Source of the DNA: an uncultured Dehalococcoidales bacterium
Lineage (GTDB): Bacteria; Chloroflexota; UBA6077; FW602-bin22
Assembly: GCA_964536925.1 (NCBI GenBank)
Contig: CAZHZF010000007.1
Location: 5,237 to 69,236 of the forward strand
Direction of reading: 5' to 3'
Length of the DNA stretch: 64,000 nt
Part shown: positions 1 through 64,000 of the stretch, in pieces
Layout of the letters: every line of letters begins with the position of its first letter
Numbering within the stretch: the first letter of the stretch is position 1
Notes under the pieces: generated by a model
Told to the model about the DNA's origin: nothing
Seen by the model: only the letters and a program-made list of their open reading frames with translations
Databases searched by the model: none
Position numbers and translations under genes: made by a program

Positions 1-498
1 GTTTACCGGACCGGGCGCGAGCGAGGCGCGGTAGGCGAGTTCCCAACGGTCGGCGAGATCCAGGCGGCCCGCGAGCGTGGCGGCGCGCCGTGCCAGGACC
101 GCCGCGATTGTGGCGAGTCGGCCAATGCCGCACCGCGCCGCGCCCGGGATCGTGGGCACGGCCGCGGCACGCCTCGGCTTCCGCGCCCGCCGCAGGCGAT
201 CGAGAAGCGGTGCGCCTGGACCCGGGACGATGATCGCCAGCCGGCCTCGACAGTCGGCGAGCGAAGGAAGCGGCCCGGCGCGGGCGGTGAGGACGAGCGT
301 CCGCTCGTGCATGCCGCCGCTCGGACCACCGATCTCCTCCGCACGTGCCGGTGGGTCGAGCCAGGCGAGGAGCATATCCGCCGAGACCGTGTCATCCGCC
401 AGGGCGAGCCCGTTGCCCCCCGCGGGGGCGAGCCAGGACGCGGCAAGATCGAGCGCGACGTGCTCCGGAAGTGACGGCGCGCGGCGAGGGCGCTCCAA
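1..498 (-). CDS. hypothetical protein, 3' end cut by window edge (frame absent from supplied ORF track)
   Basis: The minus-strand frame in phase with the GT4 stop (TAA 505-507) stays open from 498 to base 1. It translates as ...LAIIVPGPGAPLLDRLRRARKPRRAAAVPTIPGAARCGIGRLATIAAVLARRAATLAGRLDLADRWELAYRASLAPGPV and has high third-position GC. Candidate starts are TTG 498 or ATG 375. No family recognised. Confidence 0.45.
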   Translation of the reverse strand, partial: MERPRRAPSLPEHVALDLAASWLAPAGGNGLALADDTVSADMLLAWLDPPARAEEIGGPSGGMHERTLVLTARAGPLPSLADCRGRLAIIVPGPGAPLLDRLRRARKPRRAAAVPTIPGAARCGIGRLATIAAVLARRAATLAGRLDLADRWELAYRASLAPGPVN

Positions 499-504
499 CG
501 GTCG

Positions 505-1647
505 TTAACCGAGGATCGCGGCGTATACGGTGTCGAGACGCCGCGCGATCGATCGCCAATCGTACTCCCGCTCGACCACCGCCCGGCCCGCCTCCCCCAT
601 GTGCCGCCGCAGCGCGGGGCTATCGACGAGCACACGCAGCGCATCTCGGAGCGCCGCGGCATCGCCCGGGGGAACGAGGAGTCCGGTGACGCCGTCGCGG
701 ACCACGGTCCGCACGCCCGGGATCGCGGTCGCGATCGTCGGCTTGCCGGAGGCCATCGCCTCGATGAGGACAATCCCGAAGGACTCGGCGGCGAACCCCT
801 CCGACGGGAGGACCAGCGTGTCCATCGCGGCGATACACGCCGCCAGTTCGTCGCCCGGCACGCGCCCGGTCCATGTGACGCGATCGCCCAATCCCATCTC
901 GTCGGCAGCGTTCTGGTAATCGGCGCGCAGATCGCCGCCGCCGACGCACAGGAGGTGAACCTTCTCGCGGGCGAGGCCGGCGAATGCGCGGAGAAGCGTG
1001 GGGACTCCCTTGAAGGCATGAGCGCGATCCATTGCTCCGAGGTAGCCGATGACCGTCGCATGCGCGTCGATGCCGTATCGTTTTCGCACGGACTCACCAT
1101 CGTTACGAGGATGAAAGAGCTCTACATCAACACCGTTAGGGATCTCCGTGAGCAGGTGCGCCTCGCCGACGACACTCCTCAACGCGCTGGTCGCGAAGTG
1201 ATCGCGAGACACCGGTAGGACCGCCGCCGCATCTCGGAGGACGAGAGGGCCGACGGCCGCCTGGTACGGTCCGAATTGCCAGCGGAGGTCTGCCCGCAGA
1301 TCGTGATGGTAGGTCACGACGTAGGGGATGTTCGCGCTCACACACCCGAGCCAGACAAGCTCGGCGCCGAAGATGAACGGCCAGTGCAGGTGTATCAGGT
1401 CGAACCCGCGCACCGCCCGAACGAGGTCCGGCAAGAGTGGGGCGTTCCCGAAGCGCAGGAGCGGCCTCAGTCGATGGACCGCGAAGTCGGTGGGGTCGGC
1501 TCCGGAGTCCGGTGCTGCCGCGGTCAGGACGTGGATGTCGTGGCCGAGGCGCGCGAGTTCACGCGCGTTGTAGAAGGCGACGTTACCCGTTCCGCCCCAG
1601 TAGGGGGGAAACGTCGCGACCGCGTGAGCCACGCGGAGCGAGCGCAT
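505..1647 (-). CDS. glycosyltransferase family 4 (GT-B fold)
   Basis: ORF 505-1695. The N-terminus MRSLRVAHAVATFPPYWGGTGNV is typical of GT4, and the C-terminal part contains ESFGIVLIEAMASGKPTIAT (E-x7-E-like donor-binding motif). Start moved to Met17 (1647). Confidence 0.9.
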   Translation of the reverse strand: MRSLRVAHAVATFPPYWGGTGNVAFYNARELARLGHDIHVLTAAAPDSGADPTDFAVHRLRPLLRFGNAPLLPDLVRAVRGFDLIHLHWPFIFGAELVWLGCVSANIPYVVTYHHDLRADLRWQFGPYQAAVGPLVLRDAAAVLPVSRDHFATSALRSVVGEAHLLTEIPNGVDVELFHPRNDGESVRKRYGIDAHATVIGYLGAMDRAHAFKGVPTLLRAFAGLAREKVHLLCVGGGDLRADYQNAADEMGLGDRVTWTGRVPGDELAACIAAMDTLVLPSEGFAAESFGIVLIEAMASGKPTIATAIPGVRTVVRDGVTGLLVPPGDAAALRDALRVLVDSPALRRHMGEAGRAVVEREYDWRSIARRLDTVYAAILG

Positions 1648-1759
1648 CGGCCGCGAGTCTACACAGGCACGCATTTCCTGCCTGGGGAATACCATGTGCC
1701 CCTGCTGTGCGGGGAGGATCGACGTAGATCCGACATCTCAGGCCGAATCCCTCAATGCG

Positions 1760-2350
1760 ATGGCGGTGGGCCTCGCCGTCGGCCTCGTCATCGTCATCCT
1801 GGCGATCTTTGCCGAGACGATCGCCGGAGCCGTGCGGGAGGCGCGATCCGGTCTACCGTCGGGCGCGGCGCTGCCGCATGCTCCGGCGTTCGCCTCTCGC
1901 CTCGCCCGGGCGCTCCGATCGCCCATCGACCTCCTCTCCGCCGTCGGGCGGCAGTTGCGCCGCGCCCTCTCGCGAGGCCCGTCCTCTCCCGCTGAAGATG
2001 TGGAGGAGCTTCCGGAGCAGCCGTTGGATGATGAGCCGCGTTACGAACCGGGCGCTGGTGCGGCTCCGGCGGAGCGCAGCGGCATCGGGTCCCAGCGGCA
2101 GTACGTGCCCGCGTCGGTGCTCCATATCGACGAACAGATGCGCGACTTCTTCCGCGCGCGCGGCGGCAGCGCGCCGCTCGACCTCGCCGTCCGGCATTTC
2201 GATACCACGTTCGGTGCGGGGCACGGCCGGACGCTGATCGAGCGACTGCGCCATCGTGGTCTGGTGCGTCTGGTCCGCGATCCCCACACTCCCACCCGCA
2301 TCCTGGTCACGCTCGTGGGGTCGCCGGCGGATGCTGCGGATCCTCGCTAG
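1760..2350 (+). CDS. hypothetical membrane-anchored protein
   Basis: ORF 1694-2350 has good GC3. The likely start is Met23 (1760), directly before the hydrophobic helix MAVGLAVGLVIVILAIFAETIAGAV. The C-terminal part is Arg/Leu-rich (RTLIERLRHRGLVRLVRD). No family recognised. Confidence 0.6.
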   Translation: MAVGLAVGLVIVILAIFAETIAGAVREARSGLPSGAALPHAPAFASRLARALRSPIDLLSAVGRQLRRALSRGPSSPAEDVEELPEQPLDDEPRYEPGAGAAPAERSGIGSQRQYVPASVLHIDEQMRDFFRARGGSAPLDLAVRHFDTTFGAGHGRTLIERLRHRGLVRLVRDPHTPTRILVTLVGSPADAADPR

Positions 2351-3089
2351 CCTCCGCGGCTTTCGGGTTCCCAATACCCGGAACGCCGCGCTCGTGCTCG
2401 CCCTCGGCGTCGCGGCCCTGGGCTTCGGGCTGGGTATGTTCGTGCTCTTCGTCGCGCCGACGTTGGTCGATAGCGGCCTGCCTGGGTTCGCACCGCGGGC
2501 AGTCCGGCAGATCGATGTCCGCAGCAGATTGCCCGGCCAGCCCCTGCCGACCCCGAATCTCGACCGGCCCGAACTGTGGCTGACGCCGATCGCGCGGCGG
2601 GCCTTCCCCTCGGAGCGGCATGTCGAGCGCCTCGGTCGCGCCACCTCCGCCACGTTTCGCCCGGGTCAGACGCCCATCCTCCCCATGCCGGTGATCCGCG
2701 ACGCGATCGGACGTTCGCTTGTCGCCCCGATCGTGACCTTCACCGGACACTTCAACTTCGCGACACCAGAGCCCTCACTTCCGGTCCCCGGCGAGGTGAC
2801 CCAGGTCTCCGTCGCCGTCCTGCGCGCTGGTGCCGGGCAGGTCGACTCATGCATCCTCGCCGCCGGCGCGCGTGAGCTCCACGTGTTCGCGGCGACTGGC
2901 GCGGCGTCTCAGGCAGGATGCGAGGACGGCATTCTCGACCTCGAGGACGGGACCGCGGTCGGATTCGCCCTCCTGTACGACGAATTGCCCAACTACCAGA
3001 CCCGTAGCGGCATCTGGTACGAAGGGAGCACTCTCGGTCAGGTCGAGGTGCGCGTCGCGCCAATCGATCCCAGCGATCGCGACCCGTAG
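2331..3089 (+). CDS. hypothetical membrane-anchored protein
   Basis: ORF 2256-3089. Internal ATG at 2331 (MLRILASLRGFRV...) is followed by a TM helix (AALVLALGVAALGFGLGMFVLFVAP). It overlaps the upstream stop by 20 nt. No family recognised. Confidence 0.6.
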   Translation: MLRILASLRGFRVPNTRNAALVLALGVAALGFGLGMFVLFVAPTLVDSGLPGFAPRAVRQIDVRSRLPGQPLPTPNLDRPELWLTPIARRAFPSERHVERLGRATSATFRPGQTPILPMPVIRDAIGRSLVAPIVTFTGHFNFATPEPSLPVPGEVTQVSVAVLRAGAGQVDSCILAAGARELHVFAATGAASQAGCEDGILDLEDGTAVGFALLYDELPNYQTRSGIWYEGSTLGQVEVRVAPIDPSDRDP

Positions 3090-3099
3090 AGTCGCCGGC

Positions 3100-3975
3100 T
3101 CACTCCTCCGGGGCTGGCAGCGGAAGCAAGTCGGCGTAGCCGGTGCCGAGCAGCACGGGCGCGAGGTACGGGAACAGGAGGAAGAGGACGACATTGACCC
3201 CGCCGTGGGCGATCGTGACGCCCCAGATGGTCTTCGTCCGCAGGACGAAAAGACTGAACATCAGGCCGACGAGGAAGACGAAGACGACATCGAGGAACGT
3301 CTGGTAACCGATGTGAAGCACCGCGAAGATGAGATTCAGGTAGATCAGCCCCCATCGTCCCATCGCGCGGAGGGATGCGCGCTGCATGATCCCGCGGAAG
3401 ATCAACTCCTCCTCGAGGCCGGTGAAGAGCAGCAGGATCACCGCGGGCAGCCAGATCTCCTCGAGCGTGAAGCGCTGCGCGATGGGAGCGGGGCGGAAGA
3501 TCAGGTATTCGCCGATCCCCAGCACCATCCCCAGCGGTAACATCGCCATCTGAACGGGAATGTCGCGGAAGCGGAACCCCAGGCCGAGTTGCGCCCGCGT
3601 GTACCCCAGCCGATAGGCGGTGTAGAAGGCCGCGGTGAAGATGGGCACGCCGATCAGTGGATACCAGCTCAGGAGCGGAAGCTGTCCGAGCGGAAGCGCG
3701 AGACTCCCGATCCGAATCATGGGCGCCAGGGTGAGCGACCAGCACAGTTCGCGTCGCGCACCGACCTCCGCCTGCGCCCCCAGGATCACGAGCGCCACCA
3801 GGATCAGCGCGTGCAGGATCAGGCCGGGGCGGACGTCGATCGACGCGGTGATGTACTCGGCGAGCGCGAGCGCGCCGAGGATGGCGATCGGGAGCCCCAG
3901 TTCGTCGAGAGCGAGAGGCGGAATGACCGACTCGCGCTCCTCGTCCGCGGAGACTGCTCTCTGCCCTGCCGACAC
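3100..3975 (-). CDS. CPBP family intramembrane glutamic endopeptidase (CAAX protease/Abi-like)
   Basis: Polytopic membrane protein carrying all three CPBP motifs: LEEELIFRG (EExxxR), IFAVLHIGY (FxxxH) and IAHGGVNVVLF (HxxxN). Confidence 0.85.
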   Translation of the reverse strand: MSAGQRAVSADEERESVIPPLALDELGLPIAILGALALAEYITASIDVRPGLILHALILVALVILGAQAEVGARRELCWSLTLAPMIRIGSLALPLGQLPLLSWYPLIGVPIFTAAFYTAYRLGYTRAQLGLGFRFRDIPVQMAMLPLGMVLGIGEYLIFRPAPIAQRFTLEEIWLPAVILLLFTGLEEELIFRGIMQRASLRAMGRWGLIYLNLIFAVLHIGYQTFLDVVFVFLVGLMFSLFVLRTKTIWGVTIAHGGVNVVLFLLFPYLAPVLLGTGYADLLPLPAPEE

Positions 3976-4061
3976 GAACCCTCAGGGTAGCGCGCCGATG
4001 TCGCGGCCCGAGCGGGTTGCCCCAATCCCGCCGCGCACGCTGCCGATCGGGCCTCGCCTCC

Positions 4062-5153
4062 TCACCATTGTGCGCGCCAGCGCGGCACCAGCACCTGCAC
4101 CGTGGTGAGGGCCCAGGTGACGGCGTCGAGCAGCACGTAGCGCGGGGCCACCAGCGCCAGGTCGCGCGGGAGCGACAGCGCCTCCGCGCGGCACACGAAC
4201 GCGACGTGGCGCACGCGCGCCAGCGCACCATGCACCCACATCAGGAACCACAGGGCGAGCATCACCCGATCCACGATCAGTCCGAGGAACGGGAGGAGCA
4301 CGAATAGCGCGCCGATGGCACCCGCCCGGAGCGCGTGCCGGGCGAGGGCCGGCTCGCCGGTGGATCGGCCGTGGATCCAGTGGTTGCGCAGCCAGCGAGC
4401 CTGCTGCCGCATGTACCGGCGGACGCCCTCGATCTCGCGGGACTCCACAAAGCTCCAGCGCGCGAACGCGATCCGTCCGCCGGTCAGCCAGATCTGCCGC
4501 GCCAGGTGGTAGTCCGTGCCGGTGGCGACCTCCGCCCCGAGGTCGCCGGTGCGCCCGAGCGCGGCGCGAGTGACCGCGAAGTTGCGTCCCAGAAGTCCGC
4601 GGCTCTCCTCGCCCTGCAGCGACTCGGCAACGTATTGCGGTGCCCACTGGCAGAGTGCCGCCGCGCTCGAACGCTGGTCGGCCGGCGGCCTGGAACGGCC
4701 GGTCGCCGCGTCGTAACCGCGGAGAATCGGCGCGATCACCCGCTCGATCGCCTCGTCGCTCACCACGCAGTCGGCATCCGTGAAGTAGACGATCTCGCCC
4801 GACGCGTGCCGCAGCGCCCGTCGGAGCGCTCCCTGCTTACCATCACCGGGGACCTGAGGTACCACCATCCCCCGGTCTCCCAGGATCTCCCGGGCGCGCG
4901 CCTCCGTCCCATCGCGACCGCCGGCGCACACGATGTACTCGATATCGGGGTACCGCAGGCGCAGCACGCTCCGCAGATGCGACTCGAACTCGGCCCCGGC
5001 ATTCCATGCCGCAACCAGGATGGTGATGCGCGGTGTGGCCTCCCGGGTCGGGAGATCTTGGCGTGCTCGCGCGATCTCCTCGGCCCGCGCGCGCTCTAGC
5101 CGGAAGCGCCACCCGTGGTAGCTGACCAGGCCGGCGAGCGCGGCCAGGAGCAT
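4062..5153 (-). CDS. processive-type glycosyltransferase family 2 (membrane-embedded synthase-like)
   Basis: ORF 4062-5312. It shows a GT2 core (ITILVAAWNAG...YPDIEYIVCAGG), a DAD motif (YFTDADCVV), a QxxRW motif (RQQARWLRN) and flanking TM helices. Start is uncertain: Met54 at 5153 begins a TM helix; alternatives are 5183 and 5312. Confidence 0.8.
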   Translation of the reverse strand: MLLAALAGLVSYHGWRFRLERARAEEIARARQDLPTREATPRITILVAAWNAGAEFESHLRSVLRLRYPDIEYIVCAGGRDGTEARAREILGDRGMVVPQVPGDGKQGALRRALRHASGEIVYFTDADCVVSDEAIERVIAPILRGYDAATGRSRPPADQRSSAAALCQWAPQYVAESLQGEESRGLLGRNFAVTRAALGRTGDLGAEVATGTDYHLARQIWLTGGRIAFARWSFVESREIEGVRRYMRQQARWLRNHWIHGRSTGEPALARHALRAGAIGALFVLLPFLGLIVDRVMLALWFLMWVHGALARVRHVAFVCRAEALSLPRDLALVAPRYVLLDAVTWALTTVQVLVPRWRAQW

Positions 5154-5181
5154 CGAGGTGGCCAAGGTGCGGCAGCCTATC

Positions 5182-6117
5182 ATGGCCGAAGAGACATGCG
5201 GCGACGACGGGATCCGCGTGGTCGATAGCGGCAAACCGAGCGGCGAACCCGCCGCTCGCTCACGCGGCAGCCCGGACGAGTTCGCCCGTGATTGGATCGA
5301 TGCCCTCGCCACCGGCGACCGACGTCGACTCGCCTACCCCGACTGGCAGGGCGGACAGGTGGGTCTGGCCGAGTGGGTGAAGGCGCAGGATGTCGTCGCC
5401 CTGCTCGACGAACTCGGCCTGGAGCGGCCCACGGTGCTCGAGTACGGATGCGGCTCGGCGGGAATCTCGATCTATCTTCGCGAACGGGGAGTGCGCGCGT
5501 TCGGCCTGGATCTCTCCGCGGACGGGTTGCGGGTCGCGCGCTGGAACGACCGTGCCCACCGTCGCGCCGCGTCGTCCGCCCTCCCGCTGATCCTGGCGGA
5601 TACGCTCGCGTTACCGCTGGCCGACGCGTCGATCGACGCGACGATGAGTTTCGGCCTCTGGGAGCATTTCGACGCGGAGGGCATCGCGCGGCTGCTTGCG
5701 GAGTTGCGCCGTGTCACCCGCCCCGGCGGACTCTGTCTGGCCGATGTCATTCCGCGGCGCTGGAACGCCCGGCACGTCGGCAATCTCATCAACGCGTCGG
5801 GAGCGGCACTCAAGGCGATGTTACGGGGGCGGCCGGCACAGGTCGCGACCGCATATCGCGCCTACTTCGATCACTATTACGAGACGGACTATGCGCCGGA
5901 GTGGTGGGCGGAGGCCCTGACCCGTGCCGGCTTCGCGGATGTTCGGGTTCGGGTCTGTCGTCCCTTCCCGCCCCTCGCGCTCGGTGGTGACGTCGACCGC
6001 CTGTATGCGGCGGCGCAGCGGGCGCTCCTTCCGCTGTGGCGGCGATTCGATCGCTCCGCGTCGCCTCTGGCACGACGATGGGGATGGATGTACTTCGTGA
6101 CGGCCCGCGTGCGGTGA
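5182..6117 (+). CDS. class I SAM-dependent methyltransferase
   Basis: ORF 5158-6117. It has motif I VLEYGCGSAGIS, post-I FGLDLS and RRVTRPGGLCLADV. Start is uncertain (ATG 5182 or ATG 5158; both would crowd the divergent GT2 start). Confidence 0.8.
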   Translation: MAEETCGDDGIRVVDSGKPSGEPAARSRGSPDEFARDWIDALATGDRRRLAYPDWQGGQVGLAEWVKAQDVVALLDELGLERPTVLEYGCGSAGISIYLRERGVRAFGLDLSADGLRVARWNDRAHRRAASSALPLILADTLALPLADASIDATMSFGLWEHFDAEGIARLLAELRRVTRPGGLCLADVIPRRWNARHVGNLINASGAALKAMLRGRPAQVATAYRAYFDHYYETDYAPEWWAEALTRAGFADVRVRVCRPFPPLALGGDVDRLYAAAQRALLPLWRRFDRSASPLARRWGWMYFVTARVR

Positions 6118-7271
6118 TGCCGTCGGTCTGCTTCGTCCGGCGCCGCGTCGGCCCCGACACCGGGACTGGCCGCTACGCCGACGGACTCGCCGCGGCGCTC
6201 CGAGCGGAGGGCGTCGAGATCGATGTCCGGCATCCGCAGCGGCCTACGGCGATCGTCCCGCTTCATCGCGTGCCGCTGCTGCGCCGATTCGATCTCGATA
6301 CGTTCTTCGACAGCTATCCGCTCGGCGTTCCACCGACCTCCGCCTCACTTCTCCACCTCGCCAGTCAGACCCTCGCGAGCGGTCTCTTTCTGGGGCGCCG
6401 CCGCACCCCGACGATCGTCACCGTGCTCGATGTTCTGCCGCTCATGTGGCTTCGCCAGGGCCAGGACCACGCGTTCCGCCACTGGCCCGACCGACTGCTT
6501 TACTTGATGGCGATGCGCGGACTGCGACGGGCCGATCGACTCATCGCCATCTCCGATTTCACGCGCCGCTCCGTCGTCGATCTCCTGGCCATCCCGGCGC
6601 GACGGATCGAGGTGATCTATCCGGGCGTCGACCTCTCGGCTTTCTGCCCCGGTTCACATCGAGGACAACCGCGCGTGCCGCGCGATGCGCCCTACCTGCT
6701 TTACGTGGGCTCGGACGATCCGCGCAAGGATCTCTCCACTGTGGTGCGGGCGATCGGCATCCTCCGCCGAACCGGCACTGCGATGAATCTCGTGCTCGTG
6801 GGACCGCGCCAGTTCGGTCCCCGCGCGGAGGACGTGCGGCGACTCGCCAGAGAAGAAGGGGTCGGCGACGCGCTGTCCGCCCTGGGGTCGGTGCCTGAGG
6901 CGGAACTCGTCGACCTGTACCGTGGCGCGTCGGGATTCGTGATGCCTTCGGCGCATGAGGGGTTCGGTCTGCCGTCGGTGGAGGCGATGGCGTGCGGGTG
7001 TCCCGTCATCTACGCCGATGCCGGCTCGTCACCCGAGGTCGTGGGCGCTGCGGGTGTGGCGTACCGCCCCGGCGACGCCTCGGCCCTGGCCGACCGGGTC
7101 GGTACTTTGCTGACCGATCGTTCGCTCGCGACGCGCTGCCGCGAGGCGGGCCTCACGCGCGCTCGCGCATTCACGTGGCGGAACGCGGCGCGCCAGACGC
7201 GCGCGCTCTACGAGGATGTCCTCGGGGCGGCCGACGCGTCCACATCGACCCAGAGCCGGAGCGTGCGGTAG
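6117..7271 (+). CDS. glycosyltransferase family 4
   Basis: ORF 6036-7271. Met28 at 6117 overlaps the upstream stop (TGATG). The N-terminus is MPSVCFVRRRVGPDTGTGRYA and the C-terminal part contains EGFGLPSVEAMACGCPVIYADAGSSPEVVG. Confidence 0.9.
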   Translation: MPSVCFVRRRVGPDTGTGRYADGLAAALRAEGVEIDVRHPQRPTAIVPLHRVPLLRRFDLDTFFDSYPLGVPPTSASLLHLASQTLASGLFLGRRRTPTIVTVLDVLPLMWLRQGQDHAFRHWPDRLLYLMAMRGLRRADRLIAISDFTRRSVVDLLAIPARRIEVIYPGVDLSAFCPGSHRGQPRVPRDAPYLLYVGSDDPRKDLSTVVRAIGILRRTGTAMNLVLVGPRQFGPRAEDVRRLAREEGVGDALSALGSVPEAELVDLYRGASGFVMPSAHEGFGLPSVEAMACGCPVIYADAGSSPEVVGAAGVAYRPGDASALADRVGTLLTDRSLATRCREAGLTRARAFTWRNAARQTRALYEDVLGAADASTSTQSRSVR

Positions 7272-8113
7272 GCGTTCGTCTCACCCGCGCGCCTGAGTTC
7301 GATGACGATCTCCTGATCGTCGCCGGGTGCGTCGAGCGCGAGGGTCAGGTCTTCGCTGTACGTCTGTCCCGCGCCGAGGGCGATGTCGTCCCGAGACGCG
7401 AGGGTCGTTTCACCGCTATGGGCCAGAATGGAGTAGCGCCCCCCGCCGCCGGCCGACTGTTCGATGCCCACCCGCACGCTGATCGGCGCACCGGGAGCGG
7501 CCGCGCGCGGGTAGTCACTCAACTGCCCGGTCGGCCCCAGGACGTAGAACGAGGTGGGCATGGGAGGCTGGCTGACCACGGAGAGCCAGTAGGCGACCGC
7601 GGCGATCGCGAGGTTCGCGATGATCAGCGCCTGCGTGAACCGTGCGGCGCGCTGGACACGGGCAGGTCGCTCGCTCTCCGTTGGAGCCCCGAGCGCCCCG
7701 GCGCCGCGCGCGCGGCGGGCGGCCGCGAGCAGGCAGAAGCCCAGCGTGACGCCGCAGAGCGAGAAGCGCAGGTTCGCAGACGTGATCTCGCCGGCGAGCG
7801 AGTTCAGGATGAGGCCAAGGATCGCCATCATCGCGAAGGAGAGGGCGATCCCCACGCCGATGCGCGTGACGCGATCGATCTCGGCGTCGTCGGGCAGGAT
7901 GGCCGAGACCAGCGCATAGCCGGGAAGAAAGATCACCGCCAGGATGCCCAGGGGCGCACCGATCGCCGGTGCGACCCCCGAGACGAAGGTTGCGGCGACC
8001 GCGCACACCGCGACCAGCGCGAGATCGCGCGTGCCTCGCTCGGGCGCGGCAACGCCCGATTCCGGCGCGAGCCTGGGCCCGCCGCCGAACTCCGCCGAAC
8101 CCGTTACCGTCAT
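7208..8113 (-). CDS. DUF1616-like membrane protein
   Basis: It has N-terminal TM helices with FLPGYALVSAIL and a C-terminal soluble part (FYVLGPTGQLSDYPRAA...VRVGIEQSAGGGGRYSILA). This resembles the archaeal/bacterial DUF1616 architecture. Its start overlaps the upstream stop by 4 nt (8110-8113). Confidence 0.7.
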   Translation of the reverse strand: MTVTGSAEFGGGPRLAPESGVAAPERGTRDLALVAVCAVAATFVSGVAPAIGAPLGILAVIFLPGYALVSAILPDDAEIDRVTRIGVGIALSFAMMAILGLILNSLAGEITSANLRFSLCGVTLGFCLLAAARRARGAGALGAPTESERPARVQRAARFTQALIIANLAIAAVAYWLSVVSQPPMPTSFYVLGPTGQLSDYPRAAAPGAPISVRVGIEQSAGGGGRYSILAHSGETTLASRDDIALGAGQTYSEDLTLALDAPGDDQEIVIELRRAGETNAYRTLRLWVDVDASAAPRTSS

Positions 8114-9741
8114 CGCTGGTACGGCGTCCTCGGTCGGAGTCGATACACCTGAGCTTCACCGTTGTCGTAGACGCGCAGTTCGCCGCTCACCGGCGGCAGC
8201 ACCTGCCCGGTCCGTGCGGCACGCAGGCGCACGATGTCCGTCACGGCGTACGTGCGGATGCCGGGACTGAACTGGCCGGTGTGTTGAAAGACATACTGCC
8301 CGGACATGACCACGTGTGCGGTGAACAGCCGCTCGTCGAGATCGGACCAGAAGGATCGATCGCTCAGATGTGAGTTTGCGAAGCGCATCACCGCCTCCTC
8401 GGCCGGCACGTAGAACGTCCATTTGTTGCTGAGGATCGGCTCGTTCGTTGCCTTGGCGACAGCGAACAGCGTCAGCATGCCGAGCGCGCCTGCGGCGAGG
8501 ATGCGCAGGCTTCGCGTGGGTCTCCACTGCGCGAGGAAGATCGCCACAACCGGCGCCGCGACCATCACGAAGGACGGGAACGATCGGTACTGGAGATTGC
8601 CCCCGAAAGAACCGGATCGGTCCGCGATGATGCTCAGGAAACCCTGCGCGGCGAACGCGCCGTAGAAGAGCCACAGGAGCCACTGGCCCACCGTCGGCGC
8701 CGACCTCGGGCGCGCCAGCCAGATCAGGCCCAGCCTCCCCCACGCGATAGCCGAGGTGAGCATCAGGACGTAGGTACCGATGGAGAGGAGCAGGTAGATG
8801 CGCGGATCGATCCACTGCTGGAAGATCGTCGCGTACGGATCGTATTCGACGATATCCGAGGTCGCCGCGGAGTCCTCCTGGCTCACCGTGAGGAACAGGC
8901 GCGAGAGGCGGTCGAACAGATCCGGCACCTGATTGATCGCGTGCCCGGCTGGGGGGTACAGGTAGTTGCTGAAGAGATACGCGAGCAGAGCGCAGAAAAG
9001 CGGTGCGTAGATGAGCCGCTGGCGGGTCGTCGCGGCCACGCTCCCGAGACCAGGCCCGAACAGCGCCGCGATCATCGAGCCGATGAGCGCCACGCTCATG
9101 GCCCAGATGAAGGAGGATCCGAAGAGCGAGTTCGTCGCGATGACGCCGTAGACGGAGAGATAGAAGAGGAGGATGTAGACCGCCTGCTTGGTGGGGGCGG
9201 ACTGTGCACGAAAGGAGCGGACGAGCAGCCAGATGGCGACGAAGAGGAGCGCCCGGAGGACCCGCTCGTGGCTGCCTCGCAGGACCACGAAGAGAAACTC
9301 CGGCTGGGTAACCAGGAGCACGGTGGCGATCGTCGCGGCGCGGCTCGACCCCGTCAGTTCGCGATAGACCGGCCAGGCCACGAGCACGAGAGACGCGCTG
9401 ATGAGCGGATAGAGCGCCTGCAGCAACGTCTGCACCGAGAGCCCCGTCGTCGCCACCAGTGCCGCCGAGACGAGGGAGAACAGGTAGCCGTTCGGGTAGA
9501 TCTCGTCGGCCACCGGCACGAGGGTTTCATTGCGGATGATCGCTCGGATGGCCGACGCCATGACCGCCGTGTCGCTGTCGGCCCATCGACCGGCGTAGCG
9601 GAAGCTGAAGTACGCGCCGAGGATGAGGGCAAATGCGGTCAGCGCCGCCACGATCCAGGCGTTCCCCGCCGGCAGCGGATCTTCGCCGCGTGCCGGAACG
9701 ATCGCGGCGACGCGCGGCGCGGCCTGCGCACGGGCGGCCAT
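8110..9741 (-). CDS. 543-aa polytopic membrane protein (GT-C / polymerase-like; family not assignable by eye)
   Basis: I count more than 10 hydrophobic helices. Its start overlaps the stop of the 827-aa gene at 9741. It sits between the DUF1616-like gene and the exported giant protein. The function call is inference from context only. Confidence 0.7.
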   Translation of the reverse strand: MAARAQAAPRVAAIVPARGEDPLPAGNAWIVAALTAFALILGAYFSFRYAGRWADSDTAVMASAIRAIIRNETLVPVADEIYPNGYLFSLVSAALVATTGLSVQTLLQALYPLISASLVLVAWPVYRELTGSSRAATIATVLLVTQPEFLFVVLRGSHERVLRALLFVAIWLLVRSFRAQSAPTKQAVYILLFYLSVYGVIATNSLFGSSFIWAMSVALIGSMIAALFGPGLGSVAATTRQRLIYAPLFCALLAYLFSNYLYPPAGHAINQVPDLFDRLSRLFLTVSQEDSAATSDIVEYDPYATIFQQWIDPRIYLLLSIGTYVLMLTSAIAWGRLGLIWLARPRSAPTVGQWLLWLFYGAFAAQGFLSIIADRSGSFGGNLQYRSFPSFVMVAAPVVAIFLAQWRPTRSLRILAAGALGMLTLFAVAKATNEPILSNKWTFYVPAEEAVMRFANSHLSDRSFWSDLDERLFTAHVVMSGQYVFQHTGQFSPGIRTYAVTDIVRLRAARTGQVLPPVSGELRVYDNGEAQVYRLRPRTPYQR

Positions 9742-12224
9742 CAGTCCTCTCGCGTGCGCGTGCGGTCGGCCCAGACGAGGAAGGCGACGCCGATGGAGAT
9801 CGCGACGCCAAGCGTGAGACTGGCGGTGATCGCGCCGCTCGCGAAGGGAGGCAGGCGTTGTGCGGTGAGGATCGTCGCCAGATCGCTGGGCGGGACGCGG
9901 TTCACACGGACGGCCGCGACCTCGGAGACCGCGGTCGCTCCGCCGGTCGCGAACGCCTGCAGCGTCCAGTCACCGGGGAGGACCGGTATCCAGGTCATCT
10001 CGATCGGCGTCGTTCCATCGGCGTCGATGCGCGTCGTCGTGGTCGCGGCGACGCGGGCGTCCTGGCCGCCGGCATCCCGCCAGGCCAGGATCGAGATCAC
10101 CGCCTGAGGAATCGGCACCGCGCTCGGGTTTACCACGCTGACGCTGAGACGCGTGGGCATCTGTTCCACCGCGTCATCCCCCCGTGTCCGCGGGCTGCCC
10201 AGCGAGATCGGTACCGCCGGCGCCGGTGAGATCGTGGCGCCCGTGACCGGGTCGACCCGCAGCCGATACGTTCCCCGGTCCATCGCCGGGAGCAAGGCTC
10301 CGGCTCCCTTGCGCTCGACGAGTCGGAGGAGGAACGTCTCCTCACCGCCGGCATCCGCGAACGACCAGGCCTCCGCCCCCGGGATCGTCTCCACCTCCGA
10401 CGCTCGGGCACGGAACATCGTGGCGATATCGTGGCCTTCATCGTACGAGGCCACCAGTCGGTGCAGATCGCGGAACGCTTCCCAGGACGCGCGATCGGTC
10501 GGCGGCGCGATCGTGGCGAGTTCGCGCTCCGCCGGGCCGCGGCCGACCTCGACGCCCGCTGGAGTGGAGAGGACGAGCCAGCCGCCCACCCGCGCGAGGA
10601 CCCCGAACAATCCCCCCGCCTCGACATCCTCCCAGCGCTTCACACGGCCGTCCGGGCTGTAGGCGTACCGGAGTTGCCGCTGGTCCGTAAGTTGCCAGTA
10701 TCCGAGCTCCGCGCCGATCAGATGCAGTTTGTGGTCTACCGCGTCCAGGTAGAGGCGTGGGCGGCCGCCGAGAAAGCCCACTGCCTCGCCGCGGAACCCC
10801 ACGGCGATGCTGCCACCGAGGAGGTTTCGCTTCTCCAGGCTGAAGCCGGCGAGGTAGTTCTGCTGCTCCTCCGAGCACGCCGTGCATCCGGAGTAGATCC
10901 CCTCGGTCGTCCAGAACCTCGGAGTCTCCGTGGCGATGAAGTTGACCGCCTCCCAGTCATTCTCGATCACCCACTTCGGGAACTCCGCATACGGCACGGT
11001 CCGCACCGCCACGCCCTCGCCGACCTCCACGACCGAGGGCATGGGTCTCCGTCCCGCGGTGGAGATCATGTAGGAGAGCCGCTGCGTGTGGTCGTGGTCC
11101 CAGCTGTAGCGTGTTTGATGGAACGGTTCTTCGATCGGTGTATCGGAGAAGTAGTCCGCGGCGACCCACGATTGATCGCGGATGATCAGATCGGGGACAC
11201 CGTCATCCTTGCCGGCGAGGTTGTAGAAAGCGAAGGGGTTCTCGAAGTTGGCATCGACGGCGCCGCCGTCACCGAATCGGAGCAAGGAGTAGATGAACCA
11301 GTTGGTGGGCCGCCCGCGCGACGCGACGAACTCTCCGATCACCTGGATCCGGCGGCGGCTGAAGTCGATCTGAATTGGCGGAAAGGATTCGTGGTAGTTC
11401 TTGACGATCCCGTACGCCGCCTCCGAGATGGCACCGAGCGGCCGGCGCGCGGGCGGTTCCACGATGAGATTCCCGGCACCGAACTGGCCCAGGTGCGGCC
11501 ACAAAATGTAGGTCTCCACCGGCACCTCGTCGTCCGCGGTGTTCACCATCAGGAGCGTGCGGTAGATCGCGGAAAGGTCGCTGATCGGTGGTCGCGTCTG
11601 GATAATCTGCCAGTCCGGTCGCCCGTCGCCATCCCGATCGAACACGCGGGTGACGATGTCCGCGATGCCGTCGGTGCGCGTGAACTCGAGGAAGACCTCG
11701 CTGTTGAAGGCGGCATTGACGGGGCCGTCGGTGCGGAGCGTCAGGTTGTAATTCACCGTTCCCTGGCGGCTCCACCAGCCATCCGGCGCGATGACGGTCA
11801 GGGAGGGGAAGCGTGATTCGATCGAGCGCGGATAGCCGCGCTCGAGCCCATGGCGCAGCTCTCCATCTCCGTTGGCATCGTCGTAGAAGTCGGCGACGAG
11901 CGCGCCCTGGTCCCGCCGGAAGTCGATGAGGAGGCTGGCGCGCCCGGTCGCCCCCGCGTCGAAGACCCACACGGCGTTCTCGGTGTTGATCTGCGTGCGC
12001 CAGTCCGCCGCGGTGTCGACCGGTTCACGGGCGTACATGAAGAGTCGATCGTGCTCCGAGTAATACCCCGGGCGGCAGTCCAGGATCAGGATGTCCACCC
12101 CGAACTGGCGCTGCCACGACGGCCGGCAGCCATCGAGACTGTCGTAGGCGGCCCGGGCGCGACCCTGGAGCGCCACGGCACCGACGATGGCCAGGATGAG
12201 CGCGACCGCGCGAAAGCTCGCCAC
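9741..12224 (-). CDS. 827-aa exported protein with C-terminal membrane anchor, unknown family
   Basis: It has a signal-peptide-like N-terminus (MASFRAVALILAIVGAVALQGRARAA) and a C-terminal TM helix followed by a basic tail (ASLTLGVAISIGVAFLVWADRTRTRED). GC3 is good throughout. No recognisable catalytic motif. Confidence 0.8.
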   Translation of the reverse strand: MASFRAVALILAIVGAVALQGRARAAYDSLDGCRPSWQRQFGVDILILDCRPGYYSEHDRLFMYAREPVDTAADWRTQINTENAVWVFDAGATGRASLLIDFRRDQGALVADFYDDANGDGELRHGLERGYPRSIESRFPSLTVIAPDGWWSRQGTVNYNLTLRTDGPVNAAFNSEVFLEFTRTDGIADIVTRVFDRDGDGRPDWQIIQTRPPISDLSAIYRTLLMVNTADDEVPVETYILWPHLGQFGAGNLIVEPPARRPLGAISEAAYGIVKNYHESFPPIQIDFSRRRIQVIGEFVASRGRPTNWFIYSLLRFGDGGAVDANFENPFAFYNLAGKDDGVPDLIIRDQSWVAADYFSDTPIEEPFHQTRYSWDHDHTQRLSYMISTAGRRPMPSVVEVGEGVAVRTVPYAEFPKWVIENDWEAVNFIATETPRFWTTEGIYSGCTACSEEQQNYLAGFSLEKRNLLGGSIAVGFRGEAVGFLGGRPRLYLDAVDHKLHLIGAELGYWQLTDQRQLRYAYSPDGRVKRWEDVEAGGLFGVLARVGGWLVLSTPAGVEVGRGPAERELATIAPPTDRASWEAFRDLHRLVASYDEGHDIATMFRARASEVETIPGAEAWSFADAGGEETFLLRLVERKGAGALLPAMDRGTYRLRVDPVTGATISPAPAVPISLGSPRTRGDDAVEQMPTRLSVSVVNPSAVPIPQAVISILAWRDAGGQDARVAATTTTRIDADGTTPIEMTWIPVLPGDWTLQAFATGGATAVSEVAAVRVNRVPPSDLATILTAQRLPPFASGAITASLTLGVAISIGVAFLVWADRTRTRED

Positions 12225-12244
12225 CCCCGGATTGTGCGGCCGCG

Positions 12245-13180
12245 ATGGGGTCCCGGCAAGGAACCACGCCCACCGTTCGGTTGTGGTACATCTCGCCCGT
12301 GCCTCTGATCTCGGTCGTGATCCCCAGCTTCAACTACGCGCGGTACGTTGGGCAGGCAATCGAGAGTGTCCTCAGCCAGACGTTCACCGATTTTGAACTC
12401 ACCGTGATCGACGACGGCTCCAGGGACGAGACGCGTGCGGTCGTCACCCGGTACACCGATTCACGGCTCCGTTACGTGTACCAGGAGAACAGCGGCCTCT
12501 CCGCGACCCGCAACAACGGCTTCGCGATGACCTCCGGAGAGTTCATCGCCTACCTGGACGCGGACGACCTGTGGCTGCCGCACAAGCTCGAGCGTCAGGT
12601 CGAGCGGGTGAAGGATGATCCCGGGGTCGGCCTGGTGAGTGGGGGTTACTACCTCCAGGACGAGGAGACCGGCGCACGCACCGAGCGGCGGTCAGTCCTC
12701 GAGGGCAACGTCCTGCACCGGGTCGCGATCGAGAACGTGGTCGCTGGTTCGGCGACGACCTCGCTGCTGCGCCGCTCGGTGCTCGAACGCACCGGGTTGT
12801 TCGATACGACGCTGCGCGCCTGCGAGGACTGGGACCTGTGGCTTCGGGTGGCCCGGGTGACGAGATTCGCCTACGTCGATGAGCCGATCGCGGTCCTCCG
12901 CCGACATCGGACGAACATGTCGAGCGAATCCATGCGCATGCGGCTCTGCCTGACGCGGGTTCTCGATCGCTTCTACCGCAGTCCGGATCTGCCGCCGGAT
13001 ATCCGACGCCTGGAGCCGCGGGCACGCGCCGTCGCCCACCTCACCATGGCGAAACTGGCCGTGCGCCTCGGGCATCGCCGAGAGGCCGTTGCCGATCTGG
13101 CCCGCGCGATCTGGCTCCAGCCCAGCTGGCCGGATCCCTATCTCGTGCTCTCGTCCGTGGTCGTGAAGGGGCACCGTTAG
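12245..13180 (+). CDS. glycosyltransferase family 2
   Basis: It contains LISVVIPSFNYARYVGQAIESVLSQTFTDFELTVIDDGSRDET and YLDADD (DxD). The true start may be GTG 12299 (VPLISVV), which would leave about 75 bp of divergent intergenic space. Confidence 0.85.
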   Translation: MGSRQGTTPTVRLWYISPVPLISVVIPSFNYARYVGQAIESVLSQTFTDFELTVIDDGSRDETRAVVTRYTDSRLRYVYQENSGLSATRNNGFAMTSGEFIAYLDADDLWLPHKLERQVERVKDDPGVGLVSGGYYLQDEETGARTERRSVLEGNVLHRVAIENVVAGSATTSLLRRSVLERTGLFDTTLRACEDWDLWLRVARVTRFAYVDEPIAVLRRHRTNMSSESMRMRLCLTRVLDRFYRSPDLPPDIRRLEPRARAVAHLTMAKLAVRLGHRREAVADLARAIWLQPSWPDPYLVLSSVVVKGHR

Positions 13181-13226
13181 GGGATATTGCGTCGTCCTCT
13201 TCACAAACCGGGCGGGTCGCGGGCGA

Positions 13227-15362
13227 TCAGGACATCCGGGAACCGGTCAGAAGCAGCCTCCGCTCCCTCCGGTCGATCCAGCCGCAGTAGAGTCGTTCCG
13301 GGAGGAGTCGGATCGCACGCCCGAGACGCGACTCATCCAGATCCCGTACCTCAACTCGCACAAACCCGGCCTCGCGCAAACGCGCAAGCCACTCAGGTCC
13401 ACTCAGAACAGCGGACGTGCCCTGACCTGTCCGCTCGTATGTCTGGCGCAACCGCGTAAGTGTTGGGCGGCTGTAGTCGAAGACGAGCAGCGACCCACCG
13501 GGGCGAAGCACACGTCGCGCTTCGGAGAGGCACCGGTCCAGTGTGAGTTGATGCAGCGTCCCAATCAGGAAGACCACGTCAAATGAACCGCCAACGAAAG
13601 GGAGAGTGTGGGCGTCCCCGAGGAGATCGGGGTCGCGTGGCAACAGGTCTCTGTACGATTCGTCCGTAATGTCGATCCCGACATATGTCCCACGCACTGC
13701 GGCGCGGTACTGAGCCATCCCACAACCGATCTCCAGGCTCCTGGATTCATCGACAGTCGCCCGCCTGAGCCAACGCGCGATCTCGGGGTCCCGATACGCG
13801 TCAAGTGGATCCGATCCGGGCGTGGACACCTCAGATGCCCGAGTTGTCGCTGTCGCGTGATCCTCGGCGGAGGACCGGACGACGACCTCACGCAGCGAAT
13901 CTGCTGGTATTCGATTGGCAAGAACGCCGCGGATTGCACGCATCTCTTGCGGTGTAATCGTCCTGAGGGCCAGAAGGCCTATAACGTATGTTGCCACTCC
14001 CGCGATGGACGCAAGTGCAAGATCTGCGACGGTCAACACATCGAGAGGATACACAAAAACCAGGAATACGATCATGATGGCAGTCGCAGCGCAGATCCGC
14101 CATATCCGTGAATATTCGTAAGTGAGAGGGAGGGCTCGAGAGCCGAACCACCAGGTCAGACAATACTGAAATGCAAACGATATGAACGTGGAAAGAGCTG
14201 CGCCGCCGATTCCCATCGACGGGATGAACAGAAAGTTAAGTACTAGATGAAGTATTGCAGCCAGCGCCATGCTCAAAGTGGAGAGTGACTGGCGGCCGAC
14301 CAGTCCGAGGCTCACATCGAAGTAGCTGGCCATCATCATGGCGCCATAGCCGAGAGTGATCAGTACTGCAAAATCCGCACCGTAAACAAACTCTGGCGTG
14401 GTTAATACTGAGAGAAGATCTCGAGAATAGATCCACAGACCGGCCATAGCCGGTATTAATAGTGCGAGTGCAGCCGACGTTGAATAGCGAAATAGCTGCT
14501 GCAAATCCTTGATGCGGTTGTGGTTGTACATTTCTGCCGCAGATGAGGGGTACATTACCCAGATAGGGTTGAAAATCACACCGATGAGCGCGTAACCAAT
14601 GTTGTAGGCGACGCTGTAGACCCCGATGTCGAACAGCGTGCCGTACTGTGCCAGGAAGATGCGGTCGGAGGAATTGAGAGCCCACATCCCATAGCCCATA
14701 GGAACGAGAGGGAGTCCAAAGCGCATGAACTGCACGAGCATCGTAGTATCTGGTGCTCCAAATCCATGGCTGAGTGCAATCTGCCCGAGTGCGGCGATAA
14801 TGAGCGCGAAGTCGGCGATGAGACCCGCGACAAGTAGAGTGTAAGCATCGCCACCGAGCGTAACAGCTACGACGGATACCGCCGTGGCAATGAGAGATTG
14901 GCTGACATTGAGAGTGGCGTAACCACGCCCGCTTGATACAAGGCGATAGTAGTTGCGACACGCGGTGAGGAGGAGAGTTGTCGCCAGGGCTGCGCCACAC
15001 AGCACCACGAAACGCGCGTGGTCCGCGTTTCCAAACAGTACGGTTGCGATTGGGGCTGCGAACGCGACGAGAATCAGGGAGAAGAGGACGCTTACAGCCG
15101 CGTAGTACAGGATCAGCGTGGTCACGCCGGATTGAATGGTGCGACGATCGGTTCCGGGCAGGAATCTGACAGCCGCAGAGTCCGTTCCGACAACTGCGAT
15201 CGGTGCCACCATGCCCACGATTACGGCGACCTGTGCCCAGGCTCCGAAGTCGGTAGGACCGAGGGCGCGGGTCAGTATCGGGAGGAGGAAGAGCGTTTTG
15301 AATCGCAGGAGCAGTTCCGTGACACCGAGGATGCCGGCGTTGCGGAAATACGCCCCGATCAC
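13227..15362 (-). CDS. MOP/Wzx-type polysaccharide flippase fused to a C-terminal SAM-dependent methyltransferase domain
   Basis: The N-terminal approx 480 aa form a multi-helix Wzx-like domain (MIGAYFRNAGILGVTELLLRFKTLFLLPILTRALGPTDFG). The C-terminal approx 190 aa carry motif I SLEIGCGMAQ (around nt 13739), FDVVFLIGTLHQL and RRVLRPGGSLLVFDY. It is a single uninterrupted ORF. Confidence 0.85.
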   Translation of the reverse strand: MIGAYFRNAGILGVTELLLRFKTLFLLPILTRALGPTDFGAWAQVAVIVGMVAPIAVVGTDSAAVRFLPGTDRRTIQSGVTTLILYYAAVSVLFSLILVAFAAPIATVLFGNADHARFVVLCGAALATTLLLTACRNYYRLVSSGRGYATLNVSQSLIATAVSVVAVTLGGDAYTLLVAGLIADFALIIAALGQIALSHGFGAPDTTMLVQFMRFGLPLVPMGYGMWALNSSDRIFLAQYGTLFDIGVYSVAYNIGYALIGVIFNPIWVMYPSSAAEMYNHNRIKDLQQLFRYSTSAALALLIPAMAGLWIYSRDLLSVLTTPEFVYGADFAVLITLGYGAMMMASYFDVSLGLVGRQSLSTLSMALAAILHLVLNFLFIPSMGIGGAALSTFISFAFQYCLTWWFGSRALPLTYEYSRIWRICAATAIMIVFLVFVYPLDVLTVADLALASIAGVATYVIGLLALRTITPQEMRAIRGVLANRIPADSLREVVVRSSAEDHATATTRASEVSTPGSDPLDAYRDPEIARWLRRATVDESRSLEIGCGMAQYRAAVRGTYVGIDITDESYRDLLPRDPDLLGDAHTLPFVGGSFDVVFLIGTLHQLTLDRCLSEARRVLRPGGSLLVFDYSRPTLTRLRQTYERTGQGTSAVLSGPEWLARLREAGFVRVEVRDLDESRLGRAIRLLPERLYCGWIDRRERRLLLTGSRMS

Positions 15363-15394
15363 CGGACGACCTGTTGGTTCAGGGCGGCCAGTAC

Positions 15395-16030
15395 CTACGC
15401 CCCCTGCGAGGGATCGGCCAGGTCGATACAGAAGATCGCCTGATGCGCGTCGATCGCGGCGCGGAGGAACCGACGCTTACGTATCGGAATGATCGTGCAC
15501 CGCTGTCCGAGCGACTGGTAGATTGCCGGATAGTCGTGGTGGAAGTTCCACGGCGATGTCTGGCGGGAACTCGCCTGGAAGTCGCTGCCCTGCCACCAGT
15601 CAATGTGCACAAGGTGTCGCTGCGCATGGCCCAGGAGGCAGCCAATCACTGTGACGATGTCGGTCGGCGGGACGTGCAGCAGCACTTCCGATGCGAGGAC
15701 AACATCGAATCGCTCGCCCTCCGGGAGTGACTGGATATCTGAGACCCGAAACTCGAGACCGGGTCGTTCGCCAACATAGGTGCGCGCCGCGTCGATCTGA
15801 TCGGCGGAGAGATCGCTTGCGACGTACCTGGTGATTCCCGGAATCTGCTCCAAAACCAGGCGCGTGATGCGCCCGAAGCCGCACCCCACCTCAAGAACGC
15901 TCTGGCCGCGGCGCGAGCGCAGTGCCTCGACAATCGCGGACTCCTGCAGAGCGAAGTGCTTCTGCGGGAACGCCTCCCGTGAGTAGGTCTTGCCGCGTTC
16001 CGTCCAGTACGCGTGCGGATCGTACGTCAC
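15395..16030 (-). CDS. class I SAM-dependent methyltransferase
   Basis: Motifs VLEVGCGFGRITRLVL, FDVVLASEVLLHV. It overlaps the upstream FemAB-like gene by 4 nt. Confidence 0.85.
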   Translation of the reverse strand: MTYDPHAYWTERGKTYSREAFPQKHFALQESAIVEALRSRRGQSVLEVGCGFGRITRLVLEQIPGITRYVASDLSADQIDAARTYVGERPGLEFRVSDIQSLPEGERFDVVLASEVLLHVPPTDIVTVIGCLLGHAQRHLVHIDWWQGSDFQASSRQTSPWNFHHDYPAIYQSLGQRCTIIPIRKRRFLRAAIDAHQAIFCIDLADPSQGA

Positions 16031-17118
16031 GAGGACCGGCCTCGGGCAACTCTGGATAGAGCGGTAAGGATTCTCGAGCGACGCGTCGAGCGCTCCTTCG
16101 TGTACCTCACGTACTCAGTGTAGATGCCGCCCCATTTCTCCTTGAATCGCCTGATGCCAGCCTCCTTGTCGCTCGACGGACGTGGCGCAATGCCAGCGAG
16201 ATCAAAGAGGCGGGCGCCGGCATCCTTCGCCGCGATGAGAACGTGCCAGTGGAGAAGATCCTGGGCCGGAATGCCGGATTCGTACGCTCGGTTCGTCGTC
16301 GACGACGCGATCTCGGTCGCGACGCCGCCGAACGCATAGATGCCCAGGGTAGCCAACGGATGCCCGTCGGCGTCCTGGGCGACGAAGTATCGGTAGATCG
16401 ATCGATCGGTTCGTTCCCAGAGCGCCGTCCAGAACGAGCCGGTCTGACGTGGGCGTCCATCGCGCGCCTCACACGCGTCGTAGGTTCGCGCAAACCGATC
16501 CGCAAAGTCTTCCGCTGTGCCGATCTCTACGGCTGTTGCACCGAGCCTTTCGCACTTGCGTACTGCCTTGCGCGCGGCCGGGCTGAGCACGTCCCAAATA
16601 CCCTCTCGAGACGGAGACAGGTCCACGAGGAGAGAAGCCCAGAGATCGGCGGTGTATCCTCGTTCGATGAAGGCGTCACGCGCAGGACTTTCCAAAGCAT
16701 AGAGAGGAGCAGTCGCGTTGCTGCTCGTCGTAATTTGCGAGACTCTATGTGACGAAGCAAACTGCGATACCCAGTCCAGCAACAGATTCACTGAGATCAC
16801 GTCGTATCCAACAATGTGGATGATGGGTCCTGCCGACAGATCGAGGGTGCCTCCGTCGAGGCCGACAACCGATGAGTACCACGATCGCGCCATTCTTGTC
16901 GTCAATCGGTCGAAAGGTGGTCGATGGAGTGCCAGCAGAGAGGCAACTACGTCATTGCCAGAGCGTACTTCAAGATAGAAAGGGTCCGCCCGGTCGACGG
17001 CAGCGACGAGATTTGCCCACATTGAGGTCTGCACAAATGTGGCAACTGTCCCCTGCTGACGAAGCCGCTCGTCCCAGCCCGGCGGAGGCGTTGATGAACA
17101 CTCGATCGCCAGACTCAC
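16027..17118 (-). CDS. FemAB/FemX-like (GNAT-fold) peptidyl/aminoacyl transferase family protein
   Basis: The C-terminal half (YRYFVAQDADGHPLATLGIYAFGGVATEIASSTTNRAY...LLHWHVLIAAKDAGARLFDLAGI...GIRRFKEKWGG) matches the characteristic FemAB/FemX pattern, including the terminal F-K-x-K/G-F/W-G-G motif. Confidence 0.7.
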   Translation of the reverse strand: MSLAIECSSTPPPGWDERLRQQGTVATFVQTSMWANLVAAVDRADPFYLEVRSGNDVVASLLALHRPPFDRLTTRMARSWYSSVVGLDGGTLDLSAGPIIHIVGYDVISVNLLLDWVSQFASSHRVSQITTSSNATAPLYALESPARDAFIERGYTADLWASLLVDLSPSREGIWDVLSPAARKAVRKCERLGATAVEIGTAEDFADRFARTYDACEARDGRPRQTGSFWTALWERTDRSIYRYFVAQDADGHPLATLGIYAFGGVATEIASSTTNRAYESGIPAQDLLHWHVLIAAKDAGARLFDLAGIAPRPSSDKEAGIRRFKEKWGGIYTEYVRYTKERSTRRSRILTALSRVARGRSS

Positions 17119-17123
17119 GCCTG

Positions 17124-18275
17124 TTACCGCGACCGCCTATCCGGCAAGTACTCCCTCAGCCGATGACCGGTGAGCAGCGCGTAGTAGAAGAGAAACGGAT
17201 CGACGGTCTTCTCCCAGGAGTAATGAGTCCGCATCCATCGGCTCCCCGCCTCTCCGCATCGGCGCACCGCGTCCGGGAGGTTGGGATCGGTCAGTGTGGC
17301 GTAGATCTCCTCCTCGGTTCGCACGCTGATGACGGGCGGGTGTTCGTCGTACAACAGGTCCAGGCACACCGGGTCAAGATAGGCCAGAACGGCGCGGCCC
17401 AGCGCCATCGCTTCGAGCGCGATGCCTCCGAGGCCGCCCACATCAAACTGATCCACGATCACGTCGGCTGATGCGTACTCGGCGCCCAGATCCTCGCGGG
17501 AAAGGTGCGGACGCCAGGTGAATCGCGCCGCATGGGCACTCTGGGTCGTCATCTGTCGAGCGAGGGCCCGATCCGGCCCCCGATCCAGAATCACGCACTC
17601 TGCGTCGAGTCCAGCGTCGAACGCGCGAAGCAACGCCCGCAGGAATCGGTCATTACCTTTTGTCGAGTTGCGTTGGGGGCCGGGATCGTTAACCCCCCAG
17701 TCCAGGTGGCTCGGGTGGAAGAGGCGCAGTCGAGAACCCGGCGATCTGCGGGGCAGGGCGGGTTGCACCGGGTAGTAGTACGGGTAGGTCAGGAAGAGGA
17801 TATTCGGCACGCCGACCGTCAGCGCGTTGTCGATCACGTGTGGATAGGGATGGATGACGTTGTAGGCGCACCCACGCACGAACTGACGAAGCGTCTCGGC
17901 GAGTGGCGAGCGGGCCACGATCAGTTCGCCGAAGTCGCTCCCGGTCGAGAAGTTGATCACCGGCGGAATGCCAAGGACCCGGCGCAGGAGCCAGCGCCGA
18001 CCGATCGCGAAGCCGAACGCCCCGCCGAACGATGCGATGAGGCGAGCGCGGCGCGCCAGCGCCAGCAGGTCGGCCGGGCCGTGGAACCCGCGGATCTTCG
18101 TCGGGTCGTAGGCCTGAAAGTACTCCGCGGGAACCGTGATCTCCGTCTGGTCCCGCGCCGTCGCGTGCCGAACGACCGCGACCTTCACGCCCCGACGCGC
18201 CAGGTGCTCGGCAAAGAGCAGGTCGAACCCGATCAGACTGCCGATGATGAGGACATCGATGTCGCGGCGCGTCAC
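17124..18275 (-). CDS. GT-B fold glycosyltransferase (GT1/GT4-like)
   Basis: The N-terminus is a Rossmann strand (DIDVLIIGSLIGFD). The C-terminal domain contains GGLGGIALEAMALGRAVLAY. Confidence 0.75.
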   Translation of the reverse strand: MTRRDIDVLIIGSLIGFDLLFAEHLARRGVKVAVVRHATARDQTEITVPAEYFQAYDPTKIRGFHGPADLLALARRARLIASFGGAFGFAIGRRWLLRRVLGIPPVINFSTGSDFGELIVARSPLAETLRQFVRGCAYNVIHPYPHVIDNALTVGVPNILFLTYPYYYPVQPALPRRSPGSRLRLFHPSHLDWGVNDPGPQRNSTKGNDRFLRALLRAFDAGLDAECVILDRGPDRALARQMTTQSAHAARFTWRPHLSREDLGAEYASADVIVDQFDVGGLGGIALEAMALGRAVLAYLDPVCLDLLYDEHPPVISVRTEEEIYATLTDPNLPDAVRRCGEAGSRWMRTHYSWEKTVDPFLFYYALLTGHRLREYLPDRRSR

Positions 18276-18301
18276 CGGGCCGCGACCTCCGCCGCAGGAC
18301 G

Positions 18302-19645
18302 ATGGAGATCGTTCACCCCCGCGAACCGCGGCGACCCTTCGCGATCCACCGCCCGCCGGATGTATCGACGGACCGCACTCCGCGCTGTATCTTAGCGAAC
18401 GGTTTGGACCGTTCCCGGCCCGTACTCTGCGTCGTCAATTACGAACCCATCGCCCGCTACCGCGACCTCGGGCACTCGCTCGAGATGTTGCGGCGCTACT
18501 ACAACCCGAATGGCTACTTCTCGGCGGTGCACATCGTGGCTGTGGACGATGGCGAATGGGACGTCTCGCCGGACGTCCACGTCCACGGCGCGCGCGGGCC
18601 GGATCTGCTCGCCCGAGTCGTCTCGGTCGCGCGGGCGACCGGGGCGAGCGTCATCAGGAACTTCGAGGCGTTCCCCACGCATCTCGTCGCGGTGCGCGCC
18701 GCGGCGATCCTCGACGTTCCCGCGGTCATCTCGCTGCACGACGTGATGTCACCCTCGACCGTGACTCTGTTCGATCACGTCTTCGCCTACGTGGAATGGC
18801 TGCGCGATCGGGTACGGGCGCAGCACGGCTACCGGAACGCGTCCTTCCTGCCCAATCGGATCGACGAGGGGTTGTTCACCCCCGGTCCGCCGCGCTCGAT
18901 CGAGGTTGAGGGCTCTCCTCGCTTCGTCTGCGTGGGGCGACTCGACGAGCGAACCAAGAACATCGGCACGCTCCTGCGCGCGATCGATCTGGTGCGGGAC
19001 CGGCTGCCCGATCTCCGTCTCGCCGTGATCGGCGAGGGACCGGGTCGCGCCGACTACGAGCGGCTGATCGAGGAACTGAAGCTCGGCTCACGGGTGAGAC
19101 TCGTGGGCAATCAGCGCGAGGATCGGGTTGCGGACTGGTACCGCTGGTGCGATGCCCACGTACTCGTGAACGACTCGGGAGATCTCGGCCGCTCGTTGGT
19201 CGAATCGCTAATCGCCGGCAAGCCCGTCGTGGCGACCGGCGGGCGTGGCAACTCCCTGCACCATCTCGAGCACGGCGCGAACGCCTTTCTCGTGCCCATC
19301 GAGCGCATCCGCGACCCGGCGGCCATCGCCGAGGGGCTCGTCTGGATGGCCGAGAACCATTCCCGCCTCGATCCCGCGGCGATTCGCGAGCGGGCAGTTG
19401 CCGAGTACGGGTACGATCGGTGGGCGCGTGTCGAGGCGGAGACATACGCCGCGGTGATCGCGGCCTTCCGTGCCAGGCCGCCGCACGAGCGCCTGTGGCG
19501 GCGGCTGCGCGTCCTCCTGCTCTCCTCGATCGCGGGCACATCGGGCCCGACCAGACCGCTCCGCATCGCGTACCGACTCGCCCAGGCTGGCATGGCCTGG
19601 CGGTCTCCGCGGCGGGCCGAGGGACTCTCATCGGCGTCGCTCTGA
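18302..19645 (+). CDS. glycosyltransferase family 4
   Basis: RFVCVGRLDERTKNIGTLLRAIDLVRDRLPDLRLAVIGEGPGRADYERLIEELKLGSRVRLVGNQ and LGRSLVESLIAGKPVVATGG. It lies only 26 bp from the divergent GT start at 18275. Confidence 0.85.
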   Translation: MEIVHPREPRRPFAIHRPPDVSTDRTPRCILANGLDRSRPVLCVVNYEPIARYRDLGHSLEMLRRYYNPNGYFSAVHIVAVDDGEWDVSPDVHVHGARGPDLLARVVSVARATGASVIRNFEAFPTHLVAVRAAAILDVPAVISLHDVMSPSTVTLFDHVFAYVEWLRDRVRAQHGYRNASFLPNRIDEGLFTPGPPRSIEVEGSPRFVCVGRLDERTKNIGTLLRAIDLVRDRLPDLRLAVIGEGPGRADYERLIEELKLGSRVRLVGNQREDRVADWYRWCDAHVLVNDSGDLGRSLVESLIAGKPVVATGGRGNSLHHLEHGANAFLVPIERIRDPAAIAEGLVWMAENHSRLDPAAIRERAVAEYGYDRWARVEAETYAAVIAAFRARPPHERLWRRLRVLLLSSIAGTSGPTRPLRIAYRLAQAGMAWRSPRRAEGLSSASL

Positions 19646-19683
19646 GCGCGGTGCGAGCGGTCGCTCGCCGCGTTCCTCTGGCC

Positions 19684-21750
19684 ATGGCCGTGGCGGCGCG
19701 CATGCGTCACGGTCGCGACACGCTGCTCGATCGCCTCGAACTCGGCCGAGCGAGCATCTCCCCGGGTGGGACTGCTGACCTCAGCGCCGCGGAACGCGCC
19801 GTCGATTGGCTCCGCGCCGGTGAGCTTCCCGGCGGAGGAATCCGCGTCCACGATCGGCACCTTCACGCCTATCAGGAGGTGACCGGCTATCTCATCCCGA
19901 GCCTCCTCGACGTCGGCGCGCGTGATCTGGCCTGCCGATGCGCGGAGTGGCTCATCGCCGTCCAGCGCGAGAGCGGCGCGTTCGTCGATCCCGACCGGGG
20001 CGAACCGTACGTGTTCGATACGGGCCAGGCGCTCCGGGGCCTGCTCGCCGCCCGCGACATCGTGCCCGGCGCCGCCCGCGCCGCCGCCCGCGCCGCGCAC
20101 TATCTGTGCCGTTCGCTTCGCGAAGGCGGTGCCGGCGGGTTCCCCGAAGCGTATCGCGGGAGCGTCGCCGCGGAGCCGATTCAGCTCTATGCGCTCTCGC
20201 CGCTGGCGCGGTATGCCGAGCTCGCGGGAGACCGCGATGTGCGCGAAGCCGCGGCGCGGGCCGTCGCGCACTACCTGAAGCATCCCGATCTGCTGCGGAT
20301 CGGTGATCTCACCCATTTCCTCGTGTATCAGGTGGAGGCACTCATCGAGCTGGGTATGGCGGACCGCGCCGCGGGAACGCTGGCGATGCTGGGTCAGGCG
20401 CAGGTCGCCGACGGCTCGGTCCGCGCGACCGGCGCCGGGGCGTGGGTGTGCTTGCCCGGCCTCGCCCAGCTGGCGATCTGCTGGTATCGAACCGGCGACC
20501 CCTCCCGCGCGGATCGTGCACTCGCCTGGCTCGAGCGACACCAGCGCCCCTCTGGTGGGTGGCGCGGCAGTCACGGGTTCGGCGCCACCTACTTTCCCCG
20601 ACGGGAACTGAGCTGGGCGGTCAAGTTCTTCCTCGATGCGGCGCGTCGACGCGAGATCGCCTGGCGCCGGGCCTATGCCCCCGAGGGGGCCCTCGGCGCG
20701 ATCGGCCACCTTCCGACCGGTCCGCTCGGGCGGCTCGCGATCATCGGCGACCGGACGAACGTCCTCGCCCGCGCAGCACGGGTCGTGCTCGCCGACTGCG
20801 CGATCGAGAGCGTTGAGTTCCCCATCGACGATTCGCCGCCGTTCGTCCTCTCGGCCCGCCCGGAGTTCCTGCCTCTCGCCGATCGCGCCGCCGACGCGGT
20901 CCTCGTCGCCAGTCTTGCCCACGCGCTCGATCGGCGGGCGGCGATCCGCGAGGTGACGCGCATCGTCCGTCCGGGCGGCAGCATCGTCGTGCTGGGCGAC
21001 GCCCCGATCGAGACCTGGTTGGGTGATCGATGCGCGATCGAACGGCGCGTGCAACTGCCCCAGGGTCAGACAGTGACCGTCGCCCGCCGTGTCGAGCGCG
21101 ACCGCATGACGTTGGCGTCCACATCCGCCGCCACCACGGCAGCCGCACCAGCACCGGGTGCGATCGACGTCGACGCCATCCGCTTCGGGAGGGTGGCGCC
21201 GGTGATCCGCCGCCTGATCTGCCTCGTCGAGCCGGCTCCAGGCCGATCCGTGCTGGTCGTCGGCGACCCTGGCTCCCATCTCCCCCTCCACCTCGCCCGG
21301 CAGGGCGCCCGCGTGATCCTGGAAGCCGGACGCGCGACGAGCGCTCTTCTCGACGCCTGCCGGGCCCTCGATCTGCCCGCGACGGCATTTGCCGTCTCTA
21401 CCGGTGCGGATGCGTCCCCGCAGGATGAGGGCTCGATCGATGCGATCGTCGCGGTCGATCCGAGCGCCGACCTGTTCGCGGCCGGATCGGTGGTAGCGGC
21501 CGCCTTGGCGCGGCATCCTGTGCCGCGGCTGATCGTCGCGCTGCCGCTATCGGCGGATGTGACCGGGTCGCAACGGGTCAGACTCGATTCCGGGCTTCCC
21601 ATGTCGACGCTGCTCTCCTGGTTCGGCAAGATCGCGCCCGCGCCCGAGATCGAGGTCATCGCGGCCCACTCGATGCACGGCGAGGAGAGGAGCGGGCCAC
21701 ACTGGCTTATCGCGAGCGGTCCTCCGGTGCCGGGACCTATGAGCACATGA
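19684..21750 (+). CDS. multidomain protein: alpha/alpha-toroid (prenyltransferase/squalene-cyclase-like repeats) plus two methyltransferase-like Rossmann domains
   Basis: ORF 19147-21750 overlaps the upstream gene, so the start was moved to ATG 19684 (MAVAARMRHG). The N-terminal approx 330 aa carry repeated Q-x-x-x-G-(G/A/S)-(W/F) type motifs (AVQRESGAFVD, QAQVADGSVRA, RHQRPSGGWRGSHG). Next comes RLAIIGDRTN...RIVRPGGSIVVLGD, then VLVVGDPGSHLPLHLARQGARVILEAG. The glycine-rich loops are degenerate. Confidence 0.75.
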   Translation: MAVAARMRHGRDTLLDRLELGRASISPGGTADLSAAERAVDWLRAGELPGGGIRVHDRHLHAYQEVTGYLIPSLLDVGARDLACRCAEWLIAVQRESGAFVDPDRGEPYVFDTGQALRGLLAARDIVPGAARAAARAAHYLCRSLREGGAGGFPEAYRGSVAAEPIQLYALSPLARYAELAGDRDVREAAARAVAHYLKHPDLLRIGDLTHFLVYQVEALIELGMADRAAGTLAMLGQAQVADGSVRATGAGAWVCLPGLAQLAICWYRTGDPSRADRALAWLERHQRPSGGWRGSHGFGATYFPRRELSWAVKFFLDAARRREIAWRRAYAPEGALGAIGHLPTGPLGRLAIIGDRTNVLARAARVVLADCAIESVEFPIDDSPPFVLSARPEFLPLADRAADAVLVASLAHALDRRAAIREVTRIVRPGGSIVVLGDAPIETWLGDRCAIERRVQLPQGQTVTVARRVERDRMTLASTSAATTAAAPAPGAIDVDAIRFGRVAPVIRRLICLVEPAPGRSVLVVGDPGSHLPLHLARQGARVILEAGRATSALLDACRALDLPATAFAVSTGADASPQDEGSIDAIVAVDPSADLFAAGSVVAAALARHPVPRLIVALPLSADVTGSQRVRLDSGLPMSTLLSWFGKIAPAPEIEVIAAHSMHGEERSGPHWLIASGPPVPGPMST

Positions 21751-22865
21751 CCCGCGTGGTGATCCTGGCTCGTTCGGTGCGCCGCGCTCGCCGGCGCGCC
21801 CGCCTCTGGGCCAGAGCGGCCGTACCCGGAGTCCAGATCTCTGCCCTGGCGCTCGATGCCTGGCGGGTGTTTGAGTTCGACGAGGGGACCGTCTACCCCT
21901 TCGATACGGACTTCGGGCGATGGATGGACGATCGTCCGGTCGGCGGAGCGGCCCTGGCCCTCGGCGCGGCGGCTCTGGTCGGGGGCGATCTGCCGATACC
22001 CGGCGCGATCCTGGACTCCTGGGCGTGGTCCGTCCGGGCGCTCGACCCCGATGTGGTCGATGTCGCCGAGTTCCCGGGCGGCCGCGACGGTTTCGACCGG
22101 CTCGGCGTGAGTTCCCGTGTGGGCGTTGTGACTGCGCCCGCACCGGTCGCTCCCCTCGATCGGCGCTCGGCGGCCGAAACGCTCGTGAGCGTGGTCCTGC
22201 CCGTCTACAACGGCGGCCCCTGGCTGGAACGGTCGCTGCGGAGCTGTCTCGAACAGACCCATCGGCACCTCGAGATCGTCGCGGTGGACGACTGCTCTAC
22301 CGACGACACGCCGCGCACGCTGGAACGGATCGCGGCTCAGGATGGGCGCCTCCGCGTCTATCGCAACGAGCGCAACCTCCGTCTTCCTGGGGCGCTGAAT
22401 GCCGGGTTCGCGCGCACCGAAGGCGAGTTCCTCACCTGGACGAGCCACGACAACTACTTCGCGCCAGACGCCATCGCCACACTCGCCGATTACCTGGCAA
22501 CCTGGGAGGATGTCGATTTCGCGTACTCGGCGTATCGCGAGGTGGACGAGCGAGATCGAGAGAACCCGGCGATCCTCTATCGTCCTCCGCCCTGGATGCT
22601 CAGGCGGCGGAACGTCGTGGGCGCGTGTTTCCTGTACCGCCGCGCGGTCTACGAGAACACCGGCGAGTTCCGCCGCGATCTCGAGTACGTCGAGGATTAC
22701 GAGTACTGGGTTCGCGTTGCGCGCCGCTACCGTTTGATGCGGCTGCCGTACCCCCTCTACTACTACCGGCAGCACGAGCAGTCGATGACCGCGAAGGCGA
22801 ACAGCGAGGCGCGGTACGCGCCACTGATCGCCCGGGTCCACGCCGAGCACTACCCCGGGTCGTGA
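21747..22865 (+). CDS. glycosyltransferase family 2 with approx 140-aa N-terminal extension
   Basis: VSVVLPVYNGGPWLERSLRSCLEQTHRHLEIVAVDDCSTDDT, RNERNLRLPGALNAGF, SHDNYF. ATGA overlap with the upstream gene (21747-21750). Confidence 0.85.
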   Translation: MTRVVILARSVRRARRRARLWARAAVPGVQISALALDAWRVFEFDEGTVYPFDTDFGRWMDDRPVGGAALALGAAALVGGDLPIPGAILDSWAWSVRALDPDVVDVAEFPGGRDGFDRLGVSSRVGVVTAPAPVAPLDRRSAAETLVSVVLPVYNGGPWLERSLRSCLEQTHRHLEIVAVDDCSTDDTPRTLERIAAQDGRLRVYRNERNLRLPGALNAGFARTEGEFLTWTSHDNYFAPDAIATLADYLATWEDVDFAYSAYREVDERDRENPAILYRPPPWMLRRRNVVGACFLYRRAVYENTGEFRRDLEYVEDYEYWVRVARRYRLMRLPYPLYYYRQHEQSMTAKANSEARYAPLIARVHAEHYPGS

Positions 22866-23578
22866 CCGCGCTCCGGGACGCGCCCGATCAGGAGGAAGTT
22901 CGGGCTCGCGAAATGCGCGGCTCTTGCGCCGGCAAGGCTGTCGAGCCCTCCACCCAGGAGGTTGATCGGTAGGTAGAGCGCGGAGCCGATCGCGCGCAGC
23001 GGCCAGGGCAGGGCGGCGATCGCCAGGTTGAGGTAGAGCGCCAGAATCTGGAAGAAACCGGCAATCGCCCCGCCGTGGGGAATGACTTCCACCGCTCCGA
23101 GTCCGGCGCGCCGCGCCAGGTGGTGCAGACCGAGGTCGGTGAAGTGCCAGCGGTCGCGCATGTTCGGGAAGAGGCCGTGGGTGGTCACCAGCACGTGGCC
23201 CCCCGGCCGCGTGACCCGGACCCACTCCCGCAGTGCGTCGGTGGGGTCGTCGACGTAGGCGATCATCTGCGTCGAGAGGACAAGATCGAACTGCTCATCG
23301 CGGAACGGCAGACACGCCGCGTCGGCGATGGTGTCGGGCATCCCTGGTCCGGCGCTCAGATCCACGCCGATGTACCGACGGCAGCGCCCGGCGAAGAAGG
23401 GCCAGTACGGCTTGCGGGAACACCCGACATCGAGAACGAGCGCCGGGGATCCCGGGGGAAGCAGACGTTCCGTGGCAACGCGGAGCGTCTGCGCGAGGGC
23501 GCGCAGGTGCAGGTAGGAAGGACTGAAGATGGTCGGCGCACGCCGGTCACGCCCCGGCCAACTGCCAATCGCGCTCAC
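22850..23578 (-). CDS. SAM-dependent methyltransferase with hydrophobic C-terminal segment
   Basis: ORF 22850-23704. GTG 23578 overlaps the upstream stop (GTGA). Motif I is ALVLDVGCSRKPY, followed by YIGVDLS and VTRPGGHVLVTTHG. The C-terminus (GGAIAGFFQILALYLNLAIAALPWPL) looks membrane-associated. Confidence 0.8.
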   Translation of the reverse strand: MSAIGSWPGRDRRAPTIFSPSYLHLRALAQTLRVATERLLPPGSPALVLDVGCSRKPYWPFFAGRCRRYIGVDLSAGPGMPDTIADAACLPFRDEQFDLVLSTQMIAYVDDPTDALREWVRVTRPGGHVLVTTHGLFPNMRDRWHFTDLGLHHLARRAGLGAVEVIPHGGAIAGFFQILALYLNLAIAALPWPLRAIGSALYLPINLLGGGLDSLAGARAAHFASPNFLLIGRVPERGHDPG

Positions 23579-24498
23579 GCCGCGAGCTCCAGCATCGTCC
23601 GAAACTCGCCGTTGAAGTTCCTGGCGAGCCACGCAAGGCGCGCCTCGAAGCGATCGCGATGGCCAACCGCGCACCCTGGACGGGGCAGGTCCACGAACTC
23701 CCATGGATGGCTGAGGATCACCAGGTGGCCCTGTGCGTCACCGGCGGCCTCCTGGCACGCGAGGATCTCCTCGACCGCAAGGGCGAGGTCGGTCTCCGTG
23801 AAGTCGATCACGTTGCTCACATTCAAGATCGCGAACCGCGCCCACGTCGGGATGCCGTAGCGTCTTCTCATCCGCGGCCGCGGGCTCGCGGACACCGGGA
23901 TGCGGATAAGTCCCCGCTCTCGGGTGACCAGGGGCAGAGCGCCGCGGAAGGCCGGCGCCGAGGAATCGAGCGCGAAGCCAGATTCGCGCAGCAGCGCGAG
24001 ACTCGCGACATCGCAGCAGAGGTTCGGGGCCCGAAACATCGTCGGCCGTGCCAGGCCCGCACGCGCGAAGGCCGCGAGCGCGAACTCCATTCGCTGCGTC
24101 CGTTCCGCGAGGGAGAGGCGTGGCTCGGGCGCGAACCAGAGCGGGTCGCCCCACTGCTCGTGGAGGTGGCCGTGGAGCCCGATCGCATGTCTCTCGGCCA
24201 GTTCGCGAAGTTCCGTGCCGATCGCCTCGCAGATCGACCCCTGCACGAACAGGGTCGTCCGCCAGTCCTGCGCCGCGCACATCGCGCCGAACCAGTCCAG
24301 GAACGGCGCGCACGCCGACCAGTGCTGTGGCGTGCCGGCCGATCCGAAGTCCTGTTCCACATCCACGGTCACACAGATCGTGGTCGGCCGCCTTGGGTCC
24401 CGGCGACGGCGGGGTAACCGGTTCCAGCGCGACACCCAGAGCGGCGCGTGGTGCGGCAGACGTGGCTCGCGTGCCCAGTCGAGGATCCGATCAAGCAC
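23575..24498 (-). CDS. polysaccharide deacetylase-like (CE4/DUF3473-type) protein
   Basis: ICVTVDVEQDFG and IGLHGHLHEQW resemble the D-x-E and H-x-H metal-binding signatures of the polysaccharide-locus-associated deacetylase family. It overlaps the upstream gene by 8 nt. Confidence 0.65.
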   Translation of the reverse strand: MLDRILDWAREPRLPHHAPLWVSRWNRLPRRRRDPRRPTTICVTVDVEQDFGSAGTPQHWSACAPFLDWFGAMCAAQDWRTTLFVQGSICEAIGTELRELAERHAIGLHGHLHEQWGDPLWFAPEPRLSLAERTQRMEFALAAFARAGLARPTMFRAPNLCCDVASLALLRESGFALDSSAPAFRGALPLVTRERGLIRIPVSASPRPRMRRRYGIPTWARFAILNVSNVIDFTETDLALAVEEILACQEAAGDAQGHLVILSHPWEFVDLPRPGCAVGHRDRFEARLAWLARNFNGEFRTMLELAA

Positions 24499-26833
24499 GG
24501 TGTTCGCGCGCCACCGGTCGGTAGACCTCGTCGATCAGGCGGTCCACCACGCCGCTCCACGTGAGCGTCCGCCGCGCCTCGGCCGCCGCGGCATCGCCCA
24601 GCCTTCGCGCGCGCACTGGGTCGCGGAGCAGATTCTTCAGTTGATCGGCCATCGCGGCCGCGTTGCCGATCCCGACGAGCACACCCGACTGCCCATCGTC
24701 GAGGACATCCTCGGTACCGGCGATGCGTGTGGCGATGATCGGGGCGCCGCAGGCCATGGCCTCGATGACGACCCTGGGGAGACCGCCGGTCGTCGCGGCG
24801 AACAGGAAAGCGTCGCACGCGGAGTAGAAGTCGGCCAGCCGATCGCGTGGGGACCACCCGTGGAAGGTGACCCGGGCGACCAGGCCGAGATCCCGGGCGA
24901 GTTCGCGGAGCCGTCCCTCCTCGGGGCCAGAGCCGACGATGTGGAGGTCGGCGCGCAGGGTGGGTTCGAGTGCCGCGAATGCCCGCAGGACGGTCGCGAA
25001 GTCGTTCTCAGGATTGAGCCGGCCAACGGTCAGGATCACCCGACGATCCGGGTCCAGTCCGAGCCTCTCCCGTGCGCCGCTCGTTCGCTGATACACCGCT
25101 CCGGCGGTGCCGAGCGGGATGCGGATGAGCCGATTCTGGGGTACGCCGGTGCGCCTCCACCATCCCTCCATCTCCCGCGAGGTGGCCACGACTCGGGCGC
25201 AGCGGGCCGCGGAGATTCGCGCCGCGACCCAGAGAGCCGCCGTCACCGAAGGATCGTACGGATTGTGTCCGGAGGAGATCTTCTGGTCGATGCTGCCGGG
25301 TACAGTGAGCACGACCGGGTGCCGGGTGAAGAGGCTGGCCACCGCGGTCGACATGTACTCTGGCGCGTGAACGATCGCCCGATCGAGCGCCGGGATCGAG
25401 CACGCCGCGCGCAGCGCGATGAGCGCGTGTCCGACGATGTTGCGGTACCCGAGCGGCGGAAGGCCGAATGGATGGAGGGTGACTCCTGTACCCGCCCGCG
25501 GATGGGTGGCGTAGGGCGCGACGACGTGCACCGACACGCCGCGCCGATCGAGTTCGGTGGCGAGGTCCCACACGATATCGCTGAGGCCGCTCGCGCCGGG
25601 GCGAGCAAGGTCGAGGATGTAGTCGAGGAACACGATCGGGGGAATGTCTGCACCGGTGAGCCGCGCATCCGACCGTGCCTCCGCCTCGATGGGTCCCAAC
25701 ACCTCGGCCCGGAGCCGCCGGACGATCGTGGGCCATGTGTACCGTTCGAGCGCCTGTCGATGCGCCCGCGCGGCGATCCGCGCCCGCTCCTCCGGGTCGC
25801 CGAGGGCGGCTGCGATCGTGCGCGCCCAGGCTTCATCATCCTCCGGCGACACGAGGTAACCGGTCTGTCTGTCCTCGATCGCGTCCGGCGTGCCGCCGGC
25901 GGTCGATCCCATCACCGTGGCCCGGCACGCCATCGCTTCGATCGGCACGCGCGCGAACGGTTCGCCCGTCGAGGGCAGCAAGACCAGGTCGGCGGCCCCG
26001 TAGTAGTATGGCACCTCGGTCGACGGGACCCAGTCGGTGAACGTCACCCGTTCGGCGACGCCAAGTCGTTCCGCCAGGTCGCCCAGAAACTTCCGCCGCG
26101 GCCCGCGGCCCACGATATGGAGCCGCGCCCTCGGACGTAGCGAGCGGAGACGGGCCATTGCACGGACCAGAACACGGGCGTTCTTCTCGTAGGAGAGCCG
26201 ACCCAGGAACAGCAGCATCTCCTCGTCGGCGGGTATTCCCAGGTGTGAGCGTGCCTGCAGGCTGTCGATCGGCCGGAACCTGTCCGCGTCGATACCGAGC
26301 GGCACCACCGAGACGTGGCTCGGCCGTGCACCCGTGCGGATCCACCACGCGCGCATGTGTCGGCTCAGCGCCACGACGTGACGGGCACGCCGGGCCGCGA
26401 CGAGAGCGGCGACCTTGTACACCTGCGTCGTGTACCAGTCGAAGGGGTTTCCCGAAATCTCTCGTTCGAAGATGTTCCCCGGCGTCGTGAAGATCACCGG
26501 CAGATCCGGCCGGACGATCGCCGCTACCGCGGCGCCGACGTACTCGGGCAGAAACACGATGTCGGGGCGGGGAATGCGTCGCAGGGCGCGCGCCATCGCG
26601 TAGCACGTCACGATCTGTCCGACGACGTTGCGGCGCCAGAGGCCCGGGCGATGGACGAGATGGAAGGTGACCGGGCCACTCGGCACACTCGCGTCTGCAT
26701 CGTATGCGCCGAAGAGATGCACCTCATCGCCAAGGCGACCGAGTTCCCTGCCGACATCCCAGGAGATGTCGCTGAGGCCGCTCCGGCCCGGCTGCGCGGG
26801 GTCGAGGACCCAGTCGAGGATGGCGATGCGCAG
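24491..26833 (-). CDS. tandem double GT4 glycosyltransferase (two complete GT-B modules in one polypeptide)
   Basis: Two donor-binding motifs are present: [39 protein letters not shown] and GGLPRVVIEAMACGAPIIATRIAGTEDVLDDGQSGVLV. The track ORF starts at GTG 26722, but the frame is open to 26836 and encodes the canonical GT4 first strand (L/M)RIAILDWVLDPAQPGRSGLSDISWDVGRELGRLGDEV. The only in-frame initiator candidate there is CTG 26833. Confidence 0.8.
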   Translation of the reverse strand: MRIAILDWVLDPAQPGRSGLSDISWDVGRELGRLGDEVHLFGAYDADASVPSGPVTFHLVHRPGLWRRNVVGQIVTCYAMARALRRIPRPDIVFLPEYVGAAVAAIVRPDLPVIFTTPGNIFEREISGNPFDWYTTQVYKVAALVAARRARHVVALSRHMRAWWIRTGARPSHVSVVPLGIDADRFRPIDSLQARSHLGIPADEEMLLFLGRLSYEKNARVLVRAMARLRSLRPRARLHIVGRGPRRKFLGDLAERLGVAERVTFTDWVPSTEVPYYYGAADLVLLPSTGEPFARVPIEAMACRATVMGSTAGGTPDAIEDRQTGYLVSPEDDEAWARTIAAALGDPEERARIAARAHRQALERYTWPTIVRRLRAEVLGPIEAEARSDARLTGADIPPIVFLDYILDLARPGASGLSDIVWDLATELDRRGVSVHVVAPYATHPRAGTGVTLHPFGLPPLGYRNIVGHALIALRAACSIPALDRAIVHAPEYMSTAVASLFTRHPVVLTVPGSIDQKISSGHNPYDPSVTAALWVAARISAARCARVVATSREMEGWWRRTGVPQNRLIRIPLGTAGAVYQRTSGARERLGLDPDRRVILTVGRLNPENDFATVLRAFAALEPTLRADLHIVGSGPEEGRLRELARDLGLVARVTFHGWSPRDRLADFYSACDAFLFAATTGGLPRVVIEAMACGAPIIATRIAGTEDVLDDGQSGVLVGIGNAAAMADQLKNLLRDPVRARRLGDAAAAEARRTLTWSGVVDRLIDEVYRPVAREHRA

Positions 26834-26836
26834 GGG

Positions 26837-27721
26837 TCAGCCGCCGAACGGCAGGCGCCGGGTCCCGTGGTCGCGCAGGTGAACGAGCGTCGCCTCCATC
26901 CCGGTGCGCCGCGCGCCGCTGATGGTTTCCTCGGCGCGACGGGCCAGGTGGTCCCCGATGTGGAGCAACTGGTCCTCGAGTTCCGTGCGCTGACTGGGCA
27001 GGATCGGCGGGCTGTTCACGGTCATCTCCGCGTGGATGCGGAAGATGCCGTGCGTCGTGGTGAGTCCGAGTCCGGAATCGTCCGCAATGTACCCGATGCG
27101 GGCGGGCATGCCGATGACGCTCACGCTCTTCGAGCGCAGGGGATACGACTTGGCCAGTTCACCGCTCGCGGTCGCGGCCTGTTCGGCATTCGCATGGCGG
27201 ATCATCGTCACGTTGACCGCCTCAACCAGGCGACGCAGCGTGGTCGCGGCAATGAGCGGTGTGTACTCGGCCTGCACGCCGGGACGGCCGGTGCTCGGCG
27301 CGAACTTCCATTCCTCGACCTCTGGCCACTCGAATGGAGGAGCATCGGCGACCACGCCGGCGTTCAGCCGCGTCGGATCGATGGGTTGAATCACGACCGG
27401 GGCGGAGGTCGGTCGCGCGAGCACCGTCGGTGTTGCCAGCCGGGCCCTCACCACTGCCGGCGCGGGTGCGACCTGGGCGCTGACGATCAGGCCGCCGGCG
27501 AGGATCGTGAGGAGGAGCACGGGCGTGAAGACGGCGACGATGAAGATGTCACGACGGCGGCGGAGTTCGACACGGGTGAGCGGGACATTCGGCGCTTCGG
27601 CGGGAAGCGAGAGATTGCCCAGGTCCAGCGCCGCCGCGGGATCGAAGGCGTCCTCGATCGGCGGCCTGGGAGCAGGCCGCCCGCGTCCACGCCGCGCCGG
27701 CGGCCGTCCCCTACGCGCCAA
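26837..27721 (-). CDS. hypothetical single-pass membrane protein
   Basis: TTG start at 27721 is preceded by GAGGAG about 9 nt upstream. It has an Arg/Pro-rich N-terminus, a TM helix (IFIVAVFTPVLLLTILAGGLIV) and a 200-aa external domain of unknown family. Confidence 0.65.
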   Translation of the reverse strand: MARRGRPPARRGRGRPAPRPPIEDAFDPAAALDLGNLSLPAEAPNVPLTRVELRRRRDIFIVAVFTPVLLLTILAGGLIVSAQVAPAPAVVRARLATPTVLARPTSAPVVIQPIDPTRLNAGVVADAPPFEWPEVEEWKFAPSTGRPGVQAEYTPLIAATTLRRLVEAVNVTMIRHANAEQAATASGELAKSYPLRSKSVSVIGMPARIGYIADDSGLGLTTTHGIFRIHAEMTVNSPPILPSQRTELEDQLLHIGDHLARRAEETISGARRTGMEATLVHLRDHGTRRLPFGG

Positions 27722-27885
27722 GGCGAGGTCTCCTCACGTTCTCCCAACGTCGCGCTACGCCAGCCGGAGCCGTAAGATCACGCACGTGCTGGAGCCCGTT
27801 CACGCGCTCGCCATCGCGCTCTTCGCGATCTGCCTGCTCGGGACGCTGTACCTCACAATGATCCGCCGCACCGAGCCTGACTGAT

Positions 27886-28125
27886 TCAGTGGGCCGGCGC
27901 CGCCAGAGGGACGCGCCCGGTCGCGGCGGGACGGCTCGCATCCAGCGCTCCACGGACGATGGCCGGCAGGCACGACTCGCAGAGCGGCACCCGGAACCCG
28001 GCCGCGGTCGTGAAGACCAGGCACGAGCGCCATCGTGTGCACGCATAGCAGGCCGTCTGCTGGAGATCGACACCATCTCCCCCGGGAACCGTGGGCCGGC
28101 CGGAGTCCGTGCTGGAGAGTGGAAT
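27886..28125 (-). CDS. candidate small zinc-ribbon protein (no canonical start codon; not in ORF track)
   Basis: The minus frame is open over 27889-28188 (100 codons, GC3 about 80% versus about 70% for the listed plus-strand ORF). It encodes CYAC-x19-CESC (…QQTACYACTRWRSCLVFTTAAGFRVPLCESCLPAIVRGALD…). There is no in-frame ATG/GTG/TTG before the first CxxC. An ATT at 28125 sits 7 nt after GGAGG (28133-28137). Confidence 0.3.
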   Translation of the reverse strand: MPLSSTDSGRPTVPGGDGVDLQQTACYACTRWRSCLVFTTAAGFRVPLCESCLPAIVRGALDASRPAATGRVPLAAPAH

Positions 28126-28193
28126 GTCGTCGCCTCCGGCGGAATCGTGGTGCCTATGGTGACAGGTCGTGCCGGCCCGCGCAAGGGATTAGA

Positions 28194-28535
28194 GTGAATC
28201 TCGTGCTCGTCCCGATCGTGGTGATCCTGCTCCTGCTGGCGCTCCTCGCCGCGGGCATGGCCATGGCATTCTGGTCGATGGCCATCGTGATGAAGCTGGT
28301 GATGTCCGGCTTCATCGGCGGCCTCGCGGATGCCGCCGTACCCGGTCGCCTGCCCTATGGACCTCTTGGCGCGGTCGCCGCGGGTATCGTCGGCGGATTC
28401 GTCGGGAGCGCGCTGCTCCCGACGCTGGGGCCACCGCTTTTCGGCGTGGAGATCGTGCCCACGTTTCTCGGCGCGCTCGCGGTTGTCGGTCTCTTCGAGG
28501 TCTTCGCGAACACGCGGAGTCGCGCCGAGCCGTAG
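28194..28535 (+). CDS. GlsB/YeaQ/YmgE family (transglycosylase-associated) small membrane protein
   Basis: ORF 28035-28535. GTG 28194 begins VNLVLVPIVVILLLLALLAAG...SGFIGGLADAAVPGRLPYGPLGAVAAGIVGGFVGSAL, the typical Gly-rich three-helix pattern of this family. Confidence 0.8.
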   Translation: MNLVLVPIVVILLLLALLAAGMAMAFWSMAIVMKLVMSGFIGGLADAAVPGRLPYGPLGAVAAGIVGGFVGSALLPTLGPPLFGVEIVPTFLGALAVVGLFEVFANTRSRAEP

Positions 28536-28544
28536 CTCTCCGAC

Positions 28545-29669
28545 CTAGACGAGCGCCATCTCCCGGTCGGGTGCGGCCGGCCCGGCGGCCGTTTCACCGT
28601 CGATGCCGAGGATGAACCGCTCGACACGTTCCCGCGCGATCTCATCTCGCATCTGCTCCGGAGGCGACTTCATGAAATAGGCGGACGGCCCCGTGAGCGT
28701 GCCGGAGATGCCTCGATCCATCGCCAGCTTGCAGCAGCGAAGGGCGTCGATGACGACTCCGGCGGAGTTCGGCGAGTCCCAGACCTCAAGCTTCAACTCC
28801 GCATTGAGCGGGACGTTGCCAAAGGTCGTGCCCTCGACGCGGATGTAGCACCACTTTCGGTCGTCGAGCCACGGCACGTGATCGGACGGCCCGACGTGCA
28901 CCTGCTGCGCCGGCAGGGGAACATCCAGCTGGCTCGTCACGGCGTTGGTCTTGGAGATCTTCTTCGACTCGAGGCGATCCCGTTCGAGCATGTTGAGGAA
29001 GTCGGTGTTCCCTCCGAAGTTCAACTGATACGTCCGATCGATCCGCACGCCGCGATCGGCGAACAGACGCGCGAGCATGCGATGCACGATGGTGGCGCCG
29101 ACCTGGCTCTTGATGTCGTCGCCCACGATCGGGACCCCCGCCTCGACGAAGCGGCGCTGCCACTCCGCCTGGCTGGCGATGAACACGGGGATGCAATTCA
29201 CCATCCCGCATCGCGCACTGAGAATTTGCTCGACATAAAACCTGGTGGCCGCCTCCGATCCCACCGGAAGGTAACTGACCACCACATCGGTCTCGGTCTC
29301 ACGCAGCACCCGCGCGATGTCGACTCCGGGCCCATCGAGGGGGCGCACGAGATCCTCGGTGTATCGGCCCACGCCATCCAGACGGGCACCCTGCTGGACT
29401 GGAACTCCGAGGTGCGGCACATCGGCGAAACGAGCCGTGTTGTTCGGCGCGGCGAAGATCGCCTCGGATAGGTCCAGTCCCACCTTGCCCCGATCGACGT
29501 CGAAGGCGCAGGAGAACTCGATGTCACCGATGTGATACGGGCCGAGACGGGCATGCATCAGGCCCGGGATCGGCTGATCCTCCGGCGCCTCGCGGTAGAA
29601 CGTGACACCCTGCACGAGCGATGACGCGCAGTTGCCCACACCGATGATGCCTACACGAAGTCGTGGCAC
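28545..29669 (-). CDS. ino1: myo-inositol-1-phosphate (inositol-3-phosphate) synthase
   Basis: ORF 28545-29960. GTG 29669 is preceded by GGAGG. It contains [54 protein letters not shown] and [14 protein letters not shown], characteristic of bacterial/archaeal MIPS at about 374 aa. Confidence 0.9.
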
Positions 29670-29690
29670 TCGAGCCTCCGGAAACAAGAA

Positions 29691-29704
29691 TCTACGCGTG
29701 TAGA
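29691..29704. promoter_or_regulatory. candidate LacI-family operator (14-bp palindrome TCTACGCGTGTAGA, central CG)
   Basis: 6 of 7 half-site pairs are complementary. It is located 22 nt upstream of the ino1 GTG and 39 nt upstream of the divergent LacI-family gene. Confidence 0.4.
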
Positions 29705-29742
29705 GTAGCGCGTCGAGGCACCGTGCGCCACCATTCACCCCT

Positions 29743-30732
29743 GTGACGGTCACCCGGAACGACGTCGCCCGACGCGCCGGCGTGTCTACCGCGGTCGTGT
29801 CGTACGTCGTCAATGAAGGGCCGCGCCCCGTCAGCGCCGAGAAGCGCGCCCGGGTCCTGCGGGCGATCGCCGATCTCGGATACCGCCGCGACCGCGTCGC
29901 CGCCGCCCTCTCCTCCCAGCGCAGCGACATCATTGGCCTCCTCGTGCCGGACGCGACCAACCCGTTTTTCGCCGACCTCGCCCGGCAGATCGAGGATTAC
30001 GCCTTCGCGCGTGGGGTGACGGTGCTGATCGGCAACTCGGCGGAGGAGCGCGACCGCGAGGCCCGCCACATCGAGGCGTTCTTGAGCCATCGCGTCGATG
30101 GGGTGATCGCGGCGCTCGCGGACGTAGACGCGCCCCTACCAGAGGCTCTGCAAACCCACCGCGACCGCGTCGTCCTCGTCGATCGGGTGCCGGCCACGTG
30201 GAACGGCCGATCGATCGCGATCGATAACAGCCACGGTGGTTGGCTTGCCGGCCGCCATCTGAACCTCTGCGGTCGCACCCGCATCGCCATCCTGGCCGGA
30301 CCGCGCGGCTTCCGGCACGTCGAGGATCGTGTCTCCGGGTGCCGGAGCGGCCTGGGACCTGCCGCGAAGGTCTCGGTGATCGCCGCGGACGGGTTCACGT
30401 TTCGCGACGGCGTCGAAGCGATGCGACGCGCAGCCGGCGGCACGCCCGATGCGATCTTCTGCCTCACCGATGCGCTGGCGATCGGCGCCCTCGCCGCGAT
30501 CGAGGAGCGGGGCTGGCACGTCCCGCGCGACGTCGCTGTCGTCGGATACGACGATGTAACCCTCGCCGAGATCGCGCGTCCGCGCCTGACGACGGTCCGA
30601 CAGCCTATTGCCGAGATCGCACGGCAGGCCCTCGCGCTGTTGCTGGAACCGGGCGCCGGGCGTACCGTGGTTCTGAGGCCCGATCTGGTCGTACGCGAAT
30701 CGACCGCCCGTACCGTCGGGTCGGCACCGTGA
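29743..30732 (+). CDS. LacI family transcriptional regulator
   Basis: It has the N-terminal [51 protein letters not shown] followed by a periplasmic-binding-fold effector domain. Confidence 0.9.
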
Positions 30733-30744
30733 TAACGTGACGCG

Positions 30745-31509
30745 ATGCGGCTGATCGATCGGGTTCACCTCGTCGGCAGCGGCCGGCTGGGCTTCGGACT
30801 GACCGATGACTGCGACTCCCACGTGTACGCCGTGGATGGCGGCGCCGAGATCGCCCTGATCGACGCAGGCGGGGGCCGCGCGACGAGGCGGATCATCGAC
30901 CATCTCGTGGCAGACGGCCTCGATCCCGCTCGGGTGCGATCGATCGTCCTGACCCACGCGCACGGCGATCATGCCGCGGGCGCGAGTCCCATGCGCGCGG
31001 CCCTGGCGGAGATCGCGGGCACCGCGCCGCGGGTGATCGCGAGTCGGGACTGCGCGATGTGGATCGAGCAGGGCGACGAGTCGGCGATCTCGCTGGTCCA
31101 GGCGCGTGCCGCGGGGGTGTATCCGGCGGACTTCACCTTCCCGCCGTGTCCGGTCGATCGGGCTGTGACCGGTGGCGACCGCATCGGCGTCGGCGACCTG
31201 ACGCTCCGCGCGGTCGAGACCCCGGGACACGCGCGGGGGCACCTCTCCTTCCTCATGGCGACCGCGTCGCGCGTCTGTCTATTCGCCGGCGACGCCCTGT
31301 TCTACGGCGGCAGAGTCGCGCTCCAGAATATCTGGGACTGCTCGCCCACCGAGAGCGCGGCCTCCATCGAGCGGCTCCACGCGCTGGAGTGGGACGCGTT
31401 CTTCCCGGGCCATCTCTCGTTCAGCGTCCGCGACGGGCATCGTCACGCCGACGCGGCGATGGAAGCGATCCGCCGCCTCGGCATGCCATCGCCGCTCATT
31501 CCCGCCTGA
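30745..31509 (+). CDS. MBL-fold metallo-hydrolase
   Basis: LTHAHGDHAAGA (HxHxDH) and TPGHARGHLSF. Confidence 0.85.
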   Translation: MRLIDRVHLVGSGRLGFGLTDDCDSHVYAVDGGAEIALIDAGGGRATRRIIDHLVADGLDPARVRSIVLTHAHGDHAAGASPMRAALAEIAGTAPRVIASRDCAMWIEQGDESAISLVQARAAGVYPADFTFPPCPVDRAVTGGDRIGVGDLTLRAVETPGHARGHLSFLMATASRVCLFAGDALFYGGRVALQNIWDCSPTESAASIERLHALEWDAFFPGHLSFSVRDGHRHADAAMEAIRRLGMPSPLIPA

Positions 31510-32185
31510 AGGGTTCCTCGAGCCGCCTGAACACTGCCTCCAGCTCGGCGAACCGATCGACAACCGCGATCGCGCCGGCCGCGCTCAGAGCCTCTCGGGT
31601 GGAGGCTCCGTGGGCGATACCGATCGAATGCACACCAGCCGCCACAGCCATGGCGATATCGTGGACGCTATCCCCGACGAGGATGGCATCGTCGGCGCGC
31701 GCCCCGGCGCGCGTCAGAGCGAGATCGGCGATGTCGGGCGCGGGTTTGCCGCGGGCAACCTCGTCTCCGCCCACCAGGAGGTCAATCGCCTCCGTGAGGC
31801 GGCAATGGTCGATCACCCGCCGCGCGACCGCGACGTTCTTGCTGGTTGCCACCCCGATGCCGATCCCCGCGCGCCTCCAGGCGCGAAGGTTCTCCGCCAC
31901 GTCGGCGAAAGCGGTGGTCCGTGGGAGGGCGATCTCGTCGAAGATCGCCCGGTAGGTGACGATCACCTCGGCGATCGCGGTCTCCGATGTCCCCTCGGGA
32001 AGGGAGCGTCGGATCATCTGGGAGAGCGGCAGGCCGATCAGCGGCGTGACCGTCTCGTCGGCGGGTTCGGGGAAGCCGTGACGCGCGCAGGCCGACCGAC
32101 ACGTCGCGCGAATGCCACCCAGGCTGTCCACGAGAGTTCCATCAAGATCGAAGAGCCGCCACCGCCGCGGCAGATGAGTCGTCAC
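31496..32185 (-). CDS. HAD family hydrolase (phosphoglycolate phosphatase-like)
   Basis: ORF 31496-32446. GTG 32185 gives VTTHLPRRWRLFDLDGTLVDS (DxDGT motif I), and later VATSKN and VGDSVHDIAMAVAAG. Confidence 0.85.
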   Translation of the reverse strand: MTTHLPRRWRLFDLDGTLVDSLGGIRATCRSACARHGFPEPADETVTPLIGLPLSQMIRRSLPEGTSETAIAEVIVTYRAIFDEIALPRTTAFADVAENLRAWRRAGIGIGVATSKNVAVARRVIDHCRLTEAIDLLVGGDEVARGKPAPDIADLALTRAGARADDAILVGDSVHDIAMAVAAGVHSIGIAHGASTREALSAAGAIAVVDRFAELEAVFRRLEEPFRRE

Positions 32186-32217
32186 GATCGTGCGAAGGGT
32201 AGGGATTCCCCTTAAGA

Positions 32218-33078
32218 GTGGGCCTGCCGATTCCGACAATGGAAGTGGGAACCCGGGCAGGCCGCGGCAGGTCGGTCCCGATGCGGAGGTCAGCGATGGT
32301 TGGTCAGTTGGGATGCGCGCAGTGCTCGCCCGAGGGGATGCTCCGAGGCTTTGGCGGCGTCGCCGCGCCGACCGTGCGCGGTGACGAGCGCGGGTCCGGC
32401 CAGGATCGCGCTCTCTCGCAGGCCGCGGTCGCCGAGATCTCGACAATGGCCCGAGAGATCTTCGCGCAGATGGAGGAGTCCGGTACGACCGATCTGTCGT
32501 TCGATCTCGAACTGGAACTGACGCGTCTGGGCGTGCATCTCGATAGCCGGGGCGTTCGCTCCGCGGACGGGCGGCAGGTCAGCATCGATCTCGCGATCGA
32601 TGCGTCCCGGCGCGTGGTGCAGACCGAGGATGGCACCTACTCGGTCAGTCGGCTGGAGATCTCCTACACGCTCGAGGACACCAGAGTCGCCCTGCGCGAG
32701 GGGCCGCCCCGCGATGTGCGGGGCGAGGTCCTGCCCCCTCCCGGCGGGCCGCCGGCATGGCTGCTTCCCCCGCGACCGGCGCCGGTGTTGATGGACAGTC
32801 TGCGCGCGCTGCTCGACTTCATCGACGCGCGGCTTCAGGGCGACGAGCCGTCCCAGGGATTCTCGCTGGCGAGCCTCGACGCGGCGGGCGGCGCCCAGTT
32901 GAATCAGTTCCTCCAGCAGATCGGGCGGTCGCTGGAGGCGCTTGGATCGCGGTCGCCGGAGCCGGCCAACGGGGCCGCCGAGTTCGAGGCATACAGCACC
33001 GAAGTGCAGGTACGGGTGCAGTCGCTGCTGATCCAGCAATCGGCCGATCGAGCGAGCGGCATCGCGGAAGCGGCGTAG
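32218..33078 (+). CDS. hypothetical protein
   Basis: Coding-like GC3 runs from about 32440 onward (MAREIFAQMEESGTTDLSFDLELELTRLGVHLD...). No family recognised and the start is uncertain (several in-frame Met). Confidence 0.5.
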   Translation: MGLPIPTMEVGTRAGRGRSVPMRRSAMVGQLGCAQCSPEGMLRGFGGVAAPTVRGDERGSGQDRALSQAAVAEISTMAREIFAQMEESGTTDLSFDLELELTRLGVHLDSRGVRSADGRQVSIDLAIDASRRVVQTEDGTYSVSRLEISYTLEDTRVALREGPPRDVRGEVLPPPGGPPAWLLPPRPAPVLMDSLRALLDFIDARLQGDEPSQGFSLASLDAAGGAQLNQFLQQIGRSLEALGSRSPEPANGAAEFEAYSTEVQVRVQSLLIQQSADRASGIAEAA

Positions 33079-33114
33079 AATCCGGCCCGCGCCGGGCGGC
33101 GCGGAGGCGATCGC

Positions 33115-34338
33115 ATGGCGCGGGTCAGGCTCGCTCTCATCGGGTGCGGTGGGATCGCGCGCGGAGCGCATCTGCGCGGGCTCTCGATGCTCCGCGGGGC
33201 CGATCTGGATCTGGCGGAAGTCGTCGCGTGTTGCGATGTCGATCGCGCCAGCGCGGAGGCGGCGGCCGCACGCGCGGCGGAGCTGGGCCTGGGTGCGCCG
33301 CGGGTCTACAGCTCCTGGGAGACGATGCTGGCCGATCGCGTCGCCGACGCGGTCGACATCTGTCTGCCGCACGGCCTCCATCACGTGGCCGGGATCGCCG
33401 CCCTGGCGGCCGGCCATCACGTGTTCGTCGAGAAGCCGTATACCGTCACGATCAAGACGGGGCGCGCACTCGCCGAGGCGGCGGATCGTGCCGGGAGGGT
33501 GCTGGCGACCGGCGTGTGCCACCGACGGATGCCGGGCCAGCGCGCCGTACAGTGGGCCTTGCACGACGGGGGGCTGATCGGCCAGCCGCGCCTCTTCTTC
33601 GCCCACTACACGCAGTGGCGGGCCCCCAACCCGAATCCCGCGCCGGCGATGCGCTGGCGGATGGATCGGGCCATGGGGGGTGGTGCCGGCGTGATCGACT
33701 CCGGATTCCACTTCCTCGATACGCTCCGGTACTTCTTCGGCGAATGCGAGCACGTATCGGCCGAACTGGGCACGCCGGCCGGGTCGCATCGGGGCGCGAT
33801 CCTGGAGGCGCGCGAGGAGACAGCTGTCATCTCGTTCCGTTTCGCCAGCGGCGTGATCGGCACCTGGGGTTGGTCGTTCGCCGTGCCCGGCCACGAGACG
33901 CGCAACATCGTCCTGTATGGCGACGAAGGGTCGATCGAAGATACCGGGTACTCCGACCGGTATGTGATCTTCCATCTGTTCATGCATCAGGGCGAGGTCC
34001 GTCGTCGGGATGGCTCCTATCTGTCCATGGGCGAACTCCAGGCGCGTTACCGCGCCGCTCTGGGTCCGGAAGGCCTCGCCCGAGTCTTCCCGGGCGGCGT
34101 CACAGATCACTTCGCGATCGAACTGTGGGACTTCCTCGATGCGGTCCAAACCGGTCGCCCGCCCGAGGTGGATGGGTGGGATGGGTTACGCACCCTCGCG
34201 ATGGTGGAGGCGATCTACGAGTCGTCTCTGACAGGTCACACCGTGCGCATCGCCGATATCCTGTCCGGCGCGACGGGCTCAGCGTGGCAGGGCGAGATCG
34301 ATCGGCACTGGGCAGACGCGGAGGCTACCGTCAAGTAG
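33115..34338 (+). CDS. Gfo/Idh/MocA family oxidoreductase
   Basis: N-terminal NAD(P) fold (VRLALIGCGGIARGAHL) and EKPYTVT motif. Confidence 0.9.
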   Translation: MARVRLALIGCGGIARGAHLRGLSMLRGADLDLAEVVACCDVDRASAEAAAARAAELGLGAPRVYSSWETMLADRVADAVDICLPHGLHHVAGIAALAAGHHVFVEKPYTVTIKTGRALAEAADRAGRVLATGVCHRRMPGQRAVQWALHDGGLIGQPRLFFAHYTQWRAPNPNPAPAMRWRMDRAMGGGAGVIDSGFHFLDTLRYFFGECEHVSAELGTPAGSHRGAILEAREETAVISFRFASGVIGTWGWSFAVPGHETRNIVLYGDEGSIEDTGYSDRYVIFHLFMHQGEVRRRDGSYLSMGELQARYRAALGPEGLARVFPGGVTDHFAIELWDFLDAVQTGRPPEVDGWDGLRTLAMVEAIYESSLTGHTVRIADILSGATGSAWQGEIDRHWADAEATVK

Positions 34339-35194
34339 TGGGGGCACCGCTCCCGGCCAGGGCGGCGGAGGGGAGAGCCTCGATTCGGACGTCGACGGCG
34401 AGGGACTCTTCCGCCAGGCCTCGATAGACGCCCCGGGTGGGGGGAACATCTCGATAATCTCGTCCCACGGCGACGCGGATGTGCTGGTCGGTAACGAGAC
34501 CTCCGCTCGTCCCGGAGAGGTTCGTGGGGTCGTAGCCGACCCACCCGTGTCCTTCGCGCCATCCTTCCGCCCAGGCGTGGGAGGCCTGACCGATCGATCC
34601 CGCCGCGCCCGGCTGACTCGCCACGTAACCGCTGACGTAGCGCGCCGGAATCCCCATCGCCCGGCAGATCGCGATCCAGAGGTGGGCGAAGTCCTGACAG
34701 ACTCCCATGCCTCGCGCGGTGATCTCCTCGATCGTCGAGTGAACGTTGGTCGTGTTCGGCGCGTAGATGAAACCTCGATGCACGAGTTCGGTAACGTGGG
34801 AGAGCGCGTCGCCACTACTCCCGCGCGCGAGCGCGGCCAGTTCGCGCACGCGGCCATTCGCCAGGATCGGGCCGTCGAAGCGCGTCATCTGAAATCGATC
34901 GGCGACGGAAAGCTCGGGGACGGAGATCGGTGCCGAGTCGCGGGGAGTGGTCTCCACCATCGCCTCGCTCGTGACCACGATCTCCCGGTGTGGGGCACGG
35001 AAGTTCCAGCTCTCCACATAGTTGCCCATGACGTCGGTGTAGCCGCGGACGGGTCCCGCGGGGATCACGGTCAGGCGATAGCTGAGGAGGCGCTGGTACT
35101 GATCATCGATGGGGCGCAGGCGCAACTCCATTGCCGTATCGGAGATCTCGTCGGAGTAGCTGAACCGGGTAGTGTGGCGCACGTGGAAACGCAT
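34331..35194 (-). CDS. transglutaminase-family protein (Bact_transglu_N + transglutaminase core)
   Basis: [28 protein letters not shown] is typical of the N-domain. The catalytic Cys context is GVCQDFAHLWIAICRAMGIPARYVSGY. ATG 35194 shares one base with the alpha-E stop (TGATG). Confidence 0.9.
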   Translation of the reverse strand: MRFHVRHTTRFSYSDEISDTAMELRLRPIDDQYQRLLSYRLTVIPAGPVRGYTDVMGNYVESWNFRAPHREIVVTSEAMVETTPRDSAPISVPELSVADRFQMTRFDGPILANGRVRELAALARGSSGDALSHVTELVHRGFIYAPNTTNVHSTIEEITARGMGVCQDFAHLWIAICRAMGIPARYVSGYVASQPGAAGSIGQASHAWAEGWREGHGWVGYDPTNLSGTSGGLVTDQHIRVAVGRDYRDVPPTRGVYRGLAEESLAVDVRIEALPSAALAGSGAPTT

Positions 35195-36318
35195 CAACCG
35201 GCTCCCATACGGGAGTGAGGTAAAAGAGAACCCGAAGATCTATCCGATAGCTCCATTACAGGGCGCCGCTCCTGCTGCTGTTGTTGCTGCTGCGGCGCGA
35301 AGCTGGGCCTGCCGGGCACGCGGACGCGCTCGTCGCGCAGGAAGAAGGTGTGCGCGAGTGCGCGCTCCGCCTCCCAGGCTCTGCCGCGCACGCTCTCAAG
35401 GAAGGTGTTGAGGGTCGGGACCGCGAGATCGGTCGGCGAGGCAAACTCGATGAGGGCGCGGACCGCGGCCAGGATGCGATCGGGTCCTCGGCCGGCGGTG
35501 CCCTCGCGTACGAGGCCGCGTGCCTCCTCGGCAGCGCGCCCGATGCACCAGAGCGCCGAGCGTGGGAATGTCGGGTTCTGGAGCATGAATTCCACGACGC
35601 TGGTCGGTTCCACCGGTGATGCGTAATAGCGGCGGTATGCCTCGAATCCGCTGCACATCTTCAGAAGTGACGCGCAGCGCAGCAGATCCGGCTCGCCATC
35701 CTCGGCCGTCAGGCGAGGCGCCTTGATGTCCAGCAGGCGGATCGTGTTGATGCCCCGTTCCAGGGACTTTCCGAGCCGAATGAACGCTCCCCCTTCATCG
35801 TGGAGCATCGTCTCGTCGGCGATGCCGTGGAACAGGTGTGCGCCCTGCTTCACCGATTGAAGGAAGGCGTGGCTGTGTGTCTGCCAGGCGCCGGTCTCCA
35901 CATCGTGGCGGACGGCGCGATAGAGCGCGTTGATCTGCTCCCAGAGCTCGCTGGAAATCAGACCGCGCACGGCCCGGGCATTCTCGCGCGCGACCGTCAG
36001 GCAGGCGACGATCGCGCTCGCGTTGCCTGGATAGTGCACGACGAACCGGGAGACCCATTGCGCGTCGACCGGCCAGTTCGCCGGGTATTCGGCATCGTCG
36101 CGACAGAGCGCGACCATCTCGCGCCACTCGGCCGATCCGTCCGGAAGATCGAGAACCATCGTGCTGTGCACGTCGAGGAGACGCGCCACGTGCTCCGCCC
36201 GTTCGAGGAAGCGACCGATCCAGTAGAGCGCGTCGGCGACGCGGCTGAGGAGGGCCGGTGCGCTACTCGTCGTCGGCAAAGTCCGATCCGAGCACCCAGG
36301 TATCCTTGCTGCCCCCAC
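35194..36318 (-). CDS. alpha-E domain protein (DUF403-type)
   Basis: [29 protein letters not shown] is the hallmark N-terminus. The start may be TTG 36279 rather than 36318. The C-terminal tail carries Q7 and has low GC3. Confidence 0.85.
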
Positions 36319-37762
36319 CCTGCGACGAGTTCACGATCAACGATCCGGCCTGGAGCGCAACCCTGGTCAGTCCTCCGGGCAGCACCCGGATTTGATCGCC
36401 GTACAGGACGTAGGGCCGCAGATCGACGTGGCGCGGCACCACGGTGTCCTCGGCAAAGGTGGGGTGGGTCGAGAGCGCCAGGGTAGGCTGCGCGATGTGA
36501 TTGCGCGGATCCGCCTTGAGGCGGTCGCGCACATCATCCAGTTCCGCCCGCGTCGCATGCGGCCCGATGACCATCCCGTATCCGCCGGAGTCGTTCGTCG
36601 TCTTGACGACAAGTTCGTCGAGATGTTCGAGGATGAACGGCAGATCCTCCTCGCCCAGGTAGGTGGGAACGTTCGGGAGGATCGGATCCTCGCCGGTGTA
36701 GAACTTCACGATCCGCGGGACATAGGCGTACACCGCCTTGTCGTCCGCCACCCCCACGCCGATGGAGTTGGCGATGGTCACGTTGCCGAGTCGAGCCGCG
36801 TTGACCAGCCCCGCCGCACCCAGCAGGGAGTCCGGGCGAAACGCCAGCGGGTCGAGAAAGTCATCGTCGATCCGCCGGTAGATCACGTCGACGCGCCTGA
36901 GACCGCGCGTCGTCCGCATATAGACGATGGAATCATCGACGATGAGATCCTGGCCCTCGACGAGTTCGATTCCCATCGCCTTGGCGAGATAGGTGTGCTC
37001 GAAGTACGCCGAGTTGTAGATACCGGGCGTGAGCAGACCGATGGTCGGCTCATCTGAACGTCCCGGTGCGACGTAGCGCAGCGTCCGGAGGAGATCCTGT
37101 GGATAGAACTCCACCGGGCGCACGTTGTAGGCGGAGAACAGGCCGGGGAAGACCCACTTCATCACCTGGCGATTCGCCAGCAGGTAGCTGACGCCAGAAG
37201 GGGAGCGCAGGTTGTCCTCGAGGACGAACATGTCTCCACGCTCGTCCCGCACCAGGTCCGACCCGACCACGTGAATGTAGATCCCCCGTGGCACCGTGAA
37301 GCCCATGAACTCCGGTCGATAGAACCGCGCCGAGAGGATCAGTTCGGCGGGGATGACGCCTTCGGCGATGATCCGCTGCCCGTGGTAGATGTCGTCGACG
37401 AATGCGTTCAAGGCCCAGATCCGCTGGCGGAGACCCGCCTCGATCCTCTCCCACTTGCGTCGCGTCAGGATGCGGGGGATCGGGTCGAAGGGAAAGATCC
37501 GTTCGATTCCCGCTTCATCGCGATACACCGTGAAGGTGACGCCCTGATTCATGAATGCGAGTTCGAGGCGCGAGCGTCGGTCGGCGAGTTCATCCAAGGA
37601 CAGCTCGGAGAGCGCCCGAACGAGTGCGCGGTAGTGTGCGCGTGGCACTCCGGATGCAGAGAACCCCTCGTCGTAGAAAGAGGCCGGTGTGTAAGCCTCG
37701 ATCGGCGAGTGCGCGGCGGTAGGCGCCGGGTCCGCGGCGGTCGCAGCCAGCCTTTCGACCAT
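36263..37762 (-). CDS. circularly permuted type-2 ATP-grasp protein
   Basis: The track ORF runs 36263-39052 (929 aa), but its first 430 aa are Arg/Ser-rich and overlap plus-strand genes. Met431 (37762) gives a 499-aa protein ([11 protein letters not shown]...[23 protein letters not shown]...) of the family's usual size. Confidence 0.9.
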
Positions 37763-37771
37763 CGCCGGCCG

Positions 37772-37777
37772 ATTGTA
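37772..37777 (-). promoter_or_regulatory. candidate -10 element TACAAT (near-leaderless ATP-grasp operon transcript)
   Basis: The minus strand reads cccatcTACAATcggccggcgATG. The hexamer ends 9 nt before the ATG at 37762 and there is no Shine-Dalgarno in between. Confidence 0.3.
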
Positions 37778-37930
37778 GATGGGTCTCCCACGCCTTCCCC
37801 CTGTGCGCGGCCGACAGAAGTCAGGGGTCCGCGGCGGTGCGTCCGCGCCACCGACGCCAGAGTCGCGATTTCGCCGCGCTGGCGCCAGACCAGCGGACGG
37901 CGAGTACGCGCGGGCGGTATCCTGTCTGAC

Positions 37931-38428
37931 ATGCTGCGCGATCGCGTTCGCTCGCTTGCGCGCAGACTCGACGAATCGGCACGCAGGTATCCGCTCATCG
38001 CGGCGCTCGCACCGCTCGGACTCGTCGCGATCGTCAGCCTCGCCACGATCGGCGTCGCTCCCACCGCCCGCTATCGCGAGATCAGCGCTCCGTCGACGGC
38101 GACCGTGCCGCTGATCGGCGAGGAAGTGCCGCCGCGCTTCATCACCCCCACTATCCTGGTGACGCGCGTGACCTGGGATCGCACCGCGATCGAACTCGCC
38201 GGAGCGGCGCAGGGCCGCACCGTCTGGTACGTCGTCGCGAACACCCAGGGTGCCGGTGAGTACTTGCGTGGCCGGGCGCTCCTGACCGATCGGCGGCAGT
38301 TGCTGCCGGAGGGCGCGCTCCTGGCACAGGTCTCGGTGAGTATCGACCCGACGTGGCGTCACGTCTGGGTCATGCCGGACGGCCCCAGCGGCTGGATCCC
38401 CGCGGACTTCGTGGCGGAGATGCCGTGA
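37931..38428 (+). CDS. hypothetical membrane-anchored protein
   Basis: ORF 37271-38428. Met221 (37931) gives [41 protein letters not shown] (a TM helix) and a 110-aa C-terminal domain ending [12 protein letters not shown]. No family assigned. Confidence 0.55.
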
Positions 38429-38449
38429 TCCGGCACTGACGCGGGGCGG

Positions 38450-38484
38450 AATTCGCCGCGAATTGCCCAAATTCCCTTCTAGAA
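38450..38484. promoter_or_regulatory. two AT-rich perfect palindromes upstream of the sigma-factor gene
   Basis: AATTCGC-C-GCGAATT (38450-38464; 7-bp arms) and TTCTAGAA (38477-38484) lie in the 205-bp intergenic region. They are conspicuously AT-rich for this genome. Confidence 0.3.
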
Positions 38485-38633
38485 ATCGGTCCGCGCCGGC
38501 CGTACTATTGCGCGCCGAGAGAACGTCGCGGCGCGATGAGGACGCTCGTCGCGTTCGTGTGTTGCACGACCGCGCGCAGCGTCCGCGATGAGGCTGGAGT
38601 CGTGGGCGCCGAATCTTCACGCCCAGGAGTTCG

Positions 38634-39599
38634 ATGTTCGATCGCGTCCTCGTCGATCCGGATCGCACTGGCATCGTCGCCCCCACGCGCGTCGCGGCAC
38701 ACCCGGCCGAGCCGGCCCCTCCTCCCGAAGAGGATCCCGTTGAGCTCGACGCGCTGGCTCTGCTCCTTCGCGACATCCCCAAGGGGCCACTTCTCACCGC
38801 GGCACAGGAGTGGACGCTGGCCCGGCGCATGCGCGGCGAGGATGTCGAGGTGCCTCCGCCGGGCAATCCCCGTCCCACGGTCCGGGAGGCGCACGATCGC
38901 CTGATCGAGGAGAACATGCGCCTCGTCATATCCGTCGCGCGCAAATACCTCGGCCGTGGGCTGCCACTGGAGGATCTCATCCAGGAGGGCGCGCTCGGCC
39001 TCCGCCGCGCCGCCGAGAAGTTCGATCCCGACCGGGGATTCCGGTTCTCCACCTACGCGACGTGGTGGGTGCGCCAGGCGGTCGGTCGATCGCTGATGGA
39101 TGACGGTCGAGTCGTGCGCGTCCCGGTACATATGGTCGGGCGCATCGGCCAGATCGCCCGCGCCGAAGAGGAACTGCGCCTCCGCCTCGGGCGCCGCCCG
39201 TCCACCGCCGAGACGGCGGCCGAGGTGAACCTCACGGTCGCCCAGGTCGAGGATGCGATCCGCGCGACCCACCAGCCGATCTCGCTCGAGAAGCCCATCG
39301 GCGAGGATGACGGAACGCTGGGCGACATCGTCGCCGATTCAGGTCCGCCGCCGGATGAGCAGGCCGAGCATCACTGCCTGCTGGAAGACGTGCGCCGTGC
39401 GCTCAGACAGCTGGGCGAACGCGAGCAAGTGGTCCTGTCGCTGCGATTCGGGATCGGATGCGATCGATCGCATTCGCTGGAGGAGGCCGGCAAGGTTCTG
39501 GGCGTGACGCGGGAGCGCGCGCGTCAGATCGAGGCACAGGCTCTCGGGCGCCTTCGCGACGATCCGATCGTCCGGCGCCTCCAGGCATATCTCACCTGA
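38634..39599 (+). CDS. RNA polymerase sigma-70 family factor (regions 2, 3 and 4 present; group 1/2-like without long region 1.1)
   Basis: [61 protein letters not shown] (region 2), VRVPVHM (region 3), [28 protein letters not shown] (region 4.2). Confidence 0.9.
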
Positions 39600-40672
39600 T
39601 CGGCAGCTGGTACTGCGTTCCGGAGGCGGAACTCGACGCCGCGGCCGTGGCGCGCTACGCCGCGGCCGGCTTCACACACTTCCAGAGTCTGGATGGCCAG
39701 GATGGCTCCTGGCGACCCTACTCCCCCGCTGGCAACGCTCGCGCCCTGGAGTACTGCGCCCGGGCGGGTATTCGCTGCTTCGTCGCCGACGACCGGATCT
39801 ACCGTGGTGACCGGCCCCTGCCGGCGGATCGCGCGCCGCGTCGGGTCGATGTCGCCGCGGCGCTGGCCGAGTACGCGCGCCATCCCGCCTGCGCAGGCTT
39901 TCTCATCTACGACGAGCCGAGCCCACACGCCTTCGGCGCCCTTGCGGAGGTCTGCGCGTGGATGGCCGAGGATGCGCCGGAAGCCATCCCGCTCATCCCC
40001 CTCTTCCCCATGCACGCGGATCCGCGTTTTCCCGACGCGTTCGAGGGGCTCTCCTACGAACAGTACCTCGAGGGCTACCTGACCCAGACCGGGGCCGGCG
40101 CGCTCGCGTACGACTACTACCCCTTCTTCGATCCGAGCCATCGCATGCCGGAGTACCTCACGAACTTCGCGCTCGCGCGTGAGGTCGCGCGCCGACGGGG
40201 TGTCCCACTCTGGTACTACGCCGGCATCGTGCGTCCGGCCGGTGCGGATCCGCCCACACCCGCCCGGATCCGCTTCCAGGTCAATCTCGCGCTGGCGCAC
40301 GGCGCGCGCGCGATCTTCCACTACACCTACCGGACGCCTCCGGGCGACACGATGGGCCCTATCCGGATGGATGGCACGGTGGACGAGGAGCGCTGGAACG
40401 CGATGCGGGCGATCAATCTGGAGACTGCCGCGCTCCTGGACGCGACCGCGGGATGGAGCGTCGAGGCGGTGATTCACAGTTCCGCGGGGGATGTCATCGT
40501 GGAGGAGGGGGCCTCCCTCGCGCTGTTCGCCCGCGATCGCGAGCGGCTCGCGTTCCTGGTGAATCGCGAGGTCGCCAGCGAAGGGGTGCGCAAAGTCCGC
40601 GTTCAGATCGCTGGGTGGACGGGCAGCGCCGCGCTTGACCCGGGCGGAGCGCGGCTGCTCAGGGTCGACTGA
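39596..40672 (+). CDS. GH42-like TIM-barrel glycosidase-family protein (distant; function uncertain)
   Basis: The track ORF begins at 39458 inside the sigma gene with Arg-rich sequence. The plausible N-terminus [13 protein letters not shown] starts at a CTG (39596) that overlaps the sigma stop as CTGA; the alternative is GTG 39647. [15 protein letters not shown] and [16 protein letters not shown] resemble GH42 signatures. Confidence 0.55.
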
Positions 40673-40678
40673 GCCTGT

Positions 40679-42817
40679 TTGTCTCGCGCCCACGCGCGAG
40701 GCCAGACTTGTCCCGCGGTGCGCTCTCTGGACCTGCCGGCGGTGCCCCTGGTCGGCGAGGCTTGGTGGCAGGCGGTGCGGCGCACGCTCGAGCGGTTTCC
40801 ATACCGCGACACACCGGGATCGCGCGACCTTCGCCTCGATCTCCTCCGTGGCTATTGCGTGTTCATGATGGTCGTCGACCACGTCGATGTGTGGTCGCCG
40901 CTCCTGATGCTGACGGGCGGCAACCACTTCTTCGTCTCGGCGGCCGAGGGCTTCGTGTTCGTGTCCGGGCTGGTCATGGGTCTGGTCTACCGTCGCATCA
41001 TCGCCCGGCGCGGCCTGCTCGCGGCGACCGGGAAGGCGCTCGGCCGCGCCGCGAAGTTGTACCTGCTCACCGTGGTGACGTCGGTCGGCTTCATGTATCT
41101 CTCCGCAGGTCTCGCACTCCCCTGGGCCGCGGGACTCGATCTTCCCGAAGATGCGCTCCGGGCGATCAGGCTCGAGAAGGCCTTCTACCTCACCGACGTG
41201 CTCGTGCTCTACACGATCCTGGTCGCGATCGCTCCGCTCGTGTTCGCGGCACTGTCGCACGGGCGACCGTGGCTGGCGATCGGAGTCAGCGTCGGCCTCT
41301 GGGGGGTTCACCAGTTCTGGAATCTCACGTTGCCCTGGCCGGCCGAAGGAGGCTTCTACTACGTCGCGGCGTGGCAGTTGCTCTTCGTCGTCGGGCTCGT
41401 TCTCGGCTGGCATAAGAACGAACTGGCGCGCTTCGGCGCGATCGCGCGGGCGCCCCTGAGTCTGGCGGCTATCTGCTTGCTGGCGATCGGTTTCATCTGG
41501 TTCTCGGGGCAGACACACCTGCTCGATCCCTTCACCGCGGAGACAGGCGCGACCGTCACCGACATCTTCGCCAAGTGGAATCTGCCGCCGCTACGGCTGC
41601 TTGCCTGCGCCGTGTTCTTCCTCGGTGGGTTCCTTCTGGTGGATCGGCTGTGGCGCCCGATCCATCGGCTGGCCGGCGATTTCCTGTTGCGCCTGGGCGC
41701 AACCGCTCTGCCCGCCTACATCGCCCATCTTCCGATCGTCGCGATCGCCAGTTCCTATCGGGCGACCTTTCTGCCGACGGTGCCGACTGCTGCGCAAGGC
41801 GCCGCTCTGCAGATCGCCGTGCTCGGCGTCGTGATGCTCGTCGTGCTGGCGTGGGAGGCGATCCCGACCCTCGGCTATCGCCTCCGACGCGTCCTGACCG
41901 ACCCGCGTCTGATCCCGAACGCCGTTGGCGTGGTGGTTCTGACGGTATTCGTCGGCGTGGTTGGCGCCCAGCCGTTCCTCGTGGAGAGCGACGCGCGCTT
42001 CATCGCGGTCCCCGACGATCGTGGCCAGATCGACCGCCCGCGTTACCAACTCTACGTGCCGCCCGATGCTCTCGCGCGCCAGCCGCTGACGCTCGTCCTG
42101 GTCGTCACGGAGCCCGGTCTGGAGGCGGACCTGATCGCGCGTGACCTCACCGAGGCGGCCGAGGACTTCGGGTGGATTCTCGTCGCACCCCATGTCGAAT
42201 TCAGCACGGACCTCTCCGCGGTCGAGGCCGCGCGGCGTGACTTCCCGGGGCAGTACCGGGGCATTGCCGACATCGTCGCGAGTGTTCCGGAGACGACCGG
42301 CCTCCGCGTCAACCCCGATATCAGCATTATCGGCGTGGGTCGCGCCGCTGCCCTGGCCCAGCGCTACGCGCTCGTGCAGGCAGCCGAAGTGCGCGCGGTG
42401 GCGCTGCTTTCGGGCTCCCGGTACACGGTGCCGCCCATGGCGCAGGTGATCGCGCCACCCGCGTTCCCGGTGGGTACAGCCGGCATGGAACGCCTGACCG
42501 AGCGACCGATCGATGAGGCCGAGGTGCGGCGCACACGATACTGGATCGGTGTGGGCGCGGAGGATGTCGCGCCTCTCGCCGCGAGTCCAGAATGGGATCG
42601 ACATCTGGGCACCAACCGGCTCGAGCGCGCGGTGAGACTCACCACGATCCTGCGCGAGGGCGGAGCGAACGTCGAGTTCGCGCTCTTCCCGGGCGCAGGT
42701 TCCGAGATCGCGGCGCAGGCCCGGGCCTCGGCGATCCGCTTCCTGCGCTTCGCCAGCGCCACCGGGCCCGATCTCCAGCCGCCCACTCCGCGGGCTGAAC
42801 CGCCGCCGATCAGCTGA
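40679..42817 (+). CDS. OpgC-like membrane domain fused to a C-terminal alpha/beta-hydrolase-like domain
   Basis: The N-terminus has RDLRLDLLRGYCVFMMVVDHV plus about 10 TM helices (OpgC/acyltransferase-3-like). The C-terminal approx 280 aa resemble an esterase fold (TLVLVVTEPG...ISIIGVGRAAALAQRYAL...FALFPGAGSEI), but the nucleophile-elbow position reads G-V-G-R-A, with no Ser. Confidence 0.75.
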   Translation: MSRAHARGQTCPAVRSLDLPAVPLVGEAWWQAVRRTLERFPYRDTPGSRDLRLDLLRGYCVFMMVVDHVDVWSPLLMLTGGNHFFVSAAEGFVFVSGLVMGLVYRRIIARRGLLAATGKALGRAAKLYLLTVVTSVGFMYLSAGLALPWAAGLDLPEDALRAIRLEKAFYLTDVLVLYTILVAIAPLVFAALSHGRPWLAIGVSVGLWGVHQFWNLTLPWPAEGGFYYVAAWQLLFVVGLVLGWHKNELARFGAIARAPLSLAAICLLAIGFIWFSGQTHLLDPFTAETGATVTDIFAKWNLPPLRLLACAVFFLGGFLLVDRLWRPIHRLAGDFLLRLGATALPAYIAHLPIVAIASSYRATFLPTVPTAAQGAALQIAVLGVVMLVVLAWEAIPTLGYRLRRVLTDPRLIPNAVGVVVLTVFVGVVGAQPFLVESDARFIAVPDDRGQIDRPRYQLYVPPDALARQPLTLVLVVTEPGLEADLIARDLTEAAEDFGWILVAPHVEFSTDLSAVEAARRDFPGQYRGIADIVASVPETTGLRVNPDISIIGVGRAAALAQRYALVQAAEVRAVALLSGSRYTVPPMAQVIAPPAFPVGTAGMERLTERPIDEAEVRRTRYWIGVGAEDVAPLAASPEWDRHLGTNRLERAVRLTTILREGGANVEFALFPGAGSEIAAQARASAIRFLRFASATGPDLQPPTPRAEPPPIS

Positions 42818-43862
42818 GCGGTGCCAGCGCGGCCGCCAGACGCAGGCGCGCGGCCGCCGCGGCCGGTAGGCTCTCGGTCCCGCCGCGCACTCTATCTGCA
42901 TCCGCCATCCACGCCTCGAGGTGCTCGAGCGCACCGGCCACCGCTCCCCAGATCGCGGCTGCGCGGCAGAGCGACAATCGATCGCCTCCTGGCACCGAGC
43001 TCCCTCCGATCGCCTCGAAGTACGCGTCGAGTGCCCGGCGTGCGACCGCGCCGCGCGGCCCATGAAGGGGCGGGCCATCGGACAGATCCAGGTACTGCAG
43101 ATCGAGGAACGCTGGTCCAGGCGCGGCGAGTTCCCAGTCGAGGACGCGCACCCTGCCGCCCTGCAGGAGCCAGTTGCCGACGTGATAGTCGCCGTGGAGC
43201 AGGCTCTCCCACGCGCCGTCGAGGAGCGATAGTCCCAGGCCCACACCCCAATCCCGGATCTGCCGCGCCCGCAGTACATCATCGCCGGTCAGTTCCCAGG
43301 CACGGGGCGACCGGCGCGCGCGATCGACAGTCTCGACGAGGCGGTCCAGAGCATCGCGCCGCTCCCGCAGGGTTCGGGTGAGCGGCGACGATCCCAGCCC
43401 GCATGCCGACGCCTGCGATCCGCCGATGCGTGCCTGATGGTGGCGATGCACGTCGCCGAGGTGATGGAACACGGCCTCCATCAGGGCACGATCTCTCAGG
43501 GGCGGGCGTGTCGCGCCACAGTCTTCCAGGAGGACCCAGCCCTGGGCGCTCGATGCCAGAAGGCGCGGCGAGCCGTCGACCGCCGGGTCGAGGATCCCGG
43601 CGGTGTAGAGCGCCGCCTCGCTGCCATTGGCGAGCATGCCCCGCGTCTTGAGGATCGCCGTGGGCGGATCGCCGCCGTGGAGGTGGATGCGTTCGATACC
43701 GGGTCGCAGGCTCTCGCGCCGGTCGACCGGCCGACCGATGGCGCGGCCGATCGCCTCATCGCTCGGCCTGACCACGGACGCGCCCCCACGCTGGGTGTCG
43801 ACGCGCGACGAACCTGCGCCGGGGTCCACCAGCCAGCTATGGGAGCCGCGGAAGTCACCCAT
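42810..43862 (-). CDS. phosphotransferase (APH/choline-kinase-like) family protein
   Basis: LLHGDYHVGNWLLQGGRVRVLDWELAAPGPAFLDL matches the HGD-x4-N ... DWE catalytic signature. Confidence 0.8.
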   Translation of the reverse strand: MGDFRGSHSWLVDPGAGSSRVDTQRGGASVVRPSDEAIGRAIGRPVDRRESLRPGIERIHLHGGDPPTAILKTRGMLANGSEAALYTAGILDPAVDGSPRLLASSAQGWVLLEDCGATRPPLRDRALMEAVFHHLGDVHRHHQARIGGSQASACGLGSSPLTRTLRERRDALDRLVETVDRARRSPRAWELTGDDVLRARQIRDWGVGLGLSLLDGAWESLLHGDYHVGNWLLQGGRVRVLDWELAAPGPAFLDLQYLDLSDGPPLHGPRGAVARRALDAYFEAIGGSSVPGGDRLSLCRAAAIWGAVAGALEHLEAWMADADRVRGGTESLPAAAAARLRLAAALAPLS

Positions 43863-43896
43863 CCGCGACCCCTGCCACCGGTTCCCGACCGCTCGG

Positions 43897-45360
43897 CTAG
43901 ATGCCGATCGAGACGGCCTTGGTCTCCATGAAATGATGGATGCCGTCGGACCCGTTCTCGCGCCCCAGTCCAGACTGCTTGTACCCGCCGAACGGGATGT
44001 GCGCGCCCACGGGCACGGGATCGTTCACACCGACGATGCCGTAGTCGAGTCTCTCCGAGACACGGAAGATCCGTCCCACGTCGCGAGCGTAGAAGTAGGC
44101 CGCGAGGCCGAACGGAGTATCGTTGGCCAGTCGGATCGCCTCATCCTCGGTCTCGAAGGTCGCGATCGGGAGCACCGGGCCGAACGTCTCCTCGTACATC
44201 ACCTTCATATCCGAAGTGGCCCGACCGAGCACGGTGGGCTGATAGAAGTGACCGGACAGCCCATCCCCGGGCCGCACCGGCGCCCCGCCGGCCAGCACCC
44301 GCGCCCCTTTGCCCACCGCGTCGGCGACGTGCTCCTCCACCTTCGCGAAGCCGCGCCGATCGATGAGCGGACCGATCTGCACTCCCTGGGCTGCGCCGTC
44401 ACCGACCTTGAGTCCACGCGTGATCTCGGCGACTCGCGCCTGAAACGTCTCCGCGACCGACGCCTGCACGTAGACACGATTGGTGCAGATGCAGGTTTGC
44501 CCGGCGTTGCGGAAGCGTGAGGCGACCACGGCCGCGGCCGCCTTCTCGATATCGGCGTCTTCGAAGACGATGGACGGGGCGTGCCCACCCAGTTCGAGCG
44601 AGACGCGTTTCACGGAGTCGGCGGCCAGGCCGAGCAGGGACTTGCCCACCTCGGTCGATCCGGTGAACGTGAGCTTCCGGACGAGCGGGTTGGTCGCCAT
44701 CTCGCGCCCCATCCCCGCCGAGTCGGTGCCGGTAACCAGATTGACGACTCCGGAGGGGAAGCCGACCTCCTCGAAGATGCGGAATACCTCAAAAGCGACG
44801 AGCGGCGTGGCGCGCGCCGGGCGCAGGATCGCGGTGCAGCCGGCCGCGAGCGCCGGACCCAGTTTGCGCGTAACCATGCTGAACGGGAAGTTCCACGGCG
44901 TGATCGCCGCGACCACCCCCACCGGCTGGCGGTAGGTCAGCACTCGGCGATCCGGTGCCGTAGGCGGTACGACCTCGCCGTAGGTGCGACGCCCCTCCTC
45001 GGCGTTCCACTGCAAGAACGCCGCACCGATGGTGACCTCACCGCGCGATTCCGCCAGGGGCTTGCCATTCTCACTCGTCAGCACCGCGGCGAGATGCTCG
45101 ACGCGCTCCACCATGAGCGCCGCGGCTTTCGTCAGGAGGGCGGCGCGCCGATCGGCTGTCGTGGCCGCCCACCCGGCGAAGGCGTGGTCGGCCGCCTCTA
45201 TCGCCTGCCGAACCTCGGCGACTCCACCATCACCCACATCGGCGAGATGCGCTCCCGTGGCCGGGTTGTTGACCGCGAACGTGCGTCCCCCCGGGGCCGC
45301 GTGCCACGCGCCATCGATGAAGAGCGATCGTGCCGCGAGCGCGGCCTGGGTCGTTGCCAT
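43897..45360 (-). CDS. NAD(P)-dependent aldehyde dehydrogenase, succinate-semialdehyde dehydrogenase-like
   Basis: ORF 43897-45564. Met69 (45360) is preceded by AAGGAGG. It contains FAVNNPATG, VSLELGGHAP and FRNAGQTCICTNRVYV (catalytic Cys). Length is 487 aa. Confidence 0.9.
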   Translation of the reverse strand: MATTQAALAARSLFIDGAWHAAPGGRTFAVNNPATGAHLADVGDGGVAEVRQAIEAADHAFAGWAATTADRRAALLTKAAALMVERVEHLAAVLTSENGKPLAESRGEVTIGAAFLQWNAEEGRRTYGEVVPPTAPDRRVLTYRQPVGVVAAITPWNFPFSMVTRKLGPALAAGCTAILRPARATPLVAFEVFRIFEEVGFPSGVVNLVTGTDSAGMGREMATNPLVRKLTFTGSTEVGKSLLGLAADSVKRVSLELGGHAPSIVFEDADIEKAAAAVVASRFRNAGQTCICTNRVYVQASVAETFQARVAEITRGLKVGDGAAQGVQIGPLIDRRGFAKVEEHVADAVGKGARVLAGGAPVRPGDGLSGHFYQPTVLGRATSDMKVMYEETFGPVLPIATFETEDEAIRLANDTPFGLAAYFYARDVGRIFRVSERLDYGIVGVNDPVPVGAHIPFGGYKQSGLGRENGSDGIHHFMETKAVSIGI

Positions 45361-45393
45361 AGATGTCGTCGCTGCCTCCTTGAAAGCCCCCTG

Positions 45394-45399
45394 ATTGTA
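45394..45399 (-). promoter_or_regulatory. candidate -10 element TACAAT for the aldehyde dehydrogenase gene
   Basis: The minus strand reads cacaggTACAATcagggggctttcAAGGAGGcagcgacgacatctATG. A small hairpin (45411-45427) lies just upstream. Confidence 0.3.
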
Positions 45400-45511
45400 C
45401 CTGTGCCCCGCTCCGCGCTCAGCGGAGACGAAGGCGCGAGGTCCGACGACGCGGCCGCTCGCAGCCGGGCAGCGTCGCAGAGGCGGGAGGCGCTCGGCGG
45501 TCGGTCGGCTG

Positions 45512-47473
45512 CTACGAGCGCGGGACGAGGCGAACGATGAGGCGCTCGTCCAAGCCGCGGCCACCGGTCGGCGCGATTTGAATCACACCGGTGCGCGCAG
45601 CCCGTTGTCCGGGCACGCCACTCAGGACCAGCCGCAGCGTGTAGCGCCGCCCGGGCTCGATCCGCGCGGGTACTGAAGCCGGATCGACCGCGATCCCGGT
45701 CGCCGCGCTGAGCCTCACCTGCGGCCCGGCGACTGCCTGGGTCGCGGCAAAGTCCACGAGAACCTCGACCGCTTCCCCTTCGGCAAGCGTTCGCGTCACC
45801 AGCCGGTTCGACCAGTTGATTCGGGCCGCGCCGGGCACGACCTGACCGAGGCCGGCGATTGCTGTCGCCGCGGCCGACTCAGTCCCGGGCGAGGGAGCGG
45901 CGATCCGCAGGCTCATTCCGCCCACGGTCGGCGTCGGAGTCACGGTATGGGTGGCGGTCGGTGTGTGGGTGCGTGTCGGGGTGAATGTCCGCGTCAGTGT
46001 GACGGTGTGGGTCAGCGTCACCGTGAACGTCGGCGTCGCGGTGAAGGTTCGCGTGCTCGTCGGCGTCTGCGTGACGGTCGAGGTCCGGCTGGGCGTGTTC
46101 GTCCGCGTCGGTGTGTGGGTGCGGGTGGGCGTGTGGGTGCGGGTGGGCGTCAGCGTGATCGTCGGCGTGAGTGTCACCGTCGGCGTCAGCGTCAGCGTCG
46201 GCGTCAGCGTGAACGTCCTCGTCGGCGAGAGGGTCCGGGTCGGGGTGATGGTGCGTGTCAATGTGGGCGTGCGCGTCAGAGTCACCGTGGGCGTCGGCGT
46301 GATCGTCCGCGTGAGCGTAACTGTCCTTGTCGGCGTCACCGTGCGGGTCAGCGTCGATGTGCGCGTCTGGGTAACAGTTCTCGTGAGTGTCTGAGTGGGG
46401 GACAGCGTCACGGTGCGGGTGAGGGTCGGAGTTCTGGTCTGAGTCGGGGTACGGGTGAGCGTCGGTGTCAACGTCGGCGCTGTTGTCGGCGACAGCGTGA
46501 CGGTCGGGGTGAGGGTGACCGTCGGCGACAGCGTCACGGTCCTGGTAGGCGTGAAGGTGCGGGTGAGGGTGATCGTCGCGGTCGGCGTCACAGTCCAGGT
46601 GCGGGTCGGCGTCGACGTACGGGTGAAGGTTGCCGTCTGAGTGACGGTCGACGTCCGACTCGGCGTGTGCGTCCGCGTGGGCGTATGAGTCCGGGTCGGC
46701 GTGTGGGTGAGCGTCGGCGTCAGGGTAATGGTGAAGGTCGGCGTGATCGTCGGCGTCTGCGTCACGGTCAGAGTGGGCGAGACCGTTCGGGTGGGTGACG
46801 GCGTTCGGGTCGACGTCGTCGTCCTGGTCAGGGTCTGGGTCCGCGTGAGCGACGGCGTGCGTGTCAGGGTGACGGTCCGTGTCAGCGACTGCGTGCGGGT
46901 CGGCGTGATCGTGCGTGTGAGCGATGGCGTGCGCGTCGTCGTGATCGTTCGCGTCAGAGTCGGAGTTCGCGTGAGCGTCTGAGTCCGGGTCAACGAGGGC
47001 GTGCGCGTCAGCGTCTGGGTGCGTGTGAGCGTCACCGTACGCGTGAGTGTCGGAGTGCGCGTCAGGCTCGGCGTGCGACTCAGGGTCGTCGTCCGCGTCG
47101 GCGTGATCGTCCTCGTCCGTGTGACCGTGCGGGTGGGTGTGATGGTGCGCGTGTTCGTCGGGGTCCGCGTGAGGGTCACCGTACGTGTCAGGGTGACTGT
47201 TCTTGTAAGCGTGATCGTCCGTGTGGGCGTGATGGTGCGCGTGGGCGTAACGGTCCGCGTGTTCGTCGGCGTGCGGGTCAGCGTGATGGTGCGGGTGAGG
47301 GTGATCGTCCGCGTCGGGGTGATCGTCCGCGTCGGGGTGATGGTGCGGGTGTTCGTGGGGGTTCGGGTGTTTGTCGGCGTGGACTGGGCAGATGCCGGAA
47401 TCGGGAGCACGAAGAGGAGGAGCAACGCGATGAGTGCAGGCGCAATGCGCCACGCGATCGCGGATCCACGCAT
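45512..47473 (-). CDS. secreted, extremely basic (Thr/Ser-X)n repeat protein with 136-aa C-terminal globular domain
   Basis: ORF 45512-47647. Codons upstream of Met59 have poor GC3, so the start is set at 47473 ([29 protein letters not shown] is signal-peptide-like). Residues 32-517 alternate T/S with X, and residues 518-653 are non-repetitive. Confidence 0.85.
45923..47380 (-). repeat. coding tandem repeat: 243 consecutive (Thr/Ser)-X dipeptide units, 18-nt (T-R-T-x-T-P/L) super-period
   Basis: A hydroxyl residue sits at every even position from 32 to 516, with a single exception (Ala332). I counted about 60 Arg and no Asp/Glu. The phase never slips. The opposite and alternate frames stay open and generate the VRVGV and H/D/A/P-rich phantom ORFs in the track. 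Confidence 0.9.
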
Positions 47474-47722
47474 CCCTGCCGCCACCACCGCTCGCTTCGG
47501 ACGGCGATTCACCGCCGGCCGGCATTCCGACGGCGCCAATACTAGGCACCCCTCGGGCAACTGTCGATGCCCTTGCCCACGCTCGCGCGCGGTCGTTACA
47601 GAACAGTCACGTTCACGCCGGTCGTGCGTCAACACAGGATGTCCCATCGAGTATCGGCACTCCGGCGCCGAGCCGCATGCGTCATTCGGACGAGCTTGCG
47701 TAGCCGGCGTCCGAAAGCGGGC

Positions 47723-48586
47723 CTATACCGAGCCTCGCCGATCGGGGTGCGCGGCAAGGTAATCGGCCATACGGCGCGCGCCGGTCGATGGGAACGTCAT
47801 GAACTCGCCACCATCCACGGTGAGCGTCTGGCCGGTGATCCAGTCCGAGAGGTCGGACACCAGATAGAGAACCGCGCGCGCGATGTCGCGCGGGTGTCCG
47901 GCGCGCTTCAGCGCTTTCAGCATCGTCGCCTCGGCCCGGCGCACCTCATCCGCCATCGCCCGCTCGTGCTCTTCGGCGGAGGGGATCGCGCCGGGGCAGA
48001 TGCAGTTGCAGCGGATCTTCGACGGGCCGAAGTCCCAGGCGACCTGGCGGGTGAAATGGACGACCGCGGCCTTCGCGGTCTGGTACGTGACATAACGATC
48101 TGATACGTGTCGCGCGTGGACCGACGAGATGTTGACGATCGCCCCGCCGCCCGCGGCCTCCATATGCGGGATCGCGTACTTGCAGCCGAGGTAGAGCGCC
48201 TTCAGGAGCACGTCGAACGACCGATCCCAGTCCGCCTCGTCGAGTTCGACGACGTTGCCGACCTTTTCCCAGTGCGCATTGTTGATGAGGATGTCGAGAC
48301 GGCCGAATCGCGCCACCGTCGCATCGATGAGCGAGGCGACCTGCTCTCCGCGCCCGACGTCGGTGGGATGGGCGAACGCGCTGCCGCCCTCGGCCGCGAT
48401 CTCCGCGGCCGCGCGATCGCCGGCCTCGGCATCGATCTCCCCGATCGCCACGTGCGCGCCCTGCCCGGCCAGGACGCGCGCGATCTCGCGACCGATCCGC
48501 CGACCCGCGCCGGTTACGATCGCGACGCGCCCATCGAGGCGCAGCAGATCACCCAGATGGCCGGCCGGGAGCCCGGTGAGACTCAT
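47723..48586 (-). CDS. SDR family oxidoreductase
   Basis: VAIVTGAGRRIGREIA (TGxxxxIG) and YVTYQTAKAA (YxxxK). The ATG overlaps the stop of the MoaD-like gene (ATGA). Confidence 0.9.
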   Translation of the reverse strand: MSLTGLPAGHLGDLLRLDGRVAIVTGAGRRIGREIARVLAGQGAHVAIGEIDAEAGDRAAAEIAAEGGSAFAHPTDVGRGEQVASLIDATVARFGRLDILINNAHWEKVGNVVELDEADWDRSFDVLLKALYLGCKYAIPHMEAAGGGAIVNISSVHARHVSDRYVTYQTAKAAVVHFTRQVAWDFGPSKIRCNCICPGAIPSAEEHERAMADEVRRAEATMLKALKRAGHPRDIARAVLYLVSDLSDWITGQTLTVDGGEFMTFPSTGARRMADYLAAHPDRRGSV

Positions 48587-48855
48587 GCGCCGCGCCCGCC
48601 GCTGATCGCCGGCAAGAAGTGCACCTCGCTCGTCGGTCCCACCCGCTCCATGAGACCGATCCGCGTGACGTAGCCGTCGACCGCCACATTGACCCGAGGA
48701 CTCAGGACGTCACCGTCCACGAGGCGCTCTCGGATTCCCGGGAATCGGGACTCCAGCGCGTTGACGATCTGGCGAACGGTCTGCCCATCGACCTCGACCG
48801 TCGCCGCGCCGCCGGTCAGTTCGCGCAGGAGTGCCGGGATGAAGACCGTTGCCAT
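48583..48855 (-). CDS. MoaD/ThiS/CysO-like beta-grasp sulfur-carrier-type protein with residues beyond the Gly-Gly
   Basis: 90 aa: MATVFIPALLRELTGGAATVEVDGQTVRQIVNALESRFPGIRERLVDGD...VHFLPAISGG-RGA. The layout resembles CysO/MoaD-type carriers. The GG at residues 86-87 is followed by three extra residues. Confidence 0.8.
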   Translation of the reverse strand: MATVFIPALLRELTGGAATVEVDGQTVRQIVNALESRFPGIRERLVDGDVLSPRVNVAVDGYVTRIGLMERVGPTSEVHFLPAISGGRGA

Positions 48856-48886
48856 GCACTTCGGGCATTCCCGTGCGAGCCGGTCG

Positions 48887-48921
48887 GCCGGACGGGCGCC
48901 GCGAGGGCGGTGCCGTCCGGC
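48887..48921. other. intercistronic GC-rich stem-loop (9-bp perfect stem GCCGGACGG/CCGTCCGGC)
   Basis: It lies in the 72-nt gap between the Mo-subunit stop (48928) and the MoaD-like start (48855). The loop contains a further CGCC/GGCG pairing. There is no U-tract. Confidence 0.35.
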
Positions 48922-48927
48922 GCGCCG

Positions 48928-51231
48928 TCACTCCCTGGGGATTACCCCGGTGTCCTCCAGGATTGCCCGCGGCGACATCGGCAAGCGGTTCATCCGGACC
49001 CCGATCGCATTGTGGATCGCCGCCGCGACCGCCGCCGGCGGAGGCACGATTGGCACCTCGCCCACGCCACGGACCCCATACGGGTGGCCCGGATTCGGCA
49101 CCTCCACGATCACCGTATCGATCATGGGCAGGTCGTAGGTCAGAGGCATGCGGTAGTCGAGGAAGGATGCGTTCGTCATCGCGCCATCTCGATTGAACAC
49201 GTACTCCTCGTTCAGCGCCCACCCGATGCCCTGGACGGTGCCACCCTGAAGCTGGCCCTCGACATAGCTCGGGTGGATCGCCTTACCGGCGTCCTGCACC
49301 GTCGTCCAGCGCAGGATGCGCACCTTGCCGGTATCGGGATCCACTTCGAGGTCGCAGATCATCGTGGCGAAAGCGCCACCATGACCGCCGGGATCCACGT
49401 TGGCGCTGCCGGTGAGCGGACCCCCGGTATGCCCAAGTTTCCCGGCGAGTTCCTTGAAGCCGATCCTGTGCGCGCCAGACGTGAACGTGCCCTCCGCGAA
49501 CGAGACCGTCGCGGCATCCACCTCCCACAGCTTTGCCGCGCGGTCCTTCATCTGCCTCACGACGTCCTGGGCCGCCTCATAGGCAGCGAGGCCGGTCGCG
49601 TAGGTCGTGCGACTGCCACCGGTGACATGGGTGAAGCCCACCGAGTCGGTATCGACCACGCTCGGCCGCACGTCCTCGGCGGCGATCCCGAGGACCTCGG
49701 CGGCCTGCATCGCGATGGACGTGCGTGACCCTCCGATGTCGGTCGACCCCTCGATGAGAGTGATCGTCCCGTCCGGATTCACGCTGATGGAACAACTTGA
49801 AGCCAGTCCGACGTTGAACCAGAAGCCATGGGCGACGCCGCGCCCTCGCTTCTTCCCGTCGCGGGCCGGCTCGAGCGGCGTGCGGTAGTGCTCGTGATTC
49901 TTCGCCACCTCGAGGCACTCGATAGCGCCGACCCGGTTGTACACCGGCCCATCGATGCGGCGCGTGCCTTCCTTCGCCGAGTTCTTGAGGCGGAGTTCGA
50001 TCGGGTCCATGCCCACCTTCTCCGCCAGTTCATCGAGCATCATCTCCGAGGCGAAAGCTGCCTGAGTCGCGCCGGGCGCGCGGTAGGCGAACGACCGGGG
50101 CTTGTTGCAGACCACGTCGTAGCCGTCGATCCGTCCGTTGGGGATGTCGTACGGCGCCCACATGCACATCGCCGCGGCGCCCACAGCCGAACCCGGGTAG
50201 GCGCCGGCTTCCATCGCCAGGGTCGAGTCGACCGCGACGATCCGGCCATCCTTCTTCGCGCCGAGGCGCGCCTTGATCCACGAGGCGGGGGACGGACCGG
50301 TCCCCTGGAACTCGTCCGATCGACTCATCAGAACCTTGACCGGGCGGCCCGACTTCTTCGATAGCAAAGCCGCGATGGGCTGGAGGTAGAGCGGGATCTT
50401 TCCGCCGAAGCCGCCGCCGATCTCGGTCGGGACAACCTTGATCTTCGAGATCGGGTGCTTCAGCACCTGGACGAGTTGATCGCGGACCGGGAACGCACCC
50501 TGCGTGCTGCCCCAGACGGTGATCGAGTCGTCGGCGCTCCAGAGCGCCGTGGCGTTGTGCGGTTCGATGTATCCCTGATGCACCGTCGCGGTGGTGACTT
50601 CTCGCTCGATGATGATGTCCGCCTCGGCGAATCCCTTCTCGATGTCCCCGAGTTCGTGACGGAAATGCTGAGCGATGTTGCTCTTCTTACCCGTGTCTTT
50701 GCCGAACTCCTGGGTCGTCACGTTATCGTGGAGCAGTGGGGCGGAGTCCTTCATCGCCTCCCGCACATCGAGCACGGCCGGCAGGATCTCCCACTCGATG
50801 TCGATGAGTTTGAGCGCCTCCTCGGCCACGTGTGGGCTGTTCGCCGCGACCGCCGCGACGGGGTGGCCCCGATAGAGCACCTTGTCGGTCGCCATCACGT
50901 TGTCGCTGAGGTGCTTCAGATTGACGTTCCCCTCGCCGAGGTCCTGCCAGCGATCGTCGGCCTCGGGGAAGTCCTTCCCGGTGATGACGGCCCGAACGCC
51001 CGGAAGCGCCGCGGCGCGTGACGTATCGATCTTCCTGATGCGCGCGTGGGCGTGGGGGCTGCGCAACACCCGGCCGTGGATCAACCCGGCGATCTTGAAA
51101 TCGGCGCCGTACACGGCGCGGCCCACGACCTTATCCACACCATCGTGACGGATCGGCCGGGTGCCGACGACGCGATAGTGCGTCGTGGCGAGAACCTGGT
51201 TGGAGCGGCTCAAGCGATCGGCGGTCCTCAT
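48928..51231 (-). CDS. xanthine dehydrogenase family molybdopterin-binding large subunit
   Basis: ORF 48928-51411, Met61 (51231). It contains YRVVGTRPIRHDGVDKVVGRAVYGADF, EIGGGFGGK and YRAPGATQ. Length is 767 aa. It overlaps the small-subunit stop by 4 nt. Confidence 0.9.
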   Translation of the reverse strand: MRTADRLSRSNQVLATTHYRVVGTRPIRHDGVDKVVGRAVYGADFKIAGLIHGRVLRSPHAHARIRKIDTSRAAALPGVRAVITGKDFPEADDRWQDLGEGNVNLKHLSDNVMATDKVLYRGHPVAAVAANSPHVAEEALKLIDIEWEILPAVLDVREAMKDSAPLLHDNVTTQEFGKDTGKKSNIAQHFRHELGDIEKGFAEADIIIEREVTTATVHQGYIEPHNATALWSADDSITVWGSTQGAFPVRDQLVQVLKHPISKIKVVPTEIGGGFGGKIPLYLQPIAALLSKKSGRPVKVLMSRSDEFQGTGPSPASWIKARLGAKKDGRIVAVDSTLAMEAGAYPGSAVGAAAMCMWAPYDIPNGRIDGYDVVCNKPRSFAYRAPGATQAAFASEMMLDELAEKVGMDPIELRLKNSAKEGTRRIDGPVYNRVGAIECLEVAKNHEHYRTPLEPARDGKKRGRGVAHGFWFNVGLASSCSISVNPDGTITLIEGSTDIGGSRTSIAMQAAEVLGIAAEDVRPSVVDTDSVGFTHVTGGSRTTYATGLAAYEAAQDVVRQMKDRAAKLWEVDAATVSFAEGTFTSGAHRIGFKELAGKLGHTGGPLTGSANVDPGGHGGAFATMICDLEVDPDTGKVRILRWTTVQDAGKAIHPSYVEGQLQGGTVQGIGWALNEEYVFNRDGAMTNASFLDYRMPLTYDLPMIDTVIVEVPNPGHPYGVRGVGEVPIVPPPAAVAAAIHNAIGVRMNRLPMSPRAILEDTGVIPRE

Positions 51232-51722
51232 GACTTTCCTCCCTCCAGGCGCTCGGACGCGTCGAGCACCGCGCGCACGATCTTGTCGTAGCCCGTGCAC
51301 CGACACAGGTTGCCCGACAGCCAGAAGCGGACACGCTCCTCGCTCGGCCGCGGCTCCCGCTCCAGGAGCGCCTTCGCGGATACGAGGAAGCCCGGTGTGC
51401 AGATGCCGCATTGCAGGGCGGCGTTCTCCAGGAACGCCTGCTGCAGGGCGTGCAGTTCACCGCTCTTCGCGATGCCCTCCACGGTCTCGATCGTGGTGCC
51501 CTGGGCCTCGACACCCAGGACCAGACACGAATTGCAGATGCGCCCATCGATTCGCACGATGCACGCGCCGCAGTTCCCGTCGTTGCACCCTTCCTTCGCG
51601 CCGGTCAGGCCGAGGACGTCGCGCAGGGTCTCGAGCAGGCTCTGCCGCGGCTCGACGAGGAAGTCCATCTCCTCGCCATTGATCGTTGCCTGGACGCGGA
51701 CGCGCGAGCTAGTGGCTGGCAT
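51228..51722 (-). CDS. (2Fe-2S)-binding small subunit of molybdenum hydroxylase
   Basis: Met56 of ORF 51228-51887. It contains GCNDGNCGACIV, the CGICTPGF cluster and NLCRCTGY. Length is 164 aa. Confidence 0.9.
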   Translation of the reverse strand: MPATSSRVRVQATINGEEMDFLVEPRQSLLETLRDVLGLTGAKEGCNDGNCGACIVRIDGRICNSCLVLGVEAQGTTIETVEGIAKSGELHALQQAFLENAALQCGICTPGFLVSAKALLEREPRPSEERVRFWLSGNLCRCTGYDKIVRAVLDASERLEGGKS

Positions 51723-52599
51723 GGACGACCTCCCCTCGTGCCCGGGCGAGCGCGCCCTGCACGACCCGTTTCGTGAACACACCGACGAGGTGGCGCCGCT
51801 GAGCGGCCGAACCTCGCATATCGCTGATCGGACGGGCGGCTGACTGCGCGGCCTCCGCGGCGCGGGCGAGAGCAGCCTCGCCGCCATCGGTGCCCACCAG
51901 AGCCGCGCCGGCCGCGGCCACGTACAACGGTGTCGGGGCGACCGATGCCAGCGCCACGCGGGCTGCCACGATCGTGCGTCGGTCCGCCGCCAGCTGGACC
52001 GAAGCGCCGACGCCGACGACCGCGATGTCCATCTCGTAACGAGGGATGAAGCGCTGATAGTGCGCGCCGCTGTGTGCGGCCGGGGCGGGAATCTCCAGTT
52101 CGACGAGGATCTCCCCGGGTGTCAAACAGGTGCGCCCGGGCGCAGTGCAGAAGTTCTCCGCGGCGACCCTTCGCTCGCCCGCCGGCCCCCGCACGACCGC
52201 GACCGCCCCGAGCGCGATGAGCGTGGGGATCGTGTCGCCACTCGGCGCCGCGTTACAGAGATTACCGCCCAGGCTGGCACGTCCCTGGATCGCGATGCCG
52301 CCCACGATCGACGCCGAGTCGACAAGACCCGCGTAATGGGTCTTGACATCGGGGTGGTCGTAGATGCGGTAGCACGGCACCGCCGCCCCCACCCGCAGGC
52401 CCTTCGCGTCGTAGGTCAGGCGGTTGAGCTCCGGAATTCCTTTGAGATCGATCACCAGGTCGGGATCGAGGCGTCCGACGCGCAGCTGGACCAGCAGGTC
52501 GGTCCCACCGGCGAAAGGCCGCGCCCGGCCGTTGCTGCCGGCGAGGGCGGCGATCGCCGCGTCCAGCGTCGTCGGCGCGGCGTACGCGAAGTCCCTCAC
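51709..52599 (-). CDS. FAD-binding medium subunit of molybdenum hydroxylase (CoxM/XdhB-like)
   Basis: GTG 52599 is preceded by GGAGGAAAACTC. It contains DFAYAAPTTLDAAIAAL...FAGGTDLLVQLRVGR. Length is 296 aa. Confidence 0.9.
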   Translation of the reverse strand: MRDFAYAAPTTLDAAIAALAGSNGRARPFAGGTDLLVQLRVGRLDPDLVIDLKGIPELNRLTYDAKGLRVGAAVPCYRIYDHPDVKTHYAGLVDSASIVGGIAIQGRASLGGNLCNAAPSGDTIPTLIALGAVAVVRGPAGERRVAAENFCTAPGRTCLTPGEILVELEIPAPAAHSGAHYQRFIPRYEMDIAVVGVGASVQLAADRRTIVAARVALASVAPTPLYVAAAGAALVGTDGGEAALARAAEAAQSAARPISDMRGSAAQRRHLVGVFTKRVVQGALARARGEVVHASH

Positions 52600-52637
52600 G
52601 AGTTTTCCTCCGTCACGCGCCAGGCGAGTTCGGCGCC

Positions 52638-53147
52638 ATGATATCCTGCCCCGGCTATCTCGCCGGCGAGGTAACGAGGGCCGTGCAACTCTCTGGAAAG
52701 GCCCACATCTCGGCACCGCGTGCCGATGTGTGGTCGGCCCTGCTCGATCCCGATGTCCTGAGTGCCTGCCTGCCGGGCTGCGAGGCGCTGACGCCCACCG
52801 GGCCCGACGCCTACGAGGCGTCGGTGGTGCTTGGTCTGGCCGGCATTAAGGGGAAGTACCACGGTCGTGTGCGCATCACCGATCGGGTCGAGGAGGTGGG
52901 ATATCGCCTCGCCGTGGAGGGGGCGGGTGGCGGGAATCGCATCAAAGGCGATGCCGTGATCGAACTGCGCGACGGCGCTCGCGGCGGGACCGACGTCCAT
53001 TACGAGGGCGAAGCACAGATCGCCGGAACGCTGGCCGTGGTAGGCCAGCGACTCCTCCAGCCCGCCGCGAAGTCCATGACCGAGAAGTTCTTCGCGTCCA
53101 TCGGGACGCAGGTGCGCAAACGTGTCGCTGAAGGGAGGCGTGCATGA
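52638..53147 (+). CDS. CoxG/SRPBCC family protein
   Basis: [36 protein letters not shown]...[14 protein letters not shown]. The alternative start is GTG 52683. Confidence 0.8.
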
Positions 53148-53659
53148 CGAAATCCATCGCCGTGACTGTCAATGGCACCGAGTACCGACGGCAGGTCGAG
53201 CCGAGGCTCTTGCTCGTGCACTTTCTGCGGGATGTCCTCGGACTCACCGGGACCCACGTAGGCTGCGATACCAGCCAGTGTGGCGCCTGTACTGTGATCG
53301 TCAACGGGGAGATCGCGAAATCCTGCACGATCTTCGCCATCCAGGCCGATGGCGCGGTCATCCGCACGATCGAGGGGCTCTCCCGCGATGGCAAGCTGCA
53401 CCCGATCCAGATCGGCTTCTGGGAGGAGCACGGCCTTCAGTGCGGCTTCTGCACGCCGGGGATGATCATCGCCGCCTGGGGACTCCTGAAGCACAACCCC
53501 GATCCGACCGAGGAGCAGATCCGCCACGGGCTCGACGGGAACCTCTGTCGATGCACCGGGTATCAGCACATCGTCAACGCGATCAAGCACGCCGCGAAGA
53601 TCGACTCGCCGGCGGACTACGTGCTCGATGGCCCGGCGCCCCGCGGCGGGAGGAAGTAG
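53144..53659 (+). CDS. (2Fe-2S)-binding small subunit (CoxS-like)
   Basis: [14 protein letters not shown]..., [28 protein letters not shown]. Confidence 0.9.
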
Positions 53660-56014
53660 ATGGCCGTATCGAAGATGGTCGGCGCCCGCGTCAAGCGGGT
53701 GGAGGATCCGCGCCTCATCACCGGCGCCGGAACCTACGTCGACGATATCCGCATGGTCGATATGCTCTACGGCGCGGTCGTTCGCAGTCCGATCGCCCAC
53801 GGGCGGATCCGCGGCATCGACACGAAAGCCGCCCGCGAACAACCTGGCGTCGTCGCCGTCTATTCGGCAAAGGACCTGCAGTTCGCGGCGCCCTTGCCGA
53901 ACGCGTGGAACCTGACCGGCATCCGCGTCACCCGGCACGATCCGCTCGCGACCGACCGAGTGCGGATGGTCGGCGATGGCGTCGCCTTCGTCGTCGCGGA
54001 GACCCGCTATGGCGCGCGGGACGCCGCCGATCTGGTCGAGGTCGACTACGCCGAACTGAAGGCGGTCTCGGATCCGGAGCGTGCGCTGCGGAAGGGTGCG
54101 CCGAACGTCTGGGATAACGCGCCCGGCAACGAGGCGTACCGCACCGAGGTCGGCGACCGGGCCGCGGTCGAAGCCGCGTTCGCCAGCGCCTACAAGACCG
54201 TCAGCCTCCGGGTCGTGAACCAGCGTCTGGTCCCCACGCCGATGGAGACGCGCGGCGTCGTCGCGCGGTGGGATCGCGGGATGGAGCAACTCACGGTCTG
54301 GTCCTCAAGCCAGATCCCGCATCTGCTCAAGACAAACATCGCCCTGGTGCTCGGCCTGCCGGAGCAGAAGGTCCGCGTCATCGTCCCTGAGGTCGGGGGC
54401 GGTTTCGGCTGCAAGCTCAACATCTACGCCGAGGAGATCCTCGCCGCGCGCGCGGCGATGCTGCTCAACCGGCCCGTGAAGTGGATCGAGGAGCGGCGCG
54501 AGAGCTTCGCATCCACGATCCACGGTCGCGGCCACGTGCACTACGTCGAGATGGCGCTGAGCCAGGATGGCAAGATCCTGGGCCTTCGCAATCGCTTCAT
54601 CGCCGACCTGGGAGCCTATGCCCAGGTCAACACCGAGGCGATCCCGACGCTGGCCAACCTCGTGCTCTCCGGCGTGTACGACATGGGCGCGATCCACAGC
54701 GAACTCATCGCGGTCTACACCAACCTTCCGCCGACCGATGCCTATCGCGGCGCGGGGCGGCCGGAAGGCGTGCACGCCGTCGAACGGATCATCAATGCCG
54801 CCGCGCACGCACTCAGCATGGACCCCGCGGAGATCCGCCGCCGCAATCTGATCGCGAAGGATCGGTTCCCGTTCACCGCCAAGACCGGAGTGACTTATGA
54901 CTCCGGCGACTACGAACCCAACCTCGATCTGGCGCTCAACGTCTCGAAATACGCCGAACTGCGGGCGGAGCAGGCGCGGGTCAACGCGGGCGGTACCCAT
55001 CTCATGGGCGTCGGCGTGGCCATGTACATCGAACTCTCTGGCTTCAATCCCTCCGGCGCCGGTGGCGGCATCGGCTGGGAGAGCGGCACGGTGCGGTTCG
55101 AGCCGACCGGCAAGGTCACGATCTATACCGGCGTCTCGCCCCACGGCCAGGGGCAGGAGACGACGTTCGCCCAGATCGCCGCCGATGAACTGGGGGTGCC
55201 CTTCGAGGACATCACCGTCCTGCACGGCGATACCCAGATGGTCCAGTACGGGATGGGCACCTACGGCTCCCGCGGCACCGCGGTCGGCGGCGCTGCCCTG
55301 GTGAAGGCGATCGACCGAGTCAAGGAGAAGGCGAAGCGGATCGCCGCGCTTCTCCTCGAGGCCTCGCCCGACGACATCGTGTACGACCAGGGGCGGCTCT
55401 ACGTGGGTGGAGTTCCCGGTCGCGCGGTCACGGTCCAGGAGGTGGCGGGAACCGCTTACCTCCACGTCGACAAACTGAAGAATGAGATCGATCCCGGCCT
55501 GGAGGCGACCGCGACCTTCGACCCGACCAACTTCACCTGGCCGTACGGCACCTACATCGCCGTCGTCATCATCGACCGCGAGACCGGCGAGGTGAAACTC
55601 CGCGATCTCTTCGCGATCGACGATGTCGGCCGCGTCATCTCGCCGCTGCTCGTGGCCGGTCAGGTGCACGGCGGGATCGCCCAGGGGGTCGGCCAGGCGC
55701 TGTTCGAGGGAGCGCAGTACGACGAGAATGGACAGCCTCTGACAGGTTCGCTCATGGACTACGCGCTTCCCATCGCGTCGGAACTGCCGACCTACGTGCT
55801 CGCCGCGACCGAGACGCCCACGCCGGTCAATCCGCTCGGCGCCAAGGGTGTCGGTGAGGCCGGGACGATCGGCGCGACGCCGGCGGTGGCCAACGCTGTC
55901 GTCGATGCCCTGCAGCAGTTCGGCATCGACGAGGTGGAGATGCCCATCACCTCGGAGCGGATATGGCGGGCGCTCCATCCCGCGACTCAGACAAAGAAGG
56001 GAGGCCGGCGATGA
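53660..56014 (+). CDS. CoxL-like molybdopterin-binding large subunit, form II type (AYRGAGR loop)
   Basis: VGARVKRVEDPRLITGAGTYVDD and EVGGGFGCK are present. The active-site loop reads AYRGAGR at residues 361-367 (nt 54740-54760), not the Cys-containing form I CODH loop. Confidence 0.9.
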   Translation: MAVSKMVGARVKRVEDPRLITGAGTYVDDIRMVDMLYGAVVRSPIAHGRIRGIDTKAAREQPGVVAVYSAKDLQFAAPLPNAWNLTGIRVTRHDPLATDRVRMVGDGVAFVVAETRYGARDAADLVEVDYAELKAVSDPERALRKGAPNVWDNAPGNEAYRTEVGDRAAVEAAFASAYKTVSLRVVNQRLVPTPMETRGVVARWDRGMEQLTVWSSSQIPHLLKTNIALVLGLPEQKVRVIVPEVGGGFGCKLNIYAEEILAARAAMLLNRPVKWIEERRESFASTIHGRGHVHYVEMALSQDGKILGLRNRFIADLGAYAQVNTEAIPTLANLVLSGVYDMGAIHSELIAVYTNLPPTDAYRGAGRPEGVHAVERIINAAAHALSMDPAEIRRRNLIAKDRFPFTAKTGVTYDSGDYEPNLDLALNVSKYAELRAEQARVNAGGTHLMGVGVAMYIELSGFNPSGAGGGIGWESGTVRFEPTGKVTIYTGVSPHGQGQETTFAQIAADELGVPFEDITVLHGDTQMVQYGMGTYGSRGTAVGGAALVKAIDRVKEKAKRIAALLLEASPDDIVYDQGRLYVGGVPGRAVTVQEVAGTAYLHVDKLKNEIDPGLEATATFDPTNFTWPYGTYIAVVIIDRETGEVKLRDLFAIDDVGRVISPLLVAGQVHGGIAQGVGQALFEGAQYDENGQPLTGSLMDYALPIASELPTYVLAATETPTPVNPLGAKGVGEAGTIGATPAVANAVVDALQQFGIDEVEMPITSERIWRALHPATQTKKGGRR

Positions 56015-56889
56015 TCCCGGTCGCGTTCGACTATGAAGCCCCGGCGACGGTCGCTGAGGCGCTGAAACTGCTCAGCCGGCTCGGCGATCGAGCGAAGGTC
56101 GTCGCCGGCGGCCACAGCCTGATCCCCACGATGAAACTGCGGCTCGCCCAGCCCGAAGTGCTCATCGACATCAGTCGGATCGACGAACTGCGAAGCATCA
56201 CGTCGGAGGGCGATCGACTGGTCCTGGGCGCCCTGGCGACCCACGCTCAGGTGGCATCGAGCGACCTCGTCCGCAGGCAGGCTCCCCTGCTCGCCGAGGT
56301 GGCGGGGATCATCGGCGACCCGCAGGTCCGCAACCGCGGCACCATTGGAGGATCGCTCGCCCACGCCGATCCGGCGGCGGACTATCCCGCCGCCGCGCTT
56401 GCCCTCGATGTCGAGGTCGTCGCGCGCGGCCCCCGAAGCGAGCGGACCATTCCGATCACCCGGTTCTTCCGCTCGCTGCTCACCACCGCGCTTCGGCCGA
56501 ACGAGTTGATCGTGGCCGTGCGCGTGCCCAGGGCGGCGCGCGGCCAGGGAGGGGCGTACCTGAAACTCGCGAACAAGGCGTCGCACTATGCGGTGGTGGG
56601 TGTCGCGGCTTCGGTGCAGGTCAGCCGGGGGAAGATCTCCGCGATCGCCATCGGTGTGACCGGCGCCGGGAGTACGCCGCGACGCGCCGCCAGGGTCGAG
56701 CGCGCGCTGCTCGGCGAGGTACCGGACGCGGCGACCGTCGAGCGGGCATCGGCCAGCGCCGCGGACGGGCTGGATCTTCTGTCCGATATCCACGGATCGT
56801 CCGAATACCGGGCGCACATCACGCGTGTGTACACCCTCCGGGCGATCGATGCCGCTCTGGGCCGCGCGGGGGTGGCCCGGGCCGCCTGA
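56011..56889 (+). CDS. FAD-binding medium subunit (CoxM-like)
   Basis: ATG 56011 overlaps the large-subunit stop (ATGA). It contains MIPVAFDYEAPATVAEALKLL...VVAGGHSLIPTMKLRL. Confidence 0.9.
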   Translation: MIPVAFDYEAPATVAEALKLLSRLGDRAKVVAGGHSLIPTMKLRLAQPEVLIDISRIDELRSITSEGDRLVLGALATHAQVASSDLVRRQAPLLAEVAGIIGDPQVRNRGTIGGSLAHADPAADYPAAALALDVEVVARGPRSERTIPITRFFRSLLTTALRPNELIVAVRVPRAARGQGGAYLKLANKASHYAVVGVAASVQVSRGKISAIAIGVTGAGSTPRRAARVERALLGEVPDAATVERASASAADGLDLLSDIHGSSEYRAHITRVYTLRAIDAALGRAGVARAA

Positions 56890-56899
56890 CCGAGGATCG

Positions 56900-56930
56900 G
56901 GGATCGTGGCCCTGAGCCGGCCACGATCCC
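56900..56930. terminator. bidirectional terminator-like hairpin (12-bp perfect stem GGGATCGTGGCC/GGCCACGATCCC, 7-nt loop)
   Basis: It sits between the convergent coxM-like stop (56887-56889) and the xdhC-like stop (56930-56932). No clear U-tract on either side. Confidence 0.5.
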
Positions 56931-58126
56931 TAAAGATCTGGCTCTTCGATCGACTCGTTGGCGCGGAGGCGTCGCTGGAATCGGTCGCGCAGCCGATCGG
57001 ACATACGGGGTGCCGGGCCCTCCCGCCGTGTGTTGACGATCTCGGCCATGATCGACACCGCGATCTCCGCCGGCGTCTCCGCGCCGATATCCACACCGAT
57101 GGGCGCGTGCACCCGGCCGAGCAGGTCGGCCGCTACACCCTCATCGTGAAGGAGCTTGAACACCGCCCAGACGCGTCGCTGCGCGCCGATCATCCCGATG
57201 TAGGCCGATGGGCGATGGATCAGATGACGGAGGGCGAACACATCGTGGGCGTGCGCTCTTGTTACCAGGACCAGGTAGGTTCGCGAATCGACAGCGAGTC
57301 GCTGGACCGCCGTCTCGACATCTTCGACGATCACTTCGGCTTCGGGGAACCGCTCGCGGTTCGCAAAGGTCGCCCGATCGTCGATCACGGTGACGCGGAA
57401 GTCGCAGAGATGGGCGATGCGCGCCAGCGGTTGAGCGATGTGCCCCGCGCCGAGGATGACGATGCGAGGTGGTGGCGCGTGTGGCTCCAGGAGGATATCG
57501 ACCGTCGCCGCGTCTGGCTCGGGGCCGAGGGGATAGGTCGCGGTCGTGGGCTCCTCCCTGGCGAGCGCCGCGACCGCGGCGGGCGCGACACGATCGTCCA
57601 GCGCGGTTGAACCAAGCGAGCCGACGCGCTCGCCGTCCCATCGAACGAGCATCTTCGCGCCCACCGGGATCGGGCTTGCCCGGCGCCGCTCGATCACCGT
57701 CGCCAGCGTAACCGGAGTGCTGCTCTCGAGCGCGGGAAGGAGCGCCAGTTCGGCAGCCGCACCGGGGCCGAGCGCCCCGCCGCGCAACAGGCCAGTCTGA
57801 TCCGGCCCCCACGACTCCACGAAGACATCAAGAGTGCCGCCGCACACGCCCTCGGACTTGATGTCGATCTCTTCGGTCAATTCGACGTGGACCATGCGGG
57901 CGCGGCCGTCGGCGATCACATCCAGCGCGGTTCGCCACACCTCCGCCTCACCGCAACCGCCGCCGACCGTGCCGAGCGCCTCGCCCGCGGACCGAATGAT
58001 CATCTTCGCGCCGACTTCCCGTGGCGTGGAACCGCGCGTGCGCGCGATCGTCGCCACCGCGACGCGCTGGCCCTCGGCGGCGACCTCGTCGATCCGACGG
58101 TAGAAGTTGCCGAGATCCTCACTCAT
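56930..58126 (-). CDS. XdhC/CoxI family molybdenum-cofactor insertion accessory protein
   Basis: VAVATIARTRGSTPREVGAKMII...GTVGGGCGEAEV, plus a second Rossmann-like domain (RIVILGAGHIAQPLARIA). Confidence 0.85.
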   Translation of the reverse strand: MSEDLGNFYRRIDEVAAEGQRVAVATIARTRGSTPREVGAKMIIRSAGEALGTVGGGCGEAEVWRTALDVIADGRARMVHVELTEEIDIKSEGVCGGTLDVFVESWGPDQTGLLRGGALGPGAAAELALLPALESSTPVTLATVIERRRASPIPVGAKMLVRWDGERVGSLGSTALDDRVAPAAVAALAREEPTTATYPLGPEPDAATVDILLEPHAPPPRIVILGAGHIAQPLARIAHLCDFRVTVIDDRATFANRERFPEAEVIVEDVETAVQRLAVDSRTYLVLVTRAHAHDVFALRHLIHRPSAYIGMIGAQRRVWAVFKLLHDEGVAADLLGRVHAPIGVDIGAETPAEIAVSIMAEIVNTRREGPAPRMSDRLRDRFQRRLRANESIEEPDL

Positions 58127-58248
58127 GGTCGTCGAGGATACCAGAGCCGTGCGGCAGTGCCGTGCATAACGGCGCCATCGCCGATGCCTCGCGCCCTACT
58201 CCGTGCCCGGCTGTCCACCGGGCGCGACGGCACGCCCGGGCGCGCGGG

Positions 58249-59184
58249 TCACCGCCCGTAGATTGCGAGCCAGTCGCGAACGATCGAGCGGATGTAATTG
58301 TGATCCGCCTCGATGGCGGAGAGCGGGTCGCCGGGTCCAGCGCCCGACTCGATGCTCACCCACCCGTCGAACCCGGCACGGTGCATCGCGCTCACCGCCC
58401 ACCGGTAGTCGATGTCGCCGTCGCGCATCGAGGCGCGCTGGCTCACGTAACGACCGGCTGTCGCATCGTAGTGGCGCGTGCAACTCTTGACGTGCCAGAG
58501 ATTGGTGTGCGCGGCCATGGCCAGCAGGGCATCGCGCCAGTTCTCCGTGGCGTACGGGACGCGGTAGCCGTTCTGCAGATCCGGATTGACTCCCACGTTA
58601 TCCCGGTCGATCAGGTCGAGCAGTTTGAGCGCGAAGATGGAGCGATCGATCATCCCGTCGTCGTGCAGTTCGATGCTCAGTTCGACGTTCGCCTGCGCGG
58701 CACGGTCCGCCAGGCGCTGGAGCTTCTCCGCGGCAAGTCTCCAGTCGTCCTCGGTGTAATCGTCGCCTCTACGGAGGCGGGTCTGCCGGTCGGCTCGCTC
58801 GGCATCGGTCATCTGGGCGGGGAACGGATCCGAGAGCGCGACGTTCAGGTAACGCGCGCCCAGGATGGTTGCGACCTCGACGGCCCGAAGGAGCTTCCGT
58901 TCGTTCGCGGCCGCGTCCGGGTGGCCGACGACGGAGCACCGATAGGGGTTGAGCGCGCAACAGTCGAGATCGAGGCCATCGAGCTGAGCGCGGAACTCGT
59001 GGAGGTCATCGTCCGTCATCGCGTGCCAGTTCATCCAGCTATCCGCGAGGTCGATACCGTCGAATCCGTTGAGGCGCGTCCAGAGCAGGAACGGCGCGCG
59101 CTCGTCCGCGGTGGGCACGTAGGAGAAGATCGGATGGGGATAGTTCCATCCGGTGAGAATGGTCGTCGCGAGTGCGAACTTCAC
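58249..59184 (-). CDS. sugar phosphate isomerase/epimerase (xylose-isomerase-like TIM barrel)
   Basis: The length and pattern of conserved acidic/His positions (ELHDDGMID, NPDLQNGY, VSIESGAG) are typical of AP-endonuclease-2/IolE-like TIM barrels. Confidence 0.75.
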   Translation of the reverse strand: MKFALATTILTGWNYPHPIFSYVPTADERAPFLLWTRLNGFDGIDLADSWMNWHAMTDDDLHEFRAQLDGLDLDCCALNPYRCSVVGHPDAAANERKLLRAVEVATILGARYLNVALSDPFPAQMTDAERADRQTRLRRGDDYTEDDWRLAAEKLQRLADRAAQANVELSIELHDDGMIDRSIFALKLLDLIDRDNVGVNPDLQNGYRVPYATENWRDALLAMAAHTNLWHVKSCTRHYDATAGRYVSQRASMRDGDIDYRWAVSAMHRAGFDGWVSIESGAGPGDPLSAIEADHNYIRSIVRDWLAIYGR

Positions 59185-59297
59185 CTGACCGATGGCTCCG
59201 AACGATGAATGGGGAGGCTATCCTATCACCCGCGCGCGCAGGTTCGACCCCACTGGTCGCATCGGGCGCCGAGTCTTCCCCGGGGAGTGGGCCGCGC

Positions 59298-59933
59298 GTG
59301 CGCATCGTCGATCTGACCCTGCCATTCGACCCGACGAATCCGCGCGTCTCCTTCGCACCGCACCGGGATATCCTGGTCGATGGGTGGCGAATCACCAGGG
59401 TGACCTTCGACACACACGCCGGGACCCATCTCGATGCGCCGAGTCACCAGCTGGTCGACGGCCCGCCCCTGCAGAGCATCGATCTCGCCCGCTGCGTCGG
59501 TCCGGCGTTCGTCTGTGACCTCCGGCACATCTTGCCTCGCGAGACGATCGAGATCGAGGACTTCGCGCCGTGGGAGAGCGCGATCGCGCCCGGTGCGAGA
59601 GTCCTCTACCGCACCGACTGGACCGCGCGCGTCGGCGAGCCAGGCTACCGTGAGAGATTCCCCTGCCCGTCGGTCGCCTGCGCGCGGTGGCTTGCCGACC
59701 GCGGTATCGCTCTGCTCGGCATGGACACCCCCTCAGTCGGACCGGTCTACCGCACGCCCGCGGAAGTGATCGCCGTCCACGAGCCACTCTTGCGCCGTGG
59801 CGTCGTCATCCTGGAGGAGTTGGCTCCGCTCGCCGTCCTGGCTGACGCGCCGTTCCAGATCGTCGCGCTGCCGCTCGCGCTGACCGACCTCGACGGATCG
59901 CCGGTGCGCGCCGTCGCGCTGGTGCAGGACTGA
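59298..59933 (+). CDS. cyclase family protein (kynurenine formamidase-like fold)
   Basis: GTG 59298 gives VRIVDLTLPF and HAGTHLDAPSH (HxGTHxDxPxH metal motif). Confidence 0.8.
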   Translation: MRIVDLTLPFDPTNPRVSFAPHRDILVDGWRITRVTFDTHAGTHLDAPSHQLVDGPPLQSIDLARCVGPAFVCDLRHILPRETIEIEDFAPWESAIAPGARVLYRTDWTARVGEPGYRERFPCPSVACARWLADRGIALLGMDTPSVGPVYRTPAEVIAVHEPLLRRGVVILEELAPLAVLADAPFQIVALPLALTDLDGSPVRAVALVQD

Positions 59934-60826
59934 TGCGGCTCGCGGCATCGGGCGAGGTGTTCCCGCCGCGCATCTCCGCGTTCACCGCCGCGCACGCGGC
60001 GCGCGTGCGGGAACTCGGCTTCACCGGGTGCTTCACCCGGTTCGATCTCGATGATCCCTTCGCGACGACCGAATCGGACGTGCGCCGCGTCCGGGCGATC
60101 CTGGATGACCACGGGCTCGAGATGGTTCAGGCGATCGGGTATCGCCCGCCTCTGATCCATCCGGATGACAGCGTGCGCCAGCAGGGCATCCGTGTGCTTC
60201 GGCGCGCGCTGTGGATCGCGGGAGGCCTGCGCGCGCACTCCTGCCACACCGGCCCGGGGAGTCTGGCGCAGGCCGGCATCACGCGGGCCGACTGGGTGCG
60301 CTCCGGCGCCTGGAACCCGCACCCGGGAAACTGGGATCCCGCCTGCGTCGACCGGCTCGTCGATAGCCTCCGCGCATGTGCCGGCGCCGCCGAGGACAGC
60401 GGCACAAGGATCGGTCTGGAGGGGCACGTCCTCGTGACGCTCGACTCGGCGGAAACGATGCGCGATGTGATCGACGCGGTCGGGTCGCCGGCGGTCGGCT
60501 GCGACCTCGATCCGGTCAACTGGCTGCGCCTGGAATCCGTCTATCGGAGCGGCGAGGCGATCGATCGCATGGTGGACATCCTCGGCCCGCGACGCATCCT
60601 CAACGCGCATTCGAAGGACGTGGTGGTCCAACCGCGCCTCGTGACCCATATCGAGGAGTGCCCGACCGGCCAGGGCATCCTCGATCACGATCGGCTCATC
60701 CTGCGGATGGAGGAGATCGGCCCCGAGCGGTACTTCGTGCTCGAACATGCCGCGGAGGCGGACCTCATCACGGGCCGCGCTTTCCTGCTGGCGCGCGCTG
60801 CCGCGCTGGGCGTACGGGTCTGGTAA
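59933..60826 (+). CDS. sugar phosphate isomerase/epimerase (TIM barrel)
   Basis: The start overlaps the upstream stop. The TIM-barrel pattern includes IGLEGHV and HSKDV. Confidence 0.75.
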   Translation: MRLAASGEVFPPRISAFTAAHAARVRELGFTGCFTRFDLDDPFATTESDVRRVRAILDDHGLEMVQAIGYRPPLIHPDDSVRQQGIRVLRRALWIAGGLRAHSCHTGPGSLAQAGITRADWVRSGAWNPHPGNWDPACVDRLVDSLRACAGAAEDSGTRIGLEGHVLVTLDSAETMRDVIDAVGSPAVGCDLDPVNWLRLESVYRSGEAIDRMVDILGPRRILNAHSKDVVVQPRLVTHIEECPTGQGILDHDRLILRMEEIGPERYFVLEHAAEADLITGRAFLLARAAALGVRVW

Positions 60827-60930
60827 GCGCGCGGCGAGGATCGGGGACCGGCGTCGTCCGGGCTGACGGTGGCTCATCCCGCAGGTGATAGGATGGGCGA
60901 AGGCGCAAACAGACCTGAGAGGAGCGAGAG

Positions 60931-62067
60931 ATGCCAGCCAAATATCGAGTCGCGGTAATCGGCGTCGCCCACATGCACGTCAACGAGTTGATGCGTCGCT
61001 TCGCCGAGCATCCGCAGTGCGAGATGGTCGCGATCGCCGATACCGTTCCCGAGGTCCCCGAGATCAATGTGACGTCGGCGTCGAGCCGCGCGCACACGAT
61101 CAAGACGGCGCTGGGCGAGATCGGCGTGAAGAAGCAGTACGCCGACTGGCGCGAACTGCTCGACAAGGAGCGGCCCAACATCGTCATCAACAACTCCGAG
61201 AACAGCCTCCACGGCGAGATCGTCGAGGCGAGCGCGAATCACGGCGCGCATGTGATGGTCGAGAAGCCGATGGCCGACACGCAGTTCGCGGCGCTCCGTA
61301 TGGTGCGGGCGGCGCGCGCGAACAAGACCGCACTCGCCGTCAACTGGCCTAGCACATGGTCGGGCGCGATGCGGGCGATGAAGCGGTTGCTCGACGAGGG
61401 CGCGATCGGTCGCCTCTGGCAGGTGACCACCCGGTACGGGTCGCTCGGGCCACTGTCCTACGGATCCACACATCCCGGTGTGAAGGCCCCGACCGCGATG
61501 TTCACCGACGATGAGAAGGCCGCCACCTGGTGGCATCGGGCCAACAACGGCGGTGGCGCGCTCCTCGACTACTGCTGCTATGGCGCGAACCTCTCCCGCT
61601 GGTACTTCGGCACCGCGCCGGAGGCCGCGTTCGGGATGAAGATGAACGCGAACAGCCACTTCGGATCGGCGGATGACAACGCCGCCCTCACGGTCCGCTT
61701 CCCGAACGGGATGGCGGTCCTGGTCGCGACCTGGAGCACGGTCGACCACCTGATTCCGACCGGTCCGGTCCTCTACGGCACATCGGGCACGATGCGCACG
61801 GAGGGACGCGCTAACGAGGCGCACGTCCTCCTTGTGCAGGGTAAGGGCGAGCAGCCGAAGGTCGTACCCGGCGACAGGTTTCCGGCCGGTCGCGCCACGC
61901 TGGCGGAGGAGTTCATCCACCACATCGAGACGGGCGAGCCGCTCCACCCGACGATGGACGCGGACTTCAACCTCGAGGCGATGTCGATCCTCGACGCCGG
62001 TATCCGCTCCCACCACAGCGGCAAGATGGAGTCGTGCCGATCGATGCTCTGGGAAGTCGGAGCCTGA
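60931..62067 (+). CDS. Gfo/Idh/MocA family oxidoreductase
   Basis: YRVAVIGVAHMHVNELMRRF, VEKPMA. A GGAG Shine-Dalgarno precedes the ATG. Confidence 0.9.
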   Translation: MPAKYRVAVIGVAHMHVNELMRRFAEHPQCEMVAIADTVPEVPEINVTSASSRAHTIKTALGEIGVKKQYADWRELLDKERPNIVINNSENSLHGEIVEASANHGAHVMVEKPMADTQFAALRMVRAARANKTALAVNWPSTWSGAMRAMKRLLDEGAIGRLWQVTTRYGSLGPLSYGSTHPGVKAPTAMFTDDEKAATWWHRANNGGGALLDYCCYGANLSRWYFGTAPEAAFGMKMNANSHFGSADDNAALTVRFPNGMAVLVATWSTVDHLIPTGPVLYGTSGTMRTEGRANEAHVLLVQGKGEQPKVVPGDRFPAGRATLAEEFIHHIETGEPLHPTMDADFNLEAMSILDAGIRSHHSGKMESCRSMLWEVGA

Positions 62068-62076
62068 ACGCGCGCT

Positions 62077-62106
62077 GCCCGGCGTGCGCGCGAACGCACG
62101 CCGGGC
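62077..62106 (+). terminator. terminator-like hairpin (12-bp perfect stem GCCCGGCGTGCG/CGCACGCCGGGC, 6-nt loop)
   Basis: It begins 10 nt after the stop at 62067. It has no U-tract. The GGAGG Shine-Dalgarno of the next gene follows. Confidence 0.45.
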
Positions 62107-62129
62107 CTCACGCCCCCGGAGGGTGATAG

Positions 62130-63023
62130 GTGGAGTACCGGTTCGAAGATGCCTACCCGCTCTTCCGGCGCCTCGTGCCGATGCTCGACCGTATCGCCAC
62201 CGGCTTCACCTTCACCGAGGGACCTGTCTGGCGTGGTGACGATCTGCTGTTCTCCGACATCCCGAACAGCCGCACGGTGCGGTACCGCGGGCTCCGGGAG
62301 GGACCGGAGATCACCACGTTCCGCGCACCTTCCGGCAACGCCAATGGCCTGACGCTCGATCTCCAGGACGAAGTGCTCGCCTGCGAGCACTCGGGCCGCC
62401 GTGTCTCCCGCATCCGCCGCGATGGTTCGGTGGAGACGGTCGTCGATCGATATCAGGGCAAGCGCCTGAACTCGCCCAACGACGTGGTCGTGCGGACCGA
62501 CGGTGCGATCTTCTTCACCGATCCGCCGTACGGTCTCCCACGCCAGACCGAGGGCAAGGAGCTGCCGTGCAACGGGGTCTACAGGGTCGACCCGGCCGGT
62601 GCGGTGACGCTCCTCGTCGACGACTTCGAGCGCCCGAACGGCCTGGCGTTCTCGCCGGACGAGCGCGTGCTCTACATCGACGACTCGGCGCGCGCGCACA
62701 TCCGCGCTTTCGACGTCTCTTCCGACGGCTCCCTCTCCAACGGGCGGGTCTGGGCGGAGATGAAAGGGGGACCGGGCGAGCGGGGTGTCCCCGACGGCAT
62801 GAAGGTGGACGTCGAGGGGAACGTGTACTGCACCGGCGCCGGCGGGGTCTGGATCTTCGCCGCGAACGGCCGGTACCTGGGTCGCATCCATATGCCCGAG
62901 GTGACTGCCAATCTGGCCTGGGGTGGCGAGGACGATCGGACGCTCTACCTCACCGCGACGACGAGCGTGTATCGCATCCGTCTCGCCGTCCCGGGTATCC
63001 CGGTCGGCTCACGGCGGCGCTGA
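62130..63023 (+). CDS. SMP-30/gluconolactonase/LRE family protein
   Basis: FTEGPVWRGDDLLFSDI, NSPNDVVVRTDGAIFFTDP, PDGMKVDVEGNVY. Confidence 0.9.
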   Translation: MEYRFEDAYPLFRRLVPMLDRIATGFTFTEGPVWRGDDLLFSDIPNSRTVRYRGLREGPEITTFRAPSGNANGLTLDLQDEVLACEHSGRRVSRIRRDGSVETVVDRYQGKRLNSPNDVVVRTDGAIFFTDPPYGLPRQTEGKELPCNGVYRVDPAGAVTLLVDDFERPNGLAFSPDERVLYIDDSARAHIRAFDVSSDGSLSNGRVWAEMKGGPGERGVPDGMKVDVEGNVYCTGAGGVWIFAANGRYLGRIHMPEVTANLAWGGEDDRTLYLTATTSVYRIRLAVPGIPVGSRRR

Positions 63024-63893
63024 TCCGTCCGGATCCGTCCACACGAACGAGGGGCCGATCGCCGCCAGGAGTGCGGCATTCGTCGCGACCCGCACCGCCT
63101 CGACCGAGCATCGCCTGAGGTCCGCGATCCCGCGCGCGACACCCACGACGTCGGCCGGCTCGGTCGTGCGGCCCGGCAGCGGATACGTATCCGTCTCGAT
63201 CGTGAGGCGGTCCAGAGGGATCGTCGTCGCGACCGCCTCGCGCAGCGGCCCGTTCTCCGGACGGAGCACGGGACGACCGACCGAGATCCAGAGTCCGGCA
63301 TCGAGGATCGTGCGGACGAGCGCCGGGCCTCCGGTGAAGTAGTGAAGGATCGCCCGCACGCCGGCGGCCGCGACGCGGTCGACCGCCCACCCCATGGCAT
63401 CGGTGCCACGAAGATGGAGGTTCAGCGGCCGGTCGTGCGCCGCGGCGATTTCGATGAAGCGCTCCAGGAGTGCCCTCTGCGCCGCCAGACCGACCGGACC
63501 GGTTTCGTCCAGGCCGACCTCGCCGATGAACGGCGCGAGCGGATCCAGGATCATCCGCTCCATCGCGGCCATCTCGCCGTCGGTGGGGAGGCGCGTCGAG
63601 GCGGGATGCCAGCCCACACCCGGATGGATCCGCGGCCAGTCCGGTCGATGGCGCGACGCCAGCGCCAGATCGATCGCCGTTGCGGCCGCGGCGACGTCAT
63701 TCGCGACCGCGAGCACCACAGCGATGCCGGCGGCGCGTGCGCGGCGAAGCAGTGCGTCGCGCTCCGCCGCCCCGTAACCCTCGAGGTGGACGTGCGCGTC
63801 GGCGAACCCGGTCAGAGGATCAGGCGTCGGATGTCCTCCGCGCGCCCGCGCAGGATACGACCCGAGGTCGGATACGACGGGGGACGAGGCCAT
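63009..63893 (-). CDS. TatD family metal-dependent hydrolase
   Basis: FADAHVHLEG (HxH). The remainder matches a TatD-type TIM barrel. The start may be CTG 63815, because ATG 63893 would overlap the upstream gene by 82 nt. Confidence 0.8.
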   Translation of the reverse strand: MASSPVVSDLGSYPARARGGHPTPDPLTGFADAHVHLEGYGAAERDALLRRARAAGIAVVLAVANDVAAAATAIDLALASRHRPDWPRIHPGVGWHPASTRLPTDGEMAAMERMILDPLAPFIGEVGLDETGPVGLAAQRALLERFIEIAAAHDRPLNLHLRGTDAMGWAVDRVAAAGVRAILHYFTGGPALVRTILDAGLWISVGRPVLRPENGPLREAVATTIPLDRLTIETDTYPLPGRTTEPADVVGVARGIADLRRCSVEAVRVATNAALLAAIGPSFVWTDPDGSAPP

Positions 63894-64000
63894 CGGGCAC
63901 CCGACGCGGTGAGGAGCGCCACGATCGCGGCGTCGCGCCGCAGTCGCCCCTCGGCGACCAGCGCCCCGGCCGCGGCGACGCTTGCCGCCGAGGCCACATC
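63812..64000 (-). CDS. C-terminal fragment of a PLP-dependent enzyme (threonine-synthase-like), 5' end outside window
   Basis: The frame is open to the window edge. DVASAASVAAAGALVAEGRLRRDAAIVALLTASG resembles the E-P-A-S-A...LTG-x-G C-terminal segment of threonine synthase/tryptophan-synthase-beta-fold enzymes. Confidence 0.4.
   Translation of the reverse strand, partial: DVASAASVAAAGALVAEGRLRRDAAIVALLTASGARWPRPPSYPTSGRILRGRAEDIRRLIL

Follow-up and report, generated by a model that had tools for sequence, protein, structure and literature searches.

Does a reading frame that joins a Wzx-type flippase to a methyltransferase encode a dedicated bifunctional machine, in which methylation serves as a checkpoint for glycan export, or are two neighboring genes simply read as one? 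This question is raised by a 711-aa open reading frame (ORF) in the window, by which we mean the whole 64 kb stretch of DNA analyzed here. The original prediction described this ORF as single and uninterrupted, and it is present as such in the ORF list; all of the strings quoted for it (SSAEDHATATTRASEVSTPGSDP, LEIGCGMAQ, FDVVFLIGTLHQL and RPGGSLLVFDY) were found in its translation. The proposed domains and boundaries also held: Pfam, structure models and homologue alignments placed the flippase at residues 1 to ~480, the linker at ~482–519 and the methyltransferase (MT) at ~520–711 (Table 1). The flippase half matched homologues at E-values down to 3.7e-125 and the MT half at values down to 8e-40 (P0155), a similarity far beyond that expected of a random ORF in GC-rich DNA. 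The GTG start codon appears sound because the N-terminus aligns with homologues from residue 1. We also considered a duplication, as a second pair of 827-aa and 711-aa ORFs lies at 45.5–51.4 kb. BLAST found no similarity, and the equal lengths are thus a coincidence.

Table 1. Positions in the window of the fused ORF, its parts and its neighbors
Feature	Position	Strand	Details	Evidence
Whole fused ORF	13227..15362	minus	711 aa, GTG start, stop codon 13227-13229	ORF list; Pfam for both domains
MOP/Wzx-like flippase domain (predicted)	13923..15362	minus	residues 1-480, 14 TM helices	Pfam, AF2, Foldseek, homologues
Linker	13806..13922	minus	residues ~481-519; former flippase C-terminal tail and former MT N-terminus	low predicted order
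Fusion point	13827..13840	minus		sequence reading and single-edit enumeration
GGG run	13838-13840	minus	codons R508/A509	
Off-frame TGA	13831-13833	minus	1 nt upstream of the GTG codon of V512	
GAG codon of E511	13830-13832	minus	directly before the GTG	
GTG codon of V512	13827-13829	minus	presumed former MT start	aligns with MT start codons
Class I SAM-dependent methyltransferase domain (predicted)	13230..13805	minus	residues 520-711	Pfam Methyltransf_11/25/31/12, homologues, AF2
SAM-binding motif I LEIGCGMAQ	13710..13736	minus	residues 543-551	translation
Separate 211-aa class I methyltransferase, upstream, same operon	15395..16030	minus	32-nt gap to flippase start	Pfam Methyltransf_25/12/11
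FemAB-like / Acetyltransf_6 gene, upstream	16027..17118	minus	4-nt overlap with next gene	Pfam PF13480 and PF02388
GT1/GT4-type glycosyltransferase, upstream, same cassette	17124..18275	minus	equivalent position in L001-L003	Pfam PF00534
Convergent family-2 glycosyltransferase	12245..13180	plus	end 46 nt from fused ORF	Pfam PF00535, E 5e-35

The flippase half

Pfam assigned the N-terminal half to Polysacc_synt (PF01943, residues 7–273, E = 3.4e-16, 59.9 bits against a cut-off of 28.2) and Polysacc_synt_3 (PF13440, residues 29–322, E = 2.1e-15, 57.2 bits against a cut-off of 23), and flippase homologues of ~500 aa aligned to residues 1–477. The AF2 model had pLDDT >90 over residues ~20–480 and formed a two-lobed helical bundle of 14 helices. 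WzxE and MurJ were its top Foldseek matches (TMt 0.75–0.82, probability 1.00), including WzxE 9g9p (E = 2.5e-9, TMt 0.77) and MurJ 6nc6 (TMt 0.82). The putative flippase is surrounded by GT1, GT2, FemAB-like and MT genes, a context suited to translocation of a polyprenyl-diphosphate-linked oligosaccharide. Judged from its sequence, this half is a 14-TM MOP/Wzx-like lipid-linked-oligosaccharide flippase. It resembles MOP flippases of the WzxE/MurJ/TacF type in combining PF01943 and PF13440 with 14 TM helices, the number also found in MurJ and TacF, and it resembles Wzx in lying within a glycosyltransferase-rich cluster. In contrast, it is only 12–18% identical to the solved flippases, and the C-terminal enzyme domain is an addition; a PDB sequence search with this half gave no significant match. 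Orthology to HfsF (NCBIfam equivalog NF050818) was rejected, at 82.6 bits against a cut-off of 700.

The even number of helices and a charge bias predict that both termini of the flippase are cytoplasmic: loops assigned to the inside hold 11 K+R and those outside hold 3, and 5 more occur in the first 25 residues after TM14. Together with the WzxE/MurJ fold, this topology would place the MT on the cytoplasmic side, as originally proposed.

The methyltransferase half

Methyltransf_11 (PF08241) matched residues 543–626 of the ORF (E = 2.8e-15, 57.2 bits against a cut-off of 21.2), and PF13649, PF13847 and PF08242 likewise scored above cut-off in the MT half. This half was 43–46% identical to standalone MTs of 200–214 aa (P0155 and P0178). 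The G, C, G, Q and Y of the motif I region do not vary in the alignment of the MT family (A3), and LEIGCGMAQ, VGIDIT, GDAHTLPF, FDVVFLIG and LRPGGSLLVFDY fall in its invariant or conserved columns. The earlier claim that the MT motifs are intact thus agrees with both the translation and this alignment, and the C-terminal ~190 residues read as an intact class I SAM methyltransferase. Like other Methyltransf_11-type MTs, it has motif I, an acidic residue after strand 2, LPF, FDVVF and RPGG...FDY. Every family-invariant column was kept in the window sequence, in the MT alignment A3 and in the flippase alignments A6 and A7, so that neither half looks decayed.

The two domains were modeled separately by AF2 because a joint MAFFT alignment spread the short MTs over the membrane domain, even when bridging fragments were supplied. 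The MT alone gave a model of moderate confidence (mean pLDDT 73.4, pTM 0.74) with an alpha/beta Rossmann-like fold, whereas the MT part of the full-length model, with no usable alignment behind it, had pLDDT 25–50 and is meaningless for interdomain docking. Foldseek returned 1200 MT matches at E<=1e-3, led by BioC, RebM, AtmM and phosphoethanolamine MTs (E~1e-10). The alpha/beta fold is thus shared, at E~1e-10, with the Methyltransf_11 sugar O-methyltransferases RebM (3bus) and AtmM (6uv6). The window MT differs from solved MTs in that it is 14–25% identical to them and covalently tethered to a membrane transporter. These nearest solved folds (BioC, RebM/AtmM, phosphoethanolamine N-MTs) are generic as a substrate guide, and no NCBIfam equivalog was reached by the MT (the best, the DVU_1556 family, at 42.8 bits against 155).

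The junction

Predicted order is low between the two domains, with pLDDT of 66 to 47 across residue blocks 481–520. The tails of flippase homologues end opposite residues ~485–510, and standalone MTs start opposite residues ~512–514. We enumerated single edits at this junction. Changing G to T in GAG511 creates a TAG, giving a 510-aa flippase whose stop codon abuts the GTG start of a 200-aa MT, and inserting 1 nt in codons ~492–510 gives a 510-aa flippase that ends at the off-frame TGA. A single mutation thus separates the window from a two-gene state, namely a TAG that became GAG511 or a G lost from the GGG run. As the flippase stop codon is lacking, two genes are read as one. Of the other junction frames, one is open but unlike any homologue and the other has 4 stops in 95 codons; neither matches the homologue tails better, and these tails are very variable. 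A retained GTG with an off-frame TGA 1 nt upstream would be expected after a very recent event, or from an error.

Related loci and homologue searches

In all nine related loci with a flippase and a ~200-aa MT (L001–L004, L007, L010, L013, L017, L027), the two are adjacent but separate genes. The junction is a 4-nt ATGA overlap in L001, an 8-nt overlap in L013, an abutting same-frame TGA|ATG in L017 and an abutting same-frame TAG|ATG in L027, and spacers of 7–19 nt occur in L003, L010, L004 and L002. The closest relative, L004, has a flippase that is 69% identical and an MT that is about 63% identical over the first ~52 MT residues (hand count). Judging from these identities, the two halves diverged together, and the common ancestor had them as split genes. 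The MT family is normally a separate ~200-aa protein encoded directly downstream of this flippase subfamily, with stop and start often overlapping or abutting.

Searches for the architecture gave the same picture. A word-indexed search of 5.8 billion proteins found no second protein with both domains, and among 47 matches PF01943 was combined with MT domains in the query alone. Each of the best 150 matches from an exhaustive search of 1.84 billion representatives had one matched stretch, and none of these proteins was longer than 525 aa. All 11 matches to the MT half were standalone, the open frame around the MT never exceeded 303 codons in 24 metagenomic loci of the MT family, and a C-terminal enzyme domain of this kind was absent from all ~200 flippase homologues of this subfamily among the matches listed. 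The 90% cluster of the fused protein has one member. A scan of GTDB species representatives with the full protein found no relative, and the same scan with the flippase alignment A7 found only a distant archaeal MAG locus (L085, 28% identity). The open-access literature yielded no described Wzx-methyltransferase fusion. No other example of the combination was thus found, in line with the original prediction, which knew of no description of it, and a conserved bifunctional architecture recurring in independent genomes was not encountered in these searches. Because the genes are separate in every relative found, we read the joined frame as a fusion confined to one lineage, or as an assembly error of one base, and not as a conserved new machine. 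The singleton status, the split state in all nine loci and the one possible nucleotide change similarly indicate that the fusion is very recent or an assembly error.

The gene neighborhood

The 211-aa MT encoded upstream of the flippase differs from the fused MT in sequence and in its best family matches. The order of a FemAB-like gene followed by a flippase also occurs in L001–L003. No promoter or terminator sites were found at 12.9–18.6 kb. A rough gene call gave 51 genes covering 91% of the 64 kb, and with such long intact ORFs the assembly is not visibly error-prone or indel-ridden. The GC3 of the flippase and FemAB genes was 0.64–0.66, against 0.80–0.89 in other window genes; this atypically low value is a sign of a variable cassette that has probably been exchanged, in which transient variants are to be expected. 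Elsewhere in the window, an aldehyde dehydrogenase gene at 43897–45564 encodes a protein with a 95% identical relative, P0205.

Interpretation of the fusion

We consider the most likely reading, with roughly even chances of being correct, to be a lineage-specific in-frame fusion of two neighboring genes in a glycan cassette (GT1, FemAB-like, MT, flippase, MT) that tethers a cytoplasmic MT to its partner flippase. It is well established that lipid-linked glycans can be methylated in the cytoplasm ahead of flipping, and the O-glycan cluster of Tannerella forsythia reportedly contains both a Wzx and methyltransferases. If the flippase C-terminus is cytoplasmic, the MT would be held at the inner membrane face by a flexible linker of ~40 residues. 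The tethered MT might methylate a polyprenyl-diphosphate-linked glycan unit, either at a sugar hydroxyl or at the group that the FemAB-like enzyme attaches, and the flippase domain would then immediately move the unit across the membrane ("modify, then flip"). In relatives the pair is already translationally coupled, and the fusion would additionally fix its stoichiometry at 1:1 and keep the two partners close together. In this respect it resembles Rosetta-stone fusions of adjacent, translationally coupled genes, as the window genes are separate in relatives and were joined by loss of a stop codon. Fusion of a coupled pair is thus a hint that the separate flippase and MT proteins work together.

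A less probable but credible account is an assembly or consensus artefact: the genome would truly carry one gene for a 510-aa flippase and another for a 200-aa MT, and one wrong base in the MAG contig would have removed the stop, either through loss of a G at 13838–13840 or through a substitution in a TAG at 13830–13832. One added nucleotide in codons ~492–510 restores the 510-aa flippase, and the GTG 1 nt later then starts an MT of 200 aa, matching the standalone homologues P0155 and P0194 in size. The GGG homopolymer is at the right place, the nine related loci have separate genes, and the source is an uncultured Chloroflexota MAG-type contig for which no close sibling genomes were found. 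On the other hand, short-read assemblies seldom carry consensus indels in runs of 3 nt, and the coding coverage and long intact ORFs of the rest of the window speak against error. Moreover, the off-frame TGA near the GTG is weak evidence, since such TGAs are common in that frame, and in the restored two-gene version the sole Shine-Dalgarno-like GAGG would overlap the start codon. The mutation could also be real yet bring no functional innovation, which we find unlikely. This account supposes a recent stop-loss or 1-nt deletion whose product is neutral or mildly harmful, or an MT still made from the internal GTG at V512, so that the fusion would be uninformative about mechanism. It would suit a singleton one step from the split state, with the former MT start codon retained, in a cassette whose low GC3 suggests exchange, but all family-invariant residues are kept in both halves and the predicted topology allows a working fusion. 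Furthermore, the abutting in-frame stop and start codons of L017 and L027 imply that the pair tolerates extreme coupling.

The original prediction went further than the fusion we favor, treating the architecture as designed and suggesting that translocation depends on methylation, either as an obligatory checkpoint or as a terminal cap. We judge such a dedicated, evolved bifunctional flippase-MT to be very improbable. Precedents for its logic do exist. The MOP flippase TacF of Streptococcus pneumoniae has 14 TM helices and handles a lipid-linked repeat unit whose decoration is added in the cytoplasm, ahead of flipping; TacF refuses teichoic-acid units without phosphocholine, a documented case of decoration as an export checkpoint and hence of gatekeeping by a MOP flippase (PMC13385700). 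The window protein resembles TacF in its modeled 14-TM MOP fold, and gatekeeping could be proposed for it by analogy. TacF differs, however, in sensing phosphocholine via its own cavity, not via a fused enzyme, and its decorating enzymes, LicD1 and LicD2, are separate proteins. In WbdD-Wzt O-antigen synthesis, the cap is recognized by Wzt. WbdD reportedly provides a cytoplasmic methyltransferase that modifies a lipid-linked glycan, methyl/phosphomethyl capping there being tied to export in an ABC-transporter pathway (PMC3482155). That pathway does not use a MOP flippase, and WbdD is a kinase-methyltransferase with a coiled-coil ruler, unfused to the transporter. Pfam found no ABC, CBM or kinase domains in the window ORF or its immediate neighbors, so the locus is not of the WbdD/Wzt type.

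The tight linkage of the flippase-MT gene pair in nine loci would also suit a checkpoint, but the fused architecture is conserved nowhere in the searches, and a flippase lies directly upstream in only about one third of MT-family loci with enough upstream flank. Other loci of the family have FemAB-like, sulfotransferase, FkbM-type MT or UDP-glucose dehydrogenase genes upstream. The idea that methylation is required for flipping therefore has no conservation support, comes from a protein one possible nucleotide change away from the split state, and is pure inference as to function. We similarly doubt a bolder version of the fusion we favor, in which it is real and functional and reveals a physical flippase-MT complex that also forms between the separate proteins of related organisms. 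Methylation would then be channeled into, and perhaps required for, translocation, which would give the Wzx pathway its own equivalent of TacF gatekeeping or WbdD capping; we regard this as a long shot.

Implications

To our knowledge, little is understood of how Wzx flippases are coordinated with the final tailoring steps in the cytoplasm, and TacF is the sole well-studied "proofreading" case. If real, the fusion would amount to a natural Rosetta stone, evidence of a Wzx-type flippase acting as one unit with a small glycan MT at the cytoplasmic membrane face. Its practical value is limited, since the putative fusion is a singleton and the organism is uncultured. Annotators should mark the ORF as a potential frameshift or stop-loss and not propagate the domain combination as new. 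The recurring, translationally coupled flippase-MT pair, often near a FemAB-like gene, offers a concrete pair for testing complex formation. A different fusion does recur: in P0031 (848 aa), with 11 member sequences on 3 contigs, the partner is Glycos_transf_1, whereas the partner in the window is a methyltransferase and the fusion was seen once only. P0031 shows, for this family, that a cytoplasmic glycan enzyme can be fused to the flippase.

The fused protein and its domains

The original prediction of one uninterrupted 711-aa ORF was borne out by the ORF listing, which gave a single open frame whose translation carries every quoted motif and the linker. Pfam likewise detected both proposed domains: Polysacc_synt at residues 7-273, Polysacc_synt_3 at residues 29-322, and, for the methyltransferase (MT), Methyltransf_11 at residues 543-626, overlain by Methyltransf_25, _31 and _12 (all above gathering score). 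The NCBIfam matches were all sub-threshold (HfsF scored 82.6 bits for a cut-off of 700, the DVU_1556-family MT 42.8 for one of 155); thus, both halves belong to broad families, with no curated equivalog. Every column that is invariant in the MT-family and flippase alignments is retained in the fused protein, and to judge by these sequences neither half looks degenerate.

Features of the window discussed in the text
Feature	Position	Strand	Remarks
543-aa ORF	8110-9741	-	No Pfam match; 1-nt overlap with 827-aa ORF
827-aa ORF	9741-12224	-	No Pfam match; signal-peptide-like N-terminus, C-terminal hydrophobic anchor
Fused flippase::MT ORF	13227-15362	-	711 aa; GTG start
801-aa ORF	19111-21516	-	Overlaps 867-aa ORF on opposite strand; either may be coding strand of 19111-21750
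867-aa ORF	19147-21750	+	Partial Methyltransf_11 (residues 568-615), weak SQHop_cyclase_C
743-aa ORF	24491-26722	-	Two complete GT4/Glycos_transf_1 modules in tandem; PF00534, PF13692 and PF13439 each match twice
Succinate-semialdehyde dehydrogenase	43897-45564		Best matches in Chloroflexota MAGs, up to 95% identity
Thr-rich 711-aa ORF	45512-47647	-	No Pfam match; signal-peptide-like N-terminus, then hundreds of residues of Thr-rich short repeats

AlphaFold2, run on the full-length protein with 45 flippase homologues, gave a model with 14 transmembrane helices, with pLDDT above 90 over residues ~20-480 and low confidence over residues ~482-519 (pLDDT 66 down to 47). The model's top Foldseek matches in the PDB were WzxE, the lipid III flippase (9g9p, E 2.5e-9, TMt 0.77), and MurJ, the lipid II flippase (6nc6, TMt 0.82), with MATE transporters ranking after them. 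The flippase half as modelled is a MOP fold, and TacF has the same 14-helix layout (PMC13385700). With helices taken from the model, loops assigned to the cytoplasm held 11 Lys+Arg versus 3 in external loops, and five more fell within the first 25 residues past TM14. Because of this charge bias and the even helix number, the C-terminal extension is predicted to lie on the cytoplasmic side, where SAM is available, in agreement with the location first proposed for the MT. The MT domain, modelled apart from the flippase on 11 homologues, gave a class I alpha/beta fold (mean pLDDT 73, pTM 0.74). Its best structural matches, alongside which sequence-level matches were also found, were BioC, the sugar O-methyltransferases RebM and AtmM, and phosphoethanolamine N-methyltransferases, at 14-25% identity, which does not identify the substrate.

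Search for the same architecture

A word-indexed search of 5.8 billion proteins returned no flippase plus MT Pfam combination other than the query itself; the next 46 matches were flippases of 432-537 aa covering 28-72% of the query. An exhaustive phmmer search of 1.84 billion representatives gave 150 best matches (down to 142 bits), each with one matched stretch only, and these were either flippases (≤525 aa) or standalone MTs (200-214 aa). The latter, P0155 and P0178, are 44-46% identical to fused-protein residues 520-708. A second fusion, even with moderately similar halves, would score above these 150. The MT half alone as query gave 11 matches, all standalone MTs, and no fusion. Lastly, a metagenome scan with the MT-family alignment recovered 80 loci; 24 of them (L005-L028) are clear members of the family, and none of the 24 has a stop-to-stop frame of more than 303 codons around its MT. 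No second example of the architecture thus came to light in these searches, in keeping with the original supposition. One further match of the word-indexed search, P0031 (848 aa; 11 sequences on 3 contigs), is a flippase of the same Pfam family fused to Glycos_transf_1; thus, flippase-enzyme fusions exist and recur in other proteins.

The flippase subfamily itself was readily recovered from metagenome assemblies, unlike from GTDB, where a pattern-based scan of 185,579 species representatives, which may be under-sensitive, gave only L085, a distant archaeal MAG locus at 28% identity.

Gene order in relatives

In the related loci L001, L002 and L003, whose flippases are 43-45% identical to ours, the order is GT1, (MT), FemAB-like, flippase, and then a separate MT of 203-209 aa that is 27-37% identical to the fused C-terminal domain. 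Flippase-then-MT order was also found in L007, L010, L013, L017 and L027. The junctions are very tight: stop and start overlap by 4 nt in L001 (ATGA) and 8 nt in L013, abut in the same frame in L017 (TGA, ATG) and L027 (TAG, ATG), and are separated by 7 nt in L003 and L010, 19 nt in L002 and 148 nt in L007. The closest relative, P0050, lies on L004, a 1-kb JGI contig, and shares 69% identity with our protein over residues 235-485 of the flippase; its TAG stop is followed by a 17-nt spacer containing GAGGGG and the TTG start of an MT about 63% identical to ours over the first ~52 alignable residues (hand count). Because L004 is similar in both flippase and MT, the two halves have co-diverged, and their ancestral state was two separate genes.

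Flippase-MT linkage is frequent, not obligatory. In L011, L012 and L026 the flippase is near the MT without being directly upstream, and in other family loci the upstream gene is FemAB-like, a sulfotransferase, an FkbM-type MT or a UDP-glucose dehydrogenase. The FemAB-like gene, the flippase subfamily and the small MT family co-occur in L009, L011, L015/L016 and L001-L003, in varying order (FemAB-flippase-MT, FemAB-MT, or FemAB-MT...flippase). Such recurrence hints at a functional module of three genes, in which an aminoacyl decoration is perhaps then methylated.

Fusion point and origin of the fused ORF

Tails of the flippase homologues end opposite residues ~485-510, and standalone MTs begin opposite residues ~512-514. 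The intervening sequence reads ...ACT CGG GCA TCT GAG GTG TCC... (T507 R508 A509 S510 E511 V512 S513). We enumerated all single-nucleotide edits over codons 485-522. A G>T change in GAG511 yields TAG directly followed by GTG512, so that a 510-aa flippase and a 200-aa MT abut as they do in L017 and L027. Alternatively, if one nucleotide is added anywhere in codons ~492-510 (the GGG run at 13838-13840 is one such place), the flippase stops at an off-frame TGA (13831-13833), 1 nt before GTG512. Given these two routes, exactly one step separates the fused ORF from two genes. Relative to L004, the stretch between two conserved anchors is 5 nt shorter in the window and has neither the stop nor the TTG start; at ~70% nucleotide identity, these differences are not assignable to single events.

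A recent real mutation and a single-base assembly error would each account equally well for this one-step distance. That such an error produced the fused ORF is a minority possibility, if an appreciable one, as a single edit restores the two-gene state; against a generally error-prone assembly, a rough gene call found 51 genes, which cover 91% of the window and include many ORFs of 700-900 aa. The most likely reading is that neighbouring genes of an operon fused here in a one-off event. Neither conservation of the architecture nor the checkpoint role for methylation suggested at the outset was supported, because the fusion was unique among our searches and the genes are separate in relatives. 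The main value of the locus is its hint of a flippase-MT partnership, and it calls for read-level verification.

In such a partnership, neighbouring glycosyltransferases would assemble a lipid-linked unit, the FemAB-like enzyme would probably add a substituent, and the tethered MT would methylate the unit at the cytoplasmic face, after which the MOP domain would flip it. Fusion would impose proximity and 1:1 stoichiometry on a pair already co-translated in relatives. Precedents for a modification that gates export differ in mechanism: TacF proofreads phosphocholine via its own cavity (PMC13385700), and methyl-phosphate capping by WbdD belongs to the ABC-transporter pathway (PMC3482155).

Genomic setting

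The Chloroflexota matches of the succinate-semialdehyde dehydrogenase identify the window as part of an uncultured Chloroflexota genome. Up to ~27 kb, the window is rich in glycosyltransferases and methyltransferases. Genes wzx and wzy of variable glycan loci are well known for atypically low GC. Here, GC3 of the flippase::MT and FemAB-like genes was 0.64-0.66, versus 0.80-0.89 in typical window genes, which marks the cassette as exchangeable. A compositional island spans ~13.2-17.2 kb; GC drops to 0.50-0.56 within the flippase gene and steps up from ~0.52 to ~0.62 near the domain junction (~13.9 kb). The 543-aa and 827-aa ORFs adjoin the glycan cluster, and the 743-aa ORF provides a second case of a fused enzyme in this glycan region. 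The Thr-rich ORF possibly encodes a surface protein with heavy glycosylation; its length matches that of the fusion by coincidence, as the two have no similarity. Both the internal DNA repeats and the spike in GC and AT skew at 46-48 kb are due to this Thr-rich ORF.

Follow-up and report, generated by a model that had tools for sequence, protein, structure and literature searches.

The window analyzed in this study (the whole stretch of 64,000 nucleotides) contains a gene best read as the decayed copy, specific to this lineage, of a glycan-tailoring family that is widespread and unstudied. The protein joins an N-terminal toroid to two degenerate methyltransferase-like modules (MT1 and MT2), and it is probably a dead-methyltransferase derivative whose conserved toroid most likely still binds an intermediate, either glycan or carrier, and acts together with the translationally coupled glycosyltransferase GT2, a reading to which we give a probability of roughly 0.55. 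The initial annotation missed both the large family from which the gene has decayed and the fact that its sister ortholog is a pseudogene. Coordinates are collected in Table 1.

Table 1. Features of the toroid gene and its neighbors in the window
Feature	Coordinates	Strand	Basis
Whole gene, 688 aa, toroid and two dead MT-like modules	19684..21750	+	ORF, translation, GC3 0.82 throughout
QW-motif (α/α)6 toroid, ~aa 35-330	19786..20673	+	AF2, Foldseek, family profile, conserved columns
MT1-like module, ~aa 340-470, degenerate class I methyltransferase	20701..21093	+	partial Methyltransf_11, alignment to canonical MT1
Relic SAM-binding motif I of MT1, LAIIGDRTN, aa 351-359 (family consensus VLEVGCGKG)	20734..20760	+	alignment
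Ala/Thr/Pro-rich linker between the MT-like modules	21094..21180	+	translation; pLDDT <50 in AF2 model
MT2-like module, ~aa 500-680, degenerate class I methyltransferase	21181..21723	+	alignment to canonical MT2, Foldseek
Relic motif I of MT2, VLVVGDPGS, aa 523-531 (family consensus VLEIGSGTG)	21250..21276	+	alignment
Translationally coupled GT2, 372 aa, ATGA overlap	21747..22865	+	Pfam Glycos_transf_2
Upstream GT4, 38 nt gap to gene	18302..19645	+	Pfam Glycos_transf_1 / Glyco_trans_1_4
Left-hand end of the synteny shared with the sister genome, whose copy has no sequence upstream of codon 247	20422..20422	.	blastn, tblastn, nucleotide alignment

The gene and its parent family

The 688-codon reading frame at 19684-21750 on the forward strand is coding-like, with GC by codon position of 0.77/0.56/0.82 over the full length of the gene and similar values in the neighbor genes, and the peptides quoted in the initial annotation are all present in the translation. 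The open frame is in itself weak evidence, because the DNA is 70% GC and the opposite strand of the gene holds an 801-codon open frame. The DNA is 68-70% GC and includes a gene for inositol-1-phosphate synthase. Public protein P0001 is identical to the window protein and starts at ATG 19684; among the starts proposed earlier (this ATG, or GTG at 19636, 19651, or 19660), GTG 19651 is the sole in-frame alternative, whereas 19636 and 19660 are GTC. No obvious Shine-Dalgarno sequence precedes either ATG 19684 or GTG 19651. The product is a soluble cytoplasmic protein, without hydrophobic segments. Coordinates and Pfam matches agree that the gene lies between a GT4 and a GT2, with an ATGA overlap to the latter.

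A search for the same three-module architecture elsewhere found a large family, present in the genomes of 216 species of bacteria and archaea, in which a toroid is joined to a canonical SAM-methyltransferase, with or without a second one; 54 of 58 diverse toroid proteins have a canonical Methyltransf_11 domain. All three window modules are homologous to those of canonical toroid-MT-MT proteins, and HMMER gave one unbroken alignment of window aa 4-621 with P0015 and another of aa 33-587 with P0135. The three-module architecture proposed earlier is correct. Proteins annotated as "methyltransferase domain-containing protein" (MFA5864850.1 from a Phycisphaerae MAG; P0002-P0060) have the same module order, 36-54% toroid identity to the window protein, all of the invariant toroid residues, and the same GT2 partner directly downstream. 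In canonical members both Methyltransf_11/25 domains are complete and have GxGxG, whereas in the window protein the loops of the two methyltransferase modules are broken, segments are deleted, and identity is about 20%: identity to canonical members is 54% for the toroid, 23% for MT1, and 20% for MT2. The window protein has the toroid and the partner GT2 of the family but not its canonical motif I, with 29 of 45 conserved positions changed in MT1. Its best homologue among GTDB species representatives is 39% identical.

The association with GT2 is a feature of the family. A GT2 of the same subfamily is adjacent to or fused with the toroid gene in approximately 70 of 83 loci, and the window GT2 shares 43% identity with the toroid-fused GT2 domains of P0033 and P0031 and with the GT2 encoded beside P0012. 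Wzm-like genes are present in 29 of the 83 toroid loci, and two canonical members have Wzm and Wzt with a Wzt_C CBM beside them. The chain-terminating, multidomain methyltransferase proteins WbdD (E. coli O9a / K. pneumoniae O3) and ORF6 (K. pneumoniae O7) also lie beside Wzm and Wzt, and in O-antigen pathways dependent on ABC transporters the C-terminal CBM of Wzt reads the terminal cap (PMC11231755). The two canonical relatives thus occupy the same Wzm/Wzt-CBM context as these terminators; however, WbdD and ORF6 have kinase and coiled-coil ruler modules and no toroid. Unlike WbdD and ORF6, the window protein has no functional methyltransferase motifs, and unlike many canonical loci its cluster has no Wzm/Wzt, having a Wzx-type flippase instead. 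By analogy with terminators recognized by the Wzt CBM, canonical members may have a capping role, and the terminator analogy would apply to the parent family.

The window gene would descend from this family of glycan-tailoring enzymes, in which a QW-motif toroid is fused directly to a SAM-methyltransferase, usually with a second one after it, and the gene has a particular GT2 as its partner. The toroid of canonical members would hold the terminus of a lipid-linked glycan as the acceptor to be methylated, and where Wzm/Wzt-CBM exporters adjoin, this methylation would probably be the cap at the non-reducing end. In the lineage of the window both methyltransferase modules appear to be dead, and methylation, if any, could come from canonical stand-alone methyltransferases elsewhere in the cluster. 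The toroid would be what stays under family-level constraint, with a presumed acceptor-binding role in which it most likely binds a glycan or carrier intermediate and partners GT2, while the methyltransferase relics would persist as a structural appendage on which purifying selection is relaxed yet still acts.

No Pfam or NCBIfam model covers the toroid of the family, and literature searches found no published work on the toroid-MT family or on the 8paj/8pak structures that resemble its toroid. Species with this uncharacterized family number in the hundreds and range from Planctomycetota to Firmicutes and Archaea, and the family is of more interest than the window gene. Cultured carriers of a canonical homologue include Paenibacillus sp. 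y28, Thauera sp. WH-1, and Anaerocolumna sp. MB42-C2. It is a tentative and rather speculative proposal that the QW toroid is an unrecognized functional domain, for recognition of glycan ends or carrier lipids or for a new carbohydrate-active catalysis, which with the methyltransferase and GT2 forms a new, widespread class of capping or termination system in bacteria and archaea. Under this proposal the window protein would be a natural separation-of-function variant, with a role of the toroid that is selectable independently of methylation. Were this a new type of glycan-capping enzyme, the known chemistry of chain termination would be extended.

The sister pseudogene and selection along the gene

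The only close relative of the window gene is the copy in a sister genome, with 82-87% nucleotide identity. This copy has become a pseudogene: it is cut short at codon 247 and contains one stop and two frameshifts, the latter a +1/-1 pair after which the frame is restored up to the GT2 start overlap; a further lesion is found at the invariant W311 in the sister population. Assembly error was rejected as the source of these lesions, which are the same in five independent assemblies. The neighbors of the pseudogene are all intact, with 83-94% amino acid identity. The sister flank also has F420-ligase and luciferase-like genes. The MT1 loop of the sister copy, LAIVGDRMN, is the same degenerate loop as in the window; since the degenerate loops are common to both copies, they predate the split. 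The window protein and the sister pseudogene give a snapshot of the module-by-module decay of a multidomain enzyme. When the degenerate C-terminal half was used as the query, only the sister pseudogene was found, and no further member of the degenerate clade was present in protein sets of 5.8 billion and 1.84 billion or in metagenome contigs, where a first scan returned nothing and a second only the same sister population and distant canonical relatives.

Against the sister copy, over the region common to both, omega is 0.20 for the toroid part, 0.33 for MT1, and 0.45-0.51 for MT2, compared with 0.08-0.14 for all but one of the nine flanking genes at an equal dS of approximately 0.5; for each of the segments it is significantly lower than 1. 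The initial annotation had offered a non-catalytic scaffold as an alternative for the whole protein. This is plausible for the methyltransferase half, where omega is 0.33-0.5 and significantly below 1, but it is not established for the toroid, the conservation of which is typical of the family. An outgroup-polarized relative-rate count over aa 247-685 gave 12 consensus residues lost in the window copy and 11 in the sister pseudogene, and so does not directly indicate better preservation of the window copy over this range.

These comparisons bear on the possibility that the gene in its entirety is a relic without function, a pseudogene at an early stage with no role after loss of the methyltransferase, in which the frame would be open only through the rarity of stops in GC-rich DNA, perhaps with ribosomes needed at the ATGA for the GT2 start. 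We consider this somewhat unlikely, although much of the sister evidence is what it would predict: the same gene is an obvious pseudogene among intact neighbors, the sister population has the extra lesion at W311, the frameshift pair keeps the frame up to the GT2 start, omega is 3-5 fold above that of the neighbors, the relative-rate count is symmetric, and the degenerate clade has no other members in the sets searched. It does not account well for the toroid, which retains all 31 family-invariant columns and 112 of the 132 columns conserved at ≥90% in the family (85%). Because the methyltransferase halves have drifted to approximately 20% identity while the toroid has kept these positions, the toroid appears to have been selected long after the methyltransferases died. 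Translational coupling alone would also not constrain missense changes, yet omega is below 1 throughout, and the window copy is free of stops, frameshifts, and truncation, whereas the sister copy gained four lesions over the same divergence. Even under the preferred reading of a retained, binding toroid, the function would be dispensable, because a close genome has truncated and inactivated the gene yet kept GT2. The window GT2 has an omega of 0.105 against the sister genome; as GT2 is strongly constrained there without the toroid, the toroid is not required for GT2.

The toroid domain

The AF2 model of aa 1-339 (mean pLDDT 92.3) has 12 helices forming an (α/α)6 barrel, and Foldseek matched it to class II terpene-cyclase-like and glycosidase-like barrels with E values of 4e-8 to 1e-5 (8paj, 7xr7, 7qsj, 3sqc). 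The family profile of the toroid matches squalene-hopene cyclase sequences (E 3e-5), and there are three QW-like motifs (Q94/G98, Q240/G244, and Q287/G291-292) whose Q and G positions are invariant in 35 homologues. The earlier placement of the N-domain in the terpenoid-cyclase/prenyltransferase-type toroid superfamily is therefore supported by fold model, structural matches, profile, and motifs alike. The invariant residues include carboxylates, a His, a Cys, a Lys, and numerous aromatics; E65, D112, H211, C256, K314, E308, and D318 lie at or beside the predicted helix starts at aa 64, 110, 210, 257, and 310, and these helices are taken, on the model of other (α/α)6 barrels, to be the inner helices of the barrel.

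Class II terpene cyclases, including 3sqc, the single-domain 8paj/8pak, and the drimenyl-diphosphate synthase 7xr7, have the (α/α)6 barrel and QW-type repeats in common with the window toroid, at 19-24% identity. A class II terpene cyclase was nevertheless rejected. The DxDD proton donor is missing from the window toroid and occurs in only two of the 35 homologues, at unconserved positions; the toroid is a single 12-helix barrel without the beta-gamma didomain; and scores are far under the family cut-offs (19.9 versus 26.1 bits for PF13243 and 19.5 versus 322.7 bits for TIGR01787). The gene also has a glycan-assembly context, not one of isoprenoid synthesis. LanC and the prenyltransferase beta-subunit were rejected as well, with no LANC_like or Prenyltrans Pfam match at E ≤ 0.1.

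In global superposition, the toroid model agrees best with MmpH, a methylmannose polysaccharide hydrolase (7qsj; TM-score 0.70, rmsd 4.3), followed by GH88/GH105-type glycosidases. MmpH belongs to a methylated-polysaccharide pathway with methyltransferases and a GT4, and its central cavity is acidic and conserved (PMC9883506). One alternative is that the toroid is an enzyme itself, trimming like a glycoside hydrolase or lyase as MmpH does or modifying sugars in some other way, so that catalysis and not binding would have been retained. The seven invariant residues at or beside the putative inner-helix starts are compatible with this. However, MmpH is a stand-alone hydrolase with 14% identity to the toroid and no relationship at the sequence level, the sequence signals favor QW-motif cyclase-type toroids, and the near-obligate fusion to a methyltransferase is explained no less well by an acceptor-binding domain, making an enzymatic toroid distinctly improbable.

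The methyltransferase-like modules

The initial annotation described two Rossmann modules as degenerate and methyltransferase-like, with non-canonical glycine loops, and alignment to canonical SAM-methyltransferase domains confirms this; NAD-binding Rossmann domains were rejected, as both modules are homologous to those domains. In the homologue alignment VGCGKG has become IGDRTN in MT1 (C356D, G357R, K358T, G359N) and IGSGTG has become VGDPGS in MT2 (S528D, G529P, T530G, G531S), so that the E/DxGxGxG loop is broken in both, with G-D-R-T-N and G-D-P-G-S at the aligned positions. MT1 retains 16 of 45 family-conserved columns, with four deleted, and MT2 retains 19 of 59, with 13 deleted, including SSGLLEHF. 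The acidic residue that ends strand 2 and contacts the ribose is kept as Glu in both modules (D378E and D547E). The Pfam match of MT1 covers only the C-terminal half of Methyltransf_11 (aa 389-436, profile positions 47-95 of 95), at 30.1 bits against a gathering cut-off of 21.2, and MT2 had no match in the Pfam search of the window protein; canonical homologues score approximately 135 bits across two full Methyltransf domains. The AF2 model of the methyltransferase half is of moderate confidence (mean pLDDT 70.8); it predicts the core strands and helices of each module, but residues 121-171 of the model, at the C-terminal end of MT1, fall below 50. Foldseek matched the half to SAM-methyltransferases, including tandem proteins, at E values of 3e-7 and below.

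Some active methyltransferases tolerate unusual motif I sequences. In class I methyltransferases, the second and third glycines of GxGxG pack against SAM. It is very unlikely that one or both modules are still active, binding SAM through the non-canonical loop and working as in the canonical relatives: the surviving downstream elements (D378E, D547E, the Asp of an FD-type motif II, and in MT1 H413, E423, R426, and PGG 430-432), the above-threshold Pfam score, and purifying selection on the modules are outweighed by Arg and Asn (MT1) and Pro and Ser (MT2) in place of those two glycines, substitution at 29/45 and 40/59 conserved positions, deletion of conserved segments, a Pfam match limited to half a profile in one module and absent in the other, and a sister genome that has dispensed with the gene. 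The GxGxG motif of class I methyltransferases is cited in PMC11231755. With the SAM-binding glycine loops, approximately two thirds of the conserved residues, and several segments gone, the protein, judged from its sequence, has probably lost SAM binding and would be unable to methylate. The earlier proposal that the methyltransferase-like modules modify a substrate held by the toroid is not supported for the window protein, given these losses and the deletions in both modules; it fits the canonical relatives rather than the window protein.

The Foldseek matches of the methyltransferase half include RsmC, RlmG, and nematode PMT-2, which are tandem methyltransferases in which one domain is degenerate. 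In RsmC, one of the duplicated domains has lost SAM binding and serves in substrate binding or folding (PMC1934991), which is a precedent for retained pseudo-methyltransferase domains. RsmC, RlmG, and PMT-2 each keep one catalytic domain, whereas in the window protein both are degenerate, with no sign of a new role. The gene should not be named a methyltransferase in annotation. The window cluster has three canonical methyltransferase genes, and methylation of the cluster glycan is better assigned to these nearby genes.

Architecture and parent family

The gene encoding an alpha/alpha-toroid followed by two methyltransferase (MT)-like modules, MT1 and MT2, comes from an enzyme family that is catalogued but has not been characterised, and is a degenerate variant specific to its lineage. 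The open reading frame (ORF) reads as coding sequence because its GC content at codon positions 1/2/3 (0.77/0.56/0.82 over the whole length) matches that of the flanking GT4 and GT2 genes, and an identical protein (P0001) is found in a public NCBI-derived set. All peptides quoted in the initial annotation occur in the translation, and the described neighbours are in place, with the GT4 ending at 19645 and the GT2 starting at 21747 within the stop codon (ATGA overlap). Of the GTG starts proposed as alternatives to ATG 19684, that at 19651 is in frame and possible, while 19636 and 19660 are GTC codons.

Models and homology agree with the three-module architecture first described, and homology searches recovered many proteins of ~750 aa with the identical toroid-MT-MT order. 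An exhaustive HMMER search (E <= 1e-30) gave 196 clusters at 50% identity, and a scan of species-representative genomes gave 216 carriers in Planctomycetota, Verrucomicrobiota, Acidobacteriota, Chloroflexota, Firmicutes, Proteobacteria, and Archaea. Both MT domains are intact in canonical members (VLEVGCGKG and VLEIGSGTG; ~135 bits to Methyltransf_11). Among 58 diverse toroid-bearing proteins, 54 have a canonical Methyltransf_11, and additional fusions are to GT4 (11), GT2 (5), pyruvyl transferase (3), and TagF-like domains (3). The GT2 downstream of the gene is 43% identical to the toroid-fused GT2 of the homologues P0033 and P0031, as it is to the GT2 following P0012; a GT2 of its subfamily adjoins the toroid gene in ~70 of 83 loci, mostly directly downstream on the same strand. 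No literature on the toroid-MT family was found.

Wzm-like genes are present in 29 of the 83 loci, and Wzm and Wzt with a Wzt_C carbohydrate-binding module (CBM) directly flank the gene in two canonical loci. Since Wzt-type CBMs in ABC-transporter-dependent pathways recognise a terminal cap that a terminator enzyme, in many cases an MT, has added (PMC11231755), the canonical members would be glycan-methylating enzymes, probably end-capping, with the toroid as a putative acceptor-binding module. The toroid-MT-MT genes at L084 and L085 (loci of P0018 and P0012) adjoin Wzm, Wzt with Wzt_C CBM, GT2, GT4, and a pyruvyl transferase or GFO/aminotransferase fusion, a context suggestive of a new kind of terminator in ABC-transporter-dependent glycan pathways. 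The parent toroid-MT-GT2 module is a stronger lead than this one gene, whose own interest is modest.

A conserved toroid with degenerate methyltransferase modules

The AlphaFold model of residues 1-339 (with 35 homologues; mean pLDDT 92.3) has twelve helices forming an (alpha/alpha)6 barrel. The motifs noted initially are QW-type repeats, with Q/G positions invariant across the family. Foldseek matches in the PDB include the single-domain "squalene-hopene cyclases" 8paj/8pak, drimenyl-diphosphate synthase, and squalene-hopene cyclase (SHC) (E 4e-8 to 1e-5, 19-24% identity); the family profile matches SHC sequences at E 3e-5, and cyclase matches in Pfam and NCBIfam are far sub-threshold. A motif check found no DxDD in the toroid and the model has no second barrel, so class II cyclase identity was rejected. 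The best global superposition is with the methylmannose-polysaccharide hydrolase MmpH (TM 0.70, but 14% identity), followed by further glycosidase barrels; an MmpH-like catalytic toroid, which overlaps the other readings, is improbable.

The model of the C-terminal half (moderate confidence, pLDDT 70.8) matches class I SAM-methyltransferases, including the tandem-MT proteins PMT-2, RsmC, and RlmG. In place of the second and third GxGxG glycines, MT1 has Arg/Asn and MT2 has Pro/Ser. The earlier proposal of a toroid-bound substrate modified by the MT modules suits the canonical relatives rather than the window protein. Conserved columns are much better retained in the toroid, which thus remained as constrained as is usual for the family well after constraint on the MT modules had gone.

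Module-by-module comparison of the window copy with canonical members
Module	Identity to canonical	Identity among canonical members	Retained of the columns conserved at >=90%
Toroid	54%	63%	112/132, including 31/31 invariant
MT1	23%	55%	16/45, 4 more deleted
MT2	20%	58%	19/59, 13 more deleted

The favoured reading (confidence roughly 0.55) is a dead-methyltransferase derivative: the conserved toroid would still bind a glycan or carrier intermediate, probably acting alongside the GT2 to which its translation is coupled, with the MT relics serving as a structural appendage. Readings were rated separately and overlap, and their confidences need not add up to 1.

Selection in the window and sister copies

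A sister genome (freshwater metagenome contigs L001-L003 and L087-L089) matches the window at 82-87% nucleotide identity from 20422 onward. Nine flanking genes have 83-94% protein identity (dS ~0.5), with omega 0.08-0.14 in eight and 0.30 for a HAD hydrolase. The sister ortholog of the toroid gene is a pseudogene whose homology begins at codon 247, with TGA at W293 and +1 and -1 indels shifting ~82 codons of MT2; its lesions are common to five assemblies, two of which have an extra change at the invariant W311. The function is therefore dispensable. The main rival reading, possible though doubtful, is that the whole gene is already functionless and its frame just happens to remain open. In the outgroup-polarised tally, the two copies have lost consensus residues symmetrically (12 vs 11, window vs sister), so the shared region offers no direct sign that the window copy is better kept; disabling lesions number zero in the window copy and four in the sister copy. 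Between the copies, the toroid remnant has an omega of 0.20, MT1 of 0.33, and MT2 of 0.45-0.51, values 3-5 fold above the neighbours yet significantly below neutral (binomial p 2e-9 to 3e-3). The MT relics have thus been under a constraint that was weakened but genuine during much of their evolution after the split. That they remain active methyltransferases is very unlikely. Both copies have the degenerate motif I loops, which dates MT death to before the split. No further members of this degenerate clade were found in the protein and metagenome databases searched.

In the sister remnant ORF (L003 9821-11167; also L001, L002, and L087-L089) the +1/-1 pair restores the frame, giving 388 codons whose end still overlaps the GT2 start by 4 bp (GTGA). 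Selection for translational coupling may account for this, as may chance, the DNA being GC-rich.

Glycan cluster and other features of the window

In the surrounding cluster, numerous GT4/GT2 genes are accompanied by a deacetylase, an MT-fused Wzx-type flippase, and two further canonical MTs; neither Wzm nor Wzt was found in it. The sister genome retains the GT2 N-terminal extension (omega 0.105 for the whole gene), which most GT2 partners elsewhere lack. The low-GC island, probably horizontally acquired, has GC3 of 0.64-0.66 in the flippase and FemAB-like genes and 0.78 in the MT, vs ~0.82 elsewhere. The two-GT4 protein has as its counterpart in the sister genome just one GT4 of 326 aa (L003 13715-14695). 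The proteins of 7208-12224 may supply the cluster with polymerase, ligase, or chain-length functions.

Features of the window
Feature	Position	Strand	Details
Glycan cluster	~500-27,700
DUF1616 protein	7208-8113	-
543-aa protein	8110-9741	-	~11 hydrophobic segments; no Pfam match
827-aa protein	9741-12224	-	hydrophobic ends; no Pfam match
Low-GC island	13227-17118	-	GC 0.58-0.62; MOP/Wzx-type flippase with C-terminal canonical Methyltransf_11 (711 aa), stand-alone MT, FemAB/GNAT-like gene
Stand-alone MT	15395-16030	-
Toroid and two MT-like modules	19684-21750	+	688 codons
N-terminal extension of partner GT2	21747-22181	+	145 aa; no Pfam match
Extra DNA vs sister	24422-25842		~1.4 kb, at the two-GT4 gene
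Two complete GT4 units	24491-26722	-	743 aa
711-aa ORF	45512-47647	-	one N-terminal hydrophobic signal-peptide-like segment
18-bp tandem repeats	45944-47381	-	~1.4 kb within the 711-aa ORF; (T-R-T-x-T-x)n hexapeptide array
Molybdenum hydroxylase set	48928-52716	-	xanthine dehydrogenase/CO dehydrogenase-like, with FAD-binding subunit
Molybdenum hydroxylase set	53144-56889	+	as preceding

The molybdenum hydroxylase sets have no relation to the glycan cluster, and the 18-bp repeat array accounts for the strong skews at 46-48 kb (GC +0.21, AT -0.24).

Follow-up and report, generated by a model that had tools for sequence, protein, structure and literature searches.

A small, conserved zinc-finger-like gene of Chloroflexota that probably starts at a near-cognate codon

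Can a reading frame without ATG, GTG or TTG ahead of its conserved motif be a gene? This question is raised by a minus-strand frame beside a GlsB-family gene in the stretch of DNA analyzed here (64,000 nucleotides from an uncultured Dehalococcoidales bacterium, hereafter the window). The original prediction, made from the letters alone, had left three options for this frame: it might encode a small metal-binding regulator translated from an unusual start codon, be the remnant of a gene, or be open by coincidence. A structured RNA had been named as an alternative.

Translation confirmed that the minus strand harbors a TAA stop (28191..28189), 100 sense codons (28188..27889) and a TGA stop (27888..27886), the 100 codons reading SLARAGTTCHHRHHDSAGGDDIPLSSTDSGRPTVPGGDGVDLQQTACYACTRWRSCLVFTTAAGFRVPLCESCLPAIVRGALDASRPAATGRVPLAAPAH. 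The other features described from the letters were also found to be correct: two CxxC pairs 19 residues apart (CYAC, 28050..28039, and CESC, 27981..27970), a TTCHHRHHD stretch (28170..28144), a GGAGG (28137..28133) separated by a 7-nt spacer from an ATT (28125..28123), the absence of any in-frame ATG, GTG or TTG ahead of the first CxxC, and a GC3 of about 80% (0.80 over the 100 codons and 0.85 in the conserved core) that exceeds the values of both overlapping listed ORFs (0.70 and 0.69). In a frame plot, the third-position GC signal was strong only across the approximately 55 C-terminal codons of the frame. In the 64-kb window (68% GC), 340 frames extend from stop to stop over 100 codons or more. 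Furthermore, the window has 28 instances of GGAGG followed after 4 to 10 nt by an ATT, ATC or ATA that opens 60 codons or more, compared to 26 to 35 at control spacings unsuited to a Shine-Dalgarno sequence (SD). GGAGG followed by a canonical start was likewise not enriched in the window, and its statistics thus lend no support to the use of SDs by the source organism. Because these statistics lie within chance, the case for a gene depends on the comparison with relatives.

A first protein search gave a single match with 95% identity, a 74-amino-acid (aa) hypothetical protein from a Lake Tanganyika Chloroflexi metagenome-assembled genome (MAG). The locus of this MAG is syntenic throughout with the window, the shared gene order comprising a LacI-family regulator, a myo-inositol-1-phosphate synthase, the GlsB-family gene, the zinc-finger ORF, a 294-aa protein and GT4 glycosyltransferases. 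In the source genome of the window, no protein is called for the zinc-finger ORF. When 1.8 billion representatives were searched exhaustively with HMMER, 7 homologues were recovered at E<=1e-10, six of them proteins of 75 to 98 aa (E 5e-14 to 1e-10) that were new relative to the first match, and a profile search retrieved 42 family members of 52 to 129 aa. All 42 are named "hypothetical," and no Pfam domains or fusions were found among them. The homology search proposed for the frame thus yielded 42 homologues, and DNA could be compared at 16 distinct loci, of which L004 and L005 were reached via the 294-aa neighbor and L014 to L021 via a metagenome scan. All family sequences come from MAGs or metagenome contigs. 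The family is apparently limited to one Chloroflexota lineage, the named source records being only Chloroflexi/Chloroflexota MAGs.

Across 43 sequences, 16 columns are invariant (T-x-C-Y-x-C-T...C-L-V-F...G...L-C-x-x-C-L...V...A), all five cysteines included, and the core motif of the family reads TACYxCTxWxxCLVF...G...LCxxCL. Between the window and L001, one of its two closest relatives, the 21 substitutions from the ATT to the stop are distributed 3/3/15 over the three codon positions (p=4e-4); synonymous changes are over-represented (Fisher p=2e-5), and dN/dS is 0.12 to 0.15. Similarly, dN/dS of the core ranges from 0.13 to 0.53 in ten pairs (Nei-Gojobori). Conservation at the protein level, the invariant residues and dN/dS values below 1 speak against a chance frame, and these comparisons indicate that the minus strand from 28125 to 27886 is almost certainly a genuine, conserved protein-coding gene that had escaped annotation. 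The features on which the proposed gene model depends are as follows.

27886..28125, minus strand: proposed coding sequence (ATT start, 79 codons, TGA stop) for a Cys5 zinc-finger protein
28123..28125, minus strand: proposed near-cognate start ATT; the homologous codon is ATT, ATC, ATA or TTG in 16/16 loci
28133..28137, minus strand: putative Shine-Dalgarno sequence GGAGG, 7 nt 5' of the ATT; GGAGG in 14/16 loci
28108..28110, minus strand: ACG (Thr6); ATG here in the closest relatives, L001 and L002 (DNA alignment)

The codon homologous to the ATT varies within narrow bounds. It is ATT in five loci (the window, L001, L005, L015 and L018), ATC in seven (L006, L007, L009, L014, L016, L017 and L019), ATA in one (L021) and TTG in three (L008, L024 and, one codon later, L004), and in none of the 16 loci is it ATG or GTG. 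GGAGG lies 5 to 9 nt ahead of this start-like codon in 14 of the 16 loci, and the two others have GGAG at 9 nt (L014) or GGGGG at 10 nt (L004). The start-like codon precedes a conserved G-R-P motif by 7 to 8 residues. From the upstream stop to the first cysteine, no canonical in-frame start was found in the window, L005/L015/L018, L014, L016 or L019/L020; at least five clades are without one ahead of the domain, and in L005 an in-frame TGA stop overlaps the SD. The distance from start to first cysteine takes values of 23, 24, 25, 26, 28, 34 and 35 codons, and the frame is kept each time, the sole exception being L017, which has a 1-nt insertion in a T run between the ATC and the domain. Because the frame is kept through at least six changes of tail length, for which the chance would be about (1/3)^6, an untranslated tail is unlikely. 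Furthermore, several database proteins have called canonical starts at most one residue from the Ile column (P0025, with a TTG confirmed in L024; P0022, P0031 and P0034; P0007, P0029 and P0040). Translation thus probably initiates at ATT 28125. Among the options originally considered, it is the first that is supported, in two respects: the gene is real and under purifying selection, and the ATT behind GGAGG is its best-supported start. Metal binding and a regulatory role are presumed.

The insertion in L017 (L017:1800-1925) falls in a TTT run between the SD-ATC pair and the zinc-finger domain, and as a result the database protein P0037 (52 aa) begins at a GTG just ahead of the domain. The insertion could be an artifact of assembly; alternatively, the locus could be a pseudogene or belong to a lineage whose start has moved.

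The gene might also be real and start closer to the domain, at a conserved hydrophobic column 7 residues before the first cysteine (GTC in the window, ATC in many relatives) or at some other near-cognate codon, in which case the tail would be a 5' untranslated region (UTR). Indeed, the tail has a dN/dS of 0.45 to 1.1 in most pairs (0.12 to 1.1 overall), being nearly neutral in several pairs, as an untranslated leader would also show, and its predicted structure has a pLDDT below 60 (mean of 46 for residues 1 to 10 and 57 for residues 11 to 20). In addition, GGGGGAG lies 5 nt 5' of GTC 28071 in the window, and the column is ATC in 7 loci. However, the same column also contains GTC, CTC and TTC, behaving as a hydrophobic residue rather than as a start, and no conserved SD was found ahead of it, whereas the SD-proximal ATH or TTG stays in frame through all the changes in tail length mentioned above. 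We therefore consider a start next to the domain unlikely and retain ATT 28125.

Still less probable, at roughly the level of an outside chance, is that the window copy is a pseudogene whose true start, the ATG of L001 and L002, has mutated to ACG. These relatives, 95% identical to the window, do have ATG at 28110..28108, where it is called as the gene start, and this difference from the ACG of the window accounts for only the relatives' copy having been called as a gene. However, ATG occurs at the Thr6 codon in no lineage beyond L001 and L002, and the GGAGG is located 22 nt 5' of the L001 ATG, a distance too great to serve it; on both grounds, we rejected this ATG as the ancestral start. The window copy has moreover kept every invariant residue, its dN/dS relative to L001 is as low as given above, and at least four other clades are also devoid of any canonical start. 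Since a near-cognate start is the norm in the family, it is not a lesion of the window copy, and the option of a decayed gene was abandoned. The check suggested at the outset, for orthologous copies initiated by ATG or GTG, thus turned up none at the homologous codon in 16 loci and, at the Thr6 codon, an ATG in L001 and L002 alone.

Within the protein proposed to start at ATT 28125, we distinguish the following parts.

28069..28125, minus strand: N-terminal tail, residues 1 to 19; predicted to be disordered, fast-evolving, frame kept
27934..28068, minus strand: conserved core, residues 20 to 64; three beta strands and a helix in the model, treble-clef-like
28039..28050, minus strand: putative first zinc knuckle, C26-Y-A-C29; invariant in 43 sequences
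28021..28023, minus strand: fifth cysteine, C35 (in CLVF); invariant
27970..27981, minus strand: second pair, C49-E-S-C52, just ahead of the helix in the model; invariant

An AlphaFold2 model based on 43 sequences, which replaced an earlier one from 8 sequences (pLDDT of 58, uninformative in Foldseek), predicts residues 21 to 60 with a pLDDT of 93 to 95. It contains strands at residues 22 to 25, 32 to 39 and 45 to 49 and a helix at residues 53 to 64, with the first CxxC between strands 1 and 2 and the second between strand 3 and the helix. As modeled, this combination of knuckle, hairpin and helix is a treble-clef arrangement, and it is fairly likely that the protein is a zinc-binding treble clef with C26/C29 and C49/C52 as ligands. 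The best Foldseek matches were archaeal and eukaryotic eL24/Rlp24 proteins (42 columns, rmsd of 2.0 to 2.2 Å, probability of at most 0.91, E 0.5 to 2), a weak resemblance below significance that is at most suggestive. The predicted finger has in common with the eL24/TRASH treble clefs the knuckle, the beta hairpin, the second cysteine pair leading into a helix and the 19-residue spacing. It differs from their pattern (C-x2-C-x19-22-C-x3-C) in having CxxC as the second pair, an additional invariant Cys35 and a "TxW" motif. The likeness of the Cys5 finger to the TRASH type is a presumed one. At the sequence level, the window protein and 17 family members gave only chance-level matches and no Pfam or NCBIfam zinc-finger family at E<=1, and a profile search of PDB sequences returned only spurious antibody framework matches. 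A DksA/TraR C4 zinc finger was also considered and rejected, given the lack of a Pfam match at E<=1 and a spacing of 19 residues as opposed to C-x2-C-x17-C-x2-C.

Upstream of the ATT, the frame remains open for another 21 codons and carries the His-rich stretch. In this region, all 16 loci share the pattern TTGC[G/A]N, exactly 17 nt, CA[C/T/G][C/G][A/C]T, located upstream of the gene, and T-T-G of the first hexamer is invariant among them.

28179..28184, minus strand: -35-like hexamer TTGCGC; TTGC invariant in 16/16 loci
28156..28161, minus strand: -10-like hexamer CACCAT; A2 and T6 invariant in 16/16 loci
28126..28188, minus strand: open frame upstream of the ATT, interpreted as non-coding (promoter and 5' UTR)

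The SD is situated 16 to 27 nt downstream of the -10-like hexamer, or about 33 nt in L006 and L017. From these conserved hexamers, we infer that a sigma-70-type promoter is directed toward the zinc-finger gene and that transcription starts near 28149 on the minus strand; a stringent generic scan of 27600-28350 for sigma-70 promoters and terminators called nothing. The upstream frame is interrupted by stops in L005, L015 and L018, and between the window and L001 its substitutions are spread 1/1/1 over the codon positions, all three of them changing an amino acid. We thus dismissed the His-rich TTCHHRHHD (28144-28170) as protein sequence: it is the -10 region read in frame and overlaps the promoter-like element. 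Accordingly, of the frame as first described, neither the full extent of 100 codons nor the coding nature of the His-rich segment held up, given the stops in other lineages, the non-coding pattern of substitution and the overlap with the -10 element.

The conserved upstream DNA block includes an ATG that shares the frame of the gene in certain lineages but not in the rest. Deposited N termini of the form "M[L/G]HH..." occur in P0009, P0018, P0020, P0028, P0033 and P0036, and by sequence these are the promoter -10 block (..ATGCTTCACCAT..) translated where it happens to be in frame. The called lengths of 52 to 129 aa probably compare to a true protein of 66 to 84 aa.

We also observed GC-only palindromes (GCCGGC/GGCCGGCC), present in two copies in most loci (alignment A5) and located in the window at 28171-28178 and 28088-28096 on the minus strand. 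The first copy lies inside the 17-nt promoter spacer and the second at codons 9 to 11, in the G-R-P motif; some 85 to 95 bp separate the two, and the inferred transcription start, the SD and the start codon all fall between them. These palindromes could be candidate operator half-sites. Minimum free energy folds of single sequences often pair the two copies, a pairing that received no support from RNAalifold; if the promoter is called correctly, the upstream copy is not transcribed.

A non-coding reading, which would make the locus a structured RNA or purely a regulatory region serving the GlsB-family gene and would ascribe the open frame to the high GC content, could draw on the abundance of long frames in the window and on conserved nucleotide blocks (CTTGCG, TCACCATAG and GGCCGGCC), but it is essentially refuted by three-periodic substitutions, invariant cysteines and protein-level conservation at about 50% divergence, by an Rfam scan of 27000-29000, run as the original prediction had advised, that gave no match below E 3 (three chance-level matches, far below gathering scores), and by RNAalifold, which found 3 pairs and zero covariation in 13 aligned 5' regions.

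Two neighbors of the proposed protein-coding gene bear directly on its surroundings.

28203..28535, plus strand: GlsB/YeaQ/YmgE-family gene, divergent partner (Pfam PF04226, 23.7 bits vs a gathering score of 25.3 bits)
27786..27884, plus strand: convergent unlisted ORF of 32 codons with a single transmembrane (TM) segment; stops 1 nt from the zinc-finger stop

By tblastn, 13 further distinct loci were found to have a GlsB-family gene upstream in divergent orientation. There was no such match in L017, and L024, which was outside that search, carries a divergent 109-aa gene at the GlsB position. The divergent pair shares about 60 to 130 bp. In the window, GTG 28203 is a more likely start of the GlsB-family gene than GTG 28194, whose frame is lost in L001 through a 1-nt indel. 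By eye, a TANNNT hexamer is seen 6 to 11 nt 5' of the GlsB start in most loci (TAGAGT in the window; TACACT, TAGACT or TATAGT elsewhere), a placement that hints at a leaderless GlsB mRNA or one with a very short leader.

On the other side, the 294-aa neighbor (26837-27721, minus strand) has an Arg/Pro-rich N terminus and one predicted TM segment and belongs to no Pfam or NCBIfam family. It has four cluster-level relatives in 5.8 billion proteins, all from Chloroflexota MAGs and each time encoded just downstream of the zinc-finger gene, and a contig search with it returned a single MAG, already known. This membrane protein is limited to four lineages of zinc-finger loci and the GlsB partner is widespread, indicating that the conserved unit is the divergent GlsB/zinc-finger pair.

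The 32-codon ORF, whose start codon is a candidate one, reads VLEPVHALAIALFAICLLGTLYLTMIRRTEPD. It has a GC3 of 0.91 and a GC2 of 0.41, and its six substitutions relative to L001 cause zero amino acid changes. Homologues, with the consensus ..TDAMAVALFALTILVLVYL..RR, occur in L004, L007, L008, L016 and L024, where they abut or overlap the zinc-finger stop, and they are called as genes of 29 to 38 aa in three contigs. The ORF is missing from the L005/L015/L018, L006, L009, L014, L019 and L021 lineages and has zero Pfam or NCBIfam family matches. Farther downstream, a 743-aa ORF (24491-26722, minus strand) carries two tandem GT4 glycosyltransferase modules, as does its 788-aa counterpart in L004; the gene found at this position in L001 and L002 has only one module and encodes about 314 to 326 aa.

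Near-cognate initiation as such is already known, and what would be new here is an uncharacterized Chloroflexota family that uses it. In Escherichia coli, AUU, AUC and AUA initiate at 1 to 2% of the level of AUG, and only infC and pcnB are confirmed to use them (10.1101/063800). The AUH starts of these two genes are conserved across species and thought to limit translation in a manner dependent on IF3 (10.1101/063800; PMC13009471). The Chloroflexota family shares with infC and pcnB a near-cognate AUH start conserved among species. The proteins are unrelated, however, there is no ground for expecting autoregulation by the product here, and the start codon of the family varies among AUU, AUC, AUA and UUG.

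A closer parallel in description is cvfC1 of Staphylococcus aureus (PMC13009471), which encodes a putative zinc-finger protein of 61 aa and has a conserved AUU as its start, preceded by an extended SD. Both proteins are smaller than 100 aa and putative zinc fingers, both have a conserved non-canonical AUU behind a strong, well-spaced SD, both are missed or mis-started in standard annotation, and both are presumed to be low-abundance regulators. This likeness is one of description and not of sequence comparison, and the organisms belong to Bacillota and Chloroflexota, respectively. Furthermore, cvfC1 heads the cvfC operon, whereas the zinc-finger gene here diverges from a GlsB-family gene, and the cvfC1 start is backed by Ribo-Ret and reporters (PMC13009471), whereas the Chloroflexota gene is known from sequences. 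Similarly, dnaA of Deinococcus starts at an ATC, one of several non-canonical starts confirmed there by proteomics (PMC2830850). Like the ATC-initiated members of the present family, it has this start in a GC-rich bacterium and was noticed once canonical starts could not explain the protein; the evidence there came from N-terminal peptides and here comes from sequence comparison.

On this basis, we propose a model for the whole gene, comprising promoter, GGAGG, AUU start, zinc finger and control by a weak start, which as a whole is probably correct. A sigma-70-like promoter (TTGCGC-17 nt-CACCAT) would direct transcription from near 28149, giving a 5' UTR of about 24 nt that contains a perfect GGAGG, and initiation would occur 7 nt further on, at the AUU. 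The product would be a protein of 79 residues, in which a disordered N-terminal tail precedes a compact treble-clef zinc finger with the additional invariant Cys35. By analogy with infC, pcnB and cvfC1/ccpN, the weak start combined with a strong SD would most likely hold translation to a few percent of that of an AUG gene, and the output would be sensitive to IF3-dependent proofreading of the start codon. In the family, this combination has never been exchanged for AUG or GUG, which suggests selection for low, possibly IF3-sensitive expression. Such a low-expression design, in analogy to the known cases, suggests a regulator.

As for its role, the lack of a significant match to any characterized zinc finger leaves synteny as the only argument. 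Our guess from synteny is that the protein might be a low-abundance regulator or a metal/redox sensor, present in low copy number and tied to the divergent GlsB-family membrane stress gene; that it regulates GlsB in particular is doubtful. A bolder proposal, which we hold to be more doubtful still, is that the family has been selected against AUG and GUG, so that the level of this TRASH/eL24-like protein would report the fidelity of initiation (the ratio of IF3 to ribosomes), for instance under stress, and the protein, as a sensor of metal or redox state, would regulate GlsB via the GCCGGC palindromes. If true, this would represent a stress switch coupled to translational fidelity and particular to a Chloroflexota lineage.

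Because gene finders accept only ATG, GTG and TTG, members of this family are missing from annotations or given wrong N termini. Similar genes could be sought with a comparative signature in which a conserved promoter and an SD precede an in-frame AUH and canonical starts are lacking. The parallel with cvfC1 lends support to the view that AUU-type translational attenuation recurs among small zinc-finger regulators. Overall, these data point to a family-wide, evolutionarily kept use of near-cognate initiation beyond infC, in a little-studied phylum.

Follow-up and report, generated by a model that had tools for sequence, protein, structure and literature searches.

A CysO/MoaD-like gene conserved behind XDH-family molybdenum enzyme genes, and its predicted role as a dedicated sulfur carrier

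Why should a small ubiquitin-fold protein be encoded immediately behind the three subunit genes of a molybdenum hydroxylase? The question was raised by a 64-kb stretch of DNA (64,000 nucleotides, referred to here as the window) from an uncultured Dehalococcoidales bacterium, in which a sequence-only reading had pointed to a 90-amino-acid protein of the MoaD/CysO type, with residues capping its Gly-Gly, that appeared to be coupled to a short-chain dehydrogenase (SDR). In the analysis presented here, the small gene was found to be a regular companion of XDH-family enzyme genes, and we consider it about an even chance (probability near 0.5) that its product is a CysO/MoaD-type sulfur carrier dedicated to this enzyme, i.e., a predicted maturation factor for the molybdenum cofactor (Moco) of the enzyme encoded upstream.

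Table 1. Features of the locus, in window coordinates, listed in the direction of transcription within the operon and followed by the separate XdhC gene.
Feature	Position	Strand	Basis or remark
FAD-binding medium subunit	51709..52599	(-)	Pfam FAD_binding_5, CO_deh_flav_C; limits per L001 gene call
2Fe-2S small subunit	51228..51722	(-)	Pfam Fer2, Fer2_2; limits per L001 gene call
Mo-cofactor-binding large subunit (MoL), XDH/CODH family, 767 aa	48928..51231	(-)	Pfam Ald_Xan_dh_C, MoCoBD_1, MoCoBD_2
GC-rich hairpin	48877..48933	(-)	Takes in the stop codon of the Mo subunit and fills most of the 72-nt spacer ahead of the small gene
MoaD/CysO-like beta-grasp protein, 90 aa	48583..48855	(-)	Translation, Pfam, AF2, Foldseek
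SDR-family oxidoreductase	47723..48586	(-)	Pfam adh_short_C2; NCBIfam PRK07231 subfamily above cut-off
XdhC-family Moco chaperone	56930..58126	(-)	Pfam XdhC_CoxI, XdhC_C

The Pfam assignments and gene coordinates (Table 1) confirmed that the small gene comes after those for the FAD, 2Fe-2S and Mo subunits, all on one strand, and direct reading of the sequence confirmed that its stop codon overlaps the start of the SDR gene (ATGA). The codon-position GC content of the small ORF (GC3 0.82, GC2 0.48) resembles that of the adjoining genes, and no record of the exact 90-aa protein was found in the contig index. The Mo subunit, the limits of whose gene were set by the gene call of a 97%-identical locus (L001), carries the GVGEVP motif of the catalytic Glu; its nearest PDB chains are those of 4-HBCR (1rm6_A) and CoxL (8uem and 7dqx), and every match to the NCBIfam equivalogs fell far under the cut-off. 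The stem-loop that had been described as strong does fold (dG of -48 kcal/mol for 86 nt), but the adjective was an overstatement, as its z-score against shuffles of this GC-rich sequence is only -2.0 and there is no terminator-like U-tract on its 3' side. Pfam scans of the ~50 ORFs in the window detected no ThiF/E1, JAMM, MoaE or PALP domain, and tblastn with MoeB, Mec+, MoaE and CysK, a weak negative because the query sequences were approximate, produced no match in it; the earlier statement that no E1-like, JAMM, MoaE or CysM partner was recognised in the window was thus borne out. Genes for a rhodanese or a cysteine desulfurase are likewise missing from the operon and from the rest of the window. 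The XdhC gene of the window lies 8 kb from the MoaD-like gene, where it adjoins a second XDH-family cluster, and its product is a possible trans-acting partner of the small protein.

The small protein, which reads MATVFIPALLRELTGG...HFLPAISGGRGA* in translation, belongs to the Pfam ThiS family (PF02597; E=2.6e-10, 41.1 bits, cut-off 22.5), the match spanning positions 2-76 of the 76-position profile. Since the last position of this profile aligns to G87, the RGA that stands between the GG (residues 86-87) and the stop codon is a true three-residue extension. The NCBIfam models SAMP1, moaD_arch and moaD also matched, all of them under their cut-offs; the best was the SAMP1 equivalog (NF041918; E = 8e-11, 42.3 bits vs a cut-off of 60), while the moaD equivalog (TIGR01682) reached 19.7 bits vs 66.15. 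The AlphaFold2 model has a beta-grasp topology at a pLDDT of 90.6, and the best Foldseek matches to it were CysO (4n6e_B and 3dwg_C; TM 0.89), followed by SAMP1, MoaD and Urm1, at a probability of 1.00. CysO was also the best relative among solved structures by sequence profile (4n6e_B, E = 2.3e-16; 3dwg_C, E = 1.4e-11), and is thus the closest relative in sequence as well as in structure. Fold prediction, which had been proposed as a check on the sequence-only reading, therefore returned the beta-grasp, and the assignment to the CysO/MoaD type is upheld by Pfam, AlphaFold2 and Foldseek alike. Among the 601 homologues retrieved, the GG is invariant (34/34 in the aligned set) and closes a conserved C-terminal motif, SEVHF[LI]PA..GG; many members of the family are labelled ‘molybdopterin synthase sulfur carrier subunit’ by JGI.

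The association with the enzyme genes was examined from both sides. In ~65 of the 82 loci that were fetched with the small protein, the FAD, FeS and MoL genes lie directly upstream on the same strand, and in many of these loci only ~2-10 nt separate the end of MoL from the start of the MoaD-like gene. Of the 39 complete FAD-FeS-MoL operons fetched with the Mo subunit (54-97% identical), ~33 have a MoaD-like gene directly downstream. Complete chromosomes with the module include OZ245405.1, OZ220697.1 and OZ242262.1, and it is also present on a 4.49-Mb contig of ERZ25067264. The host taxa comprise Chloroflexota, Acidobacteriota, Gemmatimonadota, Planctomycetota, Latescibacterota and Alphaproteobacteria, and independent gene calls and Pfam labels gave the same arrangement in Acidobacteria-like, Dehalococcoidia and alphaproteobacterial contigs. 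In the alphaproteobacterial loci the four-gene module stands alone amid housekeeping genes, and in some loci the MoaD-like gene is flanked by two Mo-subunit paralogues. The conserved unit is FAD-FeS-Mo subunit-MoaD-like: the pairing of the small gene with the XDH family is real and conserved in at least six phyla. Even in lineages far apart, the small gene is thus a strict neighbour of a pterin-cofactor oxidoreductase, the partner being of the XDH family and not the tungsten aldehyde ferredoxin oxidoreductase (AOR). About 15% of the orthologous operons are without the MoaD-like gene, and inspection of that position in them revealed no replacement gene. Close family members (62% identical) also occur in unrelated contexts, and one clade of the small protein is encoded on its own among housekeeping genes (dxr, rseP, proS); this clade is nested within the XDH-linked ones.

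The SDR part of the proposed pair fared differently, as an SDR gene follows the small gene only in the four most closely related genome or contig loci (L001-L004) and in one metagenome contig (L083). The SDR is thus a lineage-specific neighbour, confined to the closest relatives and outside the conserved module. As core partners, the SDR and the DHDPS-family, alpha/beta-hydrolase, methyltransferase and PIG-L genes were all rejected, as they vary by lineage and are absent from the alphaproteobacterial modules. Three fusion proteins (P0122, P0202 and P0187) were considered as hints of a processed polyprotein and discarded, as each is a singleton and the fused domains show no orthology to the genes usually found nearby; an apparent fusion of Mo subunit and MoaD-like protein in locus L146 is a frame artefact, its two parts lying in different frames.

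It had to be considered that the small gene is simply a housekeeping moaD that adjoins moaE. In locus L162, the FAD-FeS-MoL-MoaD-like module is followed, 1.5 kb on, by mobB, a canonical moaD (ending FFPPVTGG) and moaE, and because of this nearby pair the small gene is not the housekeeping MoaD there. By tblastn with approximate queries, MoaE was found within 10 kb of the small gene in none of the 82 loci; among the MoL-centred loci it occurs only in L162 and L155, and an equally approximate CysK-like query had no match in loci L001-L162. Motifs, ORF reading or, in L166, the Pfam label Prok-JAB bore out the positive tblastn results (JAMM, and MoaE in L162). The separate pair in L162, together with the lack of MoaE in the window and in the 82 loci, speaks against the housekeeping moaD. 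The small gene also occurs beside xdhC: in L004 the order is XdhC-FAD-FeS-MoL-...-MoaD-like, with the orthologue of the window XdhC (77% identical) directly upstream of the enzyme genes, and in L100 it is FAD-FeS-MoL-MoaD-like-XdhC, with a homologue 31% identical to the window XdhC directly after the small gene. XdhC is present in only 6 of the 162 loci screened (L001-L162), but since the two co-occur in L004, in L100 and in the lineage of the window, the small protein is not a mere replacement of XdhC.

The residues that follow the GG number 0-23 in the 82 loci, one being the commonest length, and show no sequence conservation; tails of one or two residues are the dominant class in the family. 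About 80% of the loci are tailed (1-23 residues), and the tail is missing in 16 of the 82 and in the alphaproteobacterial subfamily. The claim of a capped GG thus holds for the protein at hand, where RGA follows, but not for the family, in which the cap is not conserved; because the tails are variable and sometimes absent, RGA has no demonstrable meaning beyond an implied C-terminal trimming in this organism. In 14 of the 82 loci, all with tailed carriers, the carrier gene has a JAMM gene (motif HSHTHSPAYPSPTD) at a distance of 5-10 kb, and a Prok-JAB gene is found nearby in L166. These JAMM genes are on the opposite strand, among housekeeping genes and outside the carrier operon, and the 14 loci are not independent observations since they come from related Dehalococcoidia genomes. 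Judged by gene content, such JAMM proteins would be an available trimming enzyme for the tailed carriers. In one subclade a retropepsin-like protein is encoded downstream. If trimming were inefficient, the tails could bar chemistry at a free C-terminal carboxylate, which, with 80% of the loci tailed, counts against a sulfur carrier.

Comparison with known systems places the small protein near several of them. It shares 36-40% identity with CysO (Mycobacterium tuberculosis Rv1335; Amycolatopsis orientalis; 3dwg, 3dwm, 4n6e), along with the N-terminal IPxxLRxxTGG and the C-terminal LPA..GG. However, CysO ends at its GG whereas most of the XDH-linked proteins are capped, and CysO feeds cysteine synthesis from a gene that is grouped with those for CysM and the JAMM protease Mec+, whereas the small gene has no cysteine synthase nearby; an operon with a CysM-type synthase and Mec+ was not found for it, there being no PALP gene in the window and the JAMM genes lying outside the operon. 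One- or two-residue caps after the GG, as in the small-protein family, are reportedly known from work of the Begley laboratory on HcyS-Ala/HcyD and QbsE-CF/QbsD, in which a JAMM protease is said to take them off prior to adenylation. The HcyS and QbsE operons include the genes for both the protease and the E1, whereas here the JAMM gene, where seen, is 5-10 kb away.

MoaD genes that are strictly adjacent to AOR genes have been described (PMC1779556, PMC2948915, PMC6365974) and, as the ‘tungsten cofactor’ class of MoaD (class 3), were predicted to make the cofactor for the tungsten AOR (PMC1779556, Iyer et al. 2006). AorD and AorE of Aromatoleum aromaticum are such MoaD-family proteins, encoded, like the small protein, beside one pterin-cofactor oxidoreductase and apart from the housekeeping MoCo operon; the purified AOR is without AorD and AorE (PMC6365974), and in one comparison recombinant AOR had a specific activity of 4.5 U/mg, which rose to 16 U/mg when aorDE was included in the expression plasmid (PMC9295118). 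The partner there is a tungsten bis-pterin enzyme, and here a mono-pterin Mo enzyme of the XDH/CODH family with FAD and 2Fe-2S subunits; moreover, AOR neighbourhoods often hold MoeB, MoaE or MoaA, which the XDH-linked neighbourhoods almost never do, and the AOR-linked proteins are MoaD-like, whereas the small protein is CysO-like in sequence. XdhC/PaoD-type chaperones are likewise encoded by accessory genes at the 3' end of XDH-family operons and serve in maturation only, but their fold and chemistry are unrelated to those of the small protein. Together with a cysteine desulfurase, XdhC installs the Mo=S ligand, the only bacterial route given in a 2026 review of Mo sulfuration (PMC13653126). 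A MoaD-like pairing with an XDH-family enzyme was found neither in that review nor in surveys of prokaryotic Ubl neighbourhoods, and a search of the literature on MoaD-like genes linked to aldehyde oxidoreductase or XDH-family operons yielded no report on the latter family. The earlier view that the pairing is undescribed thus agrees with what we found for the XDH family, but was too broad in view of the AOR-adjacent MoaD genes.

The dedicated sulfur carrier proposed at the outset would operate as follows. The C-terminal tail (RGA here) would be trimmed, probably by a JAMM/Mec+-type peptidase whose gene is in another part of the genome, so that Gly87 is exposed; a MoeB/MoeZ-type E1, also encoded in trans, would then adenylate the C-terminal glycine, which would be converted to a thiocarboxylate, and its sulfur would pass to the cofactor destined for the upstream three-subunit enzyme. 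The acceptor may be the terminal Mo=S ligand on which XDH-family hydroxylases depend, perhaps while the cofactor is bound to XdhC, or else the dithiolene sulfurs of molybdopterin. We infer the trimming, the activation, the thiocarboxylate and the acceptor, as no E1, JAMM, MoaE, rhodanese or desulfurase is encoded in the operon or window; the fold, the family, the invariant GG, the tight and widespread linkage to the Mo subunit, and the coexistence with moaD-moaE or xdhC in some loci are matters of observation, and delivery of sulfur to the Mo centre by the predicted carrier is plausible. The narrower proposal that the small protein is the putative thiocarboxylate donor of the terminal sulfido ligand is tentative and, on balance, rather unlikely. 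It would account for the tie of the gene to one hydroxylase family and not to Moco genes in general, for its coexistence with a canonical moaD-moaE pair, and for its ability to sit beside xdhC; if true, it would give Moco sulfuration a second route, based on a ubiquitin-like carrier, alongside or instead of the persulfide route of XdhC and a NifS-type cysteine desulfurase.

Very tight spacing to the Mo-subunit gene is, however, equally typical of a stoichiometric subunit, and in this respect counts against the carrier. The small protein might then be a non-catalytic fourth subunit or assembly chaperone, held non-covalently on the Mo subunit much as TmoB is on the toluene monooxygenase hydroxylase; it would stabilise the Mo subunit or keep it open for cofactor insertion, without any thiocarboxylate chemistry. 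The few-nucleotide gap, which in many loci is like those between the enzyme's own subunit genes, fits such a role, as do the autonomous four-gene module of the Alphaproteobacteria, the tolerance of tails of 1-23 residues, the failure to find activating enzymes nearby, and the precedent of TmoB, a beta-grasp subunit of unknown role (PMC1779556). We nevertheless hold it to be distinctly unlikely: the GG and the SEVHF.PA before it are invariant, a hallmark of carriers that insert their tail into an active site; every one of the closest relatives is a genuine sulfur carrier or modifier; AorD and AorE, the analogous proteins, are missing from the purified AOR; and in the window a structured spacer of 72 nt separates the small gene from the subunit genes. 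A covalent modifier resembling SAMP, which would be trimmed, activated by an E1 and attached via Gly87 to lysine residues on the enzyme or on proteins of cofactor synthesis so as to regulate them, with reversal by JAMM as for SAMP1, MoaE and HvJAMM1 in Haloferax, is very unlikely in our estimate. SAMP1 is indeed the best NCBIfam match and its structures are among the top fold matches, the variable, precursor-like tails recall ubiquitin-type modifiers, 14-15 loci have a JAMM gene no more than 10 kb away, and the regulation of MPT synthase by SAMP1/HvJAMM1 is the subject of a paper (PMC4443979); but the SAMP1 score of 42 bits is below the 60-bit cut-off, none of the operons has an E1, and conjugation is not known from any family member, sulfur carriage being the commoner bacterial role of the fold.

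We give little credence to an ordinary small subunit of MPT synthase (MoaD) that merely sits beside the main Moco enzyme. The JGI label and the stand-alone clade would agree with it, and SAMP1-type proteins do serve as MoaD in Haloferax; it is opposed by the canonical pair 1.5 kb away in L162, by the moaD equivalog score, by the scarcity of MoaE described above, by the closest relatives being CysO and not MoaD, and by the nesting of the stand-alone clade inside the XDH-linked ones. It is also highly doubtful that the sulfur is meant for a small-molecule product of the surrounding pathway, as with CysO, HcyS, QbsE and PdtH, rather than for the enzyme cofactor. CysO, the closest relative, does give sulfur to metabolites, DHDPS-family, alpha/beta-hydrolase, methyltransferase and PIG-L genes are often found downstream, and in rare fusions an alpha/beta hydrolase or a methyltransferase is joined to the carrier; however, the three enzyme subunits are the only universally conserved neighbours, the downstream genes being variable and missing from the alphaproteobacterial modules, the domains in the fusions have no orthology to the usual neighbours, and no acceptor enzyme of the PLP-dependent sulfhydrylase, ThiG-like or AMP-ligase kind was found in the neighbourhoods.

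For practical purposes, the database label ‘molybdopterin synthase sulfur carrier subunit’ should be taken with caution on members of this family, and the small gene is worth co-expressing where XDH-family enzymes with this module are produced heterologously, as the effect of aorDE on the tungsten AOR illustrates. XDH-family enzymes are inactive without correct maturation of their cofactor, the terminal sulfido ligand included. The conservation of a CysO/MoaD-type gene behind XDH-family genes in at least six phyla suggests a predicted helper dedicated to cofactor maturation, and a conserved fourth gene of this kind, in operons that are mostly without xdhC, points to an extra or alternative maturation step in bacteria that include the abundant SAR202/Dehalococcoidia within the Chloroflexota.

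The product of the small gene (listed in the table below) matched the Pfam ThiS/MoaD profile (PF02597) with E = 2.6e-10, scoring 41.1 bits where the gathering threshold is 22.5, and also matched the NCBIfam models of SAMP1, archaeal-type MoaD and bacterial MoaD, each below its cut-off. An AlphaFold2 model, built with 34 homologues, averaged a pLDDT of 90.6 and showed the strand and helix order of a beta-grasp fold. In structure it came closest to the CysO proteins from Amycolatopsis and M. tuberculosis (TM 0.89, 36-40% identity), followed by SAMP1, MoaD and Urm1; a profile search of PDB sequences returned the same ranking, with CysO first. The CysO/MoaD-type protein of the sequence-only reading, which had named fold prediction as a check, was thus borne out. 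Since the PF02597 profile ends at G87, the RGA that follows is a true three-residue extension, i.e., the di-glycine is indeed capped, as had been claimed.

Of the 601 homologues retrieved by a word-indexed search, almost every one came from a Chloroflexota metagenome bin; in the databases, the family is represented by uncultured genomes throughout, under generic names. The invariant residues among 34 aligned members include P7, P39-G40, D60, S76-E77-V78-H79-F80, A83 and G86-G87. The tail after the GG was absent in 16 of the 82 loci fetched via the small protein (L001-L082), one residue long in 29 and two in 11, and reached up to 23 residues in the remainder, with no conservation. In an alphaproteobacterial subfamily of 82 residues, the GG is the exact end. 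The RGA tail is unlike that of other members in sequence and length, except for the nearest relatives, which have RGG, and it goes together with the four-base overlap onto the SDR gene. Such a combination of an invariant GG and a variable extension typifies ubiquitin-type precursors and capped sulfur carriers.

In the window, the genes for the FAD, 2Fe-2S and Mo-binding subunits of an XDH/CODH-family enzyme lie upstream on the same strand, and the small-gene stop, as read from the sequence, overlaps the SDR start (ATGA). The 72-nt spacer before the small gene folds into a GC-rich hairpin; its stability exceeds that of shuffled sequence only marginally (z = -2.0), and it lacks a U-tract. Among about 50 window ORFs, picked by third-position GC, a Pfam scan found no E1/ThiF, JAMM, MoaE or PLP-dependent cysteine synthase. 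The initial observation, comprising gene overlap, operon position and missing partners, was therefore confirmed, except that the stem-loop had been overstated as 'strong'.

Coordinates and loci of the features (window positions unless a locus or contig is named)
Feature	Position or loci	Strand	Remarks
MoaD-like ORF	48855-48583	minus	product MATVFIPALLRELTGG...EVHFLPAISGGRGA, by translation
Second XDH/CODH-family cluster	52638-56889	plus	CoxG-like, 2Fe-2S, Mo subunit (AYRGAGR loop, as in form-II CoxL-like proteins), FAD subunit; no MoaD-like gene
XdhC gene	56930-58126	minus	convergent, after the second cluster
Thr/Pro/Arg-rich repeat ORF	45512-47647	minus	~700 aa, between SDR and aldehyde dehydrogenase genes; hydrophobic N-terminal segment; tandem repeats, periods 18, 36, 54, 108 nt; equivalent position in L001: 428-aa ORF, no Pfam match
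Operon-like triad	34331-~37900	minus	circularly permuted ATP-grasp, Alpha-E domain protein, transglutaminase-like protein
Polysaccharide-biosynthesis cluster	505-27721		large; many GT1/GT2/GT4 glycosyltransferases, methyltransferases; flippase-like Polysacc_synt fusion, polysaccharide deacetylase, DUF1616
Long ORFs in that cluster	8110-9741, 9741-12224		among several without Pfam match
Putative catabolic genes	28545-34338, 58249-63023		including myo-inositol-1-phosphate synthase, LacI regulator, GFO/IDH/MocA oxidoreductases, xylose-isomerase-like TIM barrels, SMP-30/gluconolactonase
MoaD-like gene (behind FAD-FeS-MoL) with mobB, canonical moaD and moaE	L162 8376-10907		proteobacterial-looking contig; MoaD-like end KIAGG
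In-frame fusion P0122	L163 589-1707		
Prok-JAB gene	L166 1-329		independently labelled
JAMM gene	L010, L011, L013, L021, L026, L029, L033, L043, L052, L054, L057, L059, L066, L070	opposite	140 aa
Retropepsin-like ORF	L037, L038, L043, L045, L049, L052, L054, L055, L059, L071, L080		~120 aa; Pfam Asp_protease_2

Elsewhere in the window, the content of the putative catabolic genes suggests inositol or sugar catabolism around the locus. The triad is an established conserved set, with a predicted role as peptide ligase or in peptide modification, and appears unrelated to the MoaD-like finding.

A scan with one genome per species yielded 80 loci, with neighbors found by tblastn using the window's own proteins. 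In about 65 of the 82 loci, the small gene is immediately preceded by the co-oriented FAD-FeS-Mo subunit genes. These loci are mostly of Dehalococcoidia, but Bryobacteraceae, Gemmatimonadetes, Planctomycetales and Latescibacterota are also represented. In many, only about 2-10 nt separate the Mo-subunit stop from the small-gene start, and in several the small gene is flanked by two Mo-subunit paralogues or comes just behind them. In the reverse test, on 80 metagenome loci fetched by the Mo subunit alone, the small gene was immediately downstream in about 33 of the 39 with orthologous FAD and FeS genes upstream, and orphan Mo-subunit copies mostly lacked it. In operons without the small gene, inspection of its position revealed nothing equivalent. 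The four-gene string also appeared in independent gene calls carrying precomputed Pfam labels: in one contig from peat, in a Dehalococcoidia contig of 4.49 Mb and in two alphaproteobacterial contigs, in both of which it stands isolated among housekeeping genes (e.g., hfq-hflX, groES). In a neighbor-joining tree, eight stand-alone copies (beside Zn-ADH, dxr and rseP) formed one clade nested within the XDH-linked ones; one 62%-identical member has an unrelated gene context. The linkage to XDH-family genes, which the sequence-only reading had marked for a conservation check, thus held in both directions.

Outside the window, an SDR gene behind the small gene is confined to the closest relatives (L001-L004 and L083), and the suggested MoaD-like/SDR coupling did not hold as a conserved pair. 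The other downstream genes encode DHDPS-family aldolases (37 loci), alpha/beta hydrolases (28), methyltransferases (15) and PIG-L deacetylases (11), the PIG-L start overlapping the MoaD-like stop in L037, L058, L069 and L072. This recurrent PIG-L, DHDPS-family and alpha/beta hydrolase set, near which MR_MLE dehydratases, amidases and CoA-transferases also occur, may point to the catabolic pathway that the Mo enzyme serves in Dehalococcoidia. In rare in-frame fusions (homologues P0122, P0202 and P0187, all singletons), the MoaD-like domain, whose GG is then internal, is joined to an alpha/beta hydrolase, a methyltransferase or a multi-pass membrane protein; none of the attached domains is orthologous to the usual neighbors.

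Candidate processing partners were sought by tblastn with an approximate M. tuberculosis Mec+ query, so that the result is a lead only. A JAMM gene (motif E...HSHTHSPAYPSPTD) was found 5-10 kb upstream in 14 of the 82 loci, an orphan among housekeeping genes (apt, cytidylate-kinase-like). No second ThiS-like ORF occurred in any locus examined around the small gene, which makes the XDH-linked carrier the nearest candidate substrate of the JAMM protein. The carriers were tailed in all 14, which, the loci being mutually related, lends weak support to an available trimming protease. In one Dehalococcoidia subclade, a retropepsin-like ORF (F[RL]VDTGS motif) follows the small gene by about 55-170 nt, and every carrier beside it has a one-residue tail; its product could be a processing protease, or unrelated. 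An E1 was detected only at the edge of L081 (tblastn, L001-L082). In Actinobacteria and Thermus, several carriers usually share one E1.

The Mo subunit is roughly equidistant from 4-hydroxybenzoyl-CoA reductase, CoxL, 6-hydroxypseudooxynicotine dehydrogenase and quinoline oxidoreductase, and reached no NCBIfam equivalog cut-off; it retains the GVGE(V)P catalytic glutamate motif typical of Mo=S-dependent hydroxylases. The best-supported reading, with a probability of about 0.5, is that the MoaD-like protein is an enzyme-dedicated sulfur carrier in cofactor maturation. Its C-terminal tail would be removed, the exposed protein would be adenylated and thiocarboxylated by a trans-encoded E1, and the sulfur would then end up either in the terminal Mo=S or in the pterin dithiolene. 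We lean toward the sulfido ligand as the possible acceptor, because the gene coexists with canonical moaD-moaE and tracks one hydroxylase family.

That coexistence is seen in L162, where about 1.5 kb beyond the MoaD-like gene, past a DUF gene and a CDP-alcohol phosphatidyltransferase-like gene, lie mobB, a canonical moaD (end FFPPVTGG) and moaE. The housekeeping moaD beside moaE, previously named as the refuting alternative, was thus rejected at least where visible; in the remaining loci obtained via the small protein, tblastn found no MoaE-like sequence up to 10 kb away, and an ordinary MoaD is improbable. Simple replacement of XdhC was likewise rejected: XdhC homologues were found in only 6 of the 162 screened loci (L001-L162), and the two genes co-occur in L100 (FAD-FeS-MoL-MoaD-like-XdhC), in L004 (XdhC just upstream of the operon) and in the window (8 kb off). 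A non-catalytic subunit or chaperone of the enzyme is doubtful, though the least so of the rivals. A SAMP-like covalent regulator is as improbable as the ordinary MoaD, and we would put a donor for a thio-metabolite equally low.

Direct precedent for a dedicated sulfur carrier comes from MoaD genes strictly adjacent to tungsten aldehyde oxidoreductase (AOR) genes (PMC1779556; PMC2948915). Like the present gene, these adjoin one pterin-cofactor enzyme, although the partner there is the tungsten AOR and here the XDH family. AOR was purified without its MoaD-like neighbors AorD and AorE (PMC6365974), and adding aorDE to the expression plasmid raised the specific activity from 4.5 to 16 U/mg (PMC9295118). 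No description of ubiquitin-like proteins in XDH-family operons was found, in line with the sequence-only reading: the word 'xanthine' is absent from the prokaryotic neighborhood surveys of 2006 (PMC1779556, which also lacks 'CO dehydrogenase') and 2010 (PMC2948915), a 2026 review of the Mo sulfido ligand (PMC13653126) mentions neither MoaD nor sulfur carriers, and targeted full-text searches for MoaD-like genes with XDH-family operons found nothing. We rate the present case as not categorically new; it would belong to an already known kind, the enzyme-linked MoaD-family maturation factor.
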